A stretch of 64,000 nt of DNA, from IMG/VR virus record IMGVR_UViG_3300010354_000061, positions 14,848 to 78,847 of that record; one strand, given 5' to 3'. Below are positions 1 through 64,000 of the stretch, in pieces (within the stretch, counting starts at the first letter, position 1; each line of letters begins with the position of its first letter). This DNA is from a virus. Position numbers and translations under genes: made by a program. The notes under the pieces were generated by a model. It was not told the DNA's origin. It did no database searches and was given only the letters and a program-made list of their open reading frames with translations.

Positions 1-1183
1 TAACATTATTAGCAACCCAAAACGCTGTGTTGGTTACAGCTGACGAAGATACTGGAGCGTCAATGGTAAATTCACTACTATTAGCTACAGCAACAACTTG
101 ACGAATACATCCAAAATGTTGACCGTTGGGACCGACTGAGAATAGCGTGTTGCTATAATCTGTGTTGCTTACGTTGGGTATAACAACAAAATCTCCCACT
201 TGCAGAGCAGCAGTATTAGTACTTGTAATTGTTGTGCTATCTCCAGGTATTGACGGAATATTTGTATAACCACTACTCCCTGGTGAAGCCTTAACCATAT
301 CAGGCTCAATGCGCAAAATAATAATACCACTACCACTATTAAAGTTTGTAAAGTTGGCTGATCCAGCAGTGTTGCTAATTTGAAAAGAGCCCACATCAAT
401 TGTACTGTCAACAAGTGGTCTATTTAAACTAATTATAGGACCAGTCAACAACGCACCACTATTAGCCGAAAAATAGCCAGCACCGTATGAATTTGTTAGC
501 TGGCCCACCATTGTATCACGAACAAACGCAAATTTTTTATTTGCAAACGTGTTGTAAGAAATAAACTCATAGTCGTTAGGTACCAGCGTAATATCCCCAA
601 ACGTCTGATCAAATTTTAAAACTTGCACGTCGTATACAAGGTCCTCAGTTTGTATTGGCGTCCATGTTGTTTGGTTTGTTGATAAAAACAAAACTCCCGG
701 TGTCACATTATCTTGTGTCGAATATTGTATATTAGTTGCAAATACTGTTTCCCCCACTCTACCAATCCAAGCAAGGTAGTCGGTGGTGTTACCATCTGCG
801 TAAGCAACGATTGCATATTCTGCATCATTTTGCAAAAATGCCGGTTCCAGGAAAACAAACGTCGTATAATCTGCAGCAGTTAAACCTGTAGCACTTGTAC
901 TAAGAGTGTTGATGTTATCAGCAATTTGATAAGTTCTCGCTAATACATTGTCCGGACCCATAGGGTAGCCATTAAACGTCCTTCTTATCTCGACTGTTAC
1001 ACCCGAATAAGGCAATAAAGAAGTAGCAATTGCAGGGTCCGATTTTGTTGCAAAAAGTAACTTGACAGCATAAACCCATTTACCACCGGCTTTTGTATCG
1101 ACTGTTGTACGAAACGTTTGGGCCAGTGGACTAACGCTGTAAGATCGAATTGCTGGATCAGACGTAAGAGTTGTTGTACTCAT
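1..1183 (-). CDS. VrlC/DUF4815-like virion structural protein, C-terminal-half homologue (runs off window start; absent from ORF track)
   Basis: Manual translation from ATG 1183: MSTTTLTSDPAIRSYSVSPLAQTF...TTFVFLEPAFLQNDAEYAIV...GVLFLSTNQTTWTPIQTEDL; these motifs are typical of the C-terminal part of DUF4815 proteins. Confidence 0.8.
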   Translation of the reverse strand, partial: MSTTTLTSDPAIRSYSVSPLAQTFRTTVDTKAGGKWVYAVKLLFATKSDPAIATSLLPYSGVTVEIRRTFNGYPMGPDNVLARTYQIADNINTLSTSATGLTAADYTTFVFLEPAFLQNDAEYAIVAYADGNTTDYLAWIGRVGETVFATNIQYSTQDNVTPGVLFLSTNQTTWTPIQTEDLVYDVQVLKFDQTFGDITLVPNDYEFISYNTFANKKFAFVRDTMVGQLTNSYGAGYFSANSGALLTGPIISLNRPLVDSTIDVGSFQISNTAGSANFTNFNSGSGIIILRIEPDMVKASPGSSGYTNIPSIPGDSTTITSTNTAALQVGDFVVIPNVSNTDYSNTLFSVGPNGQHFGCIRQVVAVANSSEFTIDAPVSSSAVTNTAFWVANNV

Positions 1184-1214
1184 TATTTTACCTTGTATAT
1201 TTTATTCTAATAAA

Positions 1215-4200
1215 TTAAAAAGAATTAAACCGAGTGTAATCATCTGTTAATACATCGAATCCTCCACCTCCTCGGTTATCAATATCTAATCCCAAATCAA
1301 TGGTCGAGGTATTTGGAGGTGGTCTATAGACGTGTACGTTCGCAGTATTTGCAGGCGGAGGTACAACGACCGTGTTACTAGAAGCAGTGTTGCTAGTATT
1401 CCCACTAGGAGGCGGAGGCGGCGGTGGCGGTGGTGGTAGAGTTGTTGTTACATCACGATTATCAATGACATCAACAGTATCATCATCGACACGATCTGGG
1501 TTTGGATCATCATCGTTAATGCCGCCACTTCTAAGTTGATCTTGTATTTGGAGCCAGAATTCTTGATCTCCTACCCAACGTGCTGTACACGAATCCAAAT
1601 TCTCCATTGCCCACAAAGCGACATCCATGCCATAGGTTGAGCTGATCCATGCAAACGTTTCTGTCGAGAGAGGGTGACAAAGGATACCGCCTCCGCCACC
1701 ACCGCCACCGCCACCACCGCCACCGCCACCACCGCCGCCACCGCCGCCGGGGGGAGGTGGAGGAGGTGGAGGAGGGGGAGGAGGGGGAGGAATAATAACT
1801 GGAGGACGTTGTGGTACAATGGTGGAACTAAACCCTCTGAAGCTACCTTTAGCAATAGAAACCGCAGCAGGCTCAAAACCTATCGCTTCTACATCCATTA
1901 CAATAATTTCTTTCCGTCCAAATGTATAATATCGAGCAGGTATGTTGTATTGTATTGACAGCTTACCATCTATTGAAGAAACAAGACTTCCAGCAGACCC
2001 TACCTGTGTAGAAGTTGGTTGCCAACCTGAATCGAACCCTCCGCTTGCGTAGATACCATCGCTACCGCTTCCCTCACGCACACGAGAGTACATTTCTGTT
2101 CCTGTCAAGCTACTAGTCGTGTATGTCCACCTACTCATTGGTAATTCGCTTGTGTCACTTGCTGGCACAACAGCAGTTGTAACACTTGATGTAATATTTA
2201 ATCCATCGAAAAACACATAATGTTTTCTGTTTGGTTGTAATCCTGTTACGTATATTGTAATTGTCTGGGGTTTGATATACTCATCGAGGCCTCCCGATCC
2301 TGCAGAGGTTGAGACATCATAAGGAGGATTAACATATATGGTACCGTTGTATTTTACAAACCCGTTAACAATATTACGCTGGGATGTTGGTTTGTCAAAT
2401 TTTGCTTCCGACTTTAAGCTCGAAGATTCAAGAAACGCATGGCTTGCGTCTGAAACAACGCTATCAAGAATTGTTATGTTATTTGTATTAGCAACTTTCA
2501 ACTTAAGAGGTATTTCAGCAAACACAGGTGTAGCAATTTCGTTAACAGTATCAATTACAAAAGTTTGACTTTCTGTCGATTCAGAAAAACTTTTATCCTT
2601 CATTGGATCAACAAAAAAGCCATGCTTAAATCTTTCGAACTGTGTGTTAGACTCACTTGTAATCTTTAAAGATTTTGTTTGAGCTTCCATAAGACTAAAT
2701 GATGCATAATATTCGAGTCTTTGGACTCTGTCGTTAATTTTTTGAATATCACGCATCGTATATCTTGTTTGTTGATTAGTGCTTGTTAAAACAGCGTAAT
2801 CAACTCTACCAAGTTGCAAGGCAGCAGAATAAGCAAGGCTTGGATAAGGAGGGACATGCAATTCACCCAGAACAAACGTGCCTGAAGGTGTTAGAGGAAC
2901 ATCTGGCTTAAGAGAAGGTAACCCCAGCACAACTCTAACGTTACCATGCTTGTCCATAACTACTTTATCACGTCGTGGAATATAATATGACATATCAGCT
3001 TCATAGAGACCGGACGGAGAAGGATATTTTCTTGATAAAGAAGAAACTGACTCTACGATAACGTTGGAATATGCAATATGGGTTGCGTTTGTTGTAGAGC
3101 TGTCGTATATCAAGGCTCCGCTTGCAGTATTGCTATAAGGAACGGTATTAGAAACGAACGGTCTAAAATCAACAGCATCCCTCAAAGAAATTATTTTACC
3201 AGCATTAGTTTTATATACTGGTATATAAAGTAAGGAGGAAGGGGTGCCATTTGCATAAACATAGGATTCTAACGTAATATAATCGCCAACAACATCTCTC
3301 CTAAAAGCTAGAACTTGTACGAGTAAATTTTTTGTTGACGTCAATGTGAAAGAAGATTGGTTTTTCAGTTTTACATAAGAAAGACCATAAATTGAATCTT
3401 TTTGACCTGTCACAAGCTCAAAATTATTTACAATATTTGGGTCTGTATTTGCGTCAGCAAACGTGTCGCCTGAGCCTGCCCACACACCAAGAAGCTTGAC
3501 TGCATTTGGTATACCGAGACACCACGGTCCATTTGGTAACGTAGCAGCAATAGTATTACTAATTTTAACATAATGTGTATCGAGGACAAGGTTGGCTGAC
3601 GTCGGCGTCGCAATAGATGTACAAATTACTGATACGTTACCGATTGTAGATGATGTTGCAACGTTACTCCATGGATTGAGAGTAAATGTTAGTGAGCCAG
3701 TTGCAGCATTAACCGTAAACAGCTTGGAGTTAACAATAGTGTTGTTCGGGCAGCTATACGCAACATTTGCATCATTAATAACAATGTTTGCTGTTGATGG
3801 GATTTGTGCAGAGGTACTGTTTGTTACAGCAACAATTGGATAATAATAACTTGTTGTATTGTTAGCAATCTTTATATGCAAACCATAGTTTTTATAAGCG
3901 TCAAACGTAGTAAGAAGGTTGGGAGTTCCTGAGCTAAGAACGAGCCCGTTAGAGTATACGTTTACAGAACCAGCAAGATTTGCAGAAACAATATTATCTC
4001 TCGAAACTACAACAAAATCAGTTTTTTGTAATTCTGACACTGGATCCGTTGTGTATAAAAACTGTTCGCCAGATGCTGCAGATAGCGAAAAAACACCGTT
4101 ATTACTTACCTGACGGTCATCGGTTTGTTTTCTATAATAAAAGCTGTCATCACTTATACTTGCAAGGGCTTTTACACCTAAAGGAAAAATTGTTGTTTCA

Positions 4201-5981
4201 TACTGTGTACCAATCAACGCCACATTGTTGCTTGAGGATACTTCAGCAACAAACTTGCTATTGGAACCAATCGCTTGTATGTCAGAAGGATTGAAACCTG
4301 AGTTTATTTGTACATCATAAACATATACATTATATTTGTTGTCCGATATTGACCCACCAAAACCGTCGTATGATATTGAACGTACCTTTGCTGTACCAAT
4401 AACTTTTGTAGTACCCAACGACGAGTTGAGGTTAGAAGGAACAGCTCCACCAGGCTGTACAATGCCCGAGTTACCTGTTGTAACTGTGTTGGCAAAAAGT
4501 GTGATTGTTTCGCCATATTGAATGTTTGCTATACCAAACCACTTGTTCTGTGGTACAGACAGGTAATTCTCATACGAAGTAGAAACTACTTGATTGTTGG
4601 TTGAAAGAGTCGTGTTTGCTTTAGGTATAGGTAATCTTATGTTGTTTGAAAGTTCATTTCTATGACCTTGAATATAAGCCACACCCTTTCCAACTATTAC
4701 GTTAATAAAATTACTGTAATTTTCTCCATAAACAAGGCCAGCTTCTTCTGTAGTTATATTGATTGGTTTTAAAACATAGTTACCGCTTTCTTCACTTGTT
4801 CGTCTTGCAAGTTCAGTGTTGATGGCGTTAAACTGTGTTGATGTTTTATCTCTAGTAACATAACCGTTTTGAAATTCGACTAAAGAAAAGAAATTTTGCA
4901 CTGATGGAACACCATCAATAACATCAGATAAATCGTTTGCCGATTTTACAACCAAAGTTGGTGTAAGTTTTAGCCTGTCTGCACCAGGAGCTTGATAATT
5001 TGTATATCCCTGGGCATTATCTAAAAGAGTTGTGTCGACGGAACTGTTAACAATCGATTCCTCTGTCATAAATCCTACAGAGACGTTGTTTGGGTAGCCG
5101 CTATTAGTTGTCAGATATTTGGAAACAACAATTTCTTGAGGCTCAACGCGTACAAAAAAGCCTTTTTGGAAAATAATACCATCAGAAACTTTCAATCCAT
5201 ATCCAACCCCTGTTCCATTGGATGCAACAATAGGCTGAGCAACATAGTTAATGACACCAACGTTAGCGTTGTTGGGTGATGTTACAGCAGCTCCGTTAGC
5301 ATAAACAATTCTAGTAGACAGCAAGTCTGGATCTTTTACGTAACCCTCACCTTTACTAATAACAACAACATCTGTGATCGAGCCAGCGCTGTTTGTAACA
5401 AGGCGACCATACGCATTTATTGTTGGTGCTGGAGACGTCTGAACAGCATATACAAACATTGTATTTGTATAACCACTACCAGCAGCTGTGATTGGAAAAT
5501 CTTCAACAGTTCCTGCTGTTCTTTGAGCAAAAAGTGTAGCTCCGTCAGCAAACGTGTTCTGTGTAGTGTTTGATCCTAATGAAAGATACTTTACATAAAG
5601 AGTTTTTAAATCATTGTTTGCACTTGACTCCAAGCCATCTATTACATTAACAACAAGAGCCTTTGCCCCCGTTGATTGATCAATAACGTAACACCCTTGA
5701 AGATCGTTAATATTGACATCATAATTGTCAGCGTCTAGGTCTTTTATTCGTACAAAATTATAAAACGGATCGAGAGAAACACTGCAACCACTAATTATAG
5801 TACCGGTTTTATAGATGTTTTGCCCAAAACGCTCAATTTGACTCTGAAGAACCGATTGAAGCTGTGTTAGCTCCCTTGCCTGAATTGGAAAAGAAGGCTT
5901 AAAAAGAATTCGATGATAGTTTTTAGTATCATCATAATCATCGAAATACGGCGTGATATTGAGGTTCGTTTCTTGGGACAT
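1215..5981 (-). CDS. VrlC/DUF4815-like large virion structural protein
   Basis: N-term NLNITPYFDDY...RILFKPSFPIQARELTQLQS, APGADRLK, RYTMRDI..RVQRLEYY, RFKHGFFVD. Confidence 0.85.
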   Translation of the reverse strand: MSQETNLNITPYFDDYDDTKNYHRILFKPSFPIQARELTQLQSVLQSQIERFGQNIYKTGTIISGCSVSLDPFYNFVRIKDLDADNYDVNINDLQGCYVIDQSTGAKALVVNVIDGLESSANNDLKTLYVKYLSLGSNTTQNTFADGATLFAQRTAGTVEDFPITAAGSGYTNTMFVYAVQTSPAPTINAYGRLVTNSAGSITDVVVISKGEGYVKDPDLLSTRIVYANGAAVTSPNNANVGVINYVAQPIVASNGTGVGYGLKVSDGIIFQKGFFVRVEPQEIVVSKYLTTNSGYPNNVSVGFMTEESIVNSSVDTTLLDNAQGYTNYQAPGADRLKLTPTLVVKSANDLSDVIDGVPSVQNFFSLVEFQNGYVTRDKTSTQFNAINTELARRTSEESGNYVLKPINITTEEAGLVYGENYSNFINVIVGKGVAYIQGHRNELSNNIRLPIPKANTTLSTNNQVVSTSYENYLSVPQNKWFGIANIQYGETITLFANTVTTGNSGIVQPGGAVPSNLNSSLGTTKVIGTAKVRSISYDGFGGSISDNKYNVYVYDVQINSGFNPSDIQAIGSNSKFVAEVSSSNNVALIGTQYETTIFPLGVKALASISDDSFYYRKQTDDRQVSNNGVFSLSAASGEQFLYTTDPVSELQKTDFVVVSRDNIVSANLAGSVNVYSNGLVLSSGTPNLLTTFDAYKNYGLHIKIANNTTSYYYPIVAVTNSTSAQIPSTANIVINDANVAYSCPNNTIVNSKLFTVNAATGSLTFTLNPWSNVATSSTIGNVSVICTSIATPTSANLVLDTHYVKISNTIAATLPNGPWCLGIPNAVKLLGVWAGSGDTFADANTDPNIVNNFELVTGQKDSIYGLSYVKLKNQSSFTLTSTKNLLVQVLAFRRDVVGDYITLESYVYANGTPSSLLYIPVYKTNAGKIISLRDAVDFRPFVSNTVPYSNTASGALIYDSSTTNATHIAYSNVIVESVSSLSRKYPSPSGLYEADMSYYIPRRDKVVMDKHGNVRVVLGLPSLKPDVPLTPSGTFVLGELHVPPYPSLAYSAALQLGRVDYAVLTSTNQQTRYTMRDIQKINDRVQRLEYYASFSLMEAQTKSLKITSESNTQFERFKHGFFVDPMKDKSFSESTESQTFVIDTVNEIATPVFAEIPLKLKVANTNNITILDSVVSDASHAFLESSSLKSEAKFDKPTSQRNIVNGFVKYNGTIYVNPPYDVSTSAGSGGLDEYIKPQTITIYVTGLQPNRKHYVFFDGLNITSSVTTAVVPASDTSELPMSRWTYTTSSLTGTEMYSRVREGSGSDGIYASGGFDSGWQPTSTQVGSAGSLVSSIDGKLSIQYNIPARYYTFGRKEIIVMDVEAIGFEPAAVSIAKGSFRGFSSTIVPQRPPVIIPPPPPPPPPPPPPPGGGGGGGGGGGGGGGGGGGGGILCHPLSTETFAWISSTYGMDVALWAMENLDSCTARWVGDQEFWLQIQDQLRSGGINDDDPNPDRVDDDTVDVIDNRDVTTTLPPPPPPPPPPSGNTSNTASSNTVVVPPPANTANVHVYRPPPNTSTIDLGLDIDNRGGGGFDVLTDDYTRFNSF
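1400..1790 (-). repeat. Poly-Pro and poly-Gly coding microsatellites
   Basis: (CCGCCA)n and (GGA/GGT)n tracts at ~1685-1790 and ~1410-1440. Confidence 0.9.
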
Positions 5982-5989
5982 ATTTTCTC

Positions 5990-8560
5990 TCAGAATTCAA
6001 AAATGAACTTAAACGTCTCTGTTTGGTTGCTATTTTTGGTTATTGGAGGTACACTTTCTATGTATATTACCTCCCCAGAACCATAGACCAAATCAGGCAA
6101 CGTCTGACTTTGTATGTTGGCTTCAGGTCGTGTTCCTTCTGGAGCATCTGTTCCTCTAATTAAATACTCATCGTTGTCCCCAGAGGAATTAAACGTCCCT
6201 CTCGTATGCGTCAAGCGCACTGTCACGTTTGTTGCACCGTTTGCTGAATTGTTAGAAGCATAAAATAAACCGTTTGCAGCATCAACACCACTACGACCTG
6301 GCTGTATTATTGTTTCATCATCAACAAAATAAACGCTGTTATTCTTGTTTGTTACCACTAAGCGCAACGTTTGATCAAAGTATGTATCTTGGCCAGAAAC
6401 CGCATTTGCCACAACAGAAACTGTGTTGCCAGCATTTCGAATAACATTTACGCTTTCGGATGTGATTACTGCAATTGCGGTGGCCGTCTCACCAATCAGA
6501 TTGTGTCCTGTCTGAGTTGTATTTCCAACAGCAAGTATTACAGGATAACCTGTTGAATTACTTAGCTTTATTGCTGTCGTATTAGAAAATCTAACGTAGT
6601 AGTATCCTCCAGACGTCATATTACCGACAGCCGTGTTTCCTGTGTTAGCAACATAAAGTAACTTATCTCCAACTTGGAACTTGTTACTTGATACCGTAAT
6701 ATAATCATCGTTACGAGATTTGTTTGTTAAAGTATGACCTTCTTCACTAGACCCTGCTGTTAAATCGACGTTTGCTCCCCCGGCAGTAGTAGCAAGAGCC
6801 AACGTCGTGCTGTTTGCATAAACAACATAGTAGTTTTCAGTGTTAGTTAATCCAGTAACAGTAGTATTACCAGCACTAACCGTATAGGTAACAATGTCCC
6901 CAATAACAAAAGGATTACTTGCAATAGCAATATAGTTGCCTGTATTGCTCACACCTGTTAGTGCATTAAATGTTTTTACAGTAACAGGATTTACGTCCGT
7001 GTTAGCGTTAAAGGTGAATGTTGGGGCAGCAATCGTAACGTCTGGCACCGTGAGGTATCCACTTCCACTCGCTGTAATGTGGAGGTTAGAAATTTTACCT
7101 GTAGCATTTGCTTGTGCGTTTGCTGTAGCACCGCTTCCTGTATTTCCTGCTATTGTTACAGTCGTGTTAGCGAAGTAACCAGATCCTGGGTAAGTTATAA
7201 CCAACTGACCAACAGCACCTGAGGAACCAACTTCAAACAATCCTCCAACGTCCGTAAGCGTGATAGTATTATTTGAAGTATCAATGTCTGTTATTGTTCC
7301 TGTTGCGTTTGTGTTAGACTGTGTCACTTCTTGACCTACAGAAAAATCTCCAACACTATGCTCAGGGGCAATTGTTAATGTTACACTTCTGTATTGTGGA
7401 TTCTTCAATAATCCTAGAATTCTAAAATCATTCTTATCAACAATCTTTCCACCAGAACTACTACTGGAAAGAGTTGAAGAAATACCCACCCAATGAGCCC
7501 CAAGCTCTTCAGCTTGATTTTTTCCGTGACCCCCAGAAGGAGGAAGAATTGCTCGTAACACAGGAGCAGCCGGCGTATTAGACGAAACTACACCTTGAAC
7601 TTCTACGGTAGCATAGTCGTAACCAGCGCCACGGCTTGTCACAAGAACACTTTGAAGAGTTTTTGTTGAAGAATTAACAACTGCGCGTGCCTGAGCTCCT
7701 AGTCCGTTACCAACAATTAGTACGTTAGGAACAACATTATATGTTGTGCTTGTATTAGAAGAATTCAAAAAAGCAGAATCAAGTAAAACCCTCTTCGTTA
7801 CACCATCGTAATCAATAATTTTTCTTTGATTGCCGCCATTGGCCCCATCAACAATATAAAGAACTCCTCCAGTGTAGATATCATTAGTTGCACTTGCGTT
7901 AGCTGAAAGAGTATAAATTAAGGTATTACCACCAACAGCTACATCCTGGAACGTTCCCTCATGGGTTCCAATGTAGCGACGCTCGCCTGGTGTAACGACG
8001 TCAATTATTTCGACTGCACCAGAAACAGCATTACTTACAACACTTGCATTTTCAACAAACGGAAAATATTCCTGTGTGGCAAATTTTGTTACTGTTGCTG
8101 CTGTTGCTGAATACATATATTTCCACTGGTAGCCATCAGCTGTAATGTATGACTCATCAGTAGGATCTTCAATAACAGGCTCAACAGTTGAATTAGCCCC
8201 TTTATTGTTATTCAAGCATTTAAAAACAGCATTATTGCTGTTAATAACAAAATACTGTTTTTGCGACAACAAATTATCCTCATCATCATAACGAGCGTAG
8301 ACTGTGTTGCCGGTCCATTCATATCGCCTAACCATCAAACAAACATCGCTTGTTGATAATCTTTTTCCAAACAACATGTTATCATAAACATCATAAACAA
8401 TGTCGCGACTATTGTCATATAGTGTTGGGACGTTATTATCGTTTGCAAATGGCTGACTTCTGCCAGCAAATACGTAGTAGGTCGAACTATTAGATTCTGA
8501 AACAGAATCGACAAAATGTTTTGCTGAAGAATGTCTGAAGTTGTTTGTAACTAGTTTCAT
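5990..8560 (-). CDS. Baseplate wedge subunit, T4 gp8-like, with insertions
   Basis: YYVFAGR, RRYEW..NTVY..YDD, VFKCLNN, DGYQWKYMY, PPSGGHG, DFRILGLLKNP, GEVIYIE..PI. Confidence 0.85.
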   Translation of the reverse strand: MKLVTNNFRHSSAKHFVDSVSESNSSTYYVFAGRSQPFANDNNVPTLYDNSRDIVYDVYDNMLFGKRLSTSDVCLMVRRYEWTGNTVYARYDDEDNLLSQKQYFVINSNNAVFKCLNNNKGANSTVEPVIEDPTDESYITADGYQWKYMYSATAATVTKFATQEYFPFVENASVVSNAVSGAVEIIDVVTPGERRYIGTHEGTFQDVAVGGNTLIYTLSANASATNDIYTGGVLYIVDGANGGNQRKIIDYDGVTKRVLLDSAFLNSSNTSTTYNVVPNVLIVGNGLGAQARAVVNSSTKTLQSVLVTSRGAGYDYATVEVQGVVSSNTPAAPVLRAILPPSGGHGKNQAEELGAHWVGISSTLSSSSSGGKIVDKNDFRILGLLKNPQYRSVTLTIAPEHSVGDFSVGQEVTQSNTNATGTITDIDTSNNTITLTDVGGLFEVGSSGAVGQLVITYPGSGYFANTTVTIAGNTGSGATANAQANATGKISNLHITASGSGYLTVPDVTIAAPTFTFNANTDVNPVTVKTFNALTGVSNTGNYIAIASNPFVIGDIVTYTVSAGNTTVTGLTNTENYYVVYANSTTLALATTAGGANVDLTAGSSEEGHTLTNKSRNDDYITVSSNKFQVGDKLLYVANTGNTAVGNMTSGGYYYVRFSNTTAIKLSNSTGYPVILAVGNTTQTGHNLIGETATAIAVITSESVNVIRNAGNTVSVVANAVSGQDTYFDQTLRLVVTNKNNSVYFVDDETIIQPGRSGVDAANGLFYASNNSANGATNVTVRLTHTRGTFNSSGDNDEYLIRGTDAPEGTRPEANIQSQTLPDLVYGSGEVIYIESVPPITKNSNQTETFKFIFEF

Positions 8561-11500
8561 TACTCGAACCTTATAATTGAATGTCCCGTTTCGTTTCCAC
8601 TTACCGACAAGTCGACGTTACTTGTTGAATTTGCCAACTTGACTCCGCTTGTATTTGCTAAAACGACCGTATAAACATAATTGTTTACTAGTCCAATATC
8701 TGCTGTATTTCCTGCTTCTCTTACATACACGCACGAGTCGTTATTTGCAAATATTAACGAGCTATTCGCGTGCTGATTATTACCTAAATTAATAAAATCA
8801 AGCGCTGCATCAACACTTGTAGAATTTGAATAAAAATACCTCTTCAAGGCAATTGCCGATTGAGATACGTTCGATTGCTCTTTTATATCAGCTATAACCT
8901 TGATAACATTACCAAAATACTTAGTTCCTGCAACGTGCAGCACTTCCTTCAAAACACGGGCATACTTATCAAGTGATATTCCCGTTCTTACTTCGTAAGA
9001 AAATTCCTGATAGTAGTTATTATCATGAATATATTTATCCGAGTTCAAAAACCCTTGGTTGTTTTTGAAAAAACCAGTTCCCGTTCCTTGTCTCTCTACG
9101 TTTACACGTCCTACACCTACAAATCTATTTTCGCCTTCAGGTTGTATTGTTACGAGCTCGTCTTGTTGGTAACCCAGACCAGAATCAATAACGTTAATTC
9201 CAACTATTGTTCCATTAGCAACAGTTGTATTTGCAGTAATTGAAGCATTTAATCCTATAGGTTGTGTGTTTGTTGCAGTTGTAAAGGAATTAACAACCGC
9301 TGCTGCCTCAGTAGTAAATCCCACAATAGGTGTGCCGTTAGCAACCGGAAGATTAAACTTCAACCTCTTCATATTCATTGTACCGATGCCTGTATCAGAA
9401 TCATAACTAAATGCCCGTACTTCACCAACTATGCTCGTATTGGTTGTTCGTGTAATTGTACCAAACGTTGCCGGACTTGAGCCAAGCGAGGATTCAATTG
9501 TTGCATTGACGTCAGACGTATAACCAAACCCACCAGAAACAACGTTAACAGCCGAAATGGTTCCGTTTGCGTGTGTTATTACTTTTGCATAAGCACCTAC
9601 GCCTGGTGAGTTAGTAAAAGTGACTGGATCGTTATTAGTAAATCCAGATCCACCATCCGTGATAGCTACGTTGGTTATTGATCCAGAACTTATTGTTAAT
9701 TTTTCTCCAACACTAAATGGCTTGCTGATTGACTCAAGATTAAGTAGTAGATCTTTCTTCCCATATCCAGCAGTTCTTGGTTCATATACAAGAACAAACG
9801 GATCTATGTTGTAATCTTCACCACGGTTAGTCTCAGAAAGGACGGCAATTGATCCGACGTTGACTGTTGTGCCTGCCAGGCACACATCTATAATTGTAGC
9901 TGAGTTTCCAGCAGGAAACTTTGGGAAGCTGTATTGACCTGCAGGAGAAATATTTGATGCATCAATTCGCATTGATAAGTATGGCACATTTGCAGCATTG
10001 TTGCCACCAATCATGTCTGTACGGATAAACACCCTATCAATTGTTTGTACCTCACCAATAGCAAAATTGGCATCGCTTCCGAAAAATTTTCTTCCTAACT
10101 GTGTAACAGTATTTGATGTCAGCCCCACAACAAAGTTGTTTGGCGTTCCAGTATTTGCAGCATAATATACAAAATTTCCATTTCCTGTTATTGAATGAAA
10201 ACCAATATATGCTGTATTAACACCAGTAAGAAAACCATAAACTGTTAAATTGACGTTAGCTGACCACGGCGTATTTGCGAATGTGTTGCCTCCAGACGAA
10301 TTGGATGCTCTGAGACTGACGACACTTGCATTATTGTTGAATGCATTACTGTCTGAAATTAATATGAGATTGTTGCTTGTTGTAGATACAATATAGCCGT
10401 TAGCAATATCGTGAGTTGCATTACCACCAATTACAAGCGACCCATTTGCTGGAGTACCGCTTCCCCACAATGTTCCAATCGATTGATAATAGTTGGTTTT
10501 GTATTGAGCTACTTGTTCTCTTATTTTAAACTGACCAAGATTTCTATTTTGGGGACCAACAAGATAATGAGTTTCACTACTACTCGAGGATGTTAAATCA
10601 AGAGCTGAGCCGTTTGCGGTGTTGGCAAGCTTAAATCCTGTTGTGTTTGCATTAACAACGTAATATACGGTATTATTAGAAAGACCAGATATTGCCGTAT
10701 TAGATCGTGTCGTAAAATATAATACTGTGTCCCCATTAATAAATTCTGTATTGGCGTACGTGCGCGTCAGCGTGTGGCCACTTTCATTTAAACCAGCCGT
10801 TAAGTTAATGTTTGCTCCATTGGGTCCGTGGGCAAGAGCAAGAGCAGAGCTGTTTGCATAAACAACGTAGTAGTCACCTTTTTGAGCTAAATTTGTAAGT
10901 ACCGTGCTTCCTGTATCGACAGTATAAACAACAACATCACCATTAACAAACGGATTATTGGAAATGGCAATGGTATCGGCAGTATTACTTACATCGTTCA
11001 ATGCGTTAAATGATTTAATTGTAAGTGGGTTTGGTATGGTGATAAAGTCGGCGGTGTTAGCAACATCAACACTTGCATCAAACGTCTTTGTAACACGATT
11101 AGTCGTGTTGGATATAGCAAACATATTGTTGGCAATATATACGGTAGAACCAGCTTCGAGAATTGTACCAGATCCATCTCTTACTCTTTTAACATAACCA
11201 AAACCGCCGTCATCAATTGTAAAAACTATTTGTCCTGTAGCAAATCCAATTTCGGTGATTCGTGCTTTACCATGCCGGCCACGGAGATCGGAAATGATTT
11301 TTACTTCCTCACCAACAACAAAATCACTACTTTCGTTTACAATTTCCAGCGAAGTTAATGACCCAAGAACAACGGGGTTCCCTTCTACGGTTCCGTTAGC
11401 TGTTACTATTTCACCGGGGGAAAAGTTTCCCCTGACGTTCGACAAAAATACCTGGTCAATTGGGAATCCATCATAATAACGACGTGCGACTTGATCGACA

Positions 11501-11994
11501 AATGCTTTAGCACCAGACGACACACCAACAATTTCTAACCCTCTAAACGTAAACGAACGATCGTTGGCTGCTAACTCCAAATAACGCGGAACAACATATT
11601 TGCCGTCTGATGGCTTTATTACATCATCTCCTGGATGATATATTGTAGCTTCTTCTCCATACAGCAATCGCATAACAAGCTTGACTGCCGCTTCTGATCC
11701 CTTGGATCTGTAAATGTCTAACGATTTTTTAACAATCGATTTTGTGTTAGCAAACGACGTTAGAGGAAAGTCAACAAGATATTTGTTTTTGAAGTGGATT
11801 AGAAAATCATCAATGGTTTTGTCGATATCGCGATAATCAATTAGTTTTCTAGAAATATAATTAACGTTGTCGGATTGCTCTAACCACTCATAATAAGCTT
11901 TTACAAATGCAATAAATCTCTCACCCTCGTCGTTGTAAAACGCAGGAAATTGTGTTTCAATTAATGAGGAAACTTTATCTGGCAAATTGCTCAT
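8560..11994 (-). CDS. Baseplate wedge protein, gp7-like
   Basis: QFPAF..FIAFVKAYYEWLE, YRSKGS, KPSDGKY; C-term IHDNNYYQEFSYEV..LHVAGTKYFG; lies between gp6 and gp8. Confidence 0.75.
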   Translation of the reverse strand: MSNLPDKVSSLIETQFPAFYNDEGERFIAFVKAYYEWLEQSDNVNYISRKLIDYRDIDKTIDDFLIHFKNKYLVDFPLTSFANTKSIVKKSLDIYRSKGSEAAVKLVMRLLYGEEATIYHPGDDVIKPSDGKYVVPRYLELAANDRSFTFRGLEIVGVSSGAKAFVDQVARRYYDGFPIDQVFLSNVRGNFSPGEIVTANGTVEGNPVVLGSLTSLEIVNESSDFVVGEEVKIISDLRGRHGKARITEIGFATGQIVFTIDDGGFGYVKRVRDGSGTILEAGSTVYIANNMFAISNTTNRVTKTFDASVDVANTADFITIPNPLTIKSFNALNDVSNTADTIAISNNPFVNGDVVVYTVDTGSTVLTNLAQKGDYYVVYANSSALALAHGPNGANINLTAGLNESGHTLTRTYANTEFINGDTVLYFTTRSNTAISGLSNNTVYYVVNANTTGFKLANTANGSALDLTSSSSSETHYLVGPQNRNLGQFKIREQVAQYKTNYYQSIGTLWGSGTPANGSLVIGGNATHDIANGYIVSTTSNNLILISDSNAFNNNASVVSLRASNSSGGNTFANTPWSANVNLTVYGFLTGVNTAYIGFHSITGNGNFVYYAANTGTPNNFVVGLTSNTVTQLGRKFFGSDANFAIGEVQTIDRVFIRTDMIGGNNAANVPYLSMRIDASNISPAGQYSFPKFPAGNSATIIDVCLAGTTVNVGSIAVLSETNRGEDYNIDPFVLVYEPRTAGYGKKDLLLNLESISKPFSVGEKLTISSGSITNVAITDGGSGFTNNDPVTFTNSPGVGAYAKVITHANGTISAVNVVSGGFGYTSDVNATIESSLGSSPATFGTITRTTNTSIVGEVRAFSYDSDTGIGTMNMKRLKFNLPVANGTPIVGFTTEAAAVVNSFTTATNTQPIGLNASITANTTVANGTIVGINVIDSGLGYQQDELVTIQPEGENRFVGVGRVNVERQGTGTGFFKNNQGFLNSDKYIHDNNYYQEFSYEVRTGISLDKYARVLKEVLHVAGTKYFGNVIKVIADIKEQSNVSQSAIALKRYFYSNSTSVDAALDFINLGNNQHANSSLIFANNDSCVYVREAGNTADIGLVNNYVYTVVLANTSGVKLANSTSNVDLSVSGNETGHSIIRFE

Positions 11995-13787
11995 TATGCG
12001 TAAATACCTCTTACAGAGACATGGATATCGGATTCACGTGTTTGAAGTATTTCATTTAGTGTTACAGTAATATCTTTATTTTTAGGGGTGGCATTAAATG
12101 CAACTCCTTCGCCACTATAACTTGCAATTCTCAAATTATCAATTGTAACAATCCCGGTGTTATAATTTACGGAACCAACAGGGAACGTCTTATCACCTAA
12201 AACAGCATTTAGTATACCAGCTTCATCATCTTGCAAATACACATTTCTGTAGAGACTGTTTTGATAAAATAGAGTGAAGCTATCGCTAACTACGCTCGTA
12301 ATTGGATTTGCAAACGAAATTGTTGTATTGAGGTTTTCGCGTGTTGCTGTTTGTTCAGGTGTTGGAACAAGATATCTAATCAGCTTAATTGACGTGTCGT
12401 TACTAATAATTCCGTCGTACGTATCATCAATAGCTGTCGTCAGCTTTGAGTAACGCAGTGTAACGTCAAAGTCATTAATATTCGTGTTACAAAATGTTTG
12501 AATAGTTGTCTTAACAGCTGCTTTAATATCTCCTTCAGCAGCTGTTGATGTATTAATATTATACACAATATTTGAAGAAACATCACAATACAGGAAGGAT
12601 GGGTTAATAAAGATAGGGTCAATTGTTAGCGGCATTTTTTCTTTAAGGAACTTACGGTATTTTTCAGCTAAAGTCGGGGGTATACCGTCTGCATTAAACA
12701 CATCAATTGCTACCATTACTTTACCAAACTGAGGAGGGTCATTCTCCTCACCACCATATGCATGAACAGAATCAATCTCTGGAAAGTTTGTTCTCAGCAA
12801 TGTTTCATAGTCACTTGTTGTAATTGCACGCTCTTGTGTCTGGAAATAGCGAGGAGCATTAAAGCGCACAGATTCGATTGTTTCTGCAGGAGCTCCTGAC
12901 TGAGCAGCTTCGAGAACTGCAATCGCTACTTGACCTCCCGAGTAAGAACCAGCTGTTCCGGCAATTGAATCATCAAGTCGAAAACTGTCTGCACCGTTTG
13001 GAGCACTTCCATTGGTAACTCTATACTCACAGGAAATTACAGCACCGTTTTTAGGTTTTTTACCTGTTACGTTGTTACCAAACACAATCTCGTATTGTTC
13101 GTTTTCTGCTCCTTGGACAAAGAACACCTTATCAGTAGCAGTTACATTAAAAAAGGAGGACGACAAAACATATGATTGAAGCTGTGTATTTCCATCTTCA
13201 ATTACTGAAACCTTGATGCTAGATGTGTCAAGATTTGGATTCGATAATACAAACCGCTGAGTTGGATTGCTGTCATCAACGACAAACGTGTCAGCAGCCG
13301 TAAATCCTTCATAGATCAAAACTGCATTGCTAAAAAACTGATTAAGTTGCGTATTTGCTGGGTTTAACCGTCTATCCATTACAATAGTTTGATCAGTTGT
13401 AAACACATAAGTGTTTGATCCAACAGTTGTTGTAAATGAAGTTCCTCTTCGAATTGTTAATGAATCTTCATAAACCGTTGGAGTAACAACAAGCCCCAAT
13501 GTAGCAACGGAGCTGATTGCTGAACGAGGAGTATAATTTAATTCCTTTGCATGACTTACAATACTATCACGCAACAACGCTGTATCCATAAACATTTCGT
13601 TGCCAATCATGTTCAGGTAAAACCCATTATGATATGTATTATAGGCAAGAATGTCTAAGAGAACGTTAATATTGGACGCTTCAAAATCAATATCTTGAAA
13701 TAATGCATTATTTCTAAGGTATTCTTTTAGGTTGTTTTTATACGTCGAAAAATCTAACGTAACTAAGTTTGTTGAAGTATTCGCCAT
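11994..13787 (-). CDS. Baseplate wedge subunit gp6
   Basis: LDF..K.NL, DFEASNINVLLDILAYNT, A.LRDSIVSHAKEL.Y.PRS, Q.RAIT..DY, GGEE..PPQFGKV. Confidence 0.92.
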   Translation of the reverse strand: MANTSTNLVTLDFSTYKNNLKEYLRNNALFQDIDFEASNINVLLDILAYNTYHNGFYLNMIGNEMFMDTALLRDSIVSHAKELNYTPRSAISSVATLGLVVTPTVYEDSLTIRRGTSFTTTVGSNTYVFTTDQTIVMDRRLNPANTQLNQFFSNAVLIYEGFTAADTFVVDDSNPTQRFVLSNPNLDTSSIKVSVIEDGNTQLQSYVLSSSFFNVTATDKVFFVQGAENEQYEIVFGNNVTGKKPKNGAVISCEYRVTNGSAPNGADSFRLDDSIAGTAGSYSGGQVAIAVLEAAQSGAPAETIESVRFNAPRYFQTQERAITTSDYETLLRTNFPEIDSVHAYGGEENDPPQFGKVMVAIDVFNADGIPPTLAEKYRKFLKEKMPLTIDPIFINPSFLYCDVSSNIVYNINTSTAAEGDIKAAVKTTIQTFCNTNINDFDVTLRYSKLTTAIDDTYDGIISNDTSIKLIRYLVPTPEQTATRENLNTTISFANPITSVVSDSFTLFYQNSLYRNVYLQDDEAGILNAVLGDKTFPVGSVNYNTGIVTIDNLRIASYSGEGVAFNATPKNKDITVTLNEILQTRESDIHVSVRGIYA

Positions 13788-13788
13788 T

Positions 13789-14277
13789 TTATCTTATTCT
13801 TTCAATAACGGTCGAAAAAACAATGCGTTTTTGAAGCGTTCCCAAAGTGTAAATTATTGTTACACTTACTGTGTTATCTTCGGACGTAGAACTAAACAAT
13901 GCAGTTCGTTCGTCGGCTGGGAACACGGTCGTTTGAGCTCCAGCATCAACTTGAACGCTTTCAACAGAAACTCTAGGCTCAAATGATATAATAGCGTCAC
14001 GTATCATCGTATTTAGCTGGTCCATTATAATAGGACTCATTGGTTCAAATAATAGCCGACGAACGTCTGTTCCAAAAGTTGGGTTGAAGAATCGTTCACC
14101 TTTTCCTGTAAGAAATAGATTTTTCAATGCTTCATTTACAGCATACTCATTGACGTGTCTTGCTAAATCATGTTTTTCAGGATGAACGTTAAAATTCTTA
14201 AAAAAGTCGGAATAAAGAACTTTTTCAGCTCGACGTTTAGCTTCTGTATTTCTATCGTATTGTTTAACTAACGCCAA
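13789..14277 (-). CDS. Baseplate wedge subunit gp25
   Basis: LKNLFLT.KGERFFNPTFG..V..LLFEP, FEPRV. Confidence 0.92.
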   Translation of the reverse strand: MALVKQYDRNTEAKRRAEKVLYSDFFKNFNVHPEKHDLARHVNEYAVNEALKNLFLTGKGERFFNPTFGTDVRRLLFEPMSPIIMDQLNTMIRDAIISFEPRVSVESVQVDAGAQTTVFPADERTALFSSTSEDNTVSVTIIYTLGTLQKRIVFSTVIERIR

Positions 14278-14278
14278 C

Positions 14279-14542
14279 TTATCCTCCTATAAACACATTG
14301 GATGATCCTGTGGCTTGATGGCCGCAAGATGCCTTGTGTCCTTTTCTGCAAACAGGTTTTCCGTTGCAGAATACGTTGCTTGACCCTTGAATCATCCTCG
14401 AATTGCTGTGATTAGCTCGACCATGGGACTGAACACGGTCTCCTTTTCGAACTAAACTTTTGCCATTAACAAAAACGTTACTCGATCCTTCAATGAGTTT
14501 TCCACCAGCACTATCTATCTGTTTTCTCGTAGCTCCTGACAT
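14279..14542 (-). CDS. PAAR spike tip protein (gp5.4-like)
   Basis: Three GSSNVF.NG repeats with His/Cys zinc ligands. Confidence 0.9.
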   Translation of the reverse strand: MSGATRKQIDSAGGKLIEGSSNVFVNGKSLVRKGDRVQSHGRANHSNSRMIQGSSNVFCNGKPVCRKGHKASCGHQATGSSNVFIGG

Positions 14543-16092
14543 TATGCGTCCACCCAGGTACCGGTTGTAGGACTTGTTTGCACAAATGTTTTTGTCTTGC
14601 CTGTAGTAGAATCACGCCACAAATCTCCAAACTTAGGATTTAATGGTGGGGTTGGAGAAGTTGTAGTAGTTGGAACATACTGTGATGCAGCTCTTACATC
14701 TGCTGCTTCTGCGGCTGCATTTTCAGCTTCCACAGTTGGATCAACATATCCACCATAATCTGGCCAATCGCAAGGACAACCATCATTAAACCATTCGTTA
14801 ATTGCTGTGACGTGTTCTGATACTTCCTTTACAAATTCGATAAATGGCTCTCGTTCTCCAAAAACCGCAAGATTTGTAAGAGGACCTTTTGCTGGTCTGT
14901 ACACGTTGCCATCCCAAATGTCAGGCCATTCAAGAAAAGGCACTGCTTCAGGATATCCCAGATCCTCTACTATTTGACCGCTTGGTAACTGAATTTTGAT
15001 TGTAGAAGGTTCATTTCCTTGAACATACGCTGCGCCATACCGGAAGGATTCAATACCTGCATAAGGATTACCCAGAGCACATATATCTACTCCATAACTA
15101 AATAAATCCCACGAAATTCTTACTGCGTTGTGAAGTGACCTTTTATCTGTAAGATTTGGTGAACTAAATCCTCTATAATATGTAGGTACTTGAATACATT
15201 CGGGCAGGCCCCACCCGTGGGTTACCTCATCTTGCGTATACCACGTTCCCGTTACAGGATCTATCATTTGTTGATTGTAGGGTTCTCTGCCCTCTGCCCA
15301 TATGCCTCTCATGTGGTTATAATTAAATCCTGAGTATATGCCAGGGTATGCGTTTCTCATCATCCAATCAATATAAAAATTATGAGAAAAACTATATTGT
15401 CCAAACGGTATACCAACATTTATTGGATAATCGGCAAGTTCTGGAAACTCCCCAAAGTTTGTTCGGCCGCTTAGTATACCAAGCCAGCGAGCTCCGTAAA
15501 CTGGAAATCCCATCAAACTAGTCAATATAAAAGACCTGTCTCCCCCGTAAGCATTAAACAGCGTTAATAGTCTATTGACGGTAGGAGCTGTTTCAAATTT
15601 TAAAAGGGACGGATGAACATAGGTGTTTGATATTGTATATGGTTTAAACGTTTCCCCATCAACAATTTTTATGGACCCGTTGGCAACTCCTTCGTTAATA
15701 TTTTGATTAAACGCATTCCTTCGACGCTCCTCCCACCACGTTCTCCGTCCTGAGCCTCCACCACCACGATATTTTTCATCGGGTACAGTACTTGGATCCC
15801 AGAACTGCCATTTCCACAAATCACCAGGAATATTTAAGTCTTGGGGAGGATTAATTTCTCCAGATGTTATAAAATCGTTGTAGGGTACTGGACCTGCCCC
15901 CGCAGTAACTTCTAGTCCACCAAAAGGATTAAAAAATTCTTTACCGTTTTCTAATTCATTAATAGCAGATTGAGTTAGACCTATACTTTTCAGTGTTTCG
16001 TGATCACCAACAGCCAGATAATCATTAATAATTTGGCCTATTAAATAAGGTTCTGCTGTATTAAAATTAAGATGTTTCCAGCCGTATGACAT
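14542..16092 (-). CDS. Hypothetical 516-aa protein between gp5 and PAAR
   Basis: Aromatic/Gly-rich body; C-terminal PTPP.NP..GDLW.DS..G module seen in phage tail proteins. Confidence 0.6.
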   Translation of the reverse strand: MSYGWKHLNFNTAEPYLIGQIINDYLAVGDHETLKSIGLTQSAINELENGKEFFNPFGGLEVTAGAGPVPYNDFITSGEINPPQDLNIPGDLWKWQFWDPSTVPDEKYRGGGGSGRRTWWEERRRNAFNQNINEGVANGSIKIVDGETFKPYTISNTYVHPSLLKFETAPTVNRLLTLFNAYGGDRSFILTSLMGFPVYGARWLGILSGRTNFGEFPELADYPINVGIPFGQYSFSHNFYIDWMMRNAYPGIYSGFNYNHMRGIWAEGREPYNQQMIDPVTGTWYTQDEVTHGWGLPECIQVPTYYRGFSSPNLTDKRSLHNAVRISWDLFSYGVDICALGNPYAGIESFRYGAAYVQGNEPSTIKIQLPSGQIVEDLGYPEAVPFLEWPDIWDGNVYRPAKGPLTNLAVFGEREPFIEFVKEVSEHVTAINEWFNDGCPCDWPDYGGYVDPTVEAENAAAEAADVRAASQYVPTTTTSPTPPLNPKFGDLWRDSTTGKTKTFVQTSPTTGTWVDA

Positions 16093-16098
16093 TATTAA

Positions 16099-17013
16099 TT
16101 AACCTCCATACCGAGAATTTCTTACATTTGGATTAACATAGCCAGCATACTTCGATTTACCCTTTACCGTAGGTCCTGGTGATGGATCGTCAGGTGCAAT
16201 CACTGACCCCACCCTATCAGGATTCAAATGAATTTGAGGAGCACTCATCACAATTCTTTTATCAGAGAGAAGATTCATTTCCCCCACTGACTTTATTGAA
16301 CAATCTCCCTCAACTCTTACTGTTGAGCTTCCCTTTATCAAAACAATTGATTTGCCCTTCACTTCTACAAAGCAATCTCCAGTAATGGACACATTATCAT
16401 TCTTAGCAACTACTGTATAATTATCTCCAACAATTTTATCCACACGATTTCCATCCTTGTCTATTTCAACGAACGTTCCTGTTCTGTGGTAAAGATGTAA
16501 TCGCTCTTGACCTTCTGTGTCGTCCATCTCAACAACATGGCCACGTTCTGTTCTATAAACTTTGTTGAACGGATATTTCGCACCGAATGCTGAAGGAGGC
16601 TCGGTAACGAGATCACCTGTTGCTCTACGACTATTTTTTGCGTCAAGAAGATCATTCTCTTCTCTAGCAAGCTTAGCAACATCATGCTTTGATGTATCGT
16701 TGTCTGGAATTCCAGCAAGAGAACCTAAGATCACTGGTAGCTGACCTTCGTTACCATCCATGAAGAATCCAAAAACAATTGATCCAACAATTACACCTAC
16801 AGGCGCAATACCAACTTGGTTAGAAGCAGCGCTGTAAGGTGGAGTCAGTATGGTTGCCCATGGAAGCTTATCGTTAGGAGTCTTGCCCTCATCGTCATGA
16901 AGACTGAAGATACGAACCTTGAGACGGCCAAGCTTAAGAGGGTCACTTTCCCTATCAACAACTTTTCCTATAAACCACCGAAAGCCATTTTCGCCAAGCG
17001 CTTTAGTCGTCAT
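16099..17013 (-). CDS. Baseplate hub/central spike gp5 (OB fold plus beta-helix, no lysozyme domain)
   Basis: WFIGKV..DPLKLGRLKVRI, LPWA, VFGFFMDG..GQLPVILG, YPFNKV..TERGHVVEMDDT.G.ERLH.YH.TGTF. Confidence 0.92.
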   Translation of the reverse strand: MTTKALGENGFRWFIGKVVDRESDPLKLGRLKVRIFSLHDDEGKTPNDKLPWATILTPPYSAASNQVGIAPVGVIVGSIVFGFFMDGNEGQLPVILGSLAGIPDNDTSKHDVAKLAREENDLLDAKNSRRATGDLVTEPPSAFGAKYPFNKVYRTERGHVVEMDDTEGQERLHLYHRTGTFVEIDKDGNRVDKIVGDNYTVVAKNDNVSITGDCFVEVKGKSIVLIKGSSTVRVEGDCSIKSVGEMNLLSDKRIVMSAPQIHLNPDRVGSVIAPDDPSPGPTVKGKSKYAGYVNPNVRNSRYGG

Positions 17014-18278
17014 TTTTTCTTTCCTATCTTTACTGCTTCAATGACCATATCGTATTCATCAAGAGAAAACATATGTCTCATCTTTGTTACCATGTAATTA
17101 CCAGAATATTTTAGATCAGGGGCAAATTCAAATTTATCAAGCTTTGCTGCGTCATCGCGAGACGGAATTTCAATATTAATTACGTCACCCAGTGCTACAG
17201 TCAAGTCTCCTGCAACCTTCAACACAATTGCTGTATCCCCAAACAATGCAGACGCTATTTCTTTATCTCCTGCATTCTCAACAATTGTTGGTTTCGTATC
17301 GACCGAGGAGGGTAAAAAAACGTAGTGACCAGCATCAGGGAACGTTTCATACAAATTATCTTTGTATAGAACTCCCTTGTCATCCGTCGTTAACGGAAGC
17401 TTTGCTGTTTTAACATCATATTTTTTTCGTTGATATTGTTTTGTTGTAATGTCGAACGAAAGAACATTGACAGCCATTGCACCACTAGTTAATTTCTCAA
17501 ACGTATTAAAACTTTTAACTATCTCATAATGCAAAATATTTTTATAGTGAAGGGGTTTAGAACCATCATCTTCAAAATCAGTTTCAATAGCAGTCTTTGT
17601 TGTATATGTAGTTATTGGTTTGCACGTCTTGCTGTTATTAACAATGTAATCAATTGTTGCGAAATTATATCCTGCATTGCTTTCGTAAAACAAATAAGGA
17701 GAGTTTGGGTATTGTTTGCTAACAGCGCGCTTACGAATCATGTCTATAGCCTTAAAGCTGTTGTACGTTGGTATTGTAAGTAAGACAGTATCTTTTGTCG
17801 GGTCGTCCTTCAAAAACGTTTTCTTTGAGGAGAGAAAATTTTTAACGATGTCTTCTACAATATTTTCAGCTTTATCATTGTAAGATTTTGTAACAAGTTT
17901 TTGTGTGTTTTTTAAGTGTTCAATACTGATCGCTCTAATTATGTAGGTTTGGCCAAGTTCCGTTGGGTTGCTGCCGCTATTCGTCACACTAACAATACCA
18001 AACTCATAATCTAAAACTTTATGTGTATTAACTGGGTCCTCAACAGTAACAACTATTGACTCGTCTCCTTCTGTTGCCAACCCTCCCTCTGTCAATTCCC
18101 AATCTTGAAGCAGGTTTCCAAAGTCGCGAATTAGAAATTCAGCGTAAATGGATGGTTTCATAATATCTTCAAAAATAGAAAGCATTACTAATTGAGGTCC
18201 AATCGGTTTTCTTATTCCCGTATTGTATTTTTTTAGGTAGAGTTTGGTAACTCTACCCTCTCTCGGAAAATTTTGCAT
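17010..18278 (-). CDS. Probable baseplate hub protein (gp27-like)
   Basis: SIFEDI..P, YLFYE..GYNF.TID, KYSGNYMVTKMRH; lies between gp53 and gp5. Confidence 0.6.
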   Translation of the reverse strand: MQNFPREGRVTKLYLKKYNTGIRKPIGPQLVMLSIFEDIMKPSIYAEFLIRDFGNLLQDWELTEGGLATEGDESIVVTVEDPVNTHKVLDYEFGIVSVTNSGSNPTELGQTYIIRAISIEHLKNTQKLVTKSYNDKAENIVEDIVKNFLSSKKTFLKDDPTKDTVLLTIPTYNSFKAIDMIRKRAVSKQYPNSPYLFYESNAGYNFATIDYIVNNSKTCKPITTYTTKTAIETDFEDDGSKPLHYKNILHYEIVKSFNTFEKLTSGAMAVNVLSFDITTKQYQRKKYDVKTAKLPLTTDDKGVLYKDNLYETFPDAGHYVFLPSSVDTKPTIVENAGDKEIASALFGDTAIVLKVAGDLTVALGDVINIEIPSRDDAAKLDKFEFAPDLKYSGNYMVTKMRHMFSLDEYDMVIEAVKIGKKK

Positions 18279-18280
18279 GT

Positions 18281-19222
18281 TTAAACTTTTAGTATTTGTC
18301 GCAGCTCATCGTTTATTACTGTTGTATATTCATCAGCAATTAAGGAAACGAGTTGACGAGACTCATTTATTTCAGTTTCTAAATCATAAAATGAGATAGG
18401 TTGCCAATAGCTGTACTCATCAATAGGAATTGATAAAGACACAACACTGCTCGATGACACACTCAGTGTTAAATCTTTACTTCTTACTGTCAATGTTCCT
18501 GATATACTTGTAGAACTGCCGTTGCTTGAGAAATAGTTTGTGTCTGTAATGTGTTTAATAAACATAGCACCATCGATAAGAGAAGCTACCTCTCCCTCGG
18601 CCACAAGAGTTCCTCCGCTACGTTTTTGTACAAGATCGCCGACAACGAGAGTGTTGTTTCCTGAAGCTTTTGTATATTCAACCTTTACAACAGCATTTGT
18701 ATCTGAGGTGATAGGAGCCTTTGTTATTTCATAATACGTAAACTGACTATAATCTCTGTTGTCCGATTCCTGTCTCCAAAGTGTTTCTTCTTGCTGAGGA
18801 GTTGTTAACGACCGCGTCCAATACTTTTTTTGAGCTGTTGTTAACGCGTTGTAGGCTGCCTTTGTAATTTTGGGCTTTGAGCGATTTACTCTATAATAGG
18901 CAGTTTTAGAAACAGCATTGTCGAGCGAACCATACTTTCCAATAATATAGTTATCAAGTGTTACCTGATCTTTGTACCACTCAAACAACGGATCTGTGTA
19001 GTTGTTTAATAAGTAAATAATCCAAGTGTAGAAAGGATCTCCATAGAAAGCTCCTGAGATAGTGTCTGGACGCTCTCCGGGTTTGACGAGATAACTATAG
19101 TAGCTCAATGCTTCTTTTTTGAATTCTTCTTTTGCACGAACCCGTTTTAGCAAATCAACAGCGTACGTATTGTTGTATGCTACTACAGGAAATTTTGAAA
19201 AATATTCTGAGCGTGAACTCAT
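18281..19222 (-). CDS. Baseplate wedge subunit gp53
   Basis: YFSKFP, Y.VKPGERPDTIS..FYGDP.Y.WII.L.N...DP..EW, YD.E..INES. Confidence 0.88.
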   Translation of the reverse strand: MSSRSEYFSKFPVVAYNNTYAVDLLKRVRAKEEFKKEALSYYSYLVKPGERPDTISGAFYGDPFYTWIIYLLNNYTDPLFEWYKDQVTLDNYIIGKYGSLDNAVSKTAYYRVNRSKPKITKAAYNALTTAQKKYWTRSLTTPQQEETLWRQESDNRDYSQFTYYEITKAPITSDTNAVVKVEYTKASGNNTLVVGDLVQKRSGGTLVAEGEVASLIDGAMFIKHITDTNYFSSNGSSTSISGTLTVRSKDLTLSVSSSSVVSLSIPIDEYSYWQPISFYDLETEINESRQLVSLIADEYTTVINDELRQILKV

Positions 19223-19256
19223 CTATTACTCCGTTGTACGATTGTTTCTAGCATGG

Positions 19257-20309
19257 TTAAGCTCCAGCATCCCTTAAGGCAGCATCAGAATCTGTCCCTG
19301 TTGGTAAAGATCTCTTATATTCGTTTTTAAAATCACTACGCGTAAGGATTTCTGTTTCTTGTAGTGCTAGAGAGACATCTATTTCAACAGGCTTACCGTC
19401 GTCTTTAAAAAATGATGGAACAGCACTTGGAGCGTAATTAACATTAAACGCTGTAATTACACATGGCTTAAATTGAAAAATATCATTACCTTTGACAACC
19501 ATTTTTGGAAACGCTCTGCATGGAAATGTCAAAAACAATTTTTCTTTTCCTGGGTGCATCGCATACTTAATTGTATTAATAATTTCATTCAACTTAATAC
19601 TATCCTCTTGTCTTTCAGGAGCAAAGCGCCAGGAGTATTGAAAGGACCTGAACGTATTACTTTGAAATAACAACGCAAATCCTGGATTTGGAGTTGATCC
19701 CGTGAACAAATCAGAGAAAGCTCCTCCTGTTGTAGGTAAGACAGCTCTCACACCAGCTCTAAGTAAAAAAGAAGGCAGGCTTCCTGTTACATTTTCTGCA
19801 AACTTACTTGCTTCTTCTCTTCTCCTGGAAGCTGCTGGATCCCCTTCCCCTCTCGCTTTTCCTTGAGATAGTGCGTTTGTTACATTTCCTGCAGTCCGCA
19901 AAAATTCAGGATCACCAAGTACAGGTCCAAACTGGGCACGGTTATATTCCATAGCAAAAGCTTCATTAATATTACTTGGTAATGGCAAGTAAATTGTTCC
20001 TAGCGGTGAGCCGTTTTTTCCGCCACCATCACTTGATGGTTTTTCATATTCTTTAAGCTCAAGCTTAAAATATGCTAAAGAATCTGGCAAATCACTTGGA
20101 TAAACAAGGCTAGAGGCCGAGCTCTCAACAAACCGCCTGTCAGCAAGCGGTTGTGTTAGTATTGGATCATTTTTAGTTCCAGACCTTAAACCGTTTCTTA
20201 ACGATGGAAATGCTCCGTTAAGAGCATTTGCTATACCTCTACCTACTGGGGAAAGAACATTTCCTAAACTTGATTTGGTGATGTCTCTTGCGGGGTTAAA
20301 CTCGGCCAT
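19257..20309 (-). CDS. Baseplate tail-tube cap gp48
   Basis: IYLPLP, NP...LLF....FRSF.Y.W.FAP, FKPCVIT...VNYAP, L.LQETEILT. Confidence 0.85.
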   Translation of the reverse strand: MAEFNPARDITKSSLGNVLSPVGRGIANALNGAFPSLRNGLRSGTKNDPILTQPLADRRFVESSASSLVYPSDLPDSLAYFKLELKEYEKPSSDGGGKNGSPLGTIYLPLPSNINEAFAMEYNRAQFGPVLGDPEFLRTAGNVTNALSQGKARGEGDPAASRRREEASKFAENVTGSLPSFLLRAGVRAVLPTTGGAFSDLFTGSTPNPGFALLFQSNTFRSFQYSWRFAPERQEDSIKLNEIINTIKYAMHPGKEKLFLTFPCRAFPKMVVKGNDIFQFKPCVITAFNVNYAPSAVPSFFKDDGKPVEIDVSLALQETEILTRSDFKNEYKRSLPTGTDSDAALRDAGA

Positions 20310-20340
20310 TAGAATAATACCTTGTTGTGTACTGTTTTTT

Positions 20341-20359
20341 TATTTATATTGACTAAATA
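20341..20359. promoter_or_regulatory. Divergent T4-type late promoters
   Basis: TATAAATA on - strand (20341-20348) before gp48; ACTAAATA on + strand (20352-20359) before gp4. Confidence 0.7.
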
Positions 20360-20384
20360 CAATTATTAACATATTGATATTTTT

Positions 20385-20825
20385 ATGTTTTACAAAGGAT
20401 TTTTCAAACCAAAGAATCCTACCAAATACAAAGGGGATCCAACAAATATTGTCTACAGATCGTCTTGGGAGCTTAAGTTAATGGTCTGGCTTGACACGCA
20501 TCCTGATGTTCTTCAGTGGGGTAGTGAGGAACTCGCAATTCCCTATAGGTCACCAATAGACAACAAAATACACCGTTATTTCCCGGATTTTTTTGTTCGC
20601 AAACGAAATCGTTCTGGACAAATAGAAAATGTGTTAATTGAGGTCAAACCTTATAATCAGACGATTCCACCCAAAGCCCAAACAAAAAGAACAAAAAGGT
20701 ATATTAATGAGGTATATACATGGGGAATCAATAGTTCAAAGTGGGAAGCTGCAAACGAATATTGCAAAGACAGAAACTGGAGATTTGTAGTAATGACAGA
20801 AAAGGATCTTGGAATAAATGGCTAA
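20385..20825 (+). CDS. Head completion nuclease gp4
   Basis: YKG.FKPKNP.KYKGDP.NIVYRSSWE, W.SEE..IPY.SP.D..IHRYFPDF, IEVKP. Confidence 0.93.
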   Translation: MFYKGFFKPKNPTKYKGDPTNIVYRSSWELKLMVWLDTHPDVLQWGSEELAIPYRSPIDNKIHRYFPDFFVRKRNRSGQIENVLIEVKPYNQTIPPKAQTKRTKRYINEVYTWGINSSKWEAANEYCKDRNWRFVVMTEKDLGING

Positions 20826-21531
20826 CATTTATCAACCAGCAAACACTGCTACAACGACAATCAGGCAAAAAAGTGGAATTGCTGAGATCTACAAGCCTGC
20901 CAATACAGCTACAACAACAATCAGGCCTAAAGAACTTGGAATTGCCGAGATTTACCAAGAAAATCTCAAGTCGACAATTAAACAAGGCCAGATGCCTAAA
21001 AAGACAACAACAGCAAGAATCTGGTTACGTGATATTGCAGAATCTGAAGCTAAGGTCAGCGCACTTCAGGGTCAGATACAATCAAAAACAAAAAGATCTA
21101 TAGTTGTTGGCAACATGTACATGTTTAACTATAGTCCCAAAACAGCAGCAACGCTTCCTTACTACGATCAGTTTCCAGTAATATTTCCCTTTGAAAAAAC
21201 TGATAACGGATTCTATGGAGTGAACCTTCATTACCTTCCCCACACATACAGGGCAAGATTAATGGACATGCTGTACACATTTGTTAATAATGACAAATAT
21301 GACGAAACAACGAAGTTGCAGGGAATGTCGTATAACACATTGAGGAGTATGAGTACTTTCTTCAAGCCATGTGTCAAGCGCTACCTAAATAAACAGGTTA
21401 CTTCGAGATTTATACAGGTTCACCCAAAACATTGGGAGTTGGCGTTGTTTCTTCCACTTGAGCAATTTGCTAAAGAGAGTAGAGAGAAAGTACATCAGGA
21501 CTCAGTCAGACTAATAGAGAGAAGTAAATGA
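20818..21531 (+). CDS. DNA end protector gp2
   Basis: GNMYMF.Y.PK....LPYYD.FP, GFYGVNLHYL, PCVKRYL, W..ALFLP.EQF. Confidence 0.9.
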   Translation: MANIYQPANTATTTIRQKSGIAEIYKPANTATTTIRPKELGIAEIYQENLKSTIKQGQMPKKTTTARIWLRDIAESEAKVSALQGQIQSKTKRSIVVGNMYMFNYSPKTAATLPYYDQFPVIFPFEKTDNGFYGVNLHYLPHTYRARLMDMLYTFVNNDKYDETTKLQGMSYNTLRSMSTFFKPCVKRYLNKQVTSRFIQVHPKHWELALFLPLEQFAKESREKVHQDSVRLIERSK

Positions 21532-22418
21532 GCATATTAAGTAAAAACAAGCTTAGTTTACCAACAGCAATTGGTTTAGGCACAACAGTTTTAGGTGCTG
21601 CAGGAAATTTGCTCGGTCAGTTGTTGGGTACGGGAACTAGGGGGGCACAGACTGAGCAAAACAGGGCTACCACAAGTATTAGAACATACGGTGTTCTCCG
21701 TGATAATCTTTTCGCCACAAGCATTTCTCTTCCAAATTATCTAACAGCCGCTCAAAGATCAGTAAAGGGGGTTGTTGTAAGTGATGACCTGATGCTTTAC
21801 GCTCAGGCTGTAAATTTGCCTGGTGTAAACATAGCAACAGGGGAGACACGTCGTTATGGGTTTGGTCCAGGAATTCGATATGCAAGAGATGTGTCGTTTA
21901 ATGATGTTGCTGTAACGTTTATTGGAGATGGGGCCGGAGCTATATTGAAAATTTTTACGGATTGGATGAACGGAATTGTTAAGTTTGATGAATACCTTTC
22001 TCCTTCAAATTCTTTAAGCGATCCTCCTTTCTTTTTTCGCTACAAGAAAGATTATGTCGCCAAAAAGTTTTTTATAACTGTGTTTAACGAATCGAGAGAT
22101 GAGGTTGCTGTTTATTACCTTGAAGACGCTTTTCCAACATCAATAAGCGATATTAACCTCAACTGGGGAAGCACAAACCAGCTAGCAAGCTTCACAGTTA
22201 ATTTTACATATACAAGATGGACTCATAGATCTGCAGTAGAAGATATAACTGAAAAATTACAAGTTCCTGGTCAGGGAGATGCAAGCATATTAAGTATGCT
22301 ATTCCAAGCTGGAACAGCAGCCACGATGCTTACCTCTTTAAGAAGACCACGAAGTGTTGGAGATGTAATTAATGCAACGAGCACAGCAGCATTTATTCTT
22401 GGACGATTTGGAAGATAA
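21528..22418 (+). CDS. Tail tube/baseplate tube initiator (gp19/gp54-like)
   Basis: VNLPG, F.DWM..I, Y.L.DAFP.SI....L.W, FTVNF.Y..W. Confidence 0.75.
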   Translation: MSILSKNKLSLPTAIGLGTTVLGAAGNLLGQLLGTGTRGAQTEQNRATTSIRTYGVLRDNLFATSISLPNYLTAAQRSVKGVVVSDDLMLYAQAVNLPGVNIATGETRRYGFGPGIRYARDVSFNDVAVTFIGDGAGAILKIFTDWMNGIVKFDEYLSPSNSLSDPPFFFRYKKDYVAKKFFITVFNESRDEVAVYYLEDAFPTSISDINLNWGSTNQLASFTVNFTYTRWTHRSAVEDITEKLQVPGQGDASILSMLFQAGTAATMLTSLRRPRSVGDVINATSTAAFILGRFGR

Positions 22419-22430
22419 TGGAGAAATATT

Positions 22431-23138
22431 ATGCCTTTACCGAAAATTGAGCACCCTATTCATCAATTGACTTTGCCATCTACTGGAAAGCAGATTAATT
22501 TTAGGCCGTTTCTTGTCAAAGAAGAAAAAATTCTTTTGATGGCCAAGCAGGGCGGTGATGAAAAAGAAATTGTCAAAGCTCTCAAACAAATTATTAACAA
22601 CTGCATACTCGATCAAGACGTCGATGTTGATACATTTGCTACATTTGACGTCGAATATTTCTTTCTTAAGTTAAGAAGCAAATCTGTCAATAATATTGTT
22701 TCATTATCCTATAAAGATTATGAGGATGAAAAAGTTTATACGGTCGATGTTGATCTTGATACCGTAGAGGTGATTAAAAATCCAGAGCACACGAACAAGA
22801 TTAAAATTAATACATCTGTTGGTGTTGTAATGAAATACCCTTCGATGGAGATTTTTAATAAACTTTCTTCAACTAACGAAGAAGAAGTTGCTTTTGATAT
22901 TATTAAAAAATGCATTGAGACTGTTTACGATGAGGAAAATGTGTATTCTGCTAAAGATTTTTCAGAGGCTGAGATTGACGAGTTTGTGCAGAACCTCGAT
23001 GTGGCATCATTGGAAAAAATTCTTGATTTTTTTAAAACGATGCCAAAATTGTACTATGAGGTAAAGTACACCAACTCACTTAATAACGAGCGTACAGTAC
23101 CTCTGGACACATTAACAGATTTTTTTACGTTGGGCTAA
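22431..23138 (+). CDS. Baseplate hub assembly protein gp26
   Basis: MPLPKI..P...LTLPSTGK.I.FRPFLVKEEKILL, FDVEY.FL.LR.KSV, FF.TMPKL, ends DFFTLG. Confidence 0.92.
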   Translation: MPLPKIEHPIHQLTLPSTGKQINFRPFLVKEEKILLMAKQGGDEKEIVKALKQIINNCILDQDVDVDTFATFDVEYFFLKLRSKSVNNIVSLSYKDYEDEKVYTVDVDLDTVEVIKNPEHTNKIKINTSVGVVMKYPSMEIFNKLSSTNEEEVAFDIIKKCIETVYDEENVYSAKDFSEAEIDEFVQNLDVASLEKILDFFKTMPKLYYEVKYTNSLNNERTVPLDTLTDFFTLG

Positions 23139-23305
23139 ACTATAACTCAATCTCCAACTATTATTATGTTAACTTTAGTTTAGCTCAGCATCACAAGTAT
23201 TCAATAACGGAGATTGAAAATCTTATACCATTTGAGCGAGACCTTTATGTAGAAATGTTACGCGACTATCTTGATAAAGAAGAAGAAAGGTTAAGAGCCA
23301 GATAG
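23120..23305 (+). CDS. gp51-like hub assembly catalyst; no start codon, probably reached by -1 frameshift from gp26
   Basis: -1 frame reads YVGLNYNSISNYYYVNFSLAQHHKYSITEIENLIPFERDLYVEMLRDYLDKEEERLRAR*, the gp51 motif of T4-like phages. Confidence 0.8.
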   Translation, partial: FFYVGLNYNSISNYYYVNFSLAQHHKYSITEIENLIPFERDLYVEMLRDYLDKEEERLRAR

Positions 23306-25317
23306 TGGACGAAAAACAGCCAAAAGTCATGGATGCATTGAAGAAAAACGTTTTTAAAAACGTCGTGAGTTACTTGCGAGCTCAAGCTCCAGCCATCTTC
23401 AACAAAAAACAAGATAATAAACAACAAGCTCAGATTAAAAGGAACACAGACGCTCTTGTTGAAGTAAGAAAAGAAATTGTAAAGCTTCGAACAGCATTAC
23501 GAAAAAACCAACAACTAATTCAATCCCTTCAAAGAAACATTCAAGTTGGAGTTTCTCAAAGCCAACCAGCCCAAACCTTCACTCCATCAGCTATCCAACA
23601 AACTGTTGGACGTGTTGGTGTGCTTGGCGGCCGCTATTTGTTTGATAGAGCTACACGACAATATACTACTCCCCAAGGAAGACCTGTAGCCACAGCTGCA
23701 ATAAAAGAAAGTGTTGCTGGAGCTTCACCTCAAAGCGGACTTTCAGGTCTTGGTTTGGGAGCAGCTGCCCTTGCAACATCTGGTCTTGGAATGTTTTTAA
23801 GAGGCAAATACCGCACAAAAGCAATTGGTGCTGGTGCTAGAATGATGAAAGATCTCGGTGTTCCAAAGTTTGCAAGAAGAGCTGTAATGCAAGGAGCTGG
23901 GCGAATGGCTCTTGGTGCAGGTGTAAGACTGCTAGCAAACCCCTACACTCTGGGTCTCACGGCAATTGCTGGAATATTGTTACCAAGGGATGTCAAGAAT
24001 ATTATTGGAGGCGTTCTTGAAGGATTTTTGAAAGGTGTTGGTTTAGATAAAGATTTGGTCGATACAGTAATGTCTGTGTATGATAAGCTGGTCGATTTGA
24101 GTGAACGATTTAAAGAGGTTGTTGTTGACATTGCCAAACGGTTGTACGCGATTGTCCAAACATTTTTGACGCCTGAAGGTAGAGAAAGAGTTCAGCAAGC
24201 TCTTCGAGGCGTGCGAGGAACGGAAGGAATAGTTCCTGGTTCCAGCAGTGGAGCGGAGATGGGAGGTATACCCGGCAACCCACCGTCCCCCGATAGGTAT
24301 CAACCATCGCCTGCAACAACACAGCAACCATCTGAGCAACGAGCTGCTTACGACACAGCTAAAAAACAATTAACAGAATCAAAAAAGACGCTCGACGATA
24401 AAATTAAAACATATCAAAGAATTGTTAGTGAAAACAATTTTCCTAAAACAGCAACAAATGAGCAAAAAGAAGAATTCAAGCAGAGTATAGGCAAACTGAT
24501 TGAATTACAAGATAACATTGATAAACAATTAAAGCAACCAGCATCTTCTCAAGTTAATTATAAGGCGGAAGCGGAAAAGCTTAATAACCTTTCAAATGCA
24601 GTTAGAAATGAAACTGATAAAACAAGAATATTATATAACAAGATGGAGAAGAGTGGAGAACCTGTTTCTCAGTCGCCTGCACAAATACCTCCGGAACCTC
24701 AAACTAGTAGAGGTCCAGAAACACAGGCACCAACTCAACCACCACCGGCTGGTAGTGTTCCGGAAATCCAAACGCCTGTTCAACAACCATTAGCAGGTGG
24801 GGTTCCAGTAGTTCCTGAAACTGAAGGTTCAACTCAACCCTCGTCTGCTGACGGAGCTCCTGTAACCAAACCTAGCATTTCCTCAACACTTAGCAATGAA
24901 CAACCCAAAGAACCACCCTCAGTGTCCGGAGAAGAGACAGGAACTGAGCCTGTTATTCCAGTTGATAAACTTACAGTTACAGGACAAAATTTTTATCCCG
25001 ATTTTAAAGGACCAATTTCTCCAGCAATGACAAGGAGATTGCGCGAACAAGAACCCCGAGCATATCAAGAATATCAACAATATCAGCAAGAACCGATGGA
25101 GCCAGCCGTATCAACCGGCAAAGAATTGATTGAGCGTAGCCAAAATTTAGCACAGATGCGTTACAGTCCACGTACCCAGAACGTCGATAATAATTATATT
25201 GACAATTCCCGAAAAATTACCCCTGATGTTAGTGAAGAAGCAATACGTCATATACCCTCTCCCGTAGCTTCGAGAGCTGATCTTGATGTTGATACAATTT
25301 TTAATGCAATAGCATAG
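23305..25317 (+). CDS. Tape-measure-like or ejected virion protein
   Basis: Follows gp26/gp51; coiled-coil, Gly/Ala hydrophobic segments and Pro/Gln-rich C-terminus. Confidence 0.5.
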   Translation: MDEKQPKVMDALKKNVFKNVVSYLRAQAPAIFNKKQDNKQQAQIKRNTDALVEVRKEIVKLRTALRKNQQLIQSLQRNIQVGVSQSQPAQTFTPSAIQQTVGRVGVLGGRYLFDRATRQYTTPQGRPVATAAIKESVAGASPQSGLSGLGLGAAALATSGLGMFLRGKYRTKAIGAGARMMKDLGVPKFARRAVMQGAGRMALGAGVRLLANPYTLGLTAIAGILLPRDVKNIIGGVLEGFLKGVGLDKDLVDTVMSVYDKLVDLSERFKEVVVDIAKRLYAIVQTFLTPEGRERVQQALRGVRGTEGIVPGSSSGAEMGGIPGNPPSPDRYQPSPATTQQPSEQRAAYDTAKKQLTESKKTLDDKIKTYQRIVSENNFPKTATNEQKEEFKQSIGKLIELQDNIDKQLKQPASSQVNYKAEAEKLNNLSNAVRNETDKTRILYNKMEKSGEPVSQSPAQIPPEPQTSRGPETQAPTQPPPAGSVPEIQTPVQQPLAGGVPVVPETEGSTQPSSADGAPVTKPSISSTLSNEQPKEPPSVSGEETGTEPVIPVDKLTVTGQNFYPDFKGPISPAMTRRLREQEPRAYQEYQQYQQEPMEPAVSTGKELIERSQNLAQMRYSPRTQNVDNNYIDNSRKITPDVSEEAIRHIPSPVASRADLDVDTIFNAIA

Positions 25318-25319
25318 CA

Positions 25320-27236
25320 ATGTCTCTCGAACAGTTAAATCGACAATCAATGATCTTAAGAGACATAACGAGCGAGTTACGTCGCGCGGGATCGTTTGTT
25401 GCTGTAACGAACAATCAAATAGGAAAGAGAGCGACACGAGGTGTTGGAAAGCCTTCTTCTTTTTCTAATGTAAGAAAAGCGATGTCTGCTGTTGCGAAAA
25501 GATTGGTTGCTCAACCTGCAAAACAATTACAAAAAGGCATGACTGCAAGAGCACGATTAGCTTCTCCGTTATCTCCCGAATATCAGATGGGAGGTACGGA
25601 ACAACCGGCCAGTCAACAGCAACAACAACCAAGTCCGCAAGATATTTTAAAGTCTGCATCTTTATTAGCTGGTGCAGTTGCATTATCTAAAACAGATTTT
25701 AGCTCCTTAGTTTCAGGAATGCTATCAAGAATTATTACAAAAGATATTGCTGATAAAATTGAAGAGAGAGCTGAGAGTATATCAAATGATTTGGATGGAG
25801 CGAAAGAAGATGTTGGTATTTTAGAAAAAATACTAGGTATTGCAAAACCTAAAGAAACAGAACCACCTAAAGAACCACCCACGCCTACACCTAAAGAACA
25901 ACCACCCACGCCTACACCTAAAGAACAACCACCTACGCCTACACCTAAAGAGCCACTCAAAGAGCCACCTGAGCCGCCCAAAGAACCTCTACCCAAAGAG
26001 CCGCCAACTAAACCACCTAAAGAACAACCATCTAAAAAGCCGGCTAAGCCTGTCACTGAAGTTGCTCCGCCTACCATTGAACCACCTCCAAAAACTCAAG
26101 AACCACCCAAGCTGGAAGAACCTCCAAAAATTGAGCCTATTCCATCTAAACCTATAACCCAAGTTGCTCCGCCTACCATTGAACCACCTCCAAAAACTCA
26201 AGAACCACCCAAGCTGGAAGAACCTCCAAAAATTGAACTTCCTCCGCCTAAACCTATAACCCAAGTTAATCCACCTACAATTGAACCACCTCCAAAAACT
26301 CAAGAACCACCCAAGCTGGAGGAGCCCCCAAAAATTGAACCTGTTCCACCAAAAAAACCCGCAGAGCAAGCAAAGCCTGTGGGCAAACCTCCTTTTGTAC
26401 AAAAGCCATCATCAGCTGCAGTCCCTGAAGCTTCGGTTGCCGTAAATTTTATCAAAGCAAAGGAAAGATTTAGCGGCAAAGCATATTGGGACGTAAAGGG
26501 TTACAGTGTTGGCTATGGACATTTCATACAACCAAAAGAGGCTGAGCAAAAATTTATTGATCTTGGCGGTGGTGAAAAAGTTGTGGTGGTGGGGGACAAA
26601 GGTAAAGATACTACAATAACTAGAGAACAAGCTGACAAACTGTTTGCTAAAGATTTAAAATACTTTGAAAAGGGGGTAGCTAGTTCTTTAGGAGAGTCGT
26701 GGGACAAACTTAACGAAAATCAAAAAGCAGCATTAGTTTCTTATGCTTATAATACTGGTATGGGGGGATTTAGAGACAGCCTCATTAAAAAAGGATTGAA
26801 AGACGCTATTAATGCTGGAGATACGGAAAAGGCTGCAAAGCTAATAGAAACTGGTATTGCAACAACACAGCGTGGATATTCCCAAGGTCTAGCTGCACGT
26901 AGAAAAGAAGAAGCGGATTTGTTTAGGAAAAAAACAGTTGTTTCGTCACTTGATCAAGATAAGGCCCCACAAACTCCTGATGGTGAGAGGCAAGAACCTC
27001 CACAAGTGGCAGATACTTCTCCTTCTGCAACAAGGCAAGCGGCACTTGAACCACCAGCTGAGCAAGGCCGTTCTCTCGACTCTCGCTCAGCCTTGGTTGC
27101 CTATGAACAACAGAAACAAAGTGAGGAAGCACCTCCCGTGATTAACGTTGTCGATAACAGCACAATCGTCAATCAACGCAGGCAGGCGCCCCCTCAGACA
27201 AGCAGTCCTAGTACAATATACTCTTCGCTTACCTAA
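25320..27236 (+). CDS. Tail-associated protein with Pro-rich repeats and GH24 lysozyme domain
   Basis: FIKAKE.F...AYWD..GYSVGYGH, IT.EQAD.L, LNENQ.AALVS.AYNTG, GL..RR.EEA.LF. Confidence 0.8.
   Translation: MSLEQLNRQSMILRDITSELRRAGSFVAVTNNQIGKRATRGVGKPSSFSNVRKAMSAVAKRLVAQPAKQLQKGMTARARLASPLSPEYQMGGTEQPASQQQQQPSPQDILKSASLLAGAVALSKTDFSSLVSGMLSRIITKDIADKIEERAESISNDLDGAKEDVGILEKILGIAKPKETEPPKEPPTPTPKEQPPTPTPKEQPPTPTPKEPLKEPPEPPKEPLPKEPPTKPPKEQPSKKPAKPVTEVAPPTIEPPPKTQEPPKLEEPPKIEPIPSKPITQVAPPTIEPPPKTQEPPKLEEPPKIELPPPKPITQVNPPTIEPPPKTQEPPKLEEPPKIEPVPPKKPAEQAKPVGKPPFVQKPSSAAVPEASVAVNFIKAKERFSGKAYWDVKGYSVGYGHFIQPKEAEQKFIDLGGGEKVVVVGDKGKDTTITREQADKLFAKDLKYFEKGVASSLGESWDKLNENQKAALVSYAYNTGMGGFRDSLIKKGLKDAINAGDTEKAAKLIETGIATTQRGYSQGLAARRKEEADLFRKKTVVSSLDQDKAPQTPDGERQEPPQVADTSPSATRQAALEPPAEQGRSLDSRSALVAYEQQKQSEEAPPVINVVDNSTIVNQRRQAPPQTSSPSTIYSSLT
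25860..26345 (+). repeat. In-frame tandem repeats: 27-nt (PKEQPPTPT) units, then three 102-nt units
   Basis: 102-nt units start at 26061, 26163 and 26265 and encode V(A/N)PPTIEPPPKTQEPPKLEEPPKIE. Confidence 0.9.
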
Positions 27237-28142
27237 TTACTCCTCTTCAGCAAGCTTCTTAAAGAAATCCATGTTGTCTTCATCTTCATCAAACGCCTGA
27301 CTGAGTTCCTTTGCAGGTTTTGTTGGACGTGAAGGAGCAGACATTGTTTCTTCCTCAAGATCGGCAGCACGGCTGGTAGGCTTGGGTGCCGATCCATCAA
27401 GACAAAGAACCTTGTGAAGCTTTGCTTTGAGTTCGTCGTAGGACTTGAAATTCTTTGCATCAACAAACTCACCAAGCTTGTGCTGCTTGTTCCACAGATC
27501 TTCAAGCTCCTTATCGTTTTCCGAAATCGGGGCAGGAGAATCAAACTCTGACTTGTCGTAGTTACGATATCCCTCAACATTACGAATCTTGATCTTGAAA
27601 TTAGCACCCTCCCACATATCAAACGGGTTGAGCGGCTTCTCATCTTCGAACTCAGGATTCATTGCAGCATTGAGCTTATCAAAGATCTTCTTACCGAACT
27701 TAAAAAGAAACACCTTACCTTCGTTAGCAGGATTAGCAGGATCCTTAACAACAAGGATGTTTGAAAAGAAATTCAAACGACGCTTCTGCTTACGAACTTG
27801 CTGCTTGTTGGATTCGATACCAGAATTCCATAACTGGGAATTGTACTCAGAAACGGGATCCTTCTGACCAAGAGTAGTCAAAGACTTCTCGATGTACCAT
27901 CCACCAGGACCCTGGAATCCATGATCCCACACACGGACGAACGGAACGTCTTCACCGGACGGTGCAGGCAAGAAACGAATGACAGCATAGCCGTTACCAG
28001 ACTTGTCGACTTCTGGATACCAGAAACGATTGTCTTCTTGCTGACCCTGTTGCTGTTTGGAATCGAGTTTGGAGACTTCTGAGACGAGCTTATCGAAATT
28101 CGACTGACGAGACTTCTTGAGCTGAGCAAAACTTGTAGACAT
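27237..28142 (-). CDS. Single-stranded DNA-binding protein gp32
   Basis: DNRFW.P.VDKSGNGYAVIRFLP, HGFQGPGGWYIE.SLTT, EGKVFLFKFGKKIFDK, NYDKSEF, acidic tail. Confidence 0.96.
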   Translation of the reverse strand: MSTSFAQLKKSRQSNFDKLVSEVSKLDSKQQQGQQEDNRFWYPEVDKSGNGYAVIRFLPAPSGEDVPFVRVWDHGFQGPGGWYIEKSLTTLGQKDPVSEYNSQLWNSGIESNKQQVRKQKRRLNFFSNILVVKDPANPANEGKVFLFKFGKKIFDKLNAAMNPEFEDEKPLNPFDMWEGANFKIKIRNVEGYRNYDKSEFDSPAPISENDKELEDLWNKQHKLGEFVDAKNFKSYDELKAKLHKVLCLDGSAPKPTSRAADLEEETMSAPSRPTKPAKELSQAFDEDEDNMDFFKKLAEEE

Positions 28143-28227
28143 ATAATTACCTCGTATAAAAGTATGTTAGTATAACTTCTTATCCACTTAACCATAACAA
28201 CACAACTACTTTACAACAAAAAGATAT

Positions 28228-28578
28228 TTACTTCAACTTCTTTTTTGGATTTCTGTTTATTTTTTCCGCCTTAATTGTTCTATACATGAACATTGCGGCT
28301 ATGAATGCAATAAATGCATTCAGAAGAGTTTCACCTACAAATCCAAATCTAAAATATGAAAATGGAAACTCATCACCAAAATATAACCCGAGAACAATTG
28401 TAAACCACGTAAATAAACTTGCAAGACCAGCCCACCATAAAGGAGTGACATGCCATCTTGGCATGTTTTTGTTATGAAATATTAAGTAAAAAGCCCCAGA
28501 AAACGTAACAAGATGAGCAACAAAATTGACTGGCTGAGCAAAAAAGTTTAAGAAGCTTACGAGATCAGGAGCGGTCAT
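28228..28578 (-). CDS. Membrane protein (~3 TM), possible holin or lysis accessory
   Basis: Three hydrophobic segments and basic C-tail. Confidence 0.5.
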   Translation of the reverse strand: MTAPDLVSFLNFFAQPVNFVAHLVTFSGAFYLIFHNKNMPRWHVTPLWWAGLASLFTWFTIVLGLYFGDEFPFSYFRFGFVGETLLNAFIAFIAAMFMYRTIKAEKINRNPKKKLK

Positions 28579-28943
28579 TTTCTTCTCCCCCTTCTTACCT
28601 TAGTGGGTCTGTTGGGCGTTGTTCCTCTTACTTTATTTGCAAGATCAACAATGTCGTCGTCCCTGTTCTTGGCAAAGAAATTAGCCACTGCTCCCAAAAT
28701 AGAATATGCAACAAAACCAACAGTGCCACCAGCCATCAACTGCATTTCCCAGTTTGTTGGAAGAGAAAATGTTACGAGAAGAGGAGTTGCAAAGATGATT
28801 GCAGCACCTGTTGAAATGCCACCTCTTGCAAATGCTTCACCAATTGTTCTTGGCTTAACAAATGACATCATACTCATACCACCAAACAACCCACCAATTG
28901 CAGACGCTATTTTTGCTGTGACGTAAGTACTGGGATCTCCCAT
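28575..28943 (-). CDS. Holin-like membrane protein
   Basis: Gly-rich TM segments, basic C-terminus; CATAAATA late-type promoter at 28975-28982. Confidence 0.55.
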   Translation of the reverse strand: MGDPSTYVTAKIASAIGGLFGGMSMMSFVKPRTIGEAFARGGISTGAAIIFATPLLVTFSLPTNWEMQLMAGGTVGFVAYSILGAVANFFAKNRDDDIVDLANKVRGTTPNRPTKVRRGRRK

Positions 28944-28966
28944 TGCCTCGCCCTTTATTATTGTTA

Positions 28967-29569
28967 TTATTTGTTATTTATGAAGCGGTCAATAGTGAGT
29001 TGGCGACACTTTTCATTGTTAAATCGCACGAATGGCTTATATTTATCAATTTTACTTCTCACCTCTGGCCAAACAACACGATCATCAATATTTTTGCTCC
29101 AGTATTTAATGAATGGTGTAATACTGTCAAGTATAATAACTGTTTCAATACACACATCTTTTTGAAGATATAGTCTCAACAAAGTCGGATGTTGGCCGTC
29201 AATAACTTCGAAATTCTTGTTGTAGTTATCATCAAGCTTTGTAAGCTCATTTTGGTATTGGTAAGAGAGAGATTCTTGACGCTTGAGCCACTTCGCATAC
29301 GTATTGTGTACCTTCATGTTTTCCATGAGATCACCAATCCACTGAGAAGGACCCAAGTCTACAAAGCTTGCAACAAGATATTGCTCTAGATTTTTTTGCT
29401 TGGAAAGCTTATAGAAAAAATACTTGTCTTTCCTGGTTTCAAAAGTAGCTGGCGTTACCTTTACGTGACCCTGATACTTAAAATAGTCGTATTTTGGGTT
29501 TGTAAAATGACTCTTTAACGCCAGATACTTTTTATATGCTTCAAAAGCTTCAGCCATTTCAGGCGACAT
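28967..29569 (-). CDS. Helicase loader gp59
   Basis: AYKKYLALK.HF....YDYFKY.G, F..RKDKYFF.KL, HP.LL..YL...V..ET. Confidence 0.9.
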   Translation of the reverse strand: MSPEMAEAFEAYKKYLALKSHFTNPKYDYFKYQGHVKVTPATFETRKDKYFFYKLSKQKNLEQYLVASFVDLGPSQWIGDLMENMKVHNTYAKWLKRQESLSYQYQNELTKLDDNYNKNFEVIDGQHPTLLRLYLQKDVCIETVIILDSITPFIKYWSKNIDDRVVWPEVRSKIDKYKPFVRFNNEKCRQLTIDRFINNK

Positions 29570-30191
29570 TGAGGTTACGGAAGATTAACCCTTGTTGACG
29601 AATATAACGCTGAGCCATCGTGGAAGCCTTACGCATTTCATTTGTTTCGTTAATTAACAGTTCAAACCCACTTGCTTCCATAGCACCAATCCAATATTCA
29701 GGAGGCATGCAGTTTACGTGGTGATGGCCACCTTGACCTGGAAATGCGTGTGTCATTGTGACAATCTTACACGTCTTAAATGTCTCAAAGAAGTTTTGCA
29801 TGTACTTCTTTTCCACATGCTCAACAAACTCAACACACCACGCTAAATCGCGAACAGGATTACACTTGAACGGTCCCACAGTATAGTCATGAATAATCGT
29901 CACTTTGTTTACTGTATCTTCACGAGGACACAAATGATCACCATCAACTCCAATCACGTCGATGCCACGCTGGATGAATTGCTTAACAACACCTCCAGGG
30001 CCACACCCAATATCAATAACAGACTTGATATTAAATGTTTTAATTAGGTAATCAATTGCTCCATCGTCAGTGTGAGTTTCAAAACCATGTCCTCCTAAAT
30101 GGTCAGCAAGACCTGGTGTGGAATGGTCGGACGGTGGAACAAAATTGTATTCAACTGGGGCCTTCTCGGGGCCAGCGGCACGTTCTGTCAT
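29559..30191 (-). CDS. Class I SAM-dependent methyltransferase
   Basis: SVIDIGCGPG, GVDGD, DLAWCVEFVEHV, PGQGGHHHVN. Confidence 0.85.
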   Translation of the reverse strand: MTERAAGPEKAPVEYNFVPPSDHSTPGLADHLGGHGFETHTDDGAIDYLIKTFNIKSVIDIGCGPGGVVKQFIQRGIDVIGVDGDHLCPREDTVNKVTIIHDYTVGPFKCNPVRDLAWCVEFVEHVEKKYMQNFFETFKTCKIVTMTHAFPGQGGHHHVNCMPPEYWIGAMEASGFELLINETNEMRKASTMAQRYIRQQGLIFRNLNVA

Positions 30192-30469
30192 AATGGTAAC
30201 TTCCCTGTTTTTGGTAAATAATGAAGATCCTCAGCTTCTTCTTGAATTAATGCTTTCAGCTTAGGATTGTTTTTAATTAATGTTCCTGCAACCTCAACTT
30301 CTAAACCAGTTATTTCACAATAGTATACGACTGCCTCAATATAAGTCAACCGCTTATCTACAACCACCTTTTCAATTTCTGTTAAGATATTTTTGGAGGT
30401 GTGTATCTGAGCAATCTCTTTTTCTTGCTCAGGTGTGACGTGATAGTCATCAAACAAAACTGTAATCAT
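30188..30469 (-). CDS. Late transcription coactivator gp33 (start reassigned to 30469)
   Basis: IEK.V....LTYIEAVV.YCE..GLEVE....LI...LK..I..EAEDLHYL; ATGA overlap with upstream gene. Confidence 0.85.
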   Translation of the reverse strand: MITVLFDDYHVTPEQEKEIAQIHTSKNILTEIEKVVVDKRLTYIEAVVYYCEITGLEVEVAGTLIKNNPKLKALIQEEAEDLHYLPKTGKLPL

Positions 30470-30783
30470 TTGAATAACAGTAGAGCAAGTAGCACAGCTT
30501 GTACAATGAAACCAACACCGATTCCGGCCGACATGATGGTATCTTTTTGCATTAGAGCTCGACAGAACCATACAGCAAGGCCTGCCCAGATGAATAGAAC
30601 GATGTCTATTGATGGAAGCTTATCGATTGTTCCGTTTTGAGCTGCAATGAGTGTTGGAATTGTAGCAAGATGGATGAACACCATTCCAATAATATCCAGA
30701 GATCTAATCGTACCGGTGACTAGATCATTCCATAGCTGCTTCAATGACTGCGATGAGAACGACATCCCAGTTACTTTATTCAT
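30466..30783 (-). CDS. Small membrane protein
   Basis: Three hydrophobic segments; translationally coupled to neighbours. Confidence 0.6.
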   Translation of the reverse strand: MNKVTGMSFSSQSLKQLWNDLVTGTIRSLDIIGMVFIHLATIPTLIAAQNGTIDKLPSIDIVLFIWAGLAVWFCRALMQKDTIMSAGIGVGFIVQAVLLALLLFK

Positions 30784-31309
30784 AAAATATGTGCCTTCCT
30801 ATTTTTCCAATTCGCTTTTTCTTCCAACCAGGGTTAACATAGTCAGCATGGTAGTATAATGCATCCTGTAAAAGTTCTAAACGGAAGTCCTCCAAAAGAA
30901 CTTTCTTTGCTGCTATGTATGATTCCTCGTACGATTTTGTATTCGTAGGAGCTAAACTTGAAGGATGAAGACAGTGCCAGGAAAATTGGCAGACAGTCTT
31001 CGACATTAGCGTATCTTTCTGATAGACAACCTTGCAGATATCTTTAGGAAAGTGTGGGGAGTTCGACCTATTGATTGTAACTTGAGCTACAGCTACTTTA
31101 CCCTCAAAAGATTCCACACCAGCCTCATGATAAACGTTTAGAGCTAAACACTTAAGTTGTCTTTCCCTCTCTGCTGCTGTTATAAACTCCTTACCTTGAT
31201 ACTTATTGGTGAAACGTGATATAGCAGAATTTGTGGCAACAAATCCAACAAATAGTCCAATTGCCACACACGCGATCGTAGCGATCGCGCTGACGGTTCT
31301 TTGAGACAT
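30776..31309 (-). CDS. SleB/Hydrolase_2 cell wall hydrolase with N-terminal TM anchor
   Basis: CLALNVYHEA..E...GKVAVAQV..NR, IC.VVYQ, CQFSW, ALYYHADYVNP.W, IGRHIFY. Confidence 0.9.
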   Translation of the reverse strand: MSQRTVSAIATIACVAIGLFVGFVATNSAISRFTNKYQGKEFITAAERERQLKCLALNVYHEAGVESFEGKVAVAQVTINRSNSPHFPKDICKVVYQKDTLMSKTVCQFSWHCLHPSSLAPTNTKSYEESYIAAKKVLLEDFRLELLQDALYYHADYVNPGWKKKRIGKIGRHIFYE

Positions 31310-31329
31310 TTTTGTTCCTCTGTTGTTAA

Positions 31330-31630
31330 AAAGAAAGAGGTGTTTCTGTTTCCAGGTACACCTCCGAAACCCAGATAGCCGATATTAGGCGGCCATCAGA
31401 TAAGTGTCTTCATTGGCACTTATGATTTTGCGCTTTTACGGTAGTCGCCTTCCGGGTTGCCATATAGCCATACTCCCTGCCCGTCGAAACCAATTCAGGC
31501 CCATCAGAAGCATACTATTCTTGATTTAATCAAGTGCCTTCGTTAGGGTCTGCAATAGTGTGCTTTTGGTGGACCTGCCCGGAATTGAACCGGGGTCCGA
31601 ACAGCTTTCTTTCTACACAGTTTACAACCA
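31330..31630 (-). ncRNA. ssrA: Circularly permuted (two-piece) tmRNA; tag (A)ANEDTYLMAA*
   Basis: Acceptor piece ends GGTTCAATTCCGGGCAGGTCCACCA at 31567; intervening hairpin; coding piece starts GGGCCTGAATTGGTTTCGAC at 31502; G3.U70 stem; tag 31417-31385 after ATAAGT. Outer ends approximate. Confidence 0.9.
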
Positions 31631-31780
31631 TTCACCTACAGTGAGGCCCTTTTCCGTGGCCCACTTGTTAGCCTCTTCCATATGTTCAAAGACAGGGCTT
31701 GCTAAAGTGTCTTCCTCATTAACCCAAAACCATATGTCAGCGTGGCTCATACCATCGTTGTACTTTATAAGTTTCAACAT
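31622..31780 (-). CDS. Small hypothetical protein (52 aa; not in ORF track)
   Basis: MLKLIKYNDGMSHADIWFWVNEEDTLASPVFEHMEEANKWATEKGLTVGEWL*. Confidence 0.55.
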   Translation of the reverse strand: MLKLIKYNDGMSHADIWFWVNEEDTLASPVFEHMEEANKWATEKGLTVGEWL

Positions 31781-31815
31781 ATTATTTCAACAACAAAATT
31801 ATTTTGGTATATTAC

Positions 31816-32346
31816 TTATCTTAAAAACGTCGGTACAGGCCGTTTAGACCATTTTGCTAAGTGTTCCTTACCGTACTTGTAGTAGTTACGATAAGAGACG
31901 ATTGAACTGCCTTTAACTTTGTAGTCATTAGGCATTGCCGGTGTTGGTTCTGTAAAATGGCTGTTAGGAATATTGGTTGGCAAGTTTGCTAAAGGACCAA
32001 GCAGTGCGGATGATTTGTGTTGCCTACCGTAACGAAACGTGTATTCATCCAATAAGCACTCAAACAACCGATACAGCCACTGATAATTGCTGCTAGCCGA
32101 ACGCACCCACAAAGCAGAAGGATGTTTCATATGAGCAGCTTCATAGATTGTTGAGTCTCGCTCGTCGTTTAACTTCCACCTAACAACAGTTTTCTTTCCT
32201 GTCTTGGTGGTGTACGGCTTGCCATCCAACACACGATGAGCTGTAGAAAGCAATTGTGCGTACTCAACAATCATCTTCACACAATGCTTGTCATTATGCA
32301 TTTCTGCACAACGACGTTGATCGTGGTCGAGATAGAAGATGTTCAC
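31816..32346 (-). CDS. Pyrimidine-dimer DNA glycosylase-like protein
   Basis: MNIFYLD.....CA..H.DKH.VKM..EYAQLLSTAH, HPS..WVR....NY.WL, EYT.RYG..H. Confidence 0.75.
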   Translation of the reverse strand: MNIFYLDHDQRRCAEMHNDKHCVKMIVEYAQLLSTAHRVLDGKPYTTKTGKKTVVRWKLNDERDSTIYEAAHMKHPSALWVRSASSNYQWLYRLFECLLDEYTFRYGRQHKSSALLGPLANLPTNIPNSHFTEPTPAMPNDYKVKGSSIVSYRNYYKYGKEHLAKWSKRPVPTFLR

Positions 32347-32534
32347 GCTGTCATTTCTAGCTGGAACTTATCCCGTTCAGACCCGCTAGTATACGTACCA
32401 TCGACAAACGAGTTCCAAAACAGTCGCGCCCTGGCAAGCTCTTTGAAGTACATGTTCTCGTTCCAACGACGAAGCTGATACGTCTTGAAATCTTCATCTG
32501 GATAACGAGCTGGATTAAAAGGATGAGTTGTCAT
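32343..32534 (-). CDS. Hypothetical protein
   Basis: ORF with AGGAG RBS behind early promoter at 32591. Confidence 0.55.
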   Translation of the reverse strand: MTTHPFNPARYPDEDFKTYQLRRWNENMYFKELARARLFWNSFVDGTYTSGSERDKFQLEMTA

Positions 32535-32596
32535 TGTGGCTCCTATTGTTTTCCCTGGACAGGGGAATCATAACGAGTAAAAAATAAAAAGTCAAC

Positions 32597-32628
32597 AAAA
32601 AAAGCCACGCGCCTTTCGACGCGTGGCC
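32597..32628 (-). terminator. Rho-independent terminator
   Basis: GCCACGCG-TCGAAAGG-CGCGTGGC followed by T7. Confidence 0.8.
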
Positions 32629-32640
32629 AACTTGCTGTGA

Positions 32641-33600
32641 TTAAGCCGCGTTGGCGTACTCAACAGCAGTTTCAAGGGCTTTGATCTTGAGGTTGCGGTT
32701 CTGACCAAACCAAGCAGACTTGAGACGCGTATCGTTCGAACGACCAATCTCATGATCAGTGAGGAAGGTAACAGCATTGAACGCATTCCACCAAGTACCA
32801 CGAGCAAACTCAGCACCAGGCTGGGCTTCAACAATCTCGACAGCTCGTGCTGCAGACTTCGACAGCTCTTTCTTGCTTTGTTCTTTCTGCGTGATTACAG
32901 GGAACACTGAAGACATATACTCTTTGAGCTTTTGTTCCGTGTACTTCTTGACACCGAGGAACTCGGCCATCTCCTTATACTTCGCCAGCTTGTTGCTAGC
33001 GATACCAAGCGTTTCCTTAGCAGTGTTAGCATCAAACACACGACGATGCGATTGCTTAAACACTTGTTCAGAGCGAGAGTTAATAGCGAGAGTCAAGGTG
33101 TTATTACACACTACACGGATCGGTGTAAACCGAATGTCGATCCCCTGACCAAACTTGTGGGGATTGGTAAACAGTAGATAGGATTCAACCGTGTCCTTCT
33201 TGAACACAGTAAAGCCATCGTTTACCTTAGCAAGCGCCCACACAATACGACCACCATCGAGCGAGCCAGCAGTGTGCATTTGCATGTCACCAGCTTCGAC
33301 AAACTCACTAAAGAAATCAAACGCGTCTTGGTTCTGCACAGGGTTCCAGTCGTTCGACACAACACCAAGAACCTTGTGGTCAGTCATCCGAGTAAGAGCA
33401 GACCAGCCGACAGAAACCTTCTTACCGTCGATAGTTGAATATGCAGGAATTTTTTGAACTTCCCAATCAAGCTCGGCAGCTTTGAGCATTTGGTCGGTCG
33501 AGAGATCAGCAGGAACTTCTTTACCAAGCCCATGCCACGGCACCTCGCCAGCATAGGCCATTTTTGCAACACCATTCACAATTTCAAGTTTGTGTGCCAT
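32641..33600 (-). CDS. DUF932 family phage/plasmid protein
   Basis: PWHGLG, A.LDW.V, LGVVS..W.PVQN..AF.F, TAGSL.GG..VW.LA, TPIRVVCNNTL, GTWW.AFNAVT. Confidence 0.9.
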   Translation of the reverse strand: MAHKLEIVNGVAKMAYAGEVPWHGLGKEVPADLSTDQMLKAAELDWEVQKIPAYSTIDGKKVSVGWSALTRMTDHKVLGVVSNDWNPVQNQDAFDFFSEFVEAGDMQMHTAGSLDGGRIVWALAKVNDGFTVFKKDTVESYLLFTNPHKFGQGIDIRFTPIRVVCNNTLTLAINSRSEQVFKQSHRRVFDANTAKETLGIASNKLAKYKEMAEFLGVKKYTEQKLKEYMSSVFPVITQKEQSKKELSKSAARAVEIVEAQPGAEFARGTWWNAFNAVTFLTDHEIGRSNDTRLKSAWFGQNRNLKIKALETAVEYANAA

Positions 33601-33670
33601 AATATAATCTCCTAAGTGTTTATCAATTAACTACAATGACCATTCTAGACTTTTTGTGAAAAAAAGTCAA

Positions 33671-34426
33671 CTATATTGAGTAAGATCCACTTATTTGTGC
33701 GTAATGAATAGTAAGTGGTGAACTATTACCACCATAGTAACTGAGAGTAACGTTCATGCCAATACTAATAAAATGGTCTGTTCGTGATAATTTGCCGGTG
33801 TTCCATTGACCTGTGGTTCCTATACTCCACCCACCTACTGACCCAAATGATACAGGATTGCTTAGTGAGTAACTTAATGTGACTGTGCCAGTTTTAATTC
33901 TAGATCCACTAAATGCACCGGAAAGTGATGTCAAACCATTTTGGTTACCATAATCAGTAACAGAAGCAAAAGGGTAGCCAACAGGCTTAATTGCAGGAAC
34001 TATAGCAAAATTAGTGCTCGAATCAACCACAACAAACGAATCATATGTTACTCCGATAGTAACTGTCATGTTTTGTGTTTGAACAGTGGCATTAGCATAA
34101 GCTGTTGTATCATAAACATCAACATCAAGAGCTCCCACACTAAATTGTGTACCTTGTGTATATGCAGGAACATAATAGGAGCCACCTGAAGCAACAAAAT
34201 TTGTAGTATAAAAAGAATCGGTTCTTGTTCGAGAAGGAGCAACCTGTCCACTATCATATGTTCTTGTTCTGTTTTTGTTTTGAAGATCACTATATGATAT
34301 AGTACCAGACGTTCGGTTAGCTAAACGTCTCACCCTTTCTCCGTTGAGCACCACTATGTTTGTTGGTGATCTATCCAATTCTATATTAATATCACTTGCT
34401 GCTATTTGACCGGATGGAGTAGTCAT
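33671..34426 (-). CDS. Putative tail fibre tip/adhesin-like virion protein
   Basis: N-term SGQI..SDIN.EL.....RRLA...SGTIS.SDL module; Ser/Thr/Gly beta-rich body; CATAAATA at 34452-34459. Confidence 0.55.
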   Translation of the reverse strand: MTTPSGQIAASDINIELDRSPTNIVVLNGERVRRLANRTSGTISYSDLQNKNRTRTYDSGQVAPSRTRTDSFYTTNFVASGGSYYVPAYTQGTQFSVGALDVDVYDTTAYANATVQTQNMTVTIGVTYDSFVVVDSSTNFAIVPAIKPVGYPFASVTDYGNQNGLTSLSGAFSGSRIKTGTVTLSYSLSNPVSFGSVGGWSIGTTGQWNTGKLSRTDHFISIGMNVTLSYYGGNSSPLTIHYAQISGSYSI

Positions 34427-34470
34427 AAATCCTCCTAGTTTTGTTACAAACTATTTATGAGGATTTGACC

Positions 34471-34758
34471 TTAGGGATACACCTTTTCAAGAAGAAGGCC
34501 AAGAACTTTGCGAGTGTCTTTATCGTTGGCGCCATAAATGCTAAATTGCTCCATCAGCTGATCCATGAACGTTTTTAGCTGTTCTTTCGACATACCTTTG
34601 TTATAACCTTGATTGAAACGGCCATTCAAAAAAGAAGCGACCTTTTCAATCGTGTGACGAGGAAACGATTCAGTATACAAGTCCCACTGACTTGCTGATA
34701 GATTAACATTAACAAGCGTAGACATGCGTATGTTCTTTTCAATGCTGAAAATATTCAT
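34471..34758 (-). CDS. Hypothetical protein
   Basis: ORF in minus-strand operon. Confidence 0.55.
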   Translation of the reverse strand: MNIFSIEKNIRMSTLVNVNLSASQWDLYTESFPRHTIEKVASFLNGRFNQGYNKGMSKEQLKTFMDQLMEQFSIYGANDKDTRKVLGLLLEKVYP

Positions 34759-34761
34759 TAT

Positions 34762-34959
34762 TTAACCTTTTTTATTCCAAAGACGCAAAAATGCAACACC
34801 AGCATAAACAGCTCCAGCCGCAAAAGTAATCAAATCATACCAATAATGATACCATTCATAAAATATCACATCAATAGCAACTTGGCAAAACGAATGTGTA
34901 AACACAGCAACTGCAAACCAATGTAACCACAACCACATAATTCTTTTATCCATCAACAA
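34762..34959 (-). CDS. Small membrane protein
   Basis: Two aromatic hydrophobic segments; behind promoter at 35012. Confidence 0.5.
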   Translation of the reverse strand: MLMDKRIMWLWLHWFAVAVFTHSFCQVAIDVIFYEWYHYWYDLITFAAGAVYAGVAFLRLWNKKG

Positions 34960-35020
34960 ATCTCCATAATTTTATCACAACATTTACATTGTACTAAATT
35001 AGAAGAAAAATGTCAACAAT

Positions 35021-35048
35021 AAAAAAAGGCCCCGAAGGGCCTTTTTTG
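35021..35048. terminator. Bidirectional terminator with UUCG loop
   Basis: A7-GGCCCCGAAGGGCC-T7. Confidence 0.85.
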
Positions 35049-35249
35049 TTACTTCTTGGGTTCTTCTTTCTTTGGCTCTTTCTTAGGTTCCTCTTTTTTA
35101 GCAGGTTCCTTTTTTGGGGCATCTTTGGGAGCAGGAGCTTCTTTCTTTGGTTCAGCCTTTGGGGGCTCTACTTTCTTTGGTTCCTGGCCAAAAACTGGAG
35201 CGGTAAGACCCAAAGCTACAATACCAGCAACTAGCATATTCGACTTCAT
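35049..35249 (-). CDS. Small secreted Lys/Glu/Pro-rich peptide
   Basis: Signal peptide MKSNMLVAGIVALGLTAPVFG, then EPKK repeats. Confidence 0.7.
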   Translation of the reverse strand: MKSNMLVAGIVALGLTAPVFGQEPKKVEPPKAEPKKEAPAPKDAPKKEPAKKEEPKKEPKKEEPKK

Positions 35250-35260
35250 ATTTTTCTCCT

Positions 35261-36247
35261 TTAACAGTTAGCTACAACTTCACTACCTTTGTCGTAAAAT
35301 TGGAAATCATATATTTTACACTCAGTACCTTCTGTCACAGCACTCATAACGTCACTACGCTTATCTTTCTTAACGTAAAAGATAAAAAACCCGCCACCAC
35401 CGGCACCCAACAACTTACCACCCAAAGCACCGGCCTCGATAGCCTTGTTGTAAACATTATCGAAGTAGTCGTTACTGATAGACTCCACGATTGTTTTCTT
35501 AGTTTGCCATCCCTCGTGAAACAAATGACCAATGTCATCAAACTGACCGTTCAAAATACTGTTGTAAGCTTGATATGCCTTATCTCTGTTGGCTCTTACT
35601 TTATCGAACTTACTCTTATCAATAAGTGAGTCGCGCTGCTTCTGAAGAATGCTGTTTGCTGATCTTCCTCGACCGCTATACACAAGAAGGAGATTTTGAT
35701 TGAATTCAAACATCCGTTGGTCGTTGATATTAACAGCAGTGTTGGTTACTGATCCGTCAGTATGAAACTCAAATAAATTCATACCACCAAAGGCAGCTGC
35801 ATACTGATCCTGCTTGCCTATTGGATACCCACATCGATCTATTTCAATCTCACAGGCAACATCAGCTAGATATTGTTTCGTAATGTGACCCCACCGAAGA
35901 GTTGCGAGAGCGTTTACAAGACCTACAGTAAACGTTGATGAAGAACCAAGACCTGACCCTTTAGAAAGAATGTCTGATATAGAGGCAACAGTAATTTCTT
36001 TCTTGTAGTTAAAGTATGTGAACGCTTCTTTAGAAATTTCATGCTGCATTGTTTCAACATCGGGTGTTTCCTCAATCTTGTCATACATTGCTTTGATGCC
36101 AAGATGGGGAGTTCGGTGAACACAAACATAAACAAACTTATCAATTGTAACAGACAACGCTGCTCCCTTCTCTTTCTCATAGAAAGAGCTCATATCGCTG
36201 CCTCCACTAAAGAGGCTCATACGGAGAGGAGTTTTAGTGACTATCAT
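35261..36247 (-). CDS. hddA: D-glycero-alpha-D-manno-heptose-7-phosphate kinase (GHMP family)
   Basis: TPLR.S..GGSD, GSGLGSSS, IGKQDQYAAAFGG, GGKLLGAGGGGF. Confidence 0.85.
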   Translation of the reverse strand: MIVTKTPLRMSLFSGGSDMSSFYEKEKGAALSVTIDKFVYVCVHRTPHLGIKAMYDKIEETPDVETMQHEISKEAFTYFNYKKEITVASISDILSKGSGLGSSSTFTVGLVNALATLRWGHITKQYLADVACEIEIDRCGYPIGKQDQYAAAFGGMNLFEFHTDGSVTNTAVNINDQRMFEFNQNLLLVYSGRGRSANSILQKQRDSLIDKSKFDKVRANRDKAYQAYNSILNGQFDDIGHLFHEGWQTKKTIVESISNDYFDNVYNKAIEAGALGGKLLGAGGGGFFIFYVKKDKRSDVMSAVTEGTECKIYDFQFYDKGSEVVANC

Positions 36248-36981
36248 AGTTTAATGTTGAAACCCGACTTAACAGCATCATCATAGAACATCTTTACCGT
36301 TTCGTAGGAAAACTGAGTAAGATCTTTACCAAACGTGTTAAGTTTCTTGATTAGTTGGGGGGTCATTGTAATGATATCGCAGCCGCACAGTTCAGCTTGG
36401 ATAAAGTTGAATGGTTCACGAGGGGAAGCCCACAATGTTTGAATGTTACCATTCACGAAGCTGACATGACCAAGAACAGCAACGGCGTGTCTTACAATAC
36501 CAACAGGATCGACACCGGCATCGGCAATCCGTCCAGCAAAAATAGAAATGATTCCTTTTACGTTCGGATCAAGAGCTGCCGCAACGTTCTCAATTTGTTC
36601 TTTTGTAAAGACAGCTGTGACGTTACAATTTACACCAAGACGAGAAAGATCTTGAACCAAATCGTAAGTAGCAACTCGTTGTGTGTTCATTACAGGAATC
36701 TTAACATATACACGATACTTCTTCATTGCGCCCCACGACTGAATTTTTATTGCTTGCTGATGCATAACATCTAAGTCATCATCAAACACTTCAAGGCTTA
36801 AGCATGTTTCAGGTCGTGTGCTGGCTAGGTAGTCAATGCACTCATTAGCAAACACTTCATAATCAGTTACGCCAGCTTGGCGCATTAGAGTTGGATTAGT
36901 GGTGAAGCCAACGATTCGCGGATCATTTGCCGCTTGCTTGATCCCTTCCATGTCTGCACCATCTGCAAATAATTTAATCAT
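36244..36981 (-). CDS. tal: Transaldolase (short type)
   Basis: LFADGAD, GFTTNPTL, SLEV, VYVKIP, NVTAVF, SIFAGRIAD, LWASPRE. Confidence 0.9.
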   Translation of the reverse strand: MIKLFADGADMEGIKQAANDPRIVGFTTNPTLMRQAGVTDYEVFANECIDYLASTRPETCLSLEVFDDDLDVMHQQAIKIQSWGAMKKYRVYVKIPVMNTQRVATYDLVQDLSRLGVNCNVTAVFTKEQIENVAAALDPNVKGIISIFAGRIADAGVDPVGIVRHAVAVLGHVSFVNGNIQTLWASPREPFNFIQAELCGCDIITMTPQLIKKLNTFGKDLTQFSYETVKMFYDDAVKSGFNIKL

Positions 36982-37516
36982 AACTACACTCCTTTTGATT
37001 TATTATATAGCATGCCTCAAGTACATTGGCAACAACAAAATTAGGTTTTATTGATTCAAACTCTTCTGGAGGTGTATATGGACCGTTGCTTACATAGAAT
37101 GTTGTTAGCCCACTCCTATGACCGCACACTATATCTCGCCAGCTATCTCCAATTAGAAAGCTCTCATTACGATTGATGTTATATTGCCTACACAGCTTGT
37201 CAACCATCCCCGTGTTTGGTTTATAGCAATCCGCTCCACGTTCCTTGCAATACGTAATAGAATCAACACCCAACCGCTCATCGAGAATCTCATGCATTGT
37301 ATCTAACGCTCGTTGAGTCATTAGATTATCATTAATGTCAGGCTGGTTTGTTATGACGTGAGCTTGGAAACCCATTGCCTTGCAAAGCTTCACGGCTGCT
37401 CTTGCCTCTGAAATAATTTCAAACTCTTCAACAAGCCAAGCAGCCGTATAACGATCGCCGTGCTTGACCATCTTTGCAAGCACACCATCACGATCAAAAA
37501 ATATAGCTTTTACCAC
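36974..37516 (-). CDS. gmhB: Heptose-1,7-bisphosphate phosphatase (HAD-IIIA)
   Basis: FFDRDGV, ITNQPD, KPNTGM, IGDSWRDI..G. Confidence 0.88.
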   Translation of the reverse strand: MVKAIFFDRDGVLAKMVKHGDRYTAAWLVEEFEIISEARAAVKLCKAMGFQAHVITNQPDINDNLMTQRALDTMHEILDERLGVDSITYCKERGADCYKPNTGMVDKLCRQYNINRNESFLIGDSWRDIVCGHRSGLTTFYVSNGPYTPPEEFESIKPNFVVANVLEACYIINQKECSYD

Positions 37517-38094
37517 GTCGTCTTTTTAACTTGCAGCTTGGGATGGGAAACGATACAGTGCCAAACAACTGCTTGGAATGCTTCGCTGTGAGGAGTAACT
37601 CGTTCTGGGAATAATTCAGGCACTACTACAACATTGTCGCCGTTCAGTGCAGTGTAACCAGATCCTTTTCCAACAACCCCACAGACAGTAGCATGGCACT
37701 GCTTTGCATATTTAATTGCGTTGATAAGGTTCATAGAGATCTTGCGCTCTTCAGAACCTCCACCTACAGAAAAGATAAGCAGGCAATCGCTGGCAGTGAG
37801 ATTACTTGTACGAAGATATGCTTCGAAGATAGTTTCAAAGCCATCATCGTTTGTACGTGCTGTAAGTTCAGAAACGTTGTCCGTAGGAGCATATGCCTCT
37901 ATACCACAGAGCTTACGAAAGTCATTAACAGCATGGGAGGCATTACCAGCTGATCCTCCAACACCCAGAACGAACAGTCGTCCCTTTCGCGTGCGGACAA
38001 GGGCCAACGCATCGACAATACTTTCTATTTTTTCTTTGGAGATTGTTTTTGCAATTTGTTCAACTTCAGTAAAAAATTGTTCGCTAAAGCTCAT
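37510..38094 (-). CDS. gmhA: Phosphoheptose isomerase (SIS domain)
   Basis: GVGGSAGNASHAVND, LTARTNDDG, SVGGG, TPHSEAFQ..WH. Confidence 0.85.
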   Translation of the reverse strand: MSFSEQFFTEVEQIAKTISKEKIESIVDALALVRTRKGRLFVLGVGGSAGNASHAVNDFRKLCGIEAYAPTDNVSELTARTNDDGFETIFEAYLRTSNLTASDCLLIFSVGGGSEERKISMNLINAIKYAKQCHATVCGVVGKGSGYTALNGDNVVVVPELFPERVTPHSEAFQAVVWHCIVSHPKLQVKKTTW

Positions 38095-38168
38095 AATGAC
38101 CTCACCATTTCATAAAGGAATGAGGGAGTCTATCTCACGACAGTCTCCCTCTGACATGCGTGTGCGTG

Positions 38169-38176
38169 TATTTATA
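38169..38176 (-). promoter_or_regulatory. T4-type late promoter for the heptose operon
   Basis: Exact TATAAATA ~75 bp upstream of gmhA. Confidence 0.7.
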
Positions 38177-38225
38177 AAGCTGTCGCACCCCAGCTTACGT
38201 TGGAGCTTATTGCTCCAACTCATTC

Positions 38226-38993
38226 TTACTTAGTAAGACCAGCATCCCTACGAGCAAGATATACGTACGTGTAAGCATACGACTTACTAATTTTAAGGTC
38301 TTGCATCACAAGGGCGACGATATCGCTAGTCTTCTTATCCTTGTTGGCTTCAAAGATTGCATTAACACGCGAACGATTAGTCACACTCTTTTCCTTAGGA
38401 GCCTTAACACCAGTAATATTAACAACGTTAGTTTGATTCTGAACAGCAGCTTCCATTTTGACACCTCCATTAATAAAGTTTACTCGAAGATCGCGGTACA
38501 CTTCCTTCCACAGCGCACCGTGCCCGCGATCGTCATCATCACCGTGCGCATATTTTATACTAGAAAAAACTTTCGTAATTAACGACCACTGAACGCAGTG
38601 AGCCAATTCGTGAGCAACAAGAGCCCAAATACACTGCTCTCTTGGAGCACCGGCCGGTAAGTTACCAATTTCTCGATCATCTGCAAATTCACTATATTCA
38701 CGAAAACAATCACTATTGTTCTCCAAAAAATAAATTCCTGCAAGCGACATCCAGGGTTTATATTCCCTGTCCTTCTTATAATACTTTACACCCCCATACG
38801 AACGGCGACGACGCTCGCTAAACGACATCGAAATATTGGGTGTCCAAGTATTGTCACCAATTTTCTGACGAATTGCTGGAACCATAGCATTACAAGCAGC
38901 CTGCACAGTCGACCGAACGATTTGTTTTTCGTTCTGAAGCCTGTTGAACGTCCTTGGCTTATATGCCTTCAACCACTTGTCAAGTAAATTCAT
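38226..38993 (-). CDS. SprT-like HExxH metalloprotein with C-terminal helical domain
   Basis: LVAHELAH...RGHGALWK. Confidence 0.65.
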   Translation of the reverse strand: MNLLDKWLKAYKPRTFNRLQNEKQIVRSTVQAACNAMVPAIRQKIGDNTWTPNISMSFSERRRRSYGGVKYYKKDREYKPWMSLAGIYFLENNSDCFREYSEFADDREIGNLPAGAPREQCIWALVAHELAHCVQWSLITKVFSSIKYAHGDDDDRGHGALWKEVYRDLRVNFINGGVKMEAAVQNQTNVVNITGVKAPKEKSVTNRSRVNAIFEANKDKKTSDIVALVMQDLKISKSYAYTYVYLARRDAGLTK

Positions 38994-39036
38994 GATTCCT
39001 ATTGTATATAAAGTCTCAAATTATGTCAACACATCC

Positions 39037-39120
39037 TGGTACCCGAGGCGGGACTCGAACCCACAAGGCCAAAGCCGGCAGATTTTAAGTCTGCTGTGTA
39101 TACCATTCCACCACTCGGGC
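39037..39120 (-). tRNA. tRNA-Leu(UAA)
   Basis: GCCCGAG...GCAGA-CTTAAAA-TCTGC, long variable arm, GGTTCGAGTCC, encoded CCA. Confidence 0.95.
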
Positions 39121-39169
39121 ATTAGAAACATCTTACATCATTGACAAAAACATGTCAACGAAAAGAAAG

Positions 39170-39177
39170 TATAAATA
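39170..39177 (+). promoter_or_regulatory. T4-type late promoter
   Basis: TATAAATA 32 bp before 39209. Confidence 0.75.
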
Positions 39178-39208
39178 ATCAGTCAATTTCCAAATTATAA
39201 GGCTACAA

Positions 39209-39628
39209 ATGTCGGATAAAATTAACAAATATGTTCAGTTTATTCAAAACGAGCAAAAAAGACTCAGTTATTCGACAATAACATCTCCTAAAGCCCTAAA
39301 AGAAGCAGTACCTGCGGCCGTGCCTCTTGCCTTGGGAGCTCTTGCTGGTGCGGCAACTTCTATACCTGCATACATTGCAGCTAAAAAAGTTGGAGCAGAG
39401 CTTGATAAAGCAAGAAAAGATGTTGAGATGGAAATGGAAAGACGAAAAAAATCTCAAAAACAAGATACAAGAGTGATGGGCAAACATGAAACAGAGAAAT
39501 TGAAAGCAATGCTTGGTTATGAAAAGGATAAGCCTCCCTCCTACGATTATAATTATGAACTTGCAGTGAAAAAAGCCGTTGAAAGTTCCAAAAAGCCCAA
39601 AGAGGATACAAATGACAAAGAAGATTGA
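39209..39628 (+). CDS. Putative internal head protein
   Basis: Late promoter; leader KINKYVQFIQNEQKRL...LKEA shared with next gene. Confidence 0.55.
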   Translation: MSDKINKYVQFIQNEQKRLSYSTITSPKALKEAVPAAVPLALGALAGAATSIPAYIAAKKVGAELDKARKDVEMEMERRKKSQKQDTRVMGKHETEKLKAMLGYEKDKPPSYDYNYELAVKKAVESSKKPKEDTNDKED

Positions 39629-40547
39629 TCTTTACGCCAAATTTATTCAAAACGAGCAAAAAAGGCTAAAAAATTCAACGGTCGTTGCTTCTCGGTATTT
39701 GAGCGAAGCTCAAACTACACCTGGAGCGGGAGCTCCAGGACCCACCTCAGGGGGCGGAGCTCGAAGTGGTATGGGAGGATTACCTCTCAAACCTCGCTAT
39801 ACTATTCGAGATGGGAAAATTGTTCCAAAAGAACCAACTGTATCTCCTTCTGCCTCTCCTACAAAACCTAAACCCGAATTGAAAATGGAACCGTTACAGG
39901 TTGGAAAAGCAGTAGTAGGAGCAGCCGGCTTGGTAGGCGGAGGGGCAGCAATTCTCAGTGGAACAGAAAAAAGAAAAGAAGCAGAAGCAGAGAGAGCCCC
40001 AAAGCAAGAAACACCAGTAGCAGAGCCGCCAAAAAAAGAACCTCCAAAAGCTGAAGTATCTCCAGAGCCTTCGAAGCCAGAAGCTGCAGCAGAAGCTCCA
40101 AAATCTAGCGAAGAAGATGAAGAAGCAGAAAAGTATGTTGCTCCTGTTGAGAGAAGATATCGCTCCATCAAGAAAGAATCTCTTGAACGTTTCATCAACG
40201 TGCAAAAGCCACGTGTTCCAAACAGCTCCAAGTTTCCAGATGTTTTTACAGAACAAGAAGCTGTTAAGGCCCAACCTATTAAAGCAAAGCCTGTCTCTGA
40301 TGAGGTAAAGGCAGAACCAGTTAAGTCTGGAACTGAACTTGATTCAGAGCTTGAAGATATGCCAGGAACTGATCCAAAGGAGCAAGGAGCTAAGTTTCAG
40401 CCCGTAACAAGAAGTCCCGAGTACATGGATTACTTAAGACAGAACCAGGAAAAAATTATAGCAGCCAAGCGTGCACGTGAAGAGGCTGGAGCATTCAAGT
40501 CCAAAATCCAAGCTTCAAGCACTTCAGCTGACGTAGATTCTCTTTAG
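39612..40547 (+). CDS. Putative internal head protein, low complexity (start reassigned to 39612)
   Basis: MTKKIDLYAKFIQNEQKRL...LSEA leader; Pro/Glu/Lys-rich. Confidence 0.55.
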   Translation: MTKKIDLYAKFIQNEQKRLKNSTVVASRYLSEAQTTPGAGAPGPTSGGGARSGMGGLPLKPRYTIRDGKIVPKEPTVSPSASPTKPKPELKMEPLQVGKAVVGAAGLVGGGAAILSGTEKRKEAEAERAPKQETPVAEPPKKEPPKAEVSPEPSKPEAAAEAPKSSEEDEEAEKYVAPVERRYRSIKKESLERFINVQKPRVPNSSKFPDVFTEQEAVKAQPIKAKPVSDEVKAEPVKSGTELDSELEDMPGTDPKEQGAKFQPVTRSPEYMDYLRQNQEKIIAAKRAREEAGAFKSKIQASSTSADVDSL

Positions 40548-40700
40548 GATTTTACAAACATTATCGGCAAGCCAAACGCGGGCACATACCCTTAACAAAT
40601 CGTTTGGCTCGTTGTCTACAATGTGCAGCAACTTCTTGATCAAATCTGTATCACAATTTTCATAACGAAGTTCAGAAATGAATTCTGGTGTTATTTCCAT
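40524..40700 (-). CDS. Small hypothetical protein (58 aa; not in ORF track)
   Basis: AAGGAG RBS; MEITPEFISELRYENCDTDLIKKLLHIVDNEPNDLLRVCARVWLAD. Confidence 0.55.
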   Translation of the reverse strand: MEITPEFISELRYENCDTDLIKKLLHIVDNEPNDLLRVCARVWLADNVCKILKRIYVS

Positions 40701-40837
40701 TCTGCTCTCCTTAATAGGTGCCGGTTACGCACTTCCGGCGAACTCTAGGAATGCTACGCGCATTCACACCGACAGAGGTTTTGGTCACATACAGGGTTCG
40801 CTTCCGGAACTCCCCCAGTATGCCAAATCATGTTGTT

Positions 40838-40931
40838 CCGCGTTGACTAACCGCTTAGCCGGCCACTTAGTAGCAACCCAAAGCGCGGCGGTTAGTTTCG
40901 ACCCCTTCCCGGGTCATCGTCAGAACGCTGG
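40838..40931 (-). ncRNA. Type I hammerhead ribozyme
   Basis: GCGTT-CTGACGA-(T)GACCC/GGGTC-GAAA-CTAACCGC/GCGGTTAG-TC-AACGC; all core nucleotides, three stems and a GUC cleavage triplet. Confidence 0.88.
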
Positions 40932-41354
40932 TTATTCGGCCTTTGTAAAAAAGGCTCTCATTAACTGCTCATCGGTCCAGCTTGAAATATAATCATTATC
41001 TTCCCTACAAATTTGAAGCGCTTCTTCTTTTGTAACAACACGGTGACTGAGGATTGTTTCACCAAGATCTTTTTGACTAAACTCTTTCGCTTCTTGGTAT
41101 GTTACATCATCAAGCGCCCATTCAGCTTTTCCTTTGGGAACTTCAACACAGTACCGCATGCGATAGGTTTGAACACACTCAACAAGAACAAGTTCGGTTT
41201 CTTGTTCCTCTACCTTCGACAGTGAGTAAGAACCGTCGCCGTTGTCTTTCCAACGAAGAGTGTCACCCGGTGACCATCCTACAGCTTGCATCTCTTCGTT
41301 GGAAAATTCAATAAACTGCTCGCCGTTTGGTAAGGCTTGAATTCGCTTCATCAT
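40932..41354 (-). CDS. Protein with N-terminal AbrB/SpoVT-like domain
   Basis: IEF...M..VGW.PGDTLRW.D..DGS..L.K. Confidence 0.6.
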   Translation of the reverse strand: MMKRIQALPNGEQFIEFSNEEMQAVGWSPGDTLRWKDNGDGSYSLSKVEEQETELVLVECVQTYRMRYCVEVPKGKAEWALDDVTYQEAKEFSQKDLGETILSHRVVTKEEALQICREDNDYISSWTDEQLMRAFFTKAE

Positions 41355-41566
41355 AATATAAAGTACTCCTTATCGCTTGTCGGTCTGATCCAGTTCGTCT
41401 TTGACACCTGGACTAATCATATTAGGATCGGAAGGATTACGCTTCTTCGAATTCCACAGCTTGTATCCAACATAAACAAACAGTAGAATTCCTACGAAAA
41501 TAAGAAGATTTTCCATTATAGCCCTTTCTTGATAAGAGGGAACATCCCTCTAGCCAAGTATATAGG

Positions 41567-41830
41567 CTATACGCCGAGCCCCATTCCTGCCATAATAAAG
41601 TCCTGAGTTTTTTTCAAAACAACAGCTTTATTGTCCGTTGCGTGGATAGCAGCAATGATCTCATCCTTGCGTTTCTGTTTGCCACCACCTTGCTGAATCA
41701 CGTCTTGGCAAATTCCACGAAATTCATTAATACCAGCTTTATCATACTGCTCGTACAGCATGGAGAGCGTGTTGTTGCCAAGCGTATCATTCTTAAGCCG
41801 CGGCTTGCTAGATTTCTGAGTTGCGAACAT
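41567..41830 (-). CDS. Hypothetical protein
   Basis: ORF in minus-strand early region. Confidence 0.55.
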   Translation of the reverse strand: MFATQKSSKPRLKNDTLGNNTLSMLYEQYDKAGINEFRGICQDVIQQGGGKQKRKDEIIAAIHATDNKAVVLKKTQDFIMAGMGLGV

Positions 41831-41986
41831 TAGTGCACCGTTTCCCGTTTGTCATTATAAAGAAAGTTAATTGCATCATATACGAGATTGACGTCACAGT
41901 CAAGCGACAGTGCAATCTGTTCAGAATCCATTCCAGATTCAAACATTTCGGTGATTTCCATCACAAGTTGTTTCATGTAGCTCATT

Positions 41987-42175
41987 TTAGTCCGTATAAA
42001 CAGTCACTTCAACGGTACCGTCTGTATTGCGACGGACCCGGCCTCCGAATGGAGCCTTTCCCCAACCATCACATTCACGAATCAGATCATAGTCAGACTT
42101 GTTTGCATCGCTTTCTTCAAGCTTGATAGTGTATACATCCCTGTTGTATTGTGTTGAACTCTTAATAATTTTCAT
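41987..42175 (-). CDS. Hypothetical protein
   Basis: Directly behind early promoter at 42206. Confidence 0.55.
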   Translation of the reverse strand: MKIIKSSTQYNRDVYTIKLEESDANKSDYDLIRECDGWGKAPFGGRVRRNTDGTVEVTVYTD

Positions 42176-42546
42176 AACGCAATTATCCTTCGTTTTGACA
42201 TTAATGTCAACTATTTACTGATTACCCCCAGAACAGGTATTTGGCCGCAACAGCAATGAACATCAGATAGGCAACGATCTTAATCAAGCCCCAGATGCCA
42301 TCCCATACAATTGACCACTCGTTGGTTGTCATAATGTCTCCACGATGTATGTGAGAGCCACAATCAGCAAGAAGTCAGCTGGCGTCATTTGCATGCCTTT
42401 CACTAAAAGTTTTCATCCATTCAACGACAAGCTCACGTGCTTCCATTTTTTTCACGCCAAACGCTTCTTGAACATACGGCGTAGCACCAAACATGTTGAC
42501 AATCCCAGATTCACGCAGATCGTCAAGAAACTGAAACACTTCTTCC

Positions 42547-42903
42547 TTATTCATGATTGCTCCTCAAAGAACCTGCACCATTATCACCAGCCATTCCTAC
42601 AGACCCACCAACACCACCGACACCTCCAACACCGATAGAAACAGATCCAATCGGACTGATATCCAACCACTCACCACATGGAGCTTCCGGATTGAAGTCG
42701 TTTCTCACCTTGTTAATACCATATTCCTCTACAACAAACGAATCCCAAGGCTGAATAACATAGTCCGGCTCACGCTGCGTCTGCCGAGCGCGGATAGTTT
42801 TTTCGGCGCGTAGCGCCGCTTCGCGCGTGGAAAAACACCCAATGATGTACTTTTGCATCGCTAACCTGTTCACTACACCATGCAGCACGTAAACTTTCTC
42901 CAT
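42547..42903 (-). CDS. Hypothetical protein
   Basis: KVYVL...IIG.FSTRE.A motif common in small phage proteins. Confidence 0.5.
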   Translation of the reverse strand: MEKVYVLHGVVNRLAMQKYIIGCFSTREAALRAEKTIRARQTQREPDYVIQPWDSFVVEEYGINKVRNDFNPEAPCGEWLDISPIGSVSIGVGGVGGVGGSVGMAGDNGAGSLRSNHE

Positions 42904-42974
42904 CTCACACCCCCAAAAATCACCAAATGACGGTTATACAATACCAAAGAAAAGAAAAAATGACAACATCAAGA

Positions 42975-43205
42975 ATAATACGGCTAAAAAAGCGGGCCCC
43001 CGCAGTTTTAGCGGGCCCCCACACAGAATCATGCGGTTAAAAAAGCCCCCCCGCGTTTTTTTGCGGGCGCCCGGGTAGTTTATAGAACATGGTGGGGAAT
43101 CATGCGGTTAAAAATGGGGGCCCCCGGAGTTAATTGGAGGAAGCGATGTGAATTTTACTAGAAACGCGTAAACCCCCTGTTTAAAAATGCCCCCGCCGGG
43201 GTTCA
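42975..43205. repeat. Non-coding locus of alternating A/T and G/C tracts with direct repeats
   Basis: GAATCATGCGGTTAAAAA at 43026 and 43097; AGCGGGCCCCC at 42991 and 43010. Confidence 0.8.
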
Positions 43206-43293
43206 GCCTACAGCCTGTCCGCAACAATCTGCAGGAAGACAACAGCTGTGCCTATGTTGCAGACGACGCCAATGATCCAGTCTCCGAAGTCGT

Positions 43294-43569
43294 TCATTGC
43301 ACCGTCATCCTTGCAAACGCGATCTCCATCTCCGCAATGTACTCCTGAAGGAGGTCCGCGATGTCGTTGCACATTGCCATCTGCTTGGCAGACCGTTTCG
43401 CCAGCATCTGCTTCGCATCGTCAAACGACACGGTGTCGATGGGGTTAGTGACTACGTACTTCTCCGACTTTGAGAGGGCCGCCAGAAGGTCGACAGCCCT
43501 ATCAGCACAGCCGAAGCACATAGCGACCGTGTCATTGTACAGCCGGTCAGAGACGATCACTCGATACAT
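43294..43569 (-). CDS. Hypothetical protein
   Basis: Coupled ORF in early cluster. Confidence 0.55.
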   Translation of the reverse strand: MYRVIVSDRLYNDTVAMCFGCADRAVDLLAALSKSEKYVVTNPIDTVSFDDAKQMLAKRSAKQMAMCNDIADLLQEYIAEMEIAFARMTVQ

Positions 43570-43766
43570 TACGCCTTCTCCTTCTGAAACACGCTCGATT
43601 CCAGCAGGACCGCAGTGACATGATCACGCTCACACTTCGACAGCTTGGTGAACATCGATACCATCATCGACTCGAAGTAGCCCGCAGCAAACGCGTGAGA
43701 GTCGTACTTCTCGAGAGCAGCCTTCTTCCACAGTTCCACGACAGACTTGAAGTTTTCGACGTTCAT
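43569..43766 (-). CDS. Hypothetical protein
   Basis: AAGGAG RBS, promoter at 43815; YDSHAFAAGYFESM. Confidence 0.6.
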   Translation of the reverse strand: MNVENFKSVVELWKKAALEKYDSHAFAAGYFESMMVSMFTKLSKCERDHVTAVLLESSVFQKEKA

Positions 43767-43990
43767 GTGTTCTCCTTGATTGGAAAGTCCAGTATACTGA
43801 GCTGTCACAATTAGGTCAACTCAGTCCAGCTCATTCCCAATAAAGTCGTTCGCCAGCATCATCTGCCGGACCTCATCCTCAGCCATCCAGCCAACACACG
43901 CCCTGATCAGCATGTCCTTGTCAATTGCACCCTCTTCAACCCAGTCAAGCAGCTGGTGCGTGTACTTCCGCGAGACAAAAGGATGCGTCA

Positions 43991-44272
43991 TTAGTAGCAA
44001 TCCTCAGCAGAACCGTAATCCTCATCCGTCCCCCAACCAGCCGACGCCAGAGCCTGCCCATCGGCGTACGCATCGTCGTCCTCGTACGCATCGTCGTCAA
44101 CCCAGCTGAGGTCCATCGCCACATCCCTGCAGAGCTCCTCATCGAACTCCTCAGCTGTCAGCAGGACCGGCTCAGCCGCATCGTAGCCACGGAACCCACC
44201 AATCCAGTTCCTGTTCTGAACGTACGCCCAGTTGAGGTAGAAATTAAGCTTCTCGTGCGGTTGCATTTCCAT
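43991..44272 (-). CDS. Acidic hypothetical protein
   Basis: Ends ALASAGWGTDEDYG; RBS and promoter at 44323. Confidence 0.6.
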   Translation of the reverse strand: MEMQPHEKLNFYLNWAYVQNRNWIGGFRGYDAAEPVLLTAEEFDEELCRDVAMDLSWVDDDAYEDDDAYADGQALASAGWGTDEDYGSAEDCY

Positions 44273-44323
44273 CTGTCGTCTCCTTAGTCAGTAAGGACAG
44301 CATACGGTATTGTCAAAATATTG

Positions 44324-44647
44324 TCAACTCGAGGTGTGTGAGCACTTACCCCTGTAGTAGAACCCTGGACACGTACACCGGATCTTGCCATTTTTCTCGG
44401 AAACATAGTATACTTTACCGTTTTTCCCACTGACTGGCGTGCCTTCCTCCTTGATTTCGTCAGGAACAGACCGTAAAACCTTGAATTTACGGCCTTTTCT
44501 GTCGAATTTGATCGGCCCATGCAGCGTGATCTTCTCTTTTGACCCCTCTGGAATGTATGCAAACAGCTCGGTCATCGAGTCGTTGAGAAAGTACTCGTGG
44601 TTTGGCGTGCTGCCTTCCCACTCAGTCGTCTCGAGAACGTGCTTCAT
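44324..44647 (-). CDS. SWIM zinc-finger protein
   Basis: CTCPGFYYRGKCSH. Confidence 0.7.
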   Translation of the reverse strand: MKHVLETTEWEGSTPNHEYFLNDSMTELFAYIPEGSKEKITLHGPIKFDRKGRKFKVLRSVPDEIKEEGTPVSGKNGKVYYVSEKNGKIRCTCPGFYYRGKCSHTSS

Positions 44648-44850
44648 TGCATCAGCAGCCGGGCTTCCACGCTCTTCACCCAGCCTGAAACATCGCTGGT
44701 CCCGATCTCTTCCACGCTGCCGACGAACTCAGCGACCTCGTTTGCAGCGTTCAGAACAGCCTCAGGACCGTAGCTGGACAGCATATCGCAGCGTTGCATG
44801 CAGATTCGGTTGAGAATCGCGTTGGCGACAATAGCACTCATTACACACAC
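44644..44850 (-). CDS. Hypothetical protein
   Basis: GAGGAG RBS; VEEIGTSDVSGW. Confidence 0.55.
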   Translation of the reverse strand: MCVMSAIVANAILNRICMQRCDMLSSYGPEAVLNAANEVAEFVGSVEEIGTSDVSGWVKSVEARLLMQ

Positions 44851-45494
44851 TCCTCAGTAGCTGCATTGCACAGCATGTTGACGTACGCACAGAACTCTTC
44901 CGTTTCCCGCCAGGCCTGCTCTTCGAGCTCGATCTGGTGTTGCAGGGCAGCAAAAACGTCGTCTTCGTTCATATGTGATCTCCTCATAACGTAGGACCAC
45001 TATCGCATTTCCACAAAATATTGTCAACCGGTTGCCTTCTTTTTGTCAATCCCAGATAGTATCCCCATCGGTTCGAACGGCGATGTCCGGGGATGGACGG
45101 CGAGAGCGGATCAATGGTTAGTAACCACTTACCCCCCGGTTGACCTAAATTCAGAGTTCGTTGCCAATACAGGATTTTGCAGAAAGGTAAGTGGCCACTC
45201 ACCTACCTACGGTGATGAGTGTGCAGAGATGTGCAGCTGGAAGGCAGCGATTGTCAGCGGCTGGGAGAGCTGCTGACTACCCACACCGCTACCAGTCTAA
45301 ATATATGGTTAGTGAGTACTTACGGATTTTGGTTTACATACAATTGCCGGGAATCCAGCCTATGACACCGCTAGAACACCATCTACGGAACGTACAATGC
45401 TTCAAGCGATGCATGACTAACCTATTGGTGAGAGATCCGGTCACTAACACTGTTCTCAATAGGTTCCTTGATGATCAGCTTGCTTATGGACTTG

Positions 45495-45725
45495 CTACTT
45501 GTAATGGTCTTCACACAGCATGGCAATCTTGGCTCTCACCTCATCACCGAAGATAGATGCAAGAGTCGTTTCAGCTAGGTCCTGATGATAGCGAATCCGA
45601 TCGTCATTGGGTAAGGGATCCAGGCCGTTCTTCTTGTCATCATTGTCATACATCTCTACGGTTTCCATAGCATCTTCAAAGCACAAAACAGCTACCTGGT
45701 TTACAAGCTCATCAAACGTTGTCAT
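45495..45725 (-). CDS. Hypothetical protein
   Basis: AGGAGG RBS. Confidence 0.55.
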   Translation of the reverse strand: MTTFDELVNQVAVLCFEDAMETVEMYDNDDKKNGLDPLPNDDRIRYHQDLAETTLASIFGDEVRAKIAMLCEDHYK

Positions 45726-45930
45726 TGTTGCCTCCTAGATTCCAAAACTGAATGATTGCATCGCCCATCTCATCTGTGTAGTACGTATCATAGATTGACA
45801 CTACATCCTGCTTCAAGAACTCGATGACAGCTTGTTGAAAGTGCCAATCATCAACATCGATTCCAAGATCTTGACACACATCCGCAATATGATCAACCAC
45901 GTCATCCGGTATATTAACAGTGATTTCCAT
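45712..45930 (-). CDS. Hypothetical protein
   Basis: GAGGA RBS; acidic. Confidence 0.55.
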   Translation of the reverse strand: MEITVNIPDDVVDHIADVCQDLGIDVDDWHFQQAVIEFLKQDVVSIYDTYYTDEMGDAIIQFWNLGGNNDNV

Positions 45931-45936
45931 GATTCC

Positions 45937-46803
45937 TCAGTTAGCAAGAACATACTCAGCAAGCTTCTCCCAACCAGGCTGGCCAGAAGCACGAATCTTC
46001 GTAACGGTGATCAGACTACGAAGCGACAGGTCACTACACTGCTCACGATTCCGCTTGAGCAAGTCAAGAGCCTCGAGCTTGTACGTGACCGGAATGTTCG
46101 GCAAGAACCCCTCAGAACGGAGAATCGTGTCCATCCGCTCGATCTTCTGATCAGCAGTCATCTCCAAGTCAATACAAATAGAACGCGTACGCAAAGCCTG
46201 ACCGATCTTGTCCTGCGACTTGTTCGAAATGAAGATCACAGCACCACGAAAGATGAAAGAACGCGGCAGCTGGTCGTCAACAGACGTGTTCCACGTGATC
46301 AAACGCTTGTCATACGAGTCAAGAGCACCCTTCAGCAGGTTCAACGCATCAGGATCGGTGAGAACAGAGTCACAATCGTCAAAGACGACAATGTTGTTCT
46401 GATTCTCGAACAACACACGATACAAGCCCTTCGCAGTCGAGAAACCCTTGATAATCCGGAAAGACTTCATCCCAGCAATAGACGTGCCAAGATCCAACTC
46501 AGAGATGTCAGACAGACCAGCGGCCTTGAGACCGGACATCACAGCATGAGTCTTGCCAAGACCGCCAGGTCCCGTGATGATCATCGACGGAATCTGCTTC
46601 TGCGCGATCATCTGGATGATCTGGCCGATGTACTGAAACCGATCATTGATCGGAAACTGCTTCGCCTTCGATTCTTGCACCTCGCCCTCAGACTCGTACT
46701 GAGCGAGCTTGCTTTTGGCATAATATTTGTTTGCGCTGTCGAACACAGACTTGCCGTCGACAACGATATGCCACCTACCACCACGAAGTTCAAGTTTAGC
46801 CAT
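45937..46803 (-). CDS. P-loop/AAA+ ATPase-like protein
   Basis: Walker A GPGGLGKT, Walker B IVVFDDCD, LNLLKGALDS, IFISN. Confidence 0.8.
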   Translation of the reverse strand: MAKLELRGGRWHIVVDGKSVFDSANKYYAKSKLAQYESEGEVQESKAKQFPINDRFQYIGQIIQMIAQKQIPSMIITGPGGLGKTHAVMSGLKAAGLSDISELDLGTSIAGMKSFRIIKGFSTAKGLYRVLFENQNNIVVFDDCDSVLTDPDALNLLKGALDSYDKRLITWNTSVDDQLPRSFIFRGAVIFISNKSQDKIGQALRTRSICIDLEMTADQKIERMDTILRSEGFLPNIPVTYKLEALDLLKRNREQCSDLSLRSLITVTKIRASGQPGWEKLAEYVLAN

Positions 46804-46889
46804 TTGTGTAGTCCTCATCAGTAATAAGTAGACTATACCGCTGTGACAAATTTATGTCAACGGAAAAGAACACCAGAGGAATCAAGAGG

Positions 46890-47138
46890 TTAGAACGGTT
46901 TGGGATTGTGCTGAGTCTCGGCCCAGCGATTGTCACGGTACTCGAAATGCTTCTGAATTCGCTGGCCAGTCTGCCAATCGGTCATAGCCAAGCATTCCTG
47001 GATGATAGATTCAGCGAACTTTCGAACCTCATCGACGTCAGCATAACCACAGACGAAGTACCGACGTGGAGTCTCGAGGTCGTTATAGTTGAGCAAGCCA
47101 GCATCAGAAGCCAGCTTGAGGATCTTGTCGTTCACCAC
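46890..47138 (-). CDS. Hypothetical protein
   Basis: N..I..LA..AG...KFAE.IIQEC motif. Confidence 0.55.
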   Translation of the reverse strand: MVNDKILKLASDAGLLNYNDLETPRRYFVCGYADVDEVRKFAESIIQECLAMTDWQTGQRIQKHFEYRDNRWAETQHNPKPF

Positions 47139-47407
47139 TGATGTTCCACGACAAGATGGTCGACTTTCTGGATTGCAGACTCACCACCGACAGGCCGGTA
47201 GATCATCATCTCACCATCCCACTGATCCTGATCGAACAGCTTGTCTTCCGGTCCAACTACGGTGAAACGGACGACTCGGCCAGTGTGGTGGCTCTCGACA
47301 AAGAACTCCTTCGGAAAACAGCCAGCAAAGAACTCTGAAGCGAGGCGAAGCTGGCGACGCTCTTTGACATAGTCACAATGCTTGAGACTGACAGTAATCA
47401 GAGACAT
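47132..47407 (-). CDS. Hypothetical protein
   Basis: Behind promoter at 47458 with AAGGA RBS. Confidence 0.55.
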   Translation of the reverse strand: MSLITVSLKHCDYVKERRQLRLASEFFAGCFPKEFFVESHHTGRVVRFTVVGPEDKLFDQDQWDGEMMIYRPVGGESAIQKVDHLVVEHQW

Positions 47408-47462
47408 TTCGGTTCCTTTTTGATTGAACGGTCACAATACGGAATGGTCAAAATTAGGTCAA

Positions 47463-47738
47463 CTACTTCCAGATCCTATGCTTCTCAGCGACCCACTCCA
47501 TGCCGTCGTACTCCTGAATCGTCCACTCAACGTCATCAGGAATCTCGACGATCTTGAGATCGGAATAGTTGTCGTTGGCCTTCTCACCCAGCTGTTCAAC
47601 AACCTGGACAAGAGCCTCATCATCACGATAGACGTGAAAGCTGTTAAAGTCTTCCCCAGTCAGCTGTTTGAACAGATCCTCACCCTTATGGCTAAGGCCG
47701 AACCCACCATGACACTTGTTAATCACGACTTTTTGCAT
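47463..47738 (-). CDS. Conserved phage hypothetical protein
   Basis: KVVINKCHGGFGLS...RDD..LVQVVE.LG...LKIVEIPDDV.W.I.EYDG.EWVAE.HR.W. Confidence 0.7.
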   Translation of the reverse strand: MQKVVINKCHGGFGLSHKGEDLFKQLTGEDFNSFHVYRDDEALVQVVEQLGEKANDNYSDLKIVEIPDDVEWTIQEYDGMEWVAEKHRIWK

Positions 47739-47981
47739 TTACGTTAACTCCTGATGCACTTCAACAACCCTCTCAACATTCCTGCACTCAGCAATCAAGT
47801 CCATCGCCATTGCAGCGATGTCTTCAAATGCACGACGCTCTTCACGGCTCATATCATTGACAAACTCAAGAACCGCCTCTGGACTGTTGATCTGGGCCTC
47901 TCGCATCGCTGAAATAAGCTGATCGATCGCTCGGTGCGTGTTCTCGAACATGCAGTACGACATATTTGGATAGTTGTTCAC
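47739..47981 (-). CDS. Hypothetical protein
   Basis: NMSYCMFENT motif. Confidence 0.6.
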   Translation of the reverse strand: MNNYPNMSYCMFENTHRAIDQLISAMREAQINSPEAVLEFVNDMSREERRAFEDIAAMAMDLIAECRNVERVVEVHQELT

Positions 47982-48166
47982 ACAGCCTCCGGACAGTCAA
48001 CAGTACGCTGGAACGAATCAATCTTGCTATACCGATCACCCACTTCCTCGTGCGTTGCTAGTATCAGCTTCGCCTCAAACTTGTTGGCAGCATTCTTAGA
48101 CGAGAACACTTTGCAAAGAGATTCACGCTTCAGATGATCATATGCAGTGACAATAAACACTTTCAC
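47978..48166 (-). CDS. Hypothetical protein
   Basis: Behind promoter at 48217. Confidence 0.5.
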   Translation of the reverse strand: MKVFIVTAYDHLKRESLCKVFSSKNAANKFEAKLILATHEEVGDRYSKIDSFQRTVDCPEAV

Positions 48167-48217
48167 GTTTGTTCCTTTCTGATTGAAAGGCCATGATCTT
48201 ATAGTGACAAAATTAGG

Positions 48218-48430
48218 TCAACTGACGAGCTTGCCACGCTTTCCATATGCACCTCCAGCATAGTAGCTACACCACCCATCAGGGTCGATGTCTCCAGCTA
48301 CAGCTGTGCATTTGTTTGGATCACGCCACATCGTGCAATTGATGCACTTCTGCTTGTTCTTTGGGTGATCCTGGTAGTTTGCCTCAGACTTTGAGGACTT
48401 GGCTTCTGAAATGAATTCGATGAATCGCAT
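48218..48430 (-). CDS. High-potential iron-sulfur protein (HiPIP)-like with capsid-targeting-like leader
   Basis: YQDHPKNKQKCINC...PNKCTAVAGDIDPDGWCSYY (4 Cys, HiPIP spacing); leader MRFIEFISEA; AGGAGG RBS; TCTAAATA at 48453-48460. Confidence 0.8.
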   Translation of the reverse strand: MRFIEFISEAKSSKSEANYQDHPKNKQKCINCTMWRDPNKCTAVAGDIDPDGWCSYYAGGAYGKRGKLVS

Positions 48431-48569
48431 ACACACCTCCTAGCGTTTCATCTATTTAGAAAGAATGCCGGTTACGAGTCCGGCGCTAGCATTGTCGTCG
48501 TCTAGCCGTATCACGATTCGCTCTAAGTCACCCGAACGGTTTGGCGACCGTCACCGTCCTGGATACCAA

Positions 48570-48929
48570 CTACGCAAGCTCTTGCGAGCTCACTTCACTA
48601 AACGGAATCCGCTTCTCGCGGAACGTGATCACGCCGTCGTACTCCAACTGAGCCCGCTCAAAATCCGGCACGTAATCATCACACTCGACAGACCAGTCAA
48701 TCACGTACTCACGGAAGCCCACATTGTCCTCCTCGAACTGAGGGACCAGCGCTTCCGCGAACTTGCGGACATCACTACTACAGAGGAACCCAATCGAGAC
48801 GTCCTCGATCAAGTACTCGTGACCGCCCTTCATCTTCCAGCGGGCGTTCTCACCCGTGCCGAGGTTACCCTCAGAATCCCAAGCGTAGTTCTCTTCAACC
48901 TGCGTGCGAAAGACGATCTTCATGTGCAT
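48570..48929 (-). CDS. Conserved phage hypothetical protein
   Basis: KIV..TQ..ENY.......WKMKGG.EY. Confidence 0.6.
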   Translation of the reverse strand: MHMKIVFRTQVEENYAWDSEGNLGTGENARWKMKGGHEYLIEDVSIGFLCSSDVRKFAEALVPQFEEDNVGFREYVIDWSVECDDYVPDFERAQLEYDGVITFREKRIPFSEVSSQELA

Positions 48930-49091
48930 TCCTCAGTTGTCAATATAGACATCATAGAGAATTGTCAAAAAAAGGTCAACCCTACTTCATTCCTTTGACA
49001 TTCTTGCAGTACCACGTTCCGAGATTGAACCCGGCAACAAGGCCAAGAACTACACCTATAGCAAGAGTGAATACTGCTGTCATACTGCCTC

Positions 49092-49595
49092 CTATCGTTT
49101 GAACACGCGTGAACTGTAGTAGTACGCGTTCGCGAATGTGATCTTCAGCTCCTTCTGAATCAGCTTTGCCAAGTCGTTGTTCGACAGCGTAGCGTTAGCC
49201 TCACAAATCTCAAGAGCTCGATCCTTCTTCGTGTTGTTCTTGCCTTTACGAATGTCGGTCTTTGGTTTGTAAGTGCTCACTAACGGCTTGACCGTCTGTT
49301 GAACAATGCGTACGCGCTCAACTTCAGGAGCAGCAGCAATCAGCGACTGACACCGATGACGAGCAAGTGCTTGATCGGGCTTCTGCTTGTTGACGACCTG
49401 AGCCACCATGTACTTAGCAATAATCCTGGCAGCATCAGGATCCTTCTCAGCCTCACCGCCAAGACTCTTGATCACAGCATTCGCACGGTCATGCTGAGCT
49501 GCAAACGATTCTGGATTCTCGAGATATTCTCCGAGCTTCTGAACACCCTCAACACAATCCATACCCTTAGTGATACCATACTTTTCGAGGTTCAT
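49092..49595 (-). CDS. Hypothetical protein with C-terminal helical putative DNA-binding domain
   Basis: Behind promoter at 49646; C-term resembles that of 38226..38993. Confidence 0.6.
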   Translation of the reverse strand: MNLEKYGITKGMDCVEGVQKLGEYLENPESFAAQHDRANAVIKSLGGEAEKDPDAARIIAKYMVAQVVNKQKPDQALARHRCQSLIAAAPEVERVRIVQQTVKPLVSTYKPKTDIRKGKNNTKKDRALEICEANATLSNNDLAKLIQKELKITFANAYYYSSRVFKR

Positions 49596-49646
49596 GTATG
49601 TCCTTTCATAATTGAAAGTCCATATTACACAATTGTGACAATTAGG

Positions 49647-50171
49647 TCAACGACGTTTCCGTCTTGGGCGAAGTTGTGGTTCAGGTTTAGGTTTTGCTGC
49701 TTTTTTTGTTTCTTTCAAAATTCGCAACACTTTGGGATATACTTTCTCATATTGCTCACCAGTTTCTTTTTCAGCAATCTTTGCAATATCAACGCCACTC
49801 TTGCCAACATTCTCAACAACAATTGCTACCAGAGATTTCTTTCCAGTATCTTTGTTAGAAGGAAGTTGGTCATACTTTTCAATTGTCCATGGATTGTCAA
49901 AAACAAACTTGCGCCACTTTTCAACTATTGCATGATAATCTGTGAATGGTCTCTGGTTATTATAATCCAAAGCAAGTGTTTTGAACATGTAAATGTTTTG
50001 AGCATTGGGGTGCTCAATTGGATAATTAAGTTGAGCAAGAGCAATTTCAATATGTTTTAGTGTTGCTGGGTCATCTTGTAGCTTCAGTGTTAGATTGTAA
50101 AGTAACTGGTGATCAGACTGGCTTGGCTTTCCAATGATATTTTCAAGAGATTGCATTTCATATCTCCTCAC
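49647..50171 (-). CDS. Hypothetical protein
   Basis: Long ORF with basic C-terminus; true start may be MQSLE. Confidence 0.55.
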   Translation of the reverse strand: MRRYEMQSLENIIGKPSQSDHQLLYNLTLKLQDDPATLKHIEIALAQLNYPIEHPNAQNIYMFKTLALDYNNQRPFTDYHAIVEKWRKFVFDNPWTIEKYDQLPSNKDTGKKSLVAIVVENVGKSGVDIAKIAEKETGEQYEKVYPKVLRILKETKKAAKPKPEPQLRPRRKRR

Positions 50172-50218
50172 AAGTTTAGATATGTAGTATATAGTTATCT
50201 ACAAACAAATTATATTAT

Positions 50219-50752
50219 ATGTATTCAATTATAGAAGAACGAGCTAAAATAGTTGTCTTTTCAGGAACTGATCGCGAATACCGTTCTGAAGGCGGTAGGG
50301 GTGAGCTGTTAATGATTTGCAAGACAAAGCTCGAGGTCAAACAAAAAACAAGAAAGATGAGCAAGCCTGTCGAGTGTCCTTTTCCTTTACATTTGACAAG
50401 ACAGGATATGTTCAGGCTTGGTTTGGTTGATAAGCCGTTTGACGAAAAAACGTTGAGGAAGATGTCAGAAGCCAAGCAGGGAAACAGAAATCCTAACTAC
50501 GGCGGATTAAAAGAAAGTACAAAGCAGAAGATGTCTGCTGTCAGAAAAGGTAAGTCAGGATTTCAAGGAAAGAAACACAGACTAGAATCAAGAATGAAAA
50601 CATCCCAGTCGATGAAAGGCAAAAGAAATCTTCTTGGATGGATATGGTGTCACAACGGACTTGATGAGGAAAGACGAGTGAGGGTTGTACCACCAGGTTG
50701 GTATAGAGGAAGGATTCCTGGCTTCATGAAATCAATTAGGAAGCAACGCTAG
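50219..50752 (+). CDS. NUMOD3-repeat DNA-binding protein (homing-endonuclease-derived)
   Basis: TLRKMSEAKQG..NPNYG, TKQKMS, GKKH..ESR.K.S, W.HNG...PPGWYRGR. Confidence 0.7.
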   Translation: MYSIIEERAKIVVFSGTDREYRSEGGRGELLMICKTKLEVKQKTRKMSKPVECPFPLHLTRQDMFRLGLVDKPFDEKTLRKMSEAKQGNRNPNYGGLKESTKQKMSAVRKGKSGFQGKKHRLESRMKTSQSMKGKRNLLGWIWCHNGLDEERRVRVVPPGWYRGRIPGFMKSIRKQR

Positions 50753-51422
50753 GAATTTTTACAAGATGGCCGGGAGGAAACAATTTAAGGAGCTCCTGCA
50801 CCGTTTTTCTTTTTAGTATAAACTTTTGAAGTTCTCCTGTTTCTGTTGCAATTAAGCATAACAGACTTGGAATGTTTAAACCATATCGCTCATAGACCAT
50901 ATAGGAATAGATTGATAATTGATTGTGGTAGTTGTCAATATACTCAAGATCTTTTGGATATGTTGCTGTTTTGAAGTCTACGACATATTTAACACCATTG
51001 ATCTTTGCTACCAAGTCAGTGGTGCCTGCAAGTCTAAGATTATCGGAATAAAGCTGTAACTCTGTTCCATAGCATACTTGCATATTCTCTTTGAGAAAAT
51101 TCCAAATCAACCTGACCATTTCAGCTCTGGCTGGTGCTGCATCTTCAAACAAAGACTCCTGACCGTTAATTAGATTCTCGAGCTGTGTGTGAACATATGT
51201 ACCACGATTGGAAGCTCGTAACATTATCTTCTGAGCTTCCTTTTCTCCTACTCGCTTTCTCCACTCAAGGATGCCTGACGGCTCGTTCTCGGAAAGAAGA
51301 GTGGTCACCGACTTGTACGATTTGCCTTCTGGCGTACAATACCGGCGACCCTCTGGTGAATCAATTCGCTTGAGTTTGATTCGTTCTAATGGTTCATGCT
51401 TAAACAATCTTTTCTCTTTCAA
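50736..51422 (-). CDS. PD-(D/E)XK Cas4-like exonuclease
   Basis: R.Y.TP.G..Y.SVTT.L, WRKRVGE, RGT.VH, LAGTTDL, DFKT, QL..Y. Confidence 0.85.
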   Translation of the reverse strand: MKEKRLFKHEPLERIKLKRIDSPEGRRYCTPEGKSYKSVTTLLSENEPSGILEWRKRVGEKEAQKIMLRASNRGTYVHTQLENLINGQESLFEDAAPARAEMVRLIWNFLKENMQVCYGTELQLYSDNLRLAGTTDLVAKINGVKYVVDFKTATYPKDLEYIDNYHNQLSIYSYMVYERYGLNIPSLLCLIATETGELQKFILKRKTVQELLKLFPPGHLVKIPSVAS

Positions 51423-52077
51423 TAATATATTGCTTCACAATTCCTGATCGTACAATGTCTTCACTATTAAACTCAACCATTGAGAAACATTCAATTCGTT
51501 TCAAGATGGCTAGAAAGTCTAACAATCCTTTTCTTTCTCTTTTTTCTAAGTCGCTTTGCTTGAAGTCTCCACAAAAGATGATTCGTGAGTTACGACCAAC
51601 TCTTGTGATAATTGAGTCTAGCTCATGGAACGAAAGGTTCTGAGCTTCATCAACAAGTATGACAGAATCGTTTAATGTGATACCACGTATGAAAGAAGTC
51701 GTTATCATATCAACGACACCCTTCATCTTGAGGATGTCATATGCATCATCACGACCAAATAGGTCGCTGCAGATTGCATGATATGGTAATTCGTACGTTC
51801 TTGTCTTTTCCTTTAGAGAGCCTGGTAGAAACCCTATGTCTCTGGTAGGAACAGCTGATCGGACGATGATCAGCCTTCTATAGAGGCCTAGATTGAGAAT
51901 CTCTTTCAATGCTAGGTATGTGGAGATGAATGTCTTGCCTGTCCCTGCTGTTCCATGTAAAACTAGGTTGCTGCCTTTTTCATACTGCTGAAACGTTAAT
52001 TTCTGATTTTCTGTTAGAGGAGTGATTTTTGTTAGTGATAAGCCGGTTTTTTGTTTTTGTATTTTTTTGGCTGCCAT
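51400..52077 (-). CDS. phoH: PhoH family ATPase
   Basis: GTAGTGKT, RSAVPTRDIGFLPG, SFIRG.T, VDEAQN, ITRVG, GDFKQSD, DIVRSG. Confidence 0.93.
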   Translation of the reverse strand: MAAKKIQKQKTGLSLTKITPLTENQKLTFQQYEKGSNLVLHGTAGTGKTFISTYLALKEILNLGLYRRLIIVRSAVPTRDIGFLPGSLKEKTRTYELPYHAICSDLFGRDDAYDILKMKGVVDMITTSFIRGITLNDSVILVDEAQNLSFHELDSIITRVGRNSRIIFCGDFKQSDLEKRERKGLLDFLAILKRIECFSMVEFNSEDIVRSGIVKQYIIEREKIV

Positions 52078-52083
52078 AAGCTC

Positions 52084-52332
52084 CTACCAGTCGTTGATTG
52101 TTGATTTCGAGAAACCCCTTGAGTTGTTCTTCTTTATTTCTTTCAACAGATCACGAAACCCCGAATCAGGCTTTTTCATTCCCATTCTTACTGGGTCACC
52201 AATTGTAGCAGCAGTACCAGAGTGATGCATCTCCCACTCACCTGATGCTACCATCTCATCACGAACTGAGACAGAACAAAACTTCTCTACGACTTCGCCT
52301 GTCTTTGTATTCTTAAATTCATACGATGGCAT
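52084..52332 (-). CDS. FmdB-like small regulatory protein
   Basis: MPSYEF.N.KTGE; K.DSGFRDLL..IK. Confidence 0.65.
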   Translation of the reverse strand: MPSYEFKNTKTGEVVEKFCSVSVRDEMVASGEWEMHHSGTAATIGDPVRMGMKKPDSGFRDLLKEIKKNNSRGFSKSTINDW

Positions 52333-52984
52333 TATAAACTCCTGGAAATATAGTTGCAATTACTTTTGCACATTCTCTCGCAATCAGCATGTGCTCCTTT
52401 TGTGTACCATTAGCACTCCTCACCTCTATGTAGTGAATCCATGAACGGAGTGTACCATTTACGTACATCCGAGACATTGTGAGTCCCTCAGGTAAGACAG
52501 CTCGAGCAACTTCCTTTGCAAGGTCATGTTTAATTGCCCACTCATATACCTCTTTACAGGCATCGAGCACTTGCTGTTGTTTCTCTAGCCATACAGCTTG
52601 CAACACTTCATTAGAAGAGTTGATGGAATTTTGTCTATTGTTCGGATCTTGTAGTCGAGCTTCACGCAACTCAAACTCTAGATCTTTTGTTGGGTCAGCA
52701 TATCGTTGGCTGAACTCCTGAAACGTAAACGACCGGTGACGGAGAATCTGCCTGGCAATGTCTCTCGTCGTCTCTATCTCTAAACAAATGTTGACCATCT
52801 CAAATGGTGAGAAGTGCTTGTGTTTGAGAAGGTATTTGATTAGTTTTTCAGACGTTTCGGTGTTTAGTTGGTTGCTTGGATTTGAGACGCGTGCGCAAAA
52901 TGCTACGAGGCCTTCAATTGAAGAAATACCATCCAGCAGAAGTGTTGGGGCACTCTGCGTGTATGAAACCAAATTGACTTTCAT
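52319..52984 (-). CDS. thyX: FAD-dependent thymidylate synthase
   Basis: ARVSNP, H.SPFEM, RQILRHRSFTFQEFSQRY, KEVARAVLP, GTQKEH. Confidence 0.95.
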   Translation of the reverse strand: MKVNLVSYTQSAPTLLLDGISSIEGLVAFCARVSNPSNQLNTETSEKLIKYLLKHKHFSPFEMVNICLEIETTRDIARQILRHRSFTFQEFSQRYADPTKDLEFELREARLQDPNNRQNSINSSNEVLQAVWLEKQQQVLDACKEVYEWAIKHDLAKEVARAVLPEGLTMSRMYVNGTLRSWIHYIEVRSANGTQKEHMLIARECAKVIATIFPGVYNAIV

Positions 52985-53131
52985 TAGTCTTCGTATTCTT
53001 CGTATATGTCTTTAACGTTTCCGTTATATTTGTACTGCTTTAACTGATGATCGATGTCGTCATATTCTCTCGAGTACTGCTCACGACGTTGACGACTGTG
53101 GATATGCTTACTCTTTTCGTCAATACTACGC

Positions 53132-53620
53132 TTACGCTTTTGCTCCACTTACTTCCTCCTTTTTCTTACGTTTCACTTTCGACTTGACTTCAGGCACTTC
53201 TGCCTTCGGTTCAACCTTAATTAACCCAGGAAAAGCTTCGTTAACCAACTCAGCAGTAATGTTTGGATAAGGGATCTTCTTATCTTTTGCTGAAATAATC
53301 AACTTTGCATCTTCTGGATCAATCATCTCAAGAAAATTGATAAACAGTTGTTCTCGTTTAGCCCTTGTCAAATTTAAGTTTGCATCGAGAAACATGTACA
53401 GTTTACGAGCTTCTTGGTGAAGCCGACCATGTTGGTCAAGGGCCTCGAGAGGACGGAACGGAGGAGCTCCTTCTGGAAGGAGCCACTTGGCTCTCGGATC
53501 AAGAGCATAAAACAATACTGCCTTTACAGGATCAGATTCGTAGTACTTAAGTAATGGCACACGTTGTTCAGCAGGGGCTTTGGAAACCTCTAAAAGGATT
53601 TCCGCAATCGACTTAATCAT
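53132..53620 (-). CDS. Conserved T4-like hypothetical protein
   Basis: W.LPEG.PPF, KREQLFI..LE.I.P.DA.LI...KDK. Confidence 0.7.
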   Translation of the reverse strand: MIKSIAEILLEVSKAPAEQRVPLLKYYESDPVKAVLFYALDPRAKWLLPEGAPPFRPLEALDQHGRLHQEARKLYMFLDANLNLTRAKREQLFINFLEMIDPEDAKLIISAKDKKIPYPNITAELVNEAFPGLIKVEPKAEVPEVKSKVKRKKKEEVSGAKA

Positions 53621-54474
53621 TAGTATTCACCTATACTTTCCATTAACGTTTTCAGTTTATGTTGAATGAAGTAATTAAACAACTTTTCTCTTGTCTTGTT
53701 TGACTCCTTCTCAAACTCACTAAGGATGGCTTGCTGGACATCTTGCGGAATCATATCAAAACAAATCAGTTGAGCATTTCTATGATAGCCTCGAGCAATT
53801 GTAGGATCTTTTTCAACAAGATCCCTATCTTTGATCATTTCTTGGATTTTGGTATCACGGAGGGGCTTCTGACGTTCGCCGGTGACGAAACAATCATCAG
53901 CAGAGAGGATGTTGGGAATACCGTCCCCACGGTCACCCTTCAAAATATGTTCCATCATATAGTGTTGAGGGTTAGGATGTTTGATCGTCTTCTTACCGAT
54001 CGGGTCATATTGTTCAACATTAGCAAATTGTTGTAATTGAATAAAGTCCTTATCAGCGGACACGATAACAATTCTGCTACCACCAAACGTCTGGCCATAC
54101 TTGAAACACAACGTAGCAATAATGTCATCAGCTTCAGCACGTTCAACTGTAAGGACACGGTATGGAAAGTTGTCCTTCAGCTCTTGCCTGACCTTATTTA
54201 GGCAATCAAAGATTGCTGACCAGTTGATATCAGTAGCTTCTCTTGCCTTCTTCCTACCAGCTTTGTAATGAGGAAAAATCTCTTTCCGCCAATACTTTTT
54301 GCTGTCTGTGGCAATAACGAGCTCGCCACAATCAACAAACTTCTGACGAATGTGGCGAATCGTATTAAGAACCATATGGCGAACCAAACCCTCTTCGATC
54401 TCCACATTAGTGTGGGACCCAATTTGGGACATGATATTCGCAATCATAATTTGGTTAAAATCTATCAGTATCAT
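53620..54474 (-). CDS. rnh: T4-type RNase H (5'-3' exonuclease)
   Basis: ILID.NQ, YWRK..FP.YK..R, EADDII, IVS.DKDF.QL, GDRGDGIPN. Confidence 0.92.
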   Translation of the reverse strand: MILIDFNQIMIANIMSQIGSHTNVEIEEGLVRHMVLNTIRHIRQKFVDCGELVIATDSKKYWRKEIFPHYKAGRKKAREATDINWSAIFDCLNKVRQELKDNFPYRVLTVERAEADDIIATLCFKYGQTFGGSRIVIVSADKDFIQLQQFANVEQYDPIGKKTIKHPNPQHYMMEHILKGDRGDGIPNILSADDCFVTGERQKPLRDTKIQEMIKDRDLVEKDPTIARGYHRNAQLICFDMIPQDVQQAILSEFEKESNKTREKLFNYFIQHKLKTLMESIGEY

Positions 54475-54517
54475 AATTTATCTCCAGTGTCACATGACTA
54501 TACTGGATTTCTATTAA

Positions 54518-54787
54518 TTAGTCAATGATCTGTACGTATTTGTCGGATACTGTCTGCAAAAAATGCTCAATTTCCATGGTTCGCAGCAGCAATGATTTGA
54601 CAACCTCAAATAGCAATCCAACATCCTTAGAGTTAGTGGGCATATAACCATAGTGATTCATTGTCTCGATTGCTTGTGAAACAATAATATCAGCTGTATC
54701 CTCAACATCAGATATTGTAGACTTTCTAAGGTCTAGCTCTTTTATTCGTTTTTTTGTGAGAAAGTCAATAACCGTGTTAGATTGCAT
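54518..54787 (-). CDS. Hypothetical protein
   Basis: ORF with AAGGA RBS. Confidence 0.55.
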   Translation of the reverse strand: MQSNTVIDFLTKKRIKELDLRKSTISDVEDTADIIVSQAIETMNHYGYMPTNSKDVGLLFEVVKSLLLRTMEIEHFLQTVSDKYVQIID

Positions 54788-54802
54788 GTCGTTTCCTTTT
54801 TG

Positions 54803-55792
54803 TTATGCTTGATAAACGAACATCTCTTGGGGTAATCGTCTGCTTTCTACTGTAGGATACTGTTCTTTTAACGACATCAGAACGTCAGTCCAGTTATTTA
54901 CAATTCTTGACCAGTTGAACCTCGTGTCAGCATACATTTTAACAAGTTTGAGGTAGTTCTGAGTCTGTTCTTGTGTAACTGTTTGTATAGCGTTATTTAG
55001 TGCGTGATAGAAGATGTTTGCATGCTTTTGAGGATCCTTGTCTCCTTGATACATAAAATTTAATCCGCCAGACGTGTCACTCAGACCGCCATAGTTTGGA
55101 TGCACACACAACAAACCAGCTGACATTGCTTCCACAACACTTCGACTGTTACATTCTAACCAGATCGATGGATATGCAAGAATGTGTGAGTTCTTGAGAT
55201 GTTCACGAACAGTATCATTAGGAACAAACCCATGATAGGTCATTTGAGGATGCTTGCGAATCCTTTCATACAAAGGTTCGAATTGCTTATCAGCCTCTTC
55301 CCATCCATAGATCTTGAAACTCGAGAACACATCAAGATGAATGTTCTTGTATTTCTCAGCAAGCTTTTCAAATACAGGAACAAGAAGTGCAAGACCACGC
55401 TGAGGTGTAGAAGTGTACACGAGCCGGATCTTTTCGAAGCTTTTACGTTCGAAGTTAATCGGATCAATTGGTGTTTCTATGACAACAGCTGATTGCTCGT
55501 AAGGTATTCCACAAACAAGTTGATATCGATTGTATTGCCAGTTGCCGATAAAGGAAAGTTTATGAAATCTATTACGACTATTCAATTCTCGTAGATGGCT
55601 TGTTTCAGGATCTTCCGGAAGATCGTGTAACCAATACACACGAATCTTATCCTCTTCAATCTTTCTTACTCTTGAGCAAATAATTTGAAAGTCGTCAGTT
55701 AGCCCAGTAGGCAGCCTCTTAGCAAGCTCTCTCTTTACAGCTTCTGTTCCCCCTTGACTCTTTTCACTAATTTCATTTTCTTCAAATGGCAT
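54803..55792 (-). CDS. Glycosyltransferase, GT-B (GT4-like)
   Basis: GGTE, WLHD, YTSTP.RGL, AYPS.W.E......EAMSAG. Confidence 0.85.
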   Translation of the reverse strand: MPFEENEISEKSQGGTEAVKRELAKRLPTGLTDDFQIICSRVRKIEEDKIRVYWLHDLPEDPETSHLRELNSRNRFHKLSFIGNWQYNRYQLVCGIPYEQSAVVIETPIDPINFERKSFEKIRLVYTSTPQRGLALLVPVFEKLAEKYKNIHLDVFSSFKIYGWEEADKQFEPLYERIRKHPQMTYHGFVPNDTVREHLKNSHILAYPSIWLECNSRSVVEAMSAGLLCVHPNYGGLSDTSGGLNFMYQGDKDPQKHANIFYHALNNAIQTVTQEQTQNYLKLVKMYADTRFNWSRIVNNWTDVLMSLKEQYPTVESRRLPQEMFVYQA

Positions 55793-55794
55793 GA

Positions 55795-56736
55795 TTAGCT
55801 CCTATAATGTTTCCAAGCACTACAAATAATTTCTTCCATTGTTGAATGTTTAAACTTAAAACCAGTCCTAGTGAATTTTTCTGGATTAGCAACCATGAAT
55901 GCTTGGTCGCCAGGCCTGCGAACAGTATCCACAACTTTTAATTGACCACCAACGGTGGCTTGGAACTTGTCTGCTAGTTCCTTCACACTGACCCCATGAT
56001 ACGTACCCAAGTTGTACAGGTCATATGAAGGTGAGGTGTGATGATTGAGAGCGTGAAAGTGAGCTGCAGCAATATCAAGAACGTGGATGTAATCTCTCAC
56101 ACACGTACCATCAGGTGTATCATAATCTGTTCCGCAGACATAAAACTCCCTGTTTAATTGCATTGCAGAGCAGAGCTTTTGTAGGACATGATGAGAGTCT
56201 TTGTGGTCACCAACATCTCCATAAGCACCGGCAACGTTAAAGTAGCGAAACACGGTAACAGGAATCTGATGGGCTTTATAGACTTCATAAAGAAGTTGTT
56301 CACACATTAACTTGCTTCTACCATAAGCATTGATTGGTCCTGTTGGATCAGTTTCAACAACTGGTCCACCACTAACTTCATATGCAGCTGCTGTAGAAGA
56401 AAATACAATGTTACCTCGCCAACCTAGCATAATTAGGTTGTCAAACATTTTAGCTGTTGCACCAGTGTTGTTTTGATAATATAAGAGAGGACGAGTAAGG
56501 CTGTCAGTAATGTTAGCAGACGCAGCCAAATGAAACACTGCATCAACTTTATAGTCGACAGCCACCATAGCAACTTTTGGATCGGAACAACACATTCCGT
56601 CTATCTTAACATCGTAATAGTTGTGTTTGTGGCGTTCTAGGTCAACAGCAATAACCTTATAACCTTTTTCTTTTGCTAGCTTGCATACTACTGATCCAAT
56701 GTAACCAGCACTACCTGTGATTAGTAAAGTTTTCAT
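55795..56736 (-). CDS. galE: UDP-glucose 4-epimerase-like SDR
   Basis: TGSAGYIGS, FSSTAA, YGRSKLMCE, RYFNVAGA, DGTCVRDYIHV. Confidence 0.88.
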   Translation of the reverse strand: MKTLLITGSAGYIGSVVCKLAKEKGYKVIAVDLERHKHNYYDVKIDGMCCSDPKVAMVAVDYKVDAVFHLAASANITDSLTRPLLYYQNNTGATAKMFDNLIMLGWRGNIVFSSTAAAYEVSGGPVVETDPTGPINAYGRSKLMCEQLLYEVYKAHQIPVTVFRYFNVAGAYGDVGDHKDSHHVLQKLCSAMQLNREFYVCGTDYDTPDGTCVRDYIHVLDIAAAHFHALNHHTSPSYDLYNLGTYHGVSVKELADKFQATVGGQLKVVDTVRRPGDQAFMVANPEKFTRTGFKFKHSTMEEIICSAWKHYRS

Positions 56737-57170
56737 AATGGCATCGGAGAGTATAATGAAATTCTTTTTCTGAGTTCAGTCGAACTAAAGGAGTGTTTCC
56801 TTGAGTTGTAGACAACCTGTATTCCGTTGTCTTCACAATATCGTTGTCCAGTATAAGGCTTATGAAGATAGTCTTCACCTAGAAAGCGTACGTGGATGGG
56901 AAGTGTCCGTAACATTTCCTCAATCTCGCTCTCATGGCAGTATGGTATGATCTCGTCGACGAACTTAAGAGCCCGTAGTTGGACATATCGTTCATACACC
57001 GATTGGATTGGTTTGTTTTTCGATTGTCTTTCGATTGAGGGATCTACATGAAGACCCACAATAAGGTAATCACAATATTGTTTACACTCTTCGAGCATAA
57101 CAATATGCCCAACATGGCACAGGTCGAATGCTCCGAATGTTATACCATTTTTTAGATCTCTTGTCATCAT
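56733..57170 (-). CDS. TagD/RfaE-II-like cytidylyltransferase
   Basis: TFGAFDLCHVGH, LIVGL, KPIQ...ER, R.H..SST.LR. Confidence 0.85.
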   Translation of the reverse strand: MMTRDLKNGITFGAFDLCHVGHIVMLEECKQYCDYLIVGLHVDPSIERQSKNKPIQSVYERYVQLRALKFVDEIIPYCHESEIEEMLRTLPIHVRFLGEDYLHKPYTGQRYCEDNGIQVVYNSRKHSFSSTELRKRISLYSPMPL

Positions 57171-57439
57171 GCATCCACGTGTCTTAATGACCAACCTTTC
57201 ACACTATCAAGTCTAAACGATCGCCAAGCCTGCTTCTCGACATCCCAAACGCTCATTGTTTCTTCGTTTGGCTTCTTAATGCGATCCGTTTTCTTCTCGT
57301 ATGTATCTTTAATTAAAGCAGGATTCAACGTGCATTGCATTACCCTATCATCACCATTAGCTTTTGTGAAGACAACTGACACCACATTAGCTGATAGGTA
57401 TAACATAAGACAATCACGTAAATCATTATCTGTTGTCAT
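57167..57439 (-). CDS. WYL-like SH3-fold phage protein
   Basis: V.FTKANG..R.M.CTL, VWDVEKQAWRSFR. Confidence 0.7.
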   Translation of the reverse strand: MTTDNDLRDCLMLYLSANVVSVVFTKANGDDRVMQCTLNPALIKDTYEKKTDRIKKPNEETMSVWDVEKQAWRSFRLDSVKGWSLRHVDA

Positions 57440-57453
57440 GTCATTTCTCCAAT

Positions 57454-57481
57454 AAAAAAGGGAGCCCGAAGGCTCCCTTTG
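57454..57481 (-). terminator. Rho-independent terminator with UUCG loop
   Basis: GGGAGCC-TTCG-GGCTCCC followed by T run. Confidence 0.85.
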
Positions 57482-57496
57482 GTGAGCTATGTCAGA

Positions 57497-57757
57497 TTAG
57501 ACAAGACCCAGAGAACGAGCACGATAACCAGCAGCAACAACGCTACGGGTAGGCGTGCCAAGACGATACTTAGTCGTCTCACGACCGTTCGAGTCAACAT
57601 GACGGTTGGCGTAGATAGCCAGGCCATCGCGGAGACGGAAGTTAGAGACGGTAGCGCGCGGGTTGGCGATACCGAAACGAGCAGTGATCTGCTTTTCCGT
57701 AAGTTGCTCACCGTTAAAAAGGGCGTTCATAAACTTCAACGTGTTCTTTGCTTTCAT
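57497..57757 (-). CDS. Small winged-HTH-like DNA-binding protein
   Basis: LT.KQI.ARFGIANPRATVS..R..G, YRLGTP.R.VVAAG; GAGGTG RBS. Confidence 0.65.
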   Translation of the reverse strand: MKAKNTLKFMNALFNGEQLTEKQITARFGIANPRATVSNFRLRDGLAIYANRHVDSNGRETTKYRLGTPTRSVVAAGYRARSLGLV

Positions 57758-57828
57758 ATTCACCTCATAGTTAAGAAAATCCTGGATAATCCCAGTTGTT
57801 GCACTGTACACCATACATCTAAAATAAA

Positions 57829-58179
57829 TCAACCGCGTCGCATTTTTGCTACTTGCTCAGCATGTTGACTATCAAACACCGGAACAAGATTCGACTTGTG
57901 CATAGCAGCTACACCAATCATAGCAGTTCCAGTATACTGATTCTTTTCACGCTTAAACGTATCAATCCTATTAGTTTGGACAGACTCAAAAGTTTTATAA
58001 GTTTCACTACCAATTCGACGGAACGTTGTCTCGACGGATAGAGGCTTAAACACATCCTTGCGTTGTTCGATACCAAACTTCTTGCAATGCTTGACCCACG
58101 CTTCTTTTTGCTTCGCCTTCTGTTTCTTAGACTTCTTCGACGTCTGATGCGTATAGATCATCATATAAGATACACTCAA
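57829..58179 (-). CDS. Conserved phage hypothetical protein
   Basis: YTGT.M.G.A.MHKSNLVPVF. Confidence 0.65.
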   Translation of the reverse strand: MSVSYMMIYTHQTSKKSKKQKAKQKEAWVKHCKKFGIEQRKDVFKPLSVETTFRRIGSETYKTFESVQTNRIDTFKREKNQYTGTAMIGVAAMHKSNLVPVFDSQHAEQVAKMRRG

Positions 58180-58205
58180 AAAGAAACCATTGTACTACAA
58201 TAAAC

Positions 58206-58862
58206 TTAACAAGTCAACTTCTTACCCATGAATCCTAAACGAATGTCCTTACCTGGCACAGTATCACGAGAATCGATCCATTGCCAGCTTGAATCGTATA
58301 GTTTAAGCCAGTCGGGGTTGTTTTCTACATCAGACTCCCATATAACTTCGAGATAGTCACAGCTGTGGTTTTCAAAATCAGGATTATGACGTAGATGTAT
58401 TTCTATTGGCTTGCCAGCAATGTATTCAACATTTACAACATCGACGCCCTCGAACGAGGATACATCAAACCATCTGTCTAGAGGAAAGTCAAGAAGACTC
58501 ATCTTTGTCCAGTTCCTGAACTTATAAAGACTATCTTTTGCTTTAGAACCCATTACTGTAAGGCCTTGCTGAAAGTTATCTTTTGCCCAATAATCTACGG
58601 AAACGTGACTCCCTTCAAAGAACTCACACCAAAAATATCCTGCAGGAGTGATAATATCGTCTTGTTTCAAATTACAAGCATAGGCGTCTAGTGACATACC
58701 ATGAAGATTAATGATTGGACGAATAATATACTTACCATCACTAGGTATTGGTACTCCGCTCGGGCCACATCTATAACCACACATTTCTGCAATGTAGAGT
58801 TTATTAAACGTCCAATGATGGTTTGGATATTTTTGCCAAGCCCACGCATCATCATATTTCAT
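58206..58862 (-). CDS. Conserved phage protein, possibly ATP-grasp-like
   Basis: CGPSG..P..G.YIIRPI.NL.GM, FWCEFFEG.H.SVDY, NVE.I....IE.HLR. Confidence 0.55.
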   Translation of the reverse strand: MKYDDAWAWQKYPNHHWTFNKLYIAEMCGYRCGPSGVPIPSDGKYIIRPIINLHGMSLDAYACNLKQDDIITPAGYFWCEFFEGSHVSVDYWAKDNFQQGLTVMGSKAKDSLYKFRNWTKMSLLDFPLDRWFDVSSFEGVDVVNVEYIAGKPIEIHLRHNPDFENHSCDYLEVIWESDVENNPDWLKLYDSSWQWIDSRDTVPGKDIRLGFMGKKLTC

Positions 58863-59344
58863 TTCGGGTTTCCTTGTGCGTCAACTTCTATCCAGGTGTG
58901 ATCACCTAACCACTTAACACATAGTAGGTAATCATAATATTCTGGTTTTCCTGCGAACCAATCATCCGGACCAGTAGATGTAAGAATATTTTGATTTCTC
59001 TTCGAGTCAAACGCAAGCCAATAAATTGTGTTGTGGTTTGGCGTAAATTTATATTCTGCACTATGTACCATGTCAGTTAATTCAATCCGCCGCTTAATAC
59101 TTTCAGCTTGTTTCTGAAGAACAGACACAAGCTCCATAATTCTATTGTATTCTTGATGAGCATGTAGTCTGGCTACATTTCTCATTACATCTTTTTGTTT
59201 TAATACTGGGACAAGATCAAACTTAGGACTACTGATCTCTGTTGGGTATGGGGTTACGTTGCGGTTGATAAACGCTATAGTTGTATTAGCAATTACGGCG
59301 TCTTTGCTGTTTTTACCTTTAGCAAGGTTTGTTTTCTTTTTCAT
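58859..59344 (-). CDS. DUF2452-like hypothetical protein (start reassigned to 59344)
   Basis: PYPT....PKF, L.KQAE.IK.R, A.YKF.P, GP..W, D.TW. Confidence 0.6.
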   Translation of the reverse strand: MKKKTNLAKGKNSKDAVIANTTIAFINRNVTPYPTEISSPKFDLVPVLKQKDVMRNVARLHAHQEYNRIMELVSVLQKQAESIKRRIELTDMVHSAEYKFTPNHNTIYWLAFDSKRNQNILTSTGPDDWFAGKPEYYDYLLCVKWLGDHTWIEVDAQGNPK

Positions 59345-59346
59345 AA

Positions 59347-59423
59347 TGGTGGGCCCGCTTGGACTCGAACCAAGGACCAAAGGATTATGAGTCCTCTGCT
59401 CTAACCAACTGAGCTACAGGCCC
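59347..59423 (-). tRNA. tRNA with CAU anticodon, probably Ile2 (lysidine type)
   Basis: GGGCCTGTAGCTCAGTTGG...GAGGA-CTCATAA-TCCTT...GGTTCGAGTCC...CCA; resembles ileX-type, no initiator features. Confidence 0.88.
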
Positions 59424-59429
59424 AGCTGG

Positions 59430-59618
59430 TTACTCTTCTACATCTTCAGCTGGCGTGTCCTTTTTCTTACGCATTTTGTTCATTTGCTCAGCAACTTGGG
59501 CTTCAGTCATAATTCGTTTGTAGTCGTTCCGAGGGAAACCTTTATCGAAGTTTGCCATCATTCGCTTCGTTGCTTGCGACATCTTAAAGTTTTGATTTGT
59601 CTTCATATTATACTCCAA
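59430..59618 (-). CDS. Hypothetical protein
   Basis: NFKMS..TKRMMA. Confidence 0.55.
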   Translation of the reverse strand: MEYNMKTNQNFKMSQATKRMMANFDKGFPRNDYKRIMTEAQVAEQMNKMRKKKDTPAEDVEE

Positions 59619-60357
59619 GTAGTTCGTTAATCTTTTCCAAATTACGAAGATGTTTCCACGTATCCTTCCACCCCTTCACTGTAACAATTTTATGCTGATT
59701 GGGTTTGTGCTCACGCAATGCCTCAGCGAATGGGTAGTCGTTTCCTCCAAGGAACATTGAATCACCAACAAATGTTACGTGAATGTCGGGTCGCATAAAG
59801 TACTTGATAATTTGACGCTTGTCTTTATTAACTTCTGTGATATCAATACCAGTTTCACCAGCAACGATTGCCACAGCTCCTGAACTTTCAAATTGACGAT
59901 TGAACGCCTCAGCAATTTTTTGACGCTCTTTGGTACGCCTATCATAATCAGAGTATTGTTTACGTTCGCTGGCATTGGCATTACGACCCACAATACTGAA
60001 GTTAACAAGACCGTCACGCTTCTCAATGTGTCGGCCAGTCTTATTAGTAAACATACTACGCTGCAGCGTGTCGTTCAACCACGTGATCTGCTGGTCGTTG
60101 AGAGACCATTTGCTCGTGTAGATTTTTTTGCCTTTCTGGGTGATTGAGTTACCACTGCAGTTGAAGATCGCATCAGCAAGAAGACACACATCACTTCCTA
60201 CTTGCTCTACTGTCTTTTGATAATCGCTACCAGTGACGAAGAACACATTGTTATTCCTCATCCAGGCTTTTAACCATTTCTTGAACGAGAGGTCAATGTG
60301 GCCGCGACTCTCGGTAAGAGTGCCGTCAACATCAAACACATAAACATGATTCATCAT
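59608..60357 (-). CDS. Phosphomannomutase, HAD-IIB type
   Basis: FDVDGTLT..R, VTGSD..K..EQ, IE.R.GL.NFS..GR.A...ER, F.GD....GGND. Confidence 0.85.
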   Translation of the reverse strand: MMNHVYVFDVDGTLTESRGHIDLSFKKWLKAWMRNNNVFFVTGSDYQKTVEQVGSDVCLLADAIFNCSGNSITQKGKKIYTSKWSLNDQQITWLNDTLQRSMFTNKTGRHIEKRDGLVNFSIVGRNANASERKQYSDYDRRTKERQKIAEAFNRQFESSGAVAIVAGETGIDITEVNKDKRQIIKYFMRPDIHVTFVGDSMFLGGNDYPFAEALREHKPNQHKIVTVKGWKDTWKHLRNLEKINELLGV

Positions 60358-60363
60358 AATATC

Positions 60364-60834
60364 CTAAGAGTATTTTGTTTCCAGAACTTCCCAGACAGTT
60401 AGTGCCAGTTCAGATTGGCGGGCAAAAGCTTCGACTTCCCATGGTTGATTAATATAGTATTGGTAGTCGGTAATATTGTTGTCCCATAACTTACCATCCC
60501 AACGGTACGCCCACGCACGTTTCTCTTTAAGCCATACTGGATGTATTTTGCTTGTGTGGTGTTGTTCTGCGTGTACGAGCTCGTGGGCAAGTATTTCCAA
60601 GTATGGGATACTCGGACTAAGTCCGAACGATATGTCAACTCTTTTCTTGTCTTCATAGTAAAGTCCAGCAAACTTTTTCATTGGTTTGATTACAATCGTA
60701 ACATCTTTGGGAAAATTTAACAACTCCCTATACAAATTACAAGCATCTTTTGTAAACTCAATCAAACGTTGAGTACGTTGTTTATGCTTTCCGTTGTAAC
60801 CCTCTAAAGCAGATTTGGACCCTTGAATAATCAT
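60364..60834 (-). CDS. HExxH zincin-like metallopeptidase
   Basis: LAHELVHAEQ...Y..QPWEVEAF. Confidence 0.7.
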   Translation of the reverse strand: MIIQGSKSALEGYNGKHKQRTQRLIEFTKDACNLYRELLNFPKDVTIVIKPMKKFAGLYYEDKKRVDISFGLSPSIPYLEILAHELVHAEQHHTSKIHPVWLKEKRAWAYRWDGKLWDNNITDYQYYINQPWEVEAFARQSELALTVWEVLETKYS

Positions 60835-61023
60835 TGTGATCGAATCCTATAACCTGTTTTTAACATTCTTTCTATGTATTGATTGAAGCTAACGTCAGTA
60901 ATTTTTATGTTAACAGCTCTATTCTTACGACGTTCTTCAACTAAGTATTTATCGGTGTGGGGATAACAATATAACGTGATGACTGTATCATTGTCTTTTG
61001 ATATGAACTTTAACAGGATGTTG

Positions 61024-61593
61024 TTATTTGGTGTGAAGTGTTTGTTCATATCCGTATTTGCAGATAAAATAACTATCAATAATATCTGAGGAAGGATTCC
61101 ACTGACTTGGCGTCAGACCAAGTATCTTTTTAATATCAACACCAGTCTCGCTAATAAAAGATTCTTCCATCTTAGCTTTATCAGCGTTTCCCTTAGTTGT
61201 GGCAAACTTTTTGATTACCGTTGGTGGTATTGTACTGAAGTTTATTTTTAAAGTCCACAACTTATGTTTCAGTAGTCCAAGATTTTCAGCGATGTTGAAC
61301 ACACGTCCTGTAGATCCATAAGAATAGTCTTCAATATAAACGTGACTTGGATCGAGATGTATTATTTTGGATAAGGCCCAGTTAGAAATGTTGTCAAATC
61401 GTTCTTGGGCCGAAAGGTATTCACTAATTAATGTTCCGTCAAGGTTGTTTGACTTTCCTTCCAGCTTTTTCTTATCGGTTAGATAGAAGAAGTTACAGTT
61501 TTTATAGCTGAATTTGTTTCCACTAAAAGTGCAAACTGAAGGCGAGGTCATCGAATAATCGATGCCTACTATTCCTCCAGGTCTTCTTCCCAC
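61024..61593 (-). CDS. RuvC-like Holliday junction resolvase
   Basis: GIDYS.TSP, IEDYS, IAEN.G.LK, PP..IKKFAT.KGNA.K, DI.DSY. Confidence 0.8.
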   Translation of the reverse strand: MGRRPGGIVGIDYSMTSPSVCTFSGNKFSYKNCNFFYLTDKKKLEGKSNNLDGTLISEYLSAQERFDNISNWALSKIIHLDPSHVYIEDYSYGSTGRVFNIAENLGLLKHKLWTLKINFSTIPPTVIKKFATTKGNADKAKMEESFISETGVDIKKILGLTPSQWNPSSDIIDSYFICKYGYEQTLHTK

Positions 61594-61745
61594 AATTCTT
61601 CTTCATTCAAGCTGTCAAGTTCTTCACCACAAAAAGGACAAAATGAGACAGCTTGTCCGCTCTCTTTATCAAACAAGCTTTGTACTTTAAACTCAGCATC
61701 ACAGTTATAACACTGAGTGTATTCCATGTCTTCCAGTTCTAACAT
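61569..61745 (-). CDS. Small zinc-ribbon protein
   Basis: CYNC...FCPFCG; AGGAG RBS. Confidence 0.7.
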   Translation of the reverse strand: MLELEDMEYTQCYNCDAEFKVQSLFDKESGQAVSFCPFCGEELDSLNEEELWEEDLEE

Positions 61746-61753
61746 TTTTTCTC

Positions 61754-62731
61754 CTACGCCCACACTTCCTCCCAAGAACCAGTCAGTGCGCCTTTTGCAT
61801 AATCAGTAGAACGATTCTCGAAGAAGTTCGTGTGTATCGGGCTGTTAATCATTTCTTCCACCCAAGGTAACGGATTCTTTTTTACTTTAAACACGCCCTT
61901 GAGGCCAAGAGAGATTAGTCTCCTGTCTGCTATGTATCGAATATAGGTTTTGACGTCAGCTGGTGTAAGATTTTCCATTGGACCAATTTCAAAACAAAGA
62001 TCAATAAATTTATCTTCAAGCTCGACCATCTTCTCAGCAATTGTGTAGATTGCTGACTTTAACTCATCACCCCAGATGTCTCTGTTTTCTTCAATAAACG
62101 TTCTGAATAATTTAATCATCGATTCGGCGTGTTGAGTCTCATCGACAATTGACCAAGTAATGATCTGGCCCATACCCTTCATCTTTCCATGACGAGGAAA
62201 GTTGAGAAGCATAATGAACGAGGAGAATAACTGCATTCCTTCAGTGAAGGCTGAGAAAGCAGCAATCTGTTGTGCAATAGTTTTGGAGCTCTGTCCAGCC
62301 AACGAGACAAAGTAATCATGCTTTTCTCTCATTGCATCATACTCGAGAAACTCGTTATACGTCGTCTCAGGCATTCCAAGAGTTTCAATCAAGTGACTAT
62401 AAGCTGCAATATGCAAAGCTTCACGAGCAGCAAACCCAGTTAGCATCATACGAACTTCGGGCTGAGGAAAAAAAGGAAGATAATTCTTAACATACCCACC
62501 AGCAACGTCTACATCACCTTGCGTAAAGAAACGAAGGATGTGCGTAAGAAACTTCTTCTCTTCTGCTGTTAAACGCTTTTTCCAGTCCTTAACGTCTTCC
62601 ATCATCGGTACTTCTGTATGGAGCCAATGGCTTTGTTCATGCTTGAGCCACGAATCGTAAGCCCAAGGATATGAAAATGGTTTGAAGTAAGAACGTTCGT
62701 CGGTGAGTGTTAGTTTTTTCTTTGAAATCAT
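61754..62731 (-). CDS. nrdB: Ribonucleotide reductase class Ia beta subunit
   Basis: FKPF.YPWA, FFTQGD, REALH..AY, FTEGMQLFSSF, DETQH, NFFE. Confidence 0.95.
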   Translation of the reverse strand: MISKKKLTLTDERSYFKPFSYPWAYDSWLKHEQSHWLHTEVPMMEDVKDWKKRLTAEEKKFLTHILRFFTQGDVDVAGGYVKNYLPFFPQPEVRMMLTGFAAREALHIAAYSHLIETLGMPETTYNEFLEYDAMREKHDYFVSLAGQSSKTIAQQIAAFSAFTEGMQLFSSFIMLLNFPRHGKMKGMGQIITWSIVDETQHAESMIKLFRTFIEENRDIWGDELKSAIYTIAEKMVELEDKFIDLCFEIGPMENLTPADVKTYIRYIADRRLISLGLKGVFKVKKNPLPWVEEMINSPIHTNFFENRSTDYAKGALTGSWEEVWA

Positions 62732-62740
62732 TTTATTACC

Positions 62741-63418
62741 TTATAGTGTTACAACCATTTCTTCTGGACGGTGAACAAAAACGCTATCCAACCTCGTTAT
62801 TTCTTTAATCTTTACATATCCAAGAGGTCTCAAAACTTCCCACACTTGATCATAATTAGCTGCACACTCAAGAATTAGATGGGGCTTCCATTTCATGATT
62901 GTTTTGGTAGCTCCTATTAGTGCTTGAGGCTCAAATCCTTCAAGGTCAAGCTGAATTAATTTAACGTCTTGAAAGTCAAAACTGTCAATAGTAACTACTG
63001 GCACATCTATCTCTTCTGTTGCTGCTACTGCATTCATTCCAACATTCTTTTCATCTCTTACGACAACTTTCACATTGCCTGGTCTGTCACCTAGAGCACA
63101 ATTAAATTTAGAGATGTTCGGCATTTGTGTATTGTTAACCAAACAAAAGAAATTAACCATGTCTGGTTCAAACGTATACACACGTTTAAAATGCTCGCTG
63201 AGCAAAAGTGGATACACACCACAGTTGCCGCCAGCTTGGATTACGGTACCGTTCTTGAAATCAGGATTACTAAGGATATGTGGTTGGATTCCACTCATCC
63301 AATCTGTCATAATTAAACTGTACGTGTATTTGTCAACAAACGGCCAGTGCCACTGCTCCACATTACCGTGCTGAGCTTTTAAGATTCCACAACGCTGTTG
63401 AAAATTATTTAAGTTCAT
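62741..63418 (-). CDS. FkbM family methyltransferase
   Basis: VIQAGGNCG, VYTFEP, IQLDLEGFE..AL.GA. Confidence 0.85.
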   Translation of the reverse strand: MNLNNFQQRCGILKAQHGNVEQWHWPFVDKYTYSLIMTDWMSGIQPHILSNPDFKNGTVIQAGGNCGVYPLLLSEHFKRVYTFEPDMVNFFCLVNNTQMPNISKFNCALGDRPGNVKVVVRDEKNVGMNAVAATEEIDVPVVTIDSFDFQDVKLIQLDLEGFEPQALIGATKTIMKWKPHLILECAANYDQVWEVLRPLGYVKIKEITRLDSVFVHRPEEMVVTL

Positions 63419-64000
63419 TTACCCCTCACATGCTAAACAGACTTCTCCCTCCACTAGGGCTTTCATATCAATCTCTTCAATTACTTGACGCTCAATTCGT
63501 TTAGCAACTTTGTCAGCTTTGCCAATCTTCTCTGAACGGCAGTAATAAAGAGTCTTTAATCCTTGCTTCCATGCCATAAAATGAACAGCATGGAGATACT
63601 TAACACTACAGTTTGGCCTAAAAAACAAATTGATTGACTGTGCCTGGTCAATATATTCTTGACGGTGGGCTGCGTGGTCAACAATCCACCGCTGATCAAT
63701 TTCCATTGCAGTCTTGAACACATCCTTTTCCCACTCGTCCAGCACATCAAGATGTTGGACAGAACCATCATTAGCAATAATCGATGACCACACCTCTTGC
63801 AGCTTCTGCTCATCGTCTATCTTTGACTTGAGAAGCTTGTCGAGATACTTGTTCTTGTTTAGAAAAGAACCGGATAGTGTGTCTTGACGATATGCGTTAG
63901 CCCGATATGGTTCGACAGAAGGACTAGTATTCCCCATGATAATAGAACTAGAAGCGTTAGGAGCAATAGCCATAAGGTGGCTAAAGCGTAGACCGGTACC
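63419..64000 (-). CDS. nrdA: Ribonucleotide reductase class Ia alpha subunit, C-terminal part
   Basis: AIAPNASSS, SPSVEP, FKTA.EIDQ, IDQAQS.NLF, GLKTLYY.RS, CLACEG. Confidence 0.95.
   Translation of the reverse strand, partial: GTGLRFSHLMAIAPNASSSIIMGNTSPSVEPYRANAYRQDTLSGSFLNKNKYLDKLLKSKIDDEQKLQEVWSSIIANDGSVQHLDVLDEWEKDVFKTAMEIDQRWIVDHAAHRQEYIDQAQSINLFFRPNCSVKYLHAVHFMAWKQGLKTLYYCRSEKIGKADKVAKRIERQVIEEIDMKALVEGEVCLACEG

Follow-up and report, generated by a model that had tools for sequence, protein, structure and literature searches.

A 70-residue HiPIP (P0001) encoded in a 64,000-nucleotide stretch of viral DNA (the window) begins with nine residues that resemble the capsid-targeting sequence (CTS) of the T4 internal head proteins, and from its sequence the protein probably travels inside the virion and enters the host together with the DNA. 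No phage proteins reach a new host earlier than the internal head proteins, the best-understood of which counter host defences or reprogramme host enzymes. An electron carrier with a metal cluster would, if packaged, be a new class of internal-head cargo. In its full form the proposal is that P0001 is a cargo made late, loaded into the prohead, trimmed by a gp21-type protease and ejected, which we judge from sequence comparison to be rather likely. A sequence-only reading of the window had suggested that a redox protein is loaded into the head and delivered with the DNA; every part of it that is open to computation was favoured by the results described below.

The HiPIP gene and its product

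The window belongs to a 78.8-kb IMG/VR viral contig (CheckV completeness 47%) from a T4-like myovirus, with genes for the baseplate wedge protein gp6, a gp5-like hub, gp48, a gp53-like protein, tube proteins, the head closure protein gp4, the DNA end protector gp2 and gp32. The HiPIP gene occupies positions 48218..48430 on the minus strand (70 codons plus stop, with an ATG start at 48430 and the stop codon at 48218-48220) and is defined by an ORF call together with a match to PF01355 above the gathering cut-off. The ORF call bears out the earlier claim of a 70-residue frame starting MRFIEFISEA. Its neighbours are small ORFs without assigned function and genes for an AAA-like protein, an exonuclease, PhoH and ThyX. 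Megablast of the 10-kb HiPIP neighbourhood against phage records gave no match. The region holding the gene (window 40150-50150, contig 55001-65000) has a G+C content of about 47%, compared with 39-42% for most of the contig in 5-kb bins, and may be recently acquired or hyperplastic.

Direct reading of the sequence locates a Shine-Dalgarno sequence, AGGAGG (48436..48441, minus strand), with 5 nt between it and the ATG. A GTG in the same frame at 48436, 6 bases upstream, was rejected as the start codon; because it overlaps the Shine-Dalgarno sequence, the ATG at 48430 is the likely start. Further upstream, 22 nt before the ATG, lies a T4-late-promoter-like motif, TCTAAATA (48453..48460, minus strand), directly preceded by a terminator-like GC hairpin with a T-rich tail (48467..48484, minus strand) that would end the transcript of the upstream gene. 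The sequence CTAAATA is not enriched across the whole window (8 seen, 10.5 expected). Within 70 nt upstream of gene starts, the motif [ACT]TAAATA precedes 8 of 99 crudely called genes where 1.2 are expected, mostly 32-38 nt ahead of the start. The identifiable genes among these eight are gp48 and gp4, which flank a divergent structural intergenic region (20341..20359, given for reference only) carrying TATAAATA on the minus strand before gp48 and CTAAATA on the plus strand before gp4. These motifs are of the same kind and at the same distance as that of the HiPIP gene, which has the gp4 form, and the sharing supports late expression of the HiPIP gene in this contig. The earlier description of a late-type motif amid early genes thus stands for the motif, which is enriched before gene starts; the 'early' character of the neighbourhood is plausible only. 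The motif is not general upstream of homologs, as about 3 of 14 distinct loci carry it, and we rejected a late promoter as a conserved trait of the family. The HiPIP gene of cyanophage S-SRM01 overlaps the preceding small ORF.

Assignment of P0001 to the HIPIP family, made before from the letters alone, was confirmed by HMM search, with a score of 27.4 bits against Pfam PF01355 (gathering cut-off 22; E 4.1e-6; residues 13-58). The four Cys ligands C29, C32, C41 and C54 are in place with the spacing C-x2-C-x8-C-x12-C and the GWC motif, and their codons were confirmed on the DNA (48344-48346, 48335-48337, 48308-48310 and 48269-48271, minus strand). An alignment of 70 homologs, which takes in Tat-exported cellular HiPIPs, shows no change at Y19, C29, C32, C41, V44, G52 or C54 and hardly any at W53; the ten closest sequences all have W35. 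Built from the ten closest homologs, a profile matches PioC (PDB 6XYV) with an E value of 2e-12; the aligned part opens at profile position 11, immediately behind the leader, and reaches the end of the 54-residue mature PioC. The AlphaFold model built from the 70-sequence alignment has pLDDT above 90 for residues 11-60 and lower values at both ends (56 in residues 1-10, 58 in the tail), and the leader is not packed on the HiPIP domain. The top 18 Foldseek matches in the PDB are all HiPIPs (1ISU, rmsd 1.1 Å over 55 columns), and superposition of the model on small HiPIPs, including PioC and 1ISU, gave 1.1-1.9 Å. PHROGs contains no family that matches P0001.

Cellular HiPIPs typically have a Tat signal peptide and a periplasmic location, and the PioC type is the smallest known HiPIP class. 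P0001 shares fold and ligand pattern with PioC of Rhodopseudomonas palustris TIE-1 (6XYV, 54 residues) and with 1ISU of Rhodocyclus tenuis, and has the KxSKxEAxYQDxPK segment before the first Cys in common with Tat-exported cellular relatives. As the sequence-only reading had it, there is no Tat signal: P0001 contains no twin-arginine motif, and just 9-10 residues precede the signal-peptidase cut point of the cellular relatives. The Tat signal of those relatives, with its A-x-A end, stops at precisely the point where the phage leader stops, just ahead of the K-[AS]-S-K...YQD motif common to both. Since profile, fold, invariant residues and the Tat/leader boundary agree, the phage protein is a mature HiPIP in full, to which another N-terminal extension is attached. 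We rejected a vestigial Tat signal as an explanation of the leader, which has neither an RR motif nor a hydrophobic core, and likewise a plastocyanin-like role as electron donor in the periplasm or lumen, for which the export signal is absent. Unlike PioC, then, P0001 is phage-encoded and has no periplasmic destination; it ends in a basic tail, GGAYGKRGK, and carries a 9-10-residue acidic, aromatic leader exactly at the signal-peptide end point. The predicted mature protein (residues 10-70, 48221..48403, minus strand; 61 residues, 6.7 kDa, pI 9.0) is basic, and a basic C-terminal tail, GKRGK or KRSHRK, is conserved. By sequence and model P0001 is a PioC-type HiPIP without a Tat signal, and binding of a [4Fe-4S] cluster is predicted.

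The leader, virion proteins that share it, and the prohead protease

Codons 1-9 (MRFIEFISE; 48404..48430, minus strand) encode a capsid-targeting-like propeptide; the protease is predicted to cut after Glu9, so that the mature N-terminus would read AKSSK. In the T4 record (NC_000866) ipII and ipIII begin MKTYQEFIAEA, which contains the MKTYQEFIAE given in the sequence-only reading, and ipI begins MKTFKEFTSTT. Counted back from the cut, the HiPIP leader shares Glu at P1, Ile at P3, Phe at P4 and Glu at P5 with those of ipII and ipIII; its P7 is aromatic, and it is one residue shorter than the usual form. In the T4 CTS, positions 4 and 7 serve targeting and positions 8 and 10 processing (PMC9026906, a review of Black's work). 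These positions (P7, P4, P3 and P1) correspond to F3, F6, I7 and E9 of the HiPIP, so that the likeness noticed earlier is one at residues shown in T4 to govern targeting and cleavage. A survey of homolog leaders, proposed with that reading, agrees: all 11 closest homologs have [LIV]-x-E at the leader end with varying residues between, and Glu9 is invariant in an alignment of ten. The S-SRM01 HiPIP (QPX48026), among these 11, starts MKSFQEFLFEEE, and some homolog leaders are even nearer to T4 (MKTFKEYLTEE, MKTFREFLSEE).

The resemblance to T4 internal head proteins goes beyond the leader. As in T4, a tag of about 10 residues ending I-x-E|A precedes a small, basic product (PMC9026906), comparable in size to T4 IPI* in the phage HiPIPs; the promoter is of late type, the genome is T4-like, and in complete relatives the leader also stands on unrelated proteins. 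Unlike the T4 proteins, which are anti-restriction or DNA-binding, the cargo is a predicted cofactor-bearing redox protein; its packaging and cleavage are predicted.

Three other proteins of S-SRM01 share the leader type of its HiPIP, and one of them is an annotated cytidyltransferase (QPX48223; MKNFHQFITEA). Cytidyltransferase homologs of ACG-2014f, S-SSM2 (MKKFSTFISEA), S-RIM8, P-SSM7 and S-B68 begin M-[KR]-x-F-x-x-F-[IL]-[ST]-E-A. A position matrix was built from cytidylyltransferase leaders alone, with no HiPIP and no T4 sequence in training, and was used to scan every candidate start codon with at least 40 codons following. On the contig of the window, the HiPIP ranked first of 1877 starts (z 5.0). 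On T4 58-80 kb, ipIII and ipII ranked first and second of 393, and in S-SRM01 the HiPIP came fifth of 4510, after three other leader proteins and one membrane protein. Unrelated proteins bearing the leader number at least four in S-SRM01 and at least nine in G003, a complete 283-kb IMG/VR genome; no second leader-bearing ORF was found in the 78.8-kb contig, and no cytidylyltransferase homolog in that contig or in G003.

The remaining leader proteins of S-SRM01 (MW015081) include the products of 126582-126890 (QPX48173) and 176324-177667 (QPX48235), both without assigned function; QPX48173 (phrog_1742) is encoded inside the structural module, between the endonuclease VII and tail sheath genes. 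Examples from G003 (loci L074-L088) are 171103-172611, 214941-218110 and 223388-225319. This genome also has a 502-residue leader-bearing ORF directly upstream of gp21 and three leader-bearing paralogs of 475-643 residues (MK[PR]FKSFLLEY...), and its HiPIP is preceded by a 110-residue N-terminal domain that bears the leader (L015:9656-10186).

Further support for a link between leader and capsid is provided by cyanophage S-CREM2, for which mass spectrometry of CsCl-purified virions identified 52 proteins (PMC10665884). According to that paper, cyanophage virions 'frequently' yield kinases and cytidyltransferases, and its authors caution that abundant proteins may co-purify with virions (PMC10665884). 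The matrix was rebuilt without cluster-C phages and the whole S-CREM2 genome (OR473000, loci L096-L106) was scanned. The top 4 of 4841 starts belong to gp154 (cytidylyltransferase, 124608-125468), gp14 (kinase, 10579-12846), gp13 and gp6 (SAM hydrolase, 3837-5081), and the next annotated gene is gp136 (107301-108014). All five are in the virion list (PMC10665884); because 52 of the 221 S-CREM2 ORFs are virion proteins in that list, finding all five there has a probability of about 6e-4 by chance. In two regions followed gene by gene, the leader is present in none of 23 proteins that the same table does not report from virions. From this published table we infer an association of leader and virion presence in S-CREM2, and the accessible text of the paper does not mention a shared leader (PMC10665884). 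The virion-detected 'Cas9-like' gp12 of the table has RFASFMAEA about 18 residues in, and its start codon may be mis-called.

The virion-detected cytidylyltransferase, APH/ChoK-like kinase and SAM hydrolase of S-CREM2 thus have the same M-[KR]-x-F-x-x-F-[LI]-x-E leader as the HiPIP, in these enzymes in the form M-K-x-F-x-x-F-L-x-E (PMC10665884). They differ from it in that the S-CREM2 leader proteins are enzymes of 280-750 residues, and no HiPIP is among the S-CREM2 virion proteins. In T4-like cyanophages the leader appears to pick out the 'non-structural' enzymes that recur in virion proteomics, and capsid cargo may therefore be predictable from sequence alone in uncultured phages.

Cleavage of the leader would call for a suitable protease, and Glu-specific prohead proteases are known for T4 and phiKZ-like phages (PMC9026906). 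PF03420, the family of gp21-type S77 proteases, was found in S-SRM01, in 3 of 4 IMG/VR records with leader-HiPIP genes and in 3 of 4 records with giant fused HiPIP forms. Overall, seven of nine other HiPIP-bearing records have it, those without it being fragments, and it is present in both complete HiPIP-bearing records tested (G003 and G006). The protease is also present in S-CREM2. The search for PF03420 gave no match in the 47%-complete contig of the window, and control genomes were likewise unmatched in this search, whose outcome does not bear on the complete phage; the head module is missing from this fragment, which contains neither gp21 nor capsid genes.

Relatives, fusions and cassette proteins

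A profile search of the full library recovered 1931 relatives, and HiPIP genes of this kind stand at 53 viral loci. A rough sort of 158 relatives gave about 43 of Tat type, 16 of leader type, 34 short and leaderless, and 35 of at least 140 residues. The identical HiPIP protein also occurs on a 132-kb contig. When 50,697 phage records were searched with three HiPIP queries (P0001, P0057 and P0114), the matches were limited to S-SRM01, a freshwater cyanophage and the one cultured carrier among these records, and one uncultured record; tblastn of two leaderless HiPIPs against phage isolates matched only S-SRM01 and LR756508. In LR756508, a 484-kb uncultured phage, the 131-residue product of L002:2797-3192 has a HiPIP-like C-terminal half with slightly different Cys spacing (C-x2-C-x13-C-x12-C) and an unrelated acidic N-terminal half, and its gene lies directly upstream of a putative Toprim-type primase gene.

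Several relatives join the HiPIP to head proteins. P0058 consists of portal, Mu F and HiPIP domains, and P0071, P0111 and P0118 combine NUDIX and HiPIP with DUF2213, which PHROGs labels a head maturation protease. These four proteins apparently come from non-T4-like phages or prophages. In P0014, P0022 and P0025 a leader-HiPIP is fused to a GH19 lysin, and in L014 to a kinase/phosphatase-like domain. Covalent fusion to portal-MuF or to a head maturation protease would be a second route of the HiPIP domain into capsids, and these fusions point the same way as the suggested loading into the head.

At about 30 viral loci the HiPIP cassette lies inside ORFs of 1000-2850 residues. Such giant proteins of T4-like jumbo phages (L027:7190-13558, L029:8861-17416, L037:3065-8713, L026:8624-11797 and about 25 further loci) open with a short leader whose end is F-x-E-A and continue with a cytidylyltransferase-like domain; ParB-like and Amidoligase_2 domains also occur, as do cassettes without assigned function. 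The cytidyltransferase and the HiPIP are separate leader genes in S-SRM01 and thus one polypeptide in other T4-like phages. The modules of the giants are shuffled, but the HiPIP cassette always lies between ...x-E|AAEKSTK and ...RKDL[DE]E|. Among 91 module breakpoints, 44 fall within 6 residues of [LIVFM]-x-E-[ASGTDE] compared with 9.8 expected, a count in which homologous junctions are entered more than once and at least 15 are distinct. The stand-alone gene of the window ends at the position of the next [IV]-x-E junction of the fused forms. These x-x-Glu joints look as if the giants were polyproteins cut by a Glu-specific prohead protease, the pattern expected of such proteins, and suggest protease-delimited cassette proteins in which T4-like jumbo phages shuffle capsid cargo as modules.

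This architecture recalls the polyvalent proteins, which carry 2-15 effector domains per polypeptide and have been proposed to be packaged and injected (Iyer et al. 2017, PMC5512222). Like these and like MuF-anchored cargo, HiPIP relatives are joined to ParB-like, NUDIX, lysozyme, MuF and portal domains; the HiPIP of the window, unlike polyvalent proteins, is single-domain, and it is the relatives L027, L029, P0058 and P0071 that fit. The terms HiPIP, iron-sulfur, 4Fe-4S and cysteine have zero occurrences in that paper (PMC5512222). Neither HiPIP nor iron-sulfur appears in the S-SRM01 paper, which contains no mass spectrometry of virions, and a full-text literature search for HiPIP with phage returned no relevant report, in line with the earlier statement that no case had been described. 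Loading by a CTS is already known, whereas the cargo class and three apparent capsid routes of the HiPIP cassette appear to be new.

The broadest reading of these data is that the HiPIP is a widespread injected redox effector with three routes into capsids (a CTS leader, fusion to portal-MuF or protease, and a cut polyprotein), and that its oxygen-tolerant cluster lasts through the free virion stage and arrives in working order. We put this forward tentatively and hold it to be doubtful as a whole. If it is true, the HiPIP would be the first known case of an Fe-S electron carrier among viral capsid cargo, and the cluster would either quench oxidative damage on packaged or incoming DNA or disturb a redox-sensing response of the host.

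Proposed packaging and alternative explanations

For the gene of the window, we propose that the HiPIP would be transcribed from its own late-type promoter and would fold and receive its cluster in the cytoplasm. Tat substrates do the same, folding and receiving their cofactor in the cytoplasm ahead of export. The 9-residue leader would then bind the HiPIP to the prohead scaffolding core, and a gp21-type protease would cut after I-S-E9, leaving the 61-residue, 6.7-kDa, pI 9 product among the packaged DNA, with which it would depart at infection. Among Fe-S proteins, HiPIPs tolerate oxygen best, and their cluster is buried. We infer that such a cluster, together with the minimal size of the protein, would fit survival in an aerobic virion and passage through the tail. 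Packaging would raise the matters of how an Fe-S cluster survives both and of what redox need exists in the first seconds of infection. For the role after entry we guess, with little confidence, at an effector of one-electron redox chemistry or an electron donor associated with DNA, and not at iron supply; the DNA protection, Fe-S supply and counter-defence named in the sequence-only reading are guesses as well.

Much of the genomic setting would also suit an auxiliary metabolic gene for a cytoplasmic electron carrier of the infected cell, whose decapeptide would be a conserved helix or an aid to translation or stability. The gene of the window is surrounded by small non-structural genes, with PhoH, ThyX and the exonuclease close by; that of S-SRM01 lacks its own promoter and stands in a row of small hypothetical genes; and at one locus the upstream gene is a putative AdoMet decarboxylase. 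Many leaderless HiPIP versions of 55-75 residues exist, and redox carriers, plastocyanin and ferredoxin among them, are known from cyanophages. However, a cytoplasmic carrier does not account for a leader common to T4 internal proteins and to the virion-detected enzymes of S-CREM2, or for fusion of the cassette to portal-MuF and to a prohead protease. There is no partner gene beside the HiPIP gene, the leader is left unpacked by AlphaFold, and HiPIP potentials are high (about +50 to +450 mV); we know of no cytoplasmic partner for HiPIPs. On balance we regard a purely cytoplasmic role as unlikely.

Loading into the prohead might also occur without any function as an injected effector. The protein would then be a core or scaffold accessory or a DNA-condensing filler that is degraded, expelled or inert, and its four Cys may hold the fold (with Fe-S or even Zn) without redox use. 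In T4, gp21 destroys most core proteins, and IPII and IPIII bind DNA at low salt and have no known target (PMC9026906); the mature HiPIP, too, is basic with a conserved basic tail. Against this, the aromatic shell that shields the cluster (Y19, W35 and W53) is kept and the protein is close to functional PioC, from which it follows that selection probably acts on the cluster itself. The cassette moreover travels with NUDIX, nucleotidyltransferase, ParB and lysin domains typical of ejected effectors (PMC5512222), and a loaded protein with no effector role seems to us distinctly improbable. A chance ORF or a functionless, decaying remnant of a captured bacterial HiPIP gene, as the short frame, the lack of a PHROGs family and the 47% G+C stretch (compared with about 40%) might suggest, has next to no probability given the 53 viral loci and 1931 relatives, the conservation of all ligand and core residues, which effectively refutes it, the strong Shine-Dalgarno sequence and a leader kept across phages that differ elsewhere.

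Elsewhere in the window, two large genes on the plus strand (23305-25317 and 25320-27236) adjoin the baseplate hub gene. The 670-residue protein encoded there has no PHROG match. In the 638-residue protein, residues 373-557 form a domain of lysozyme/endolysin type, and this protein may be a lysin carried by the virion.
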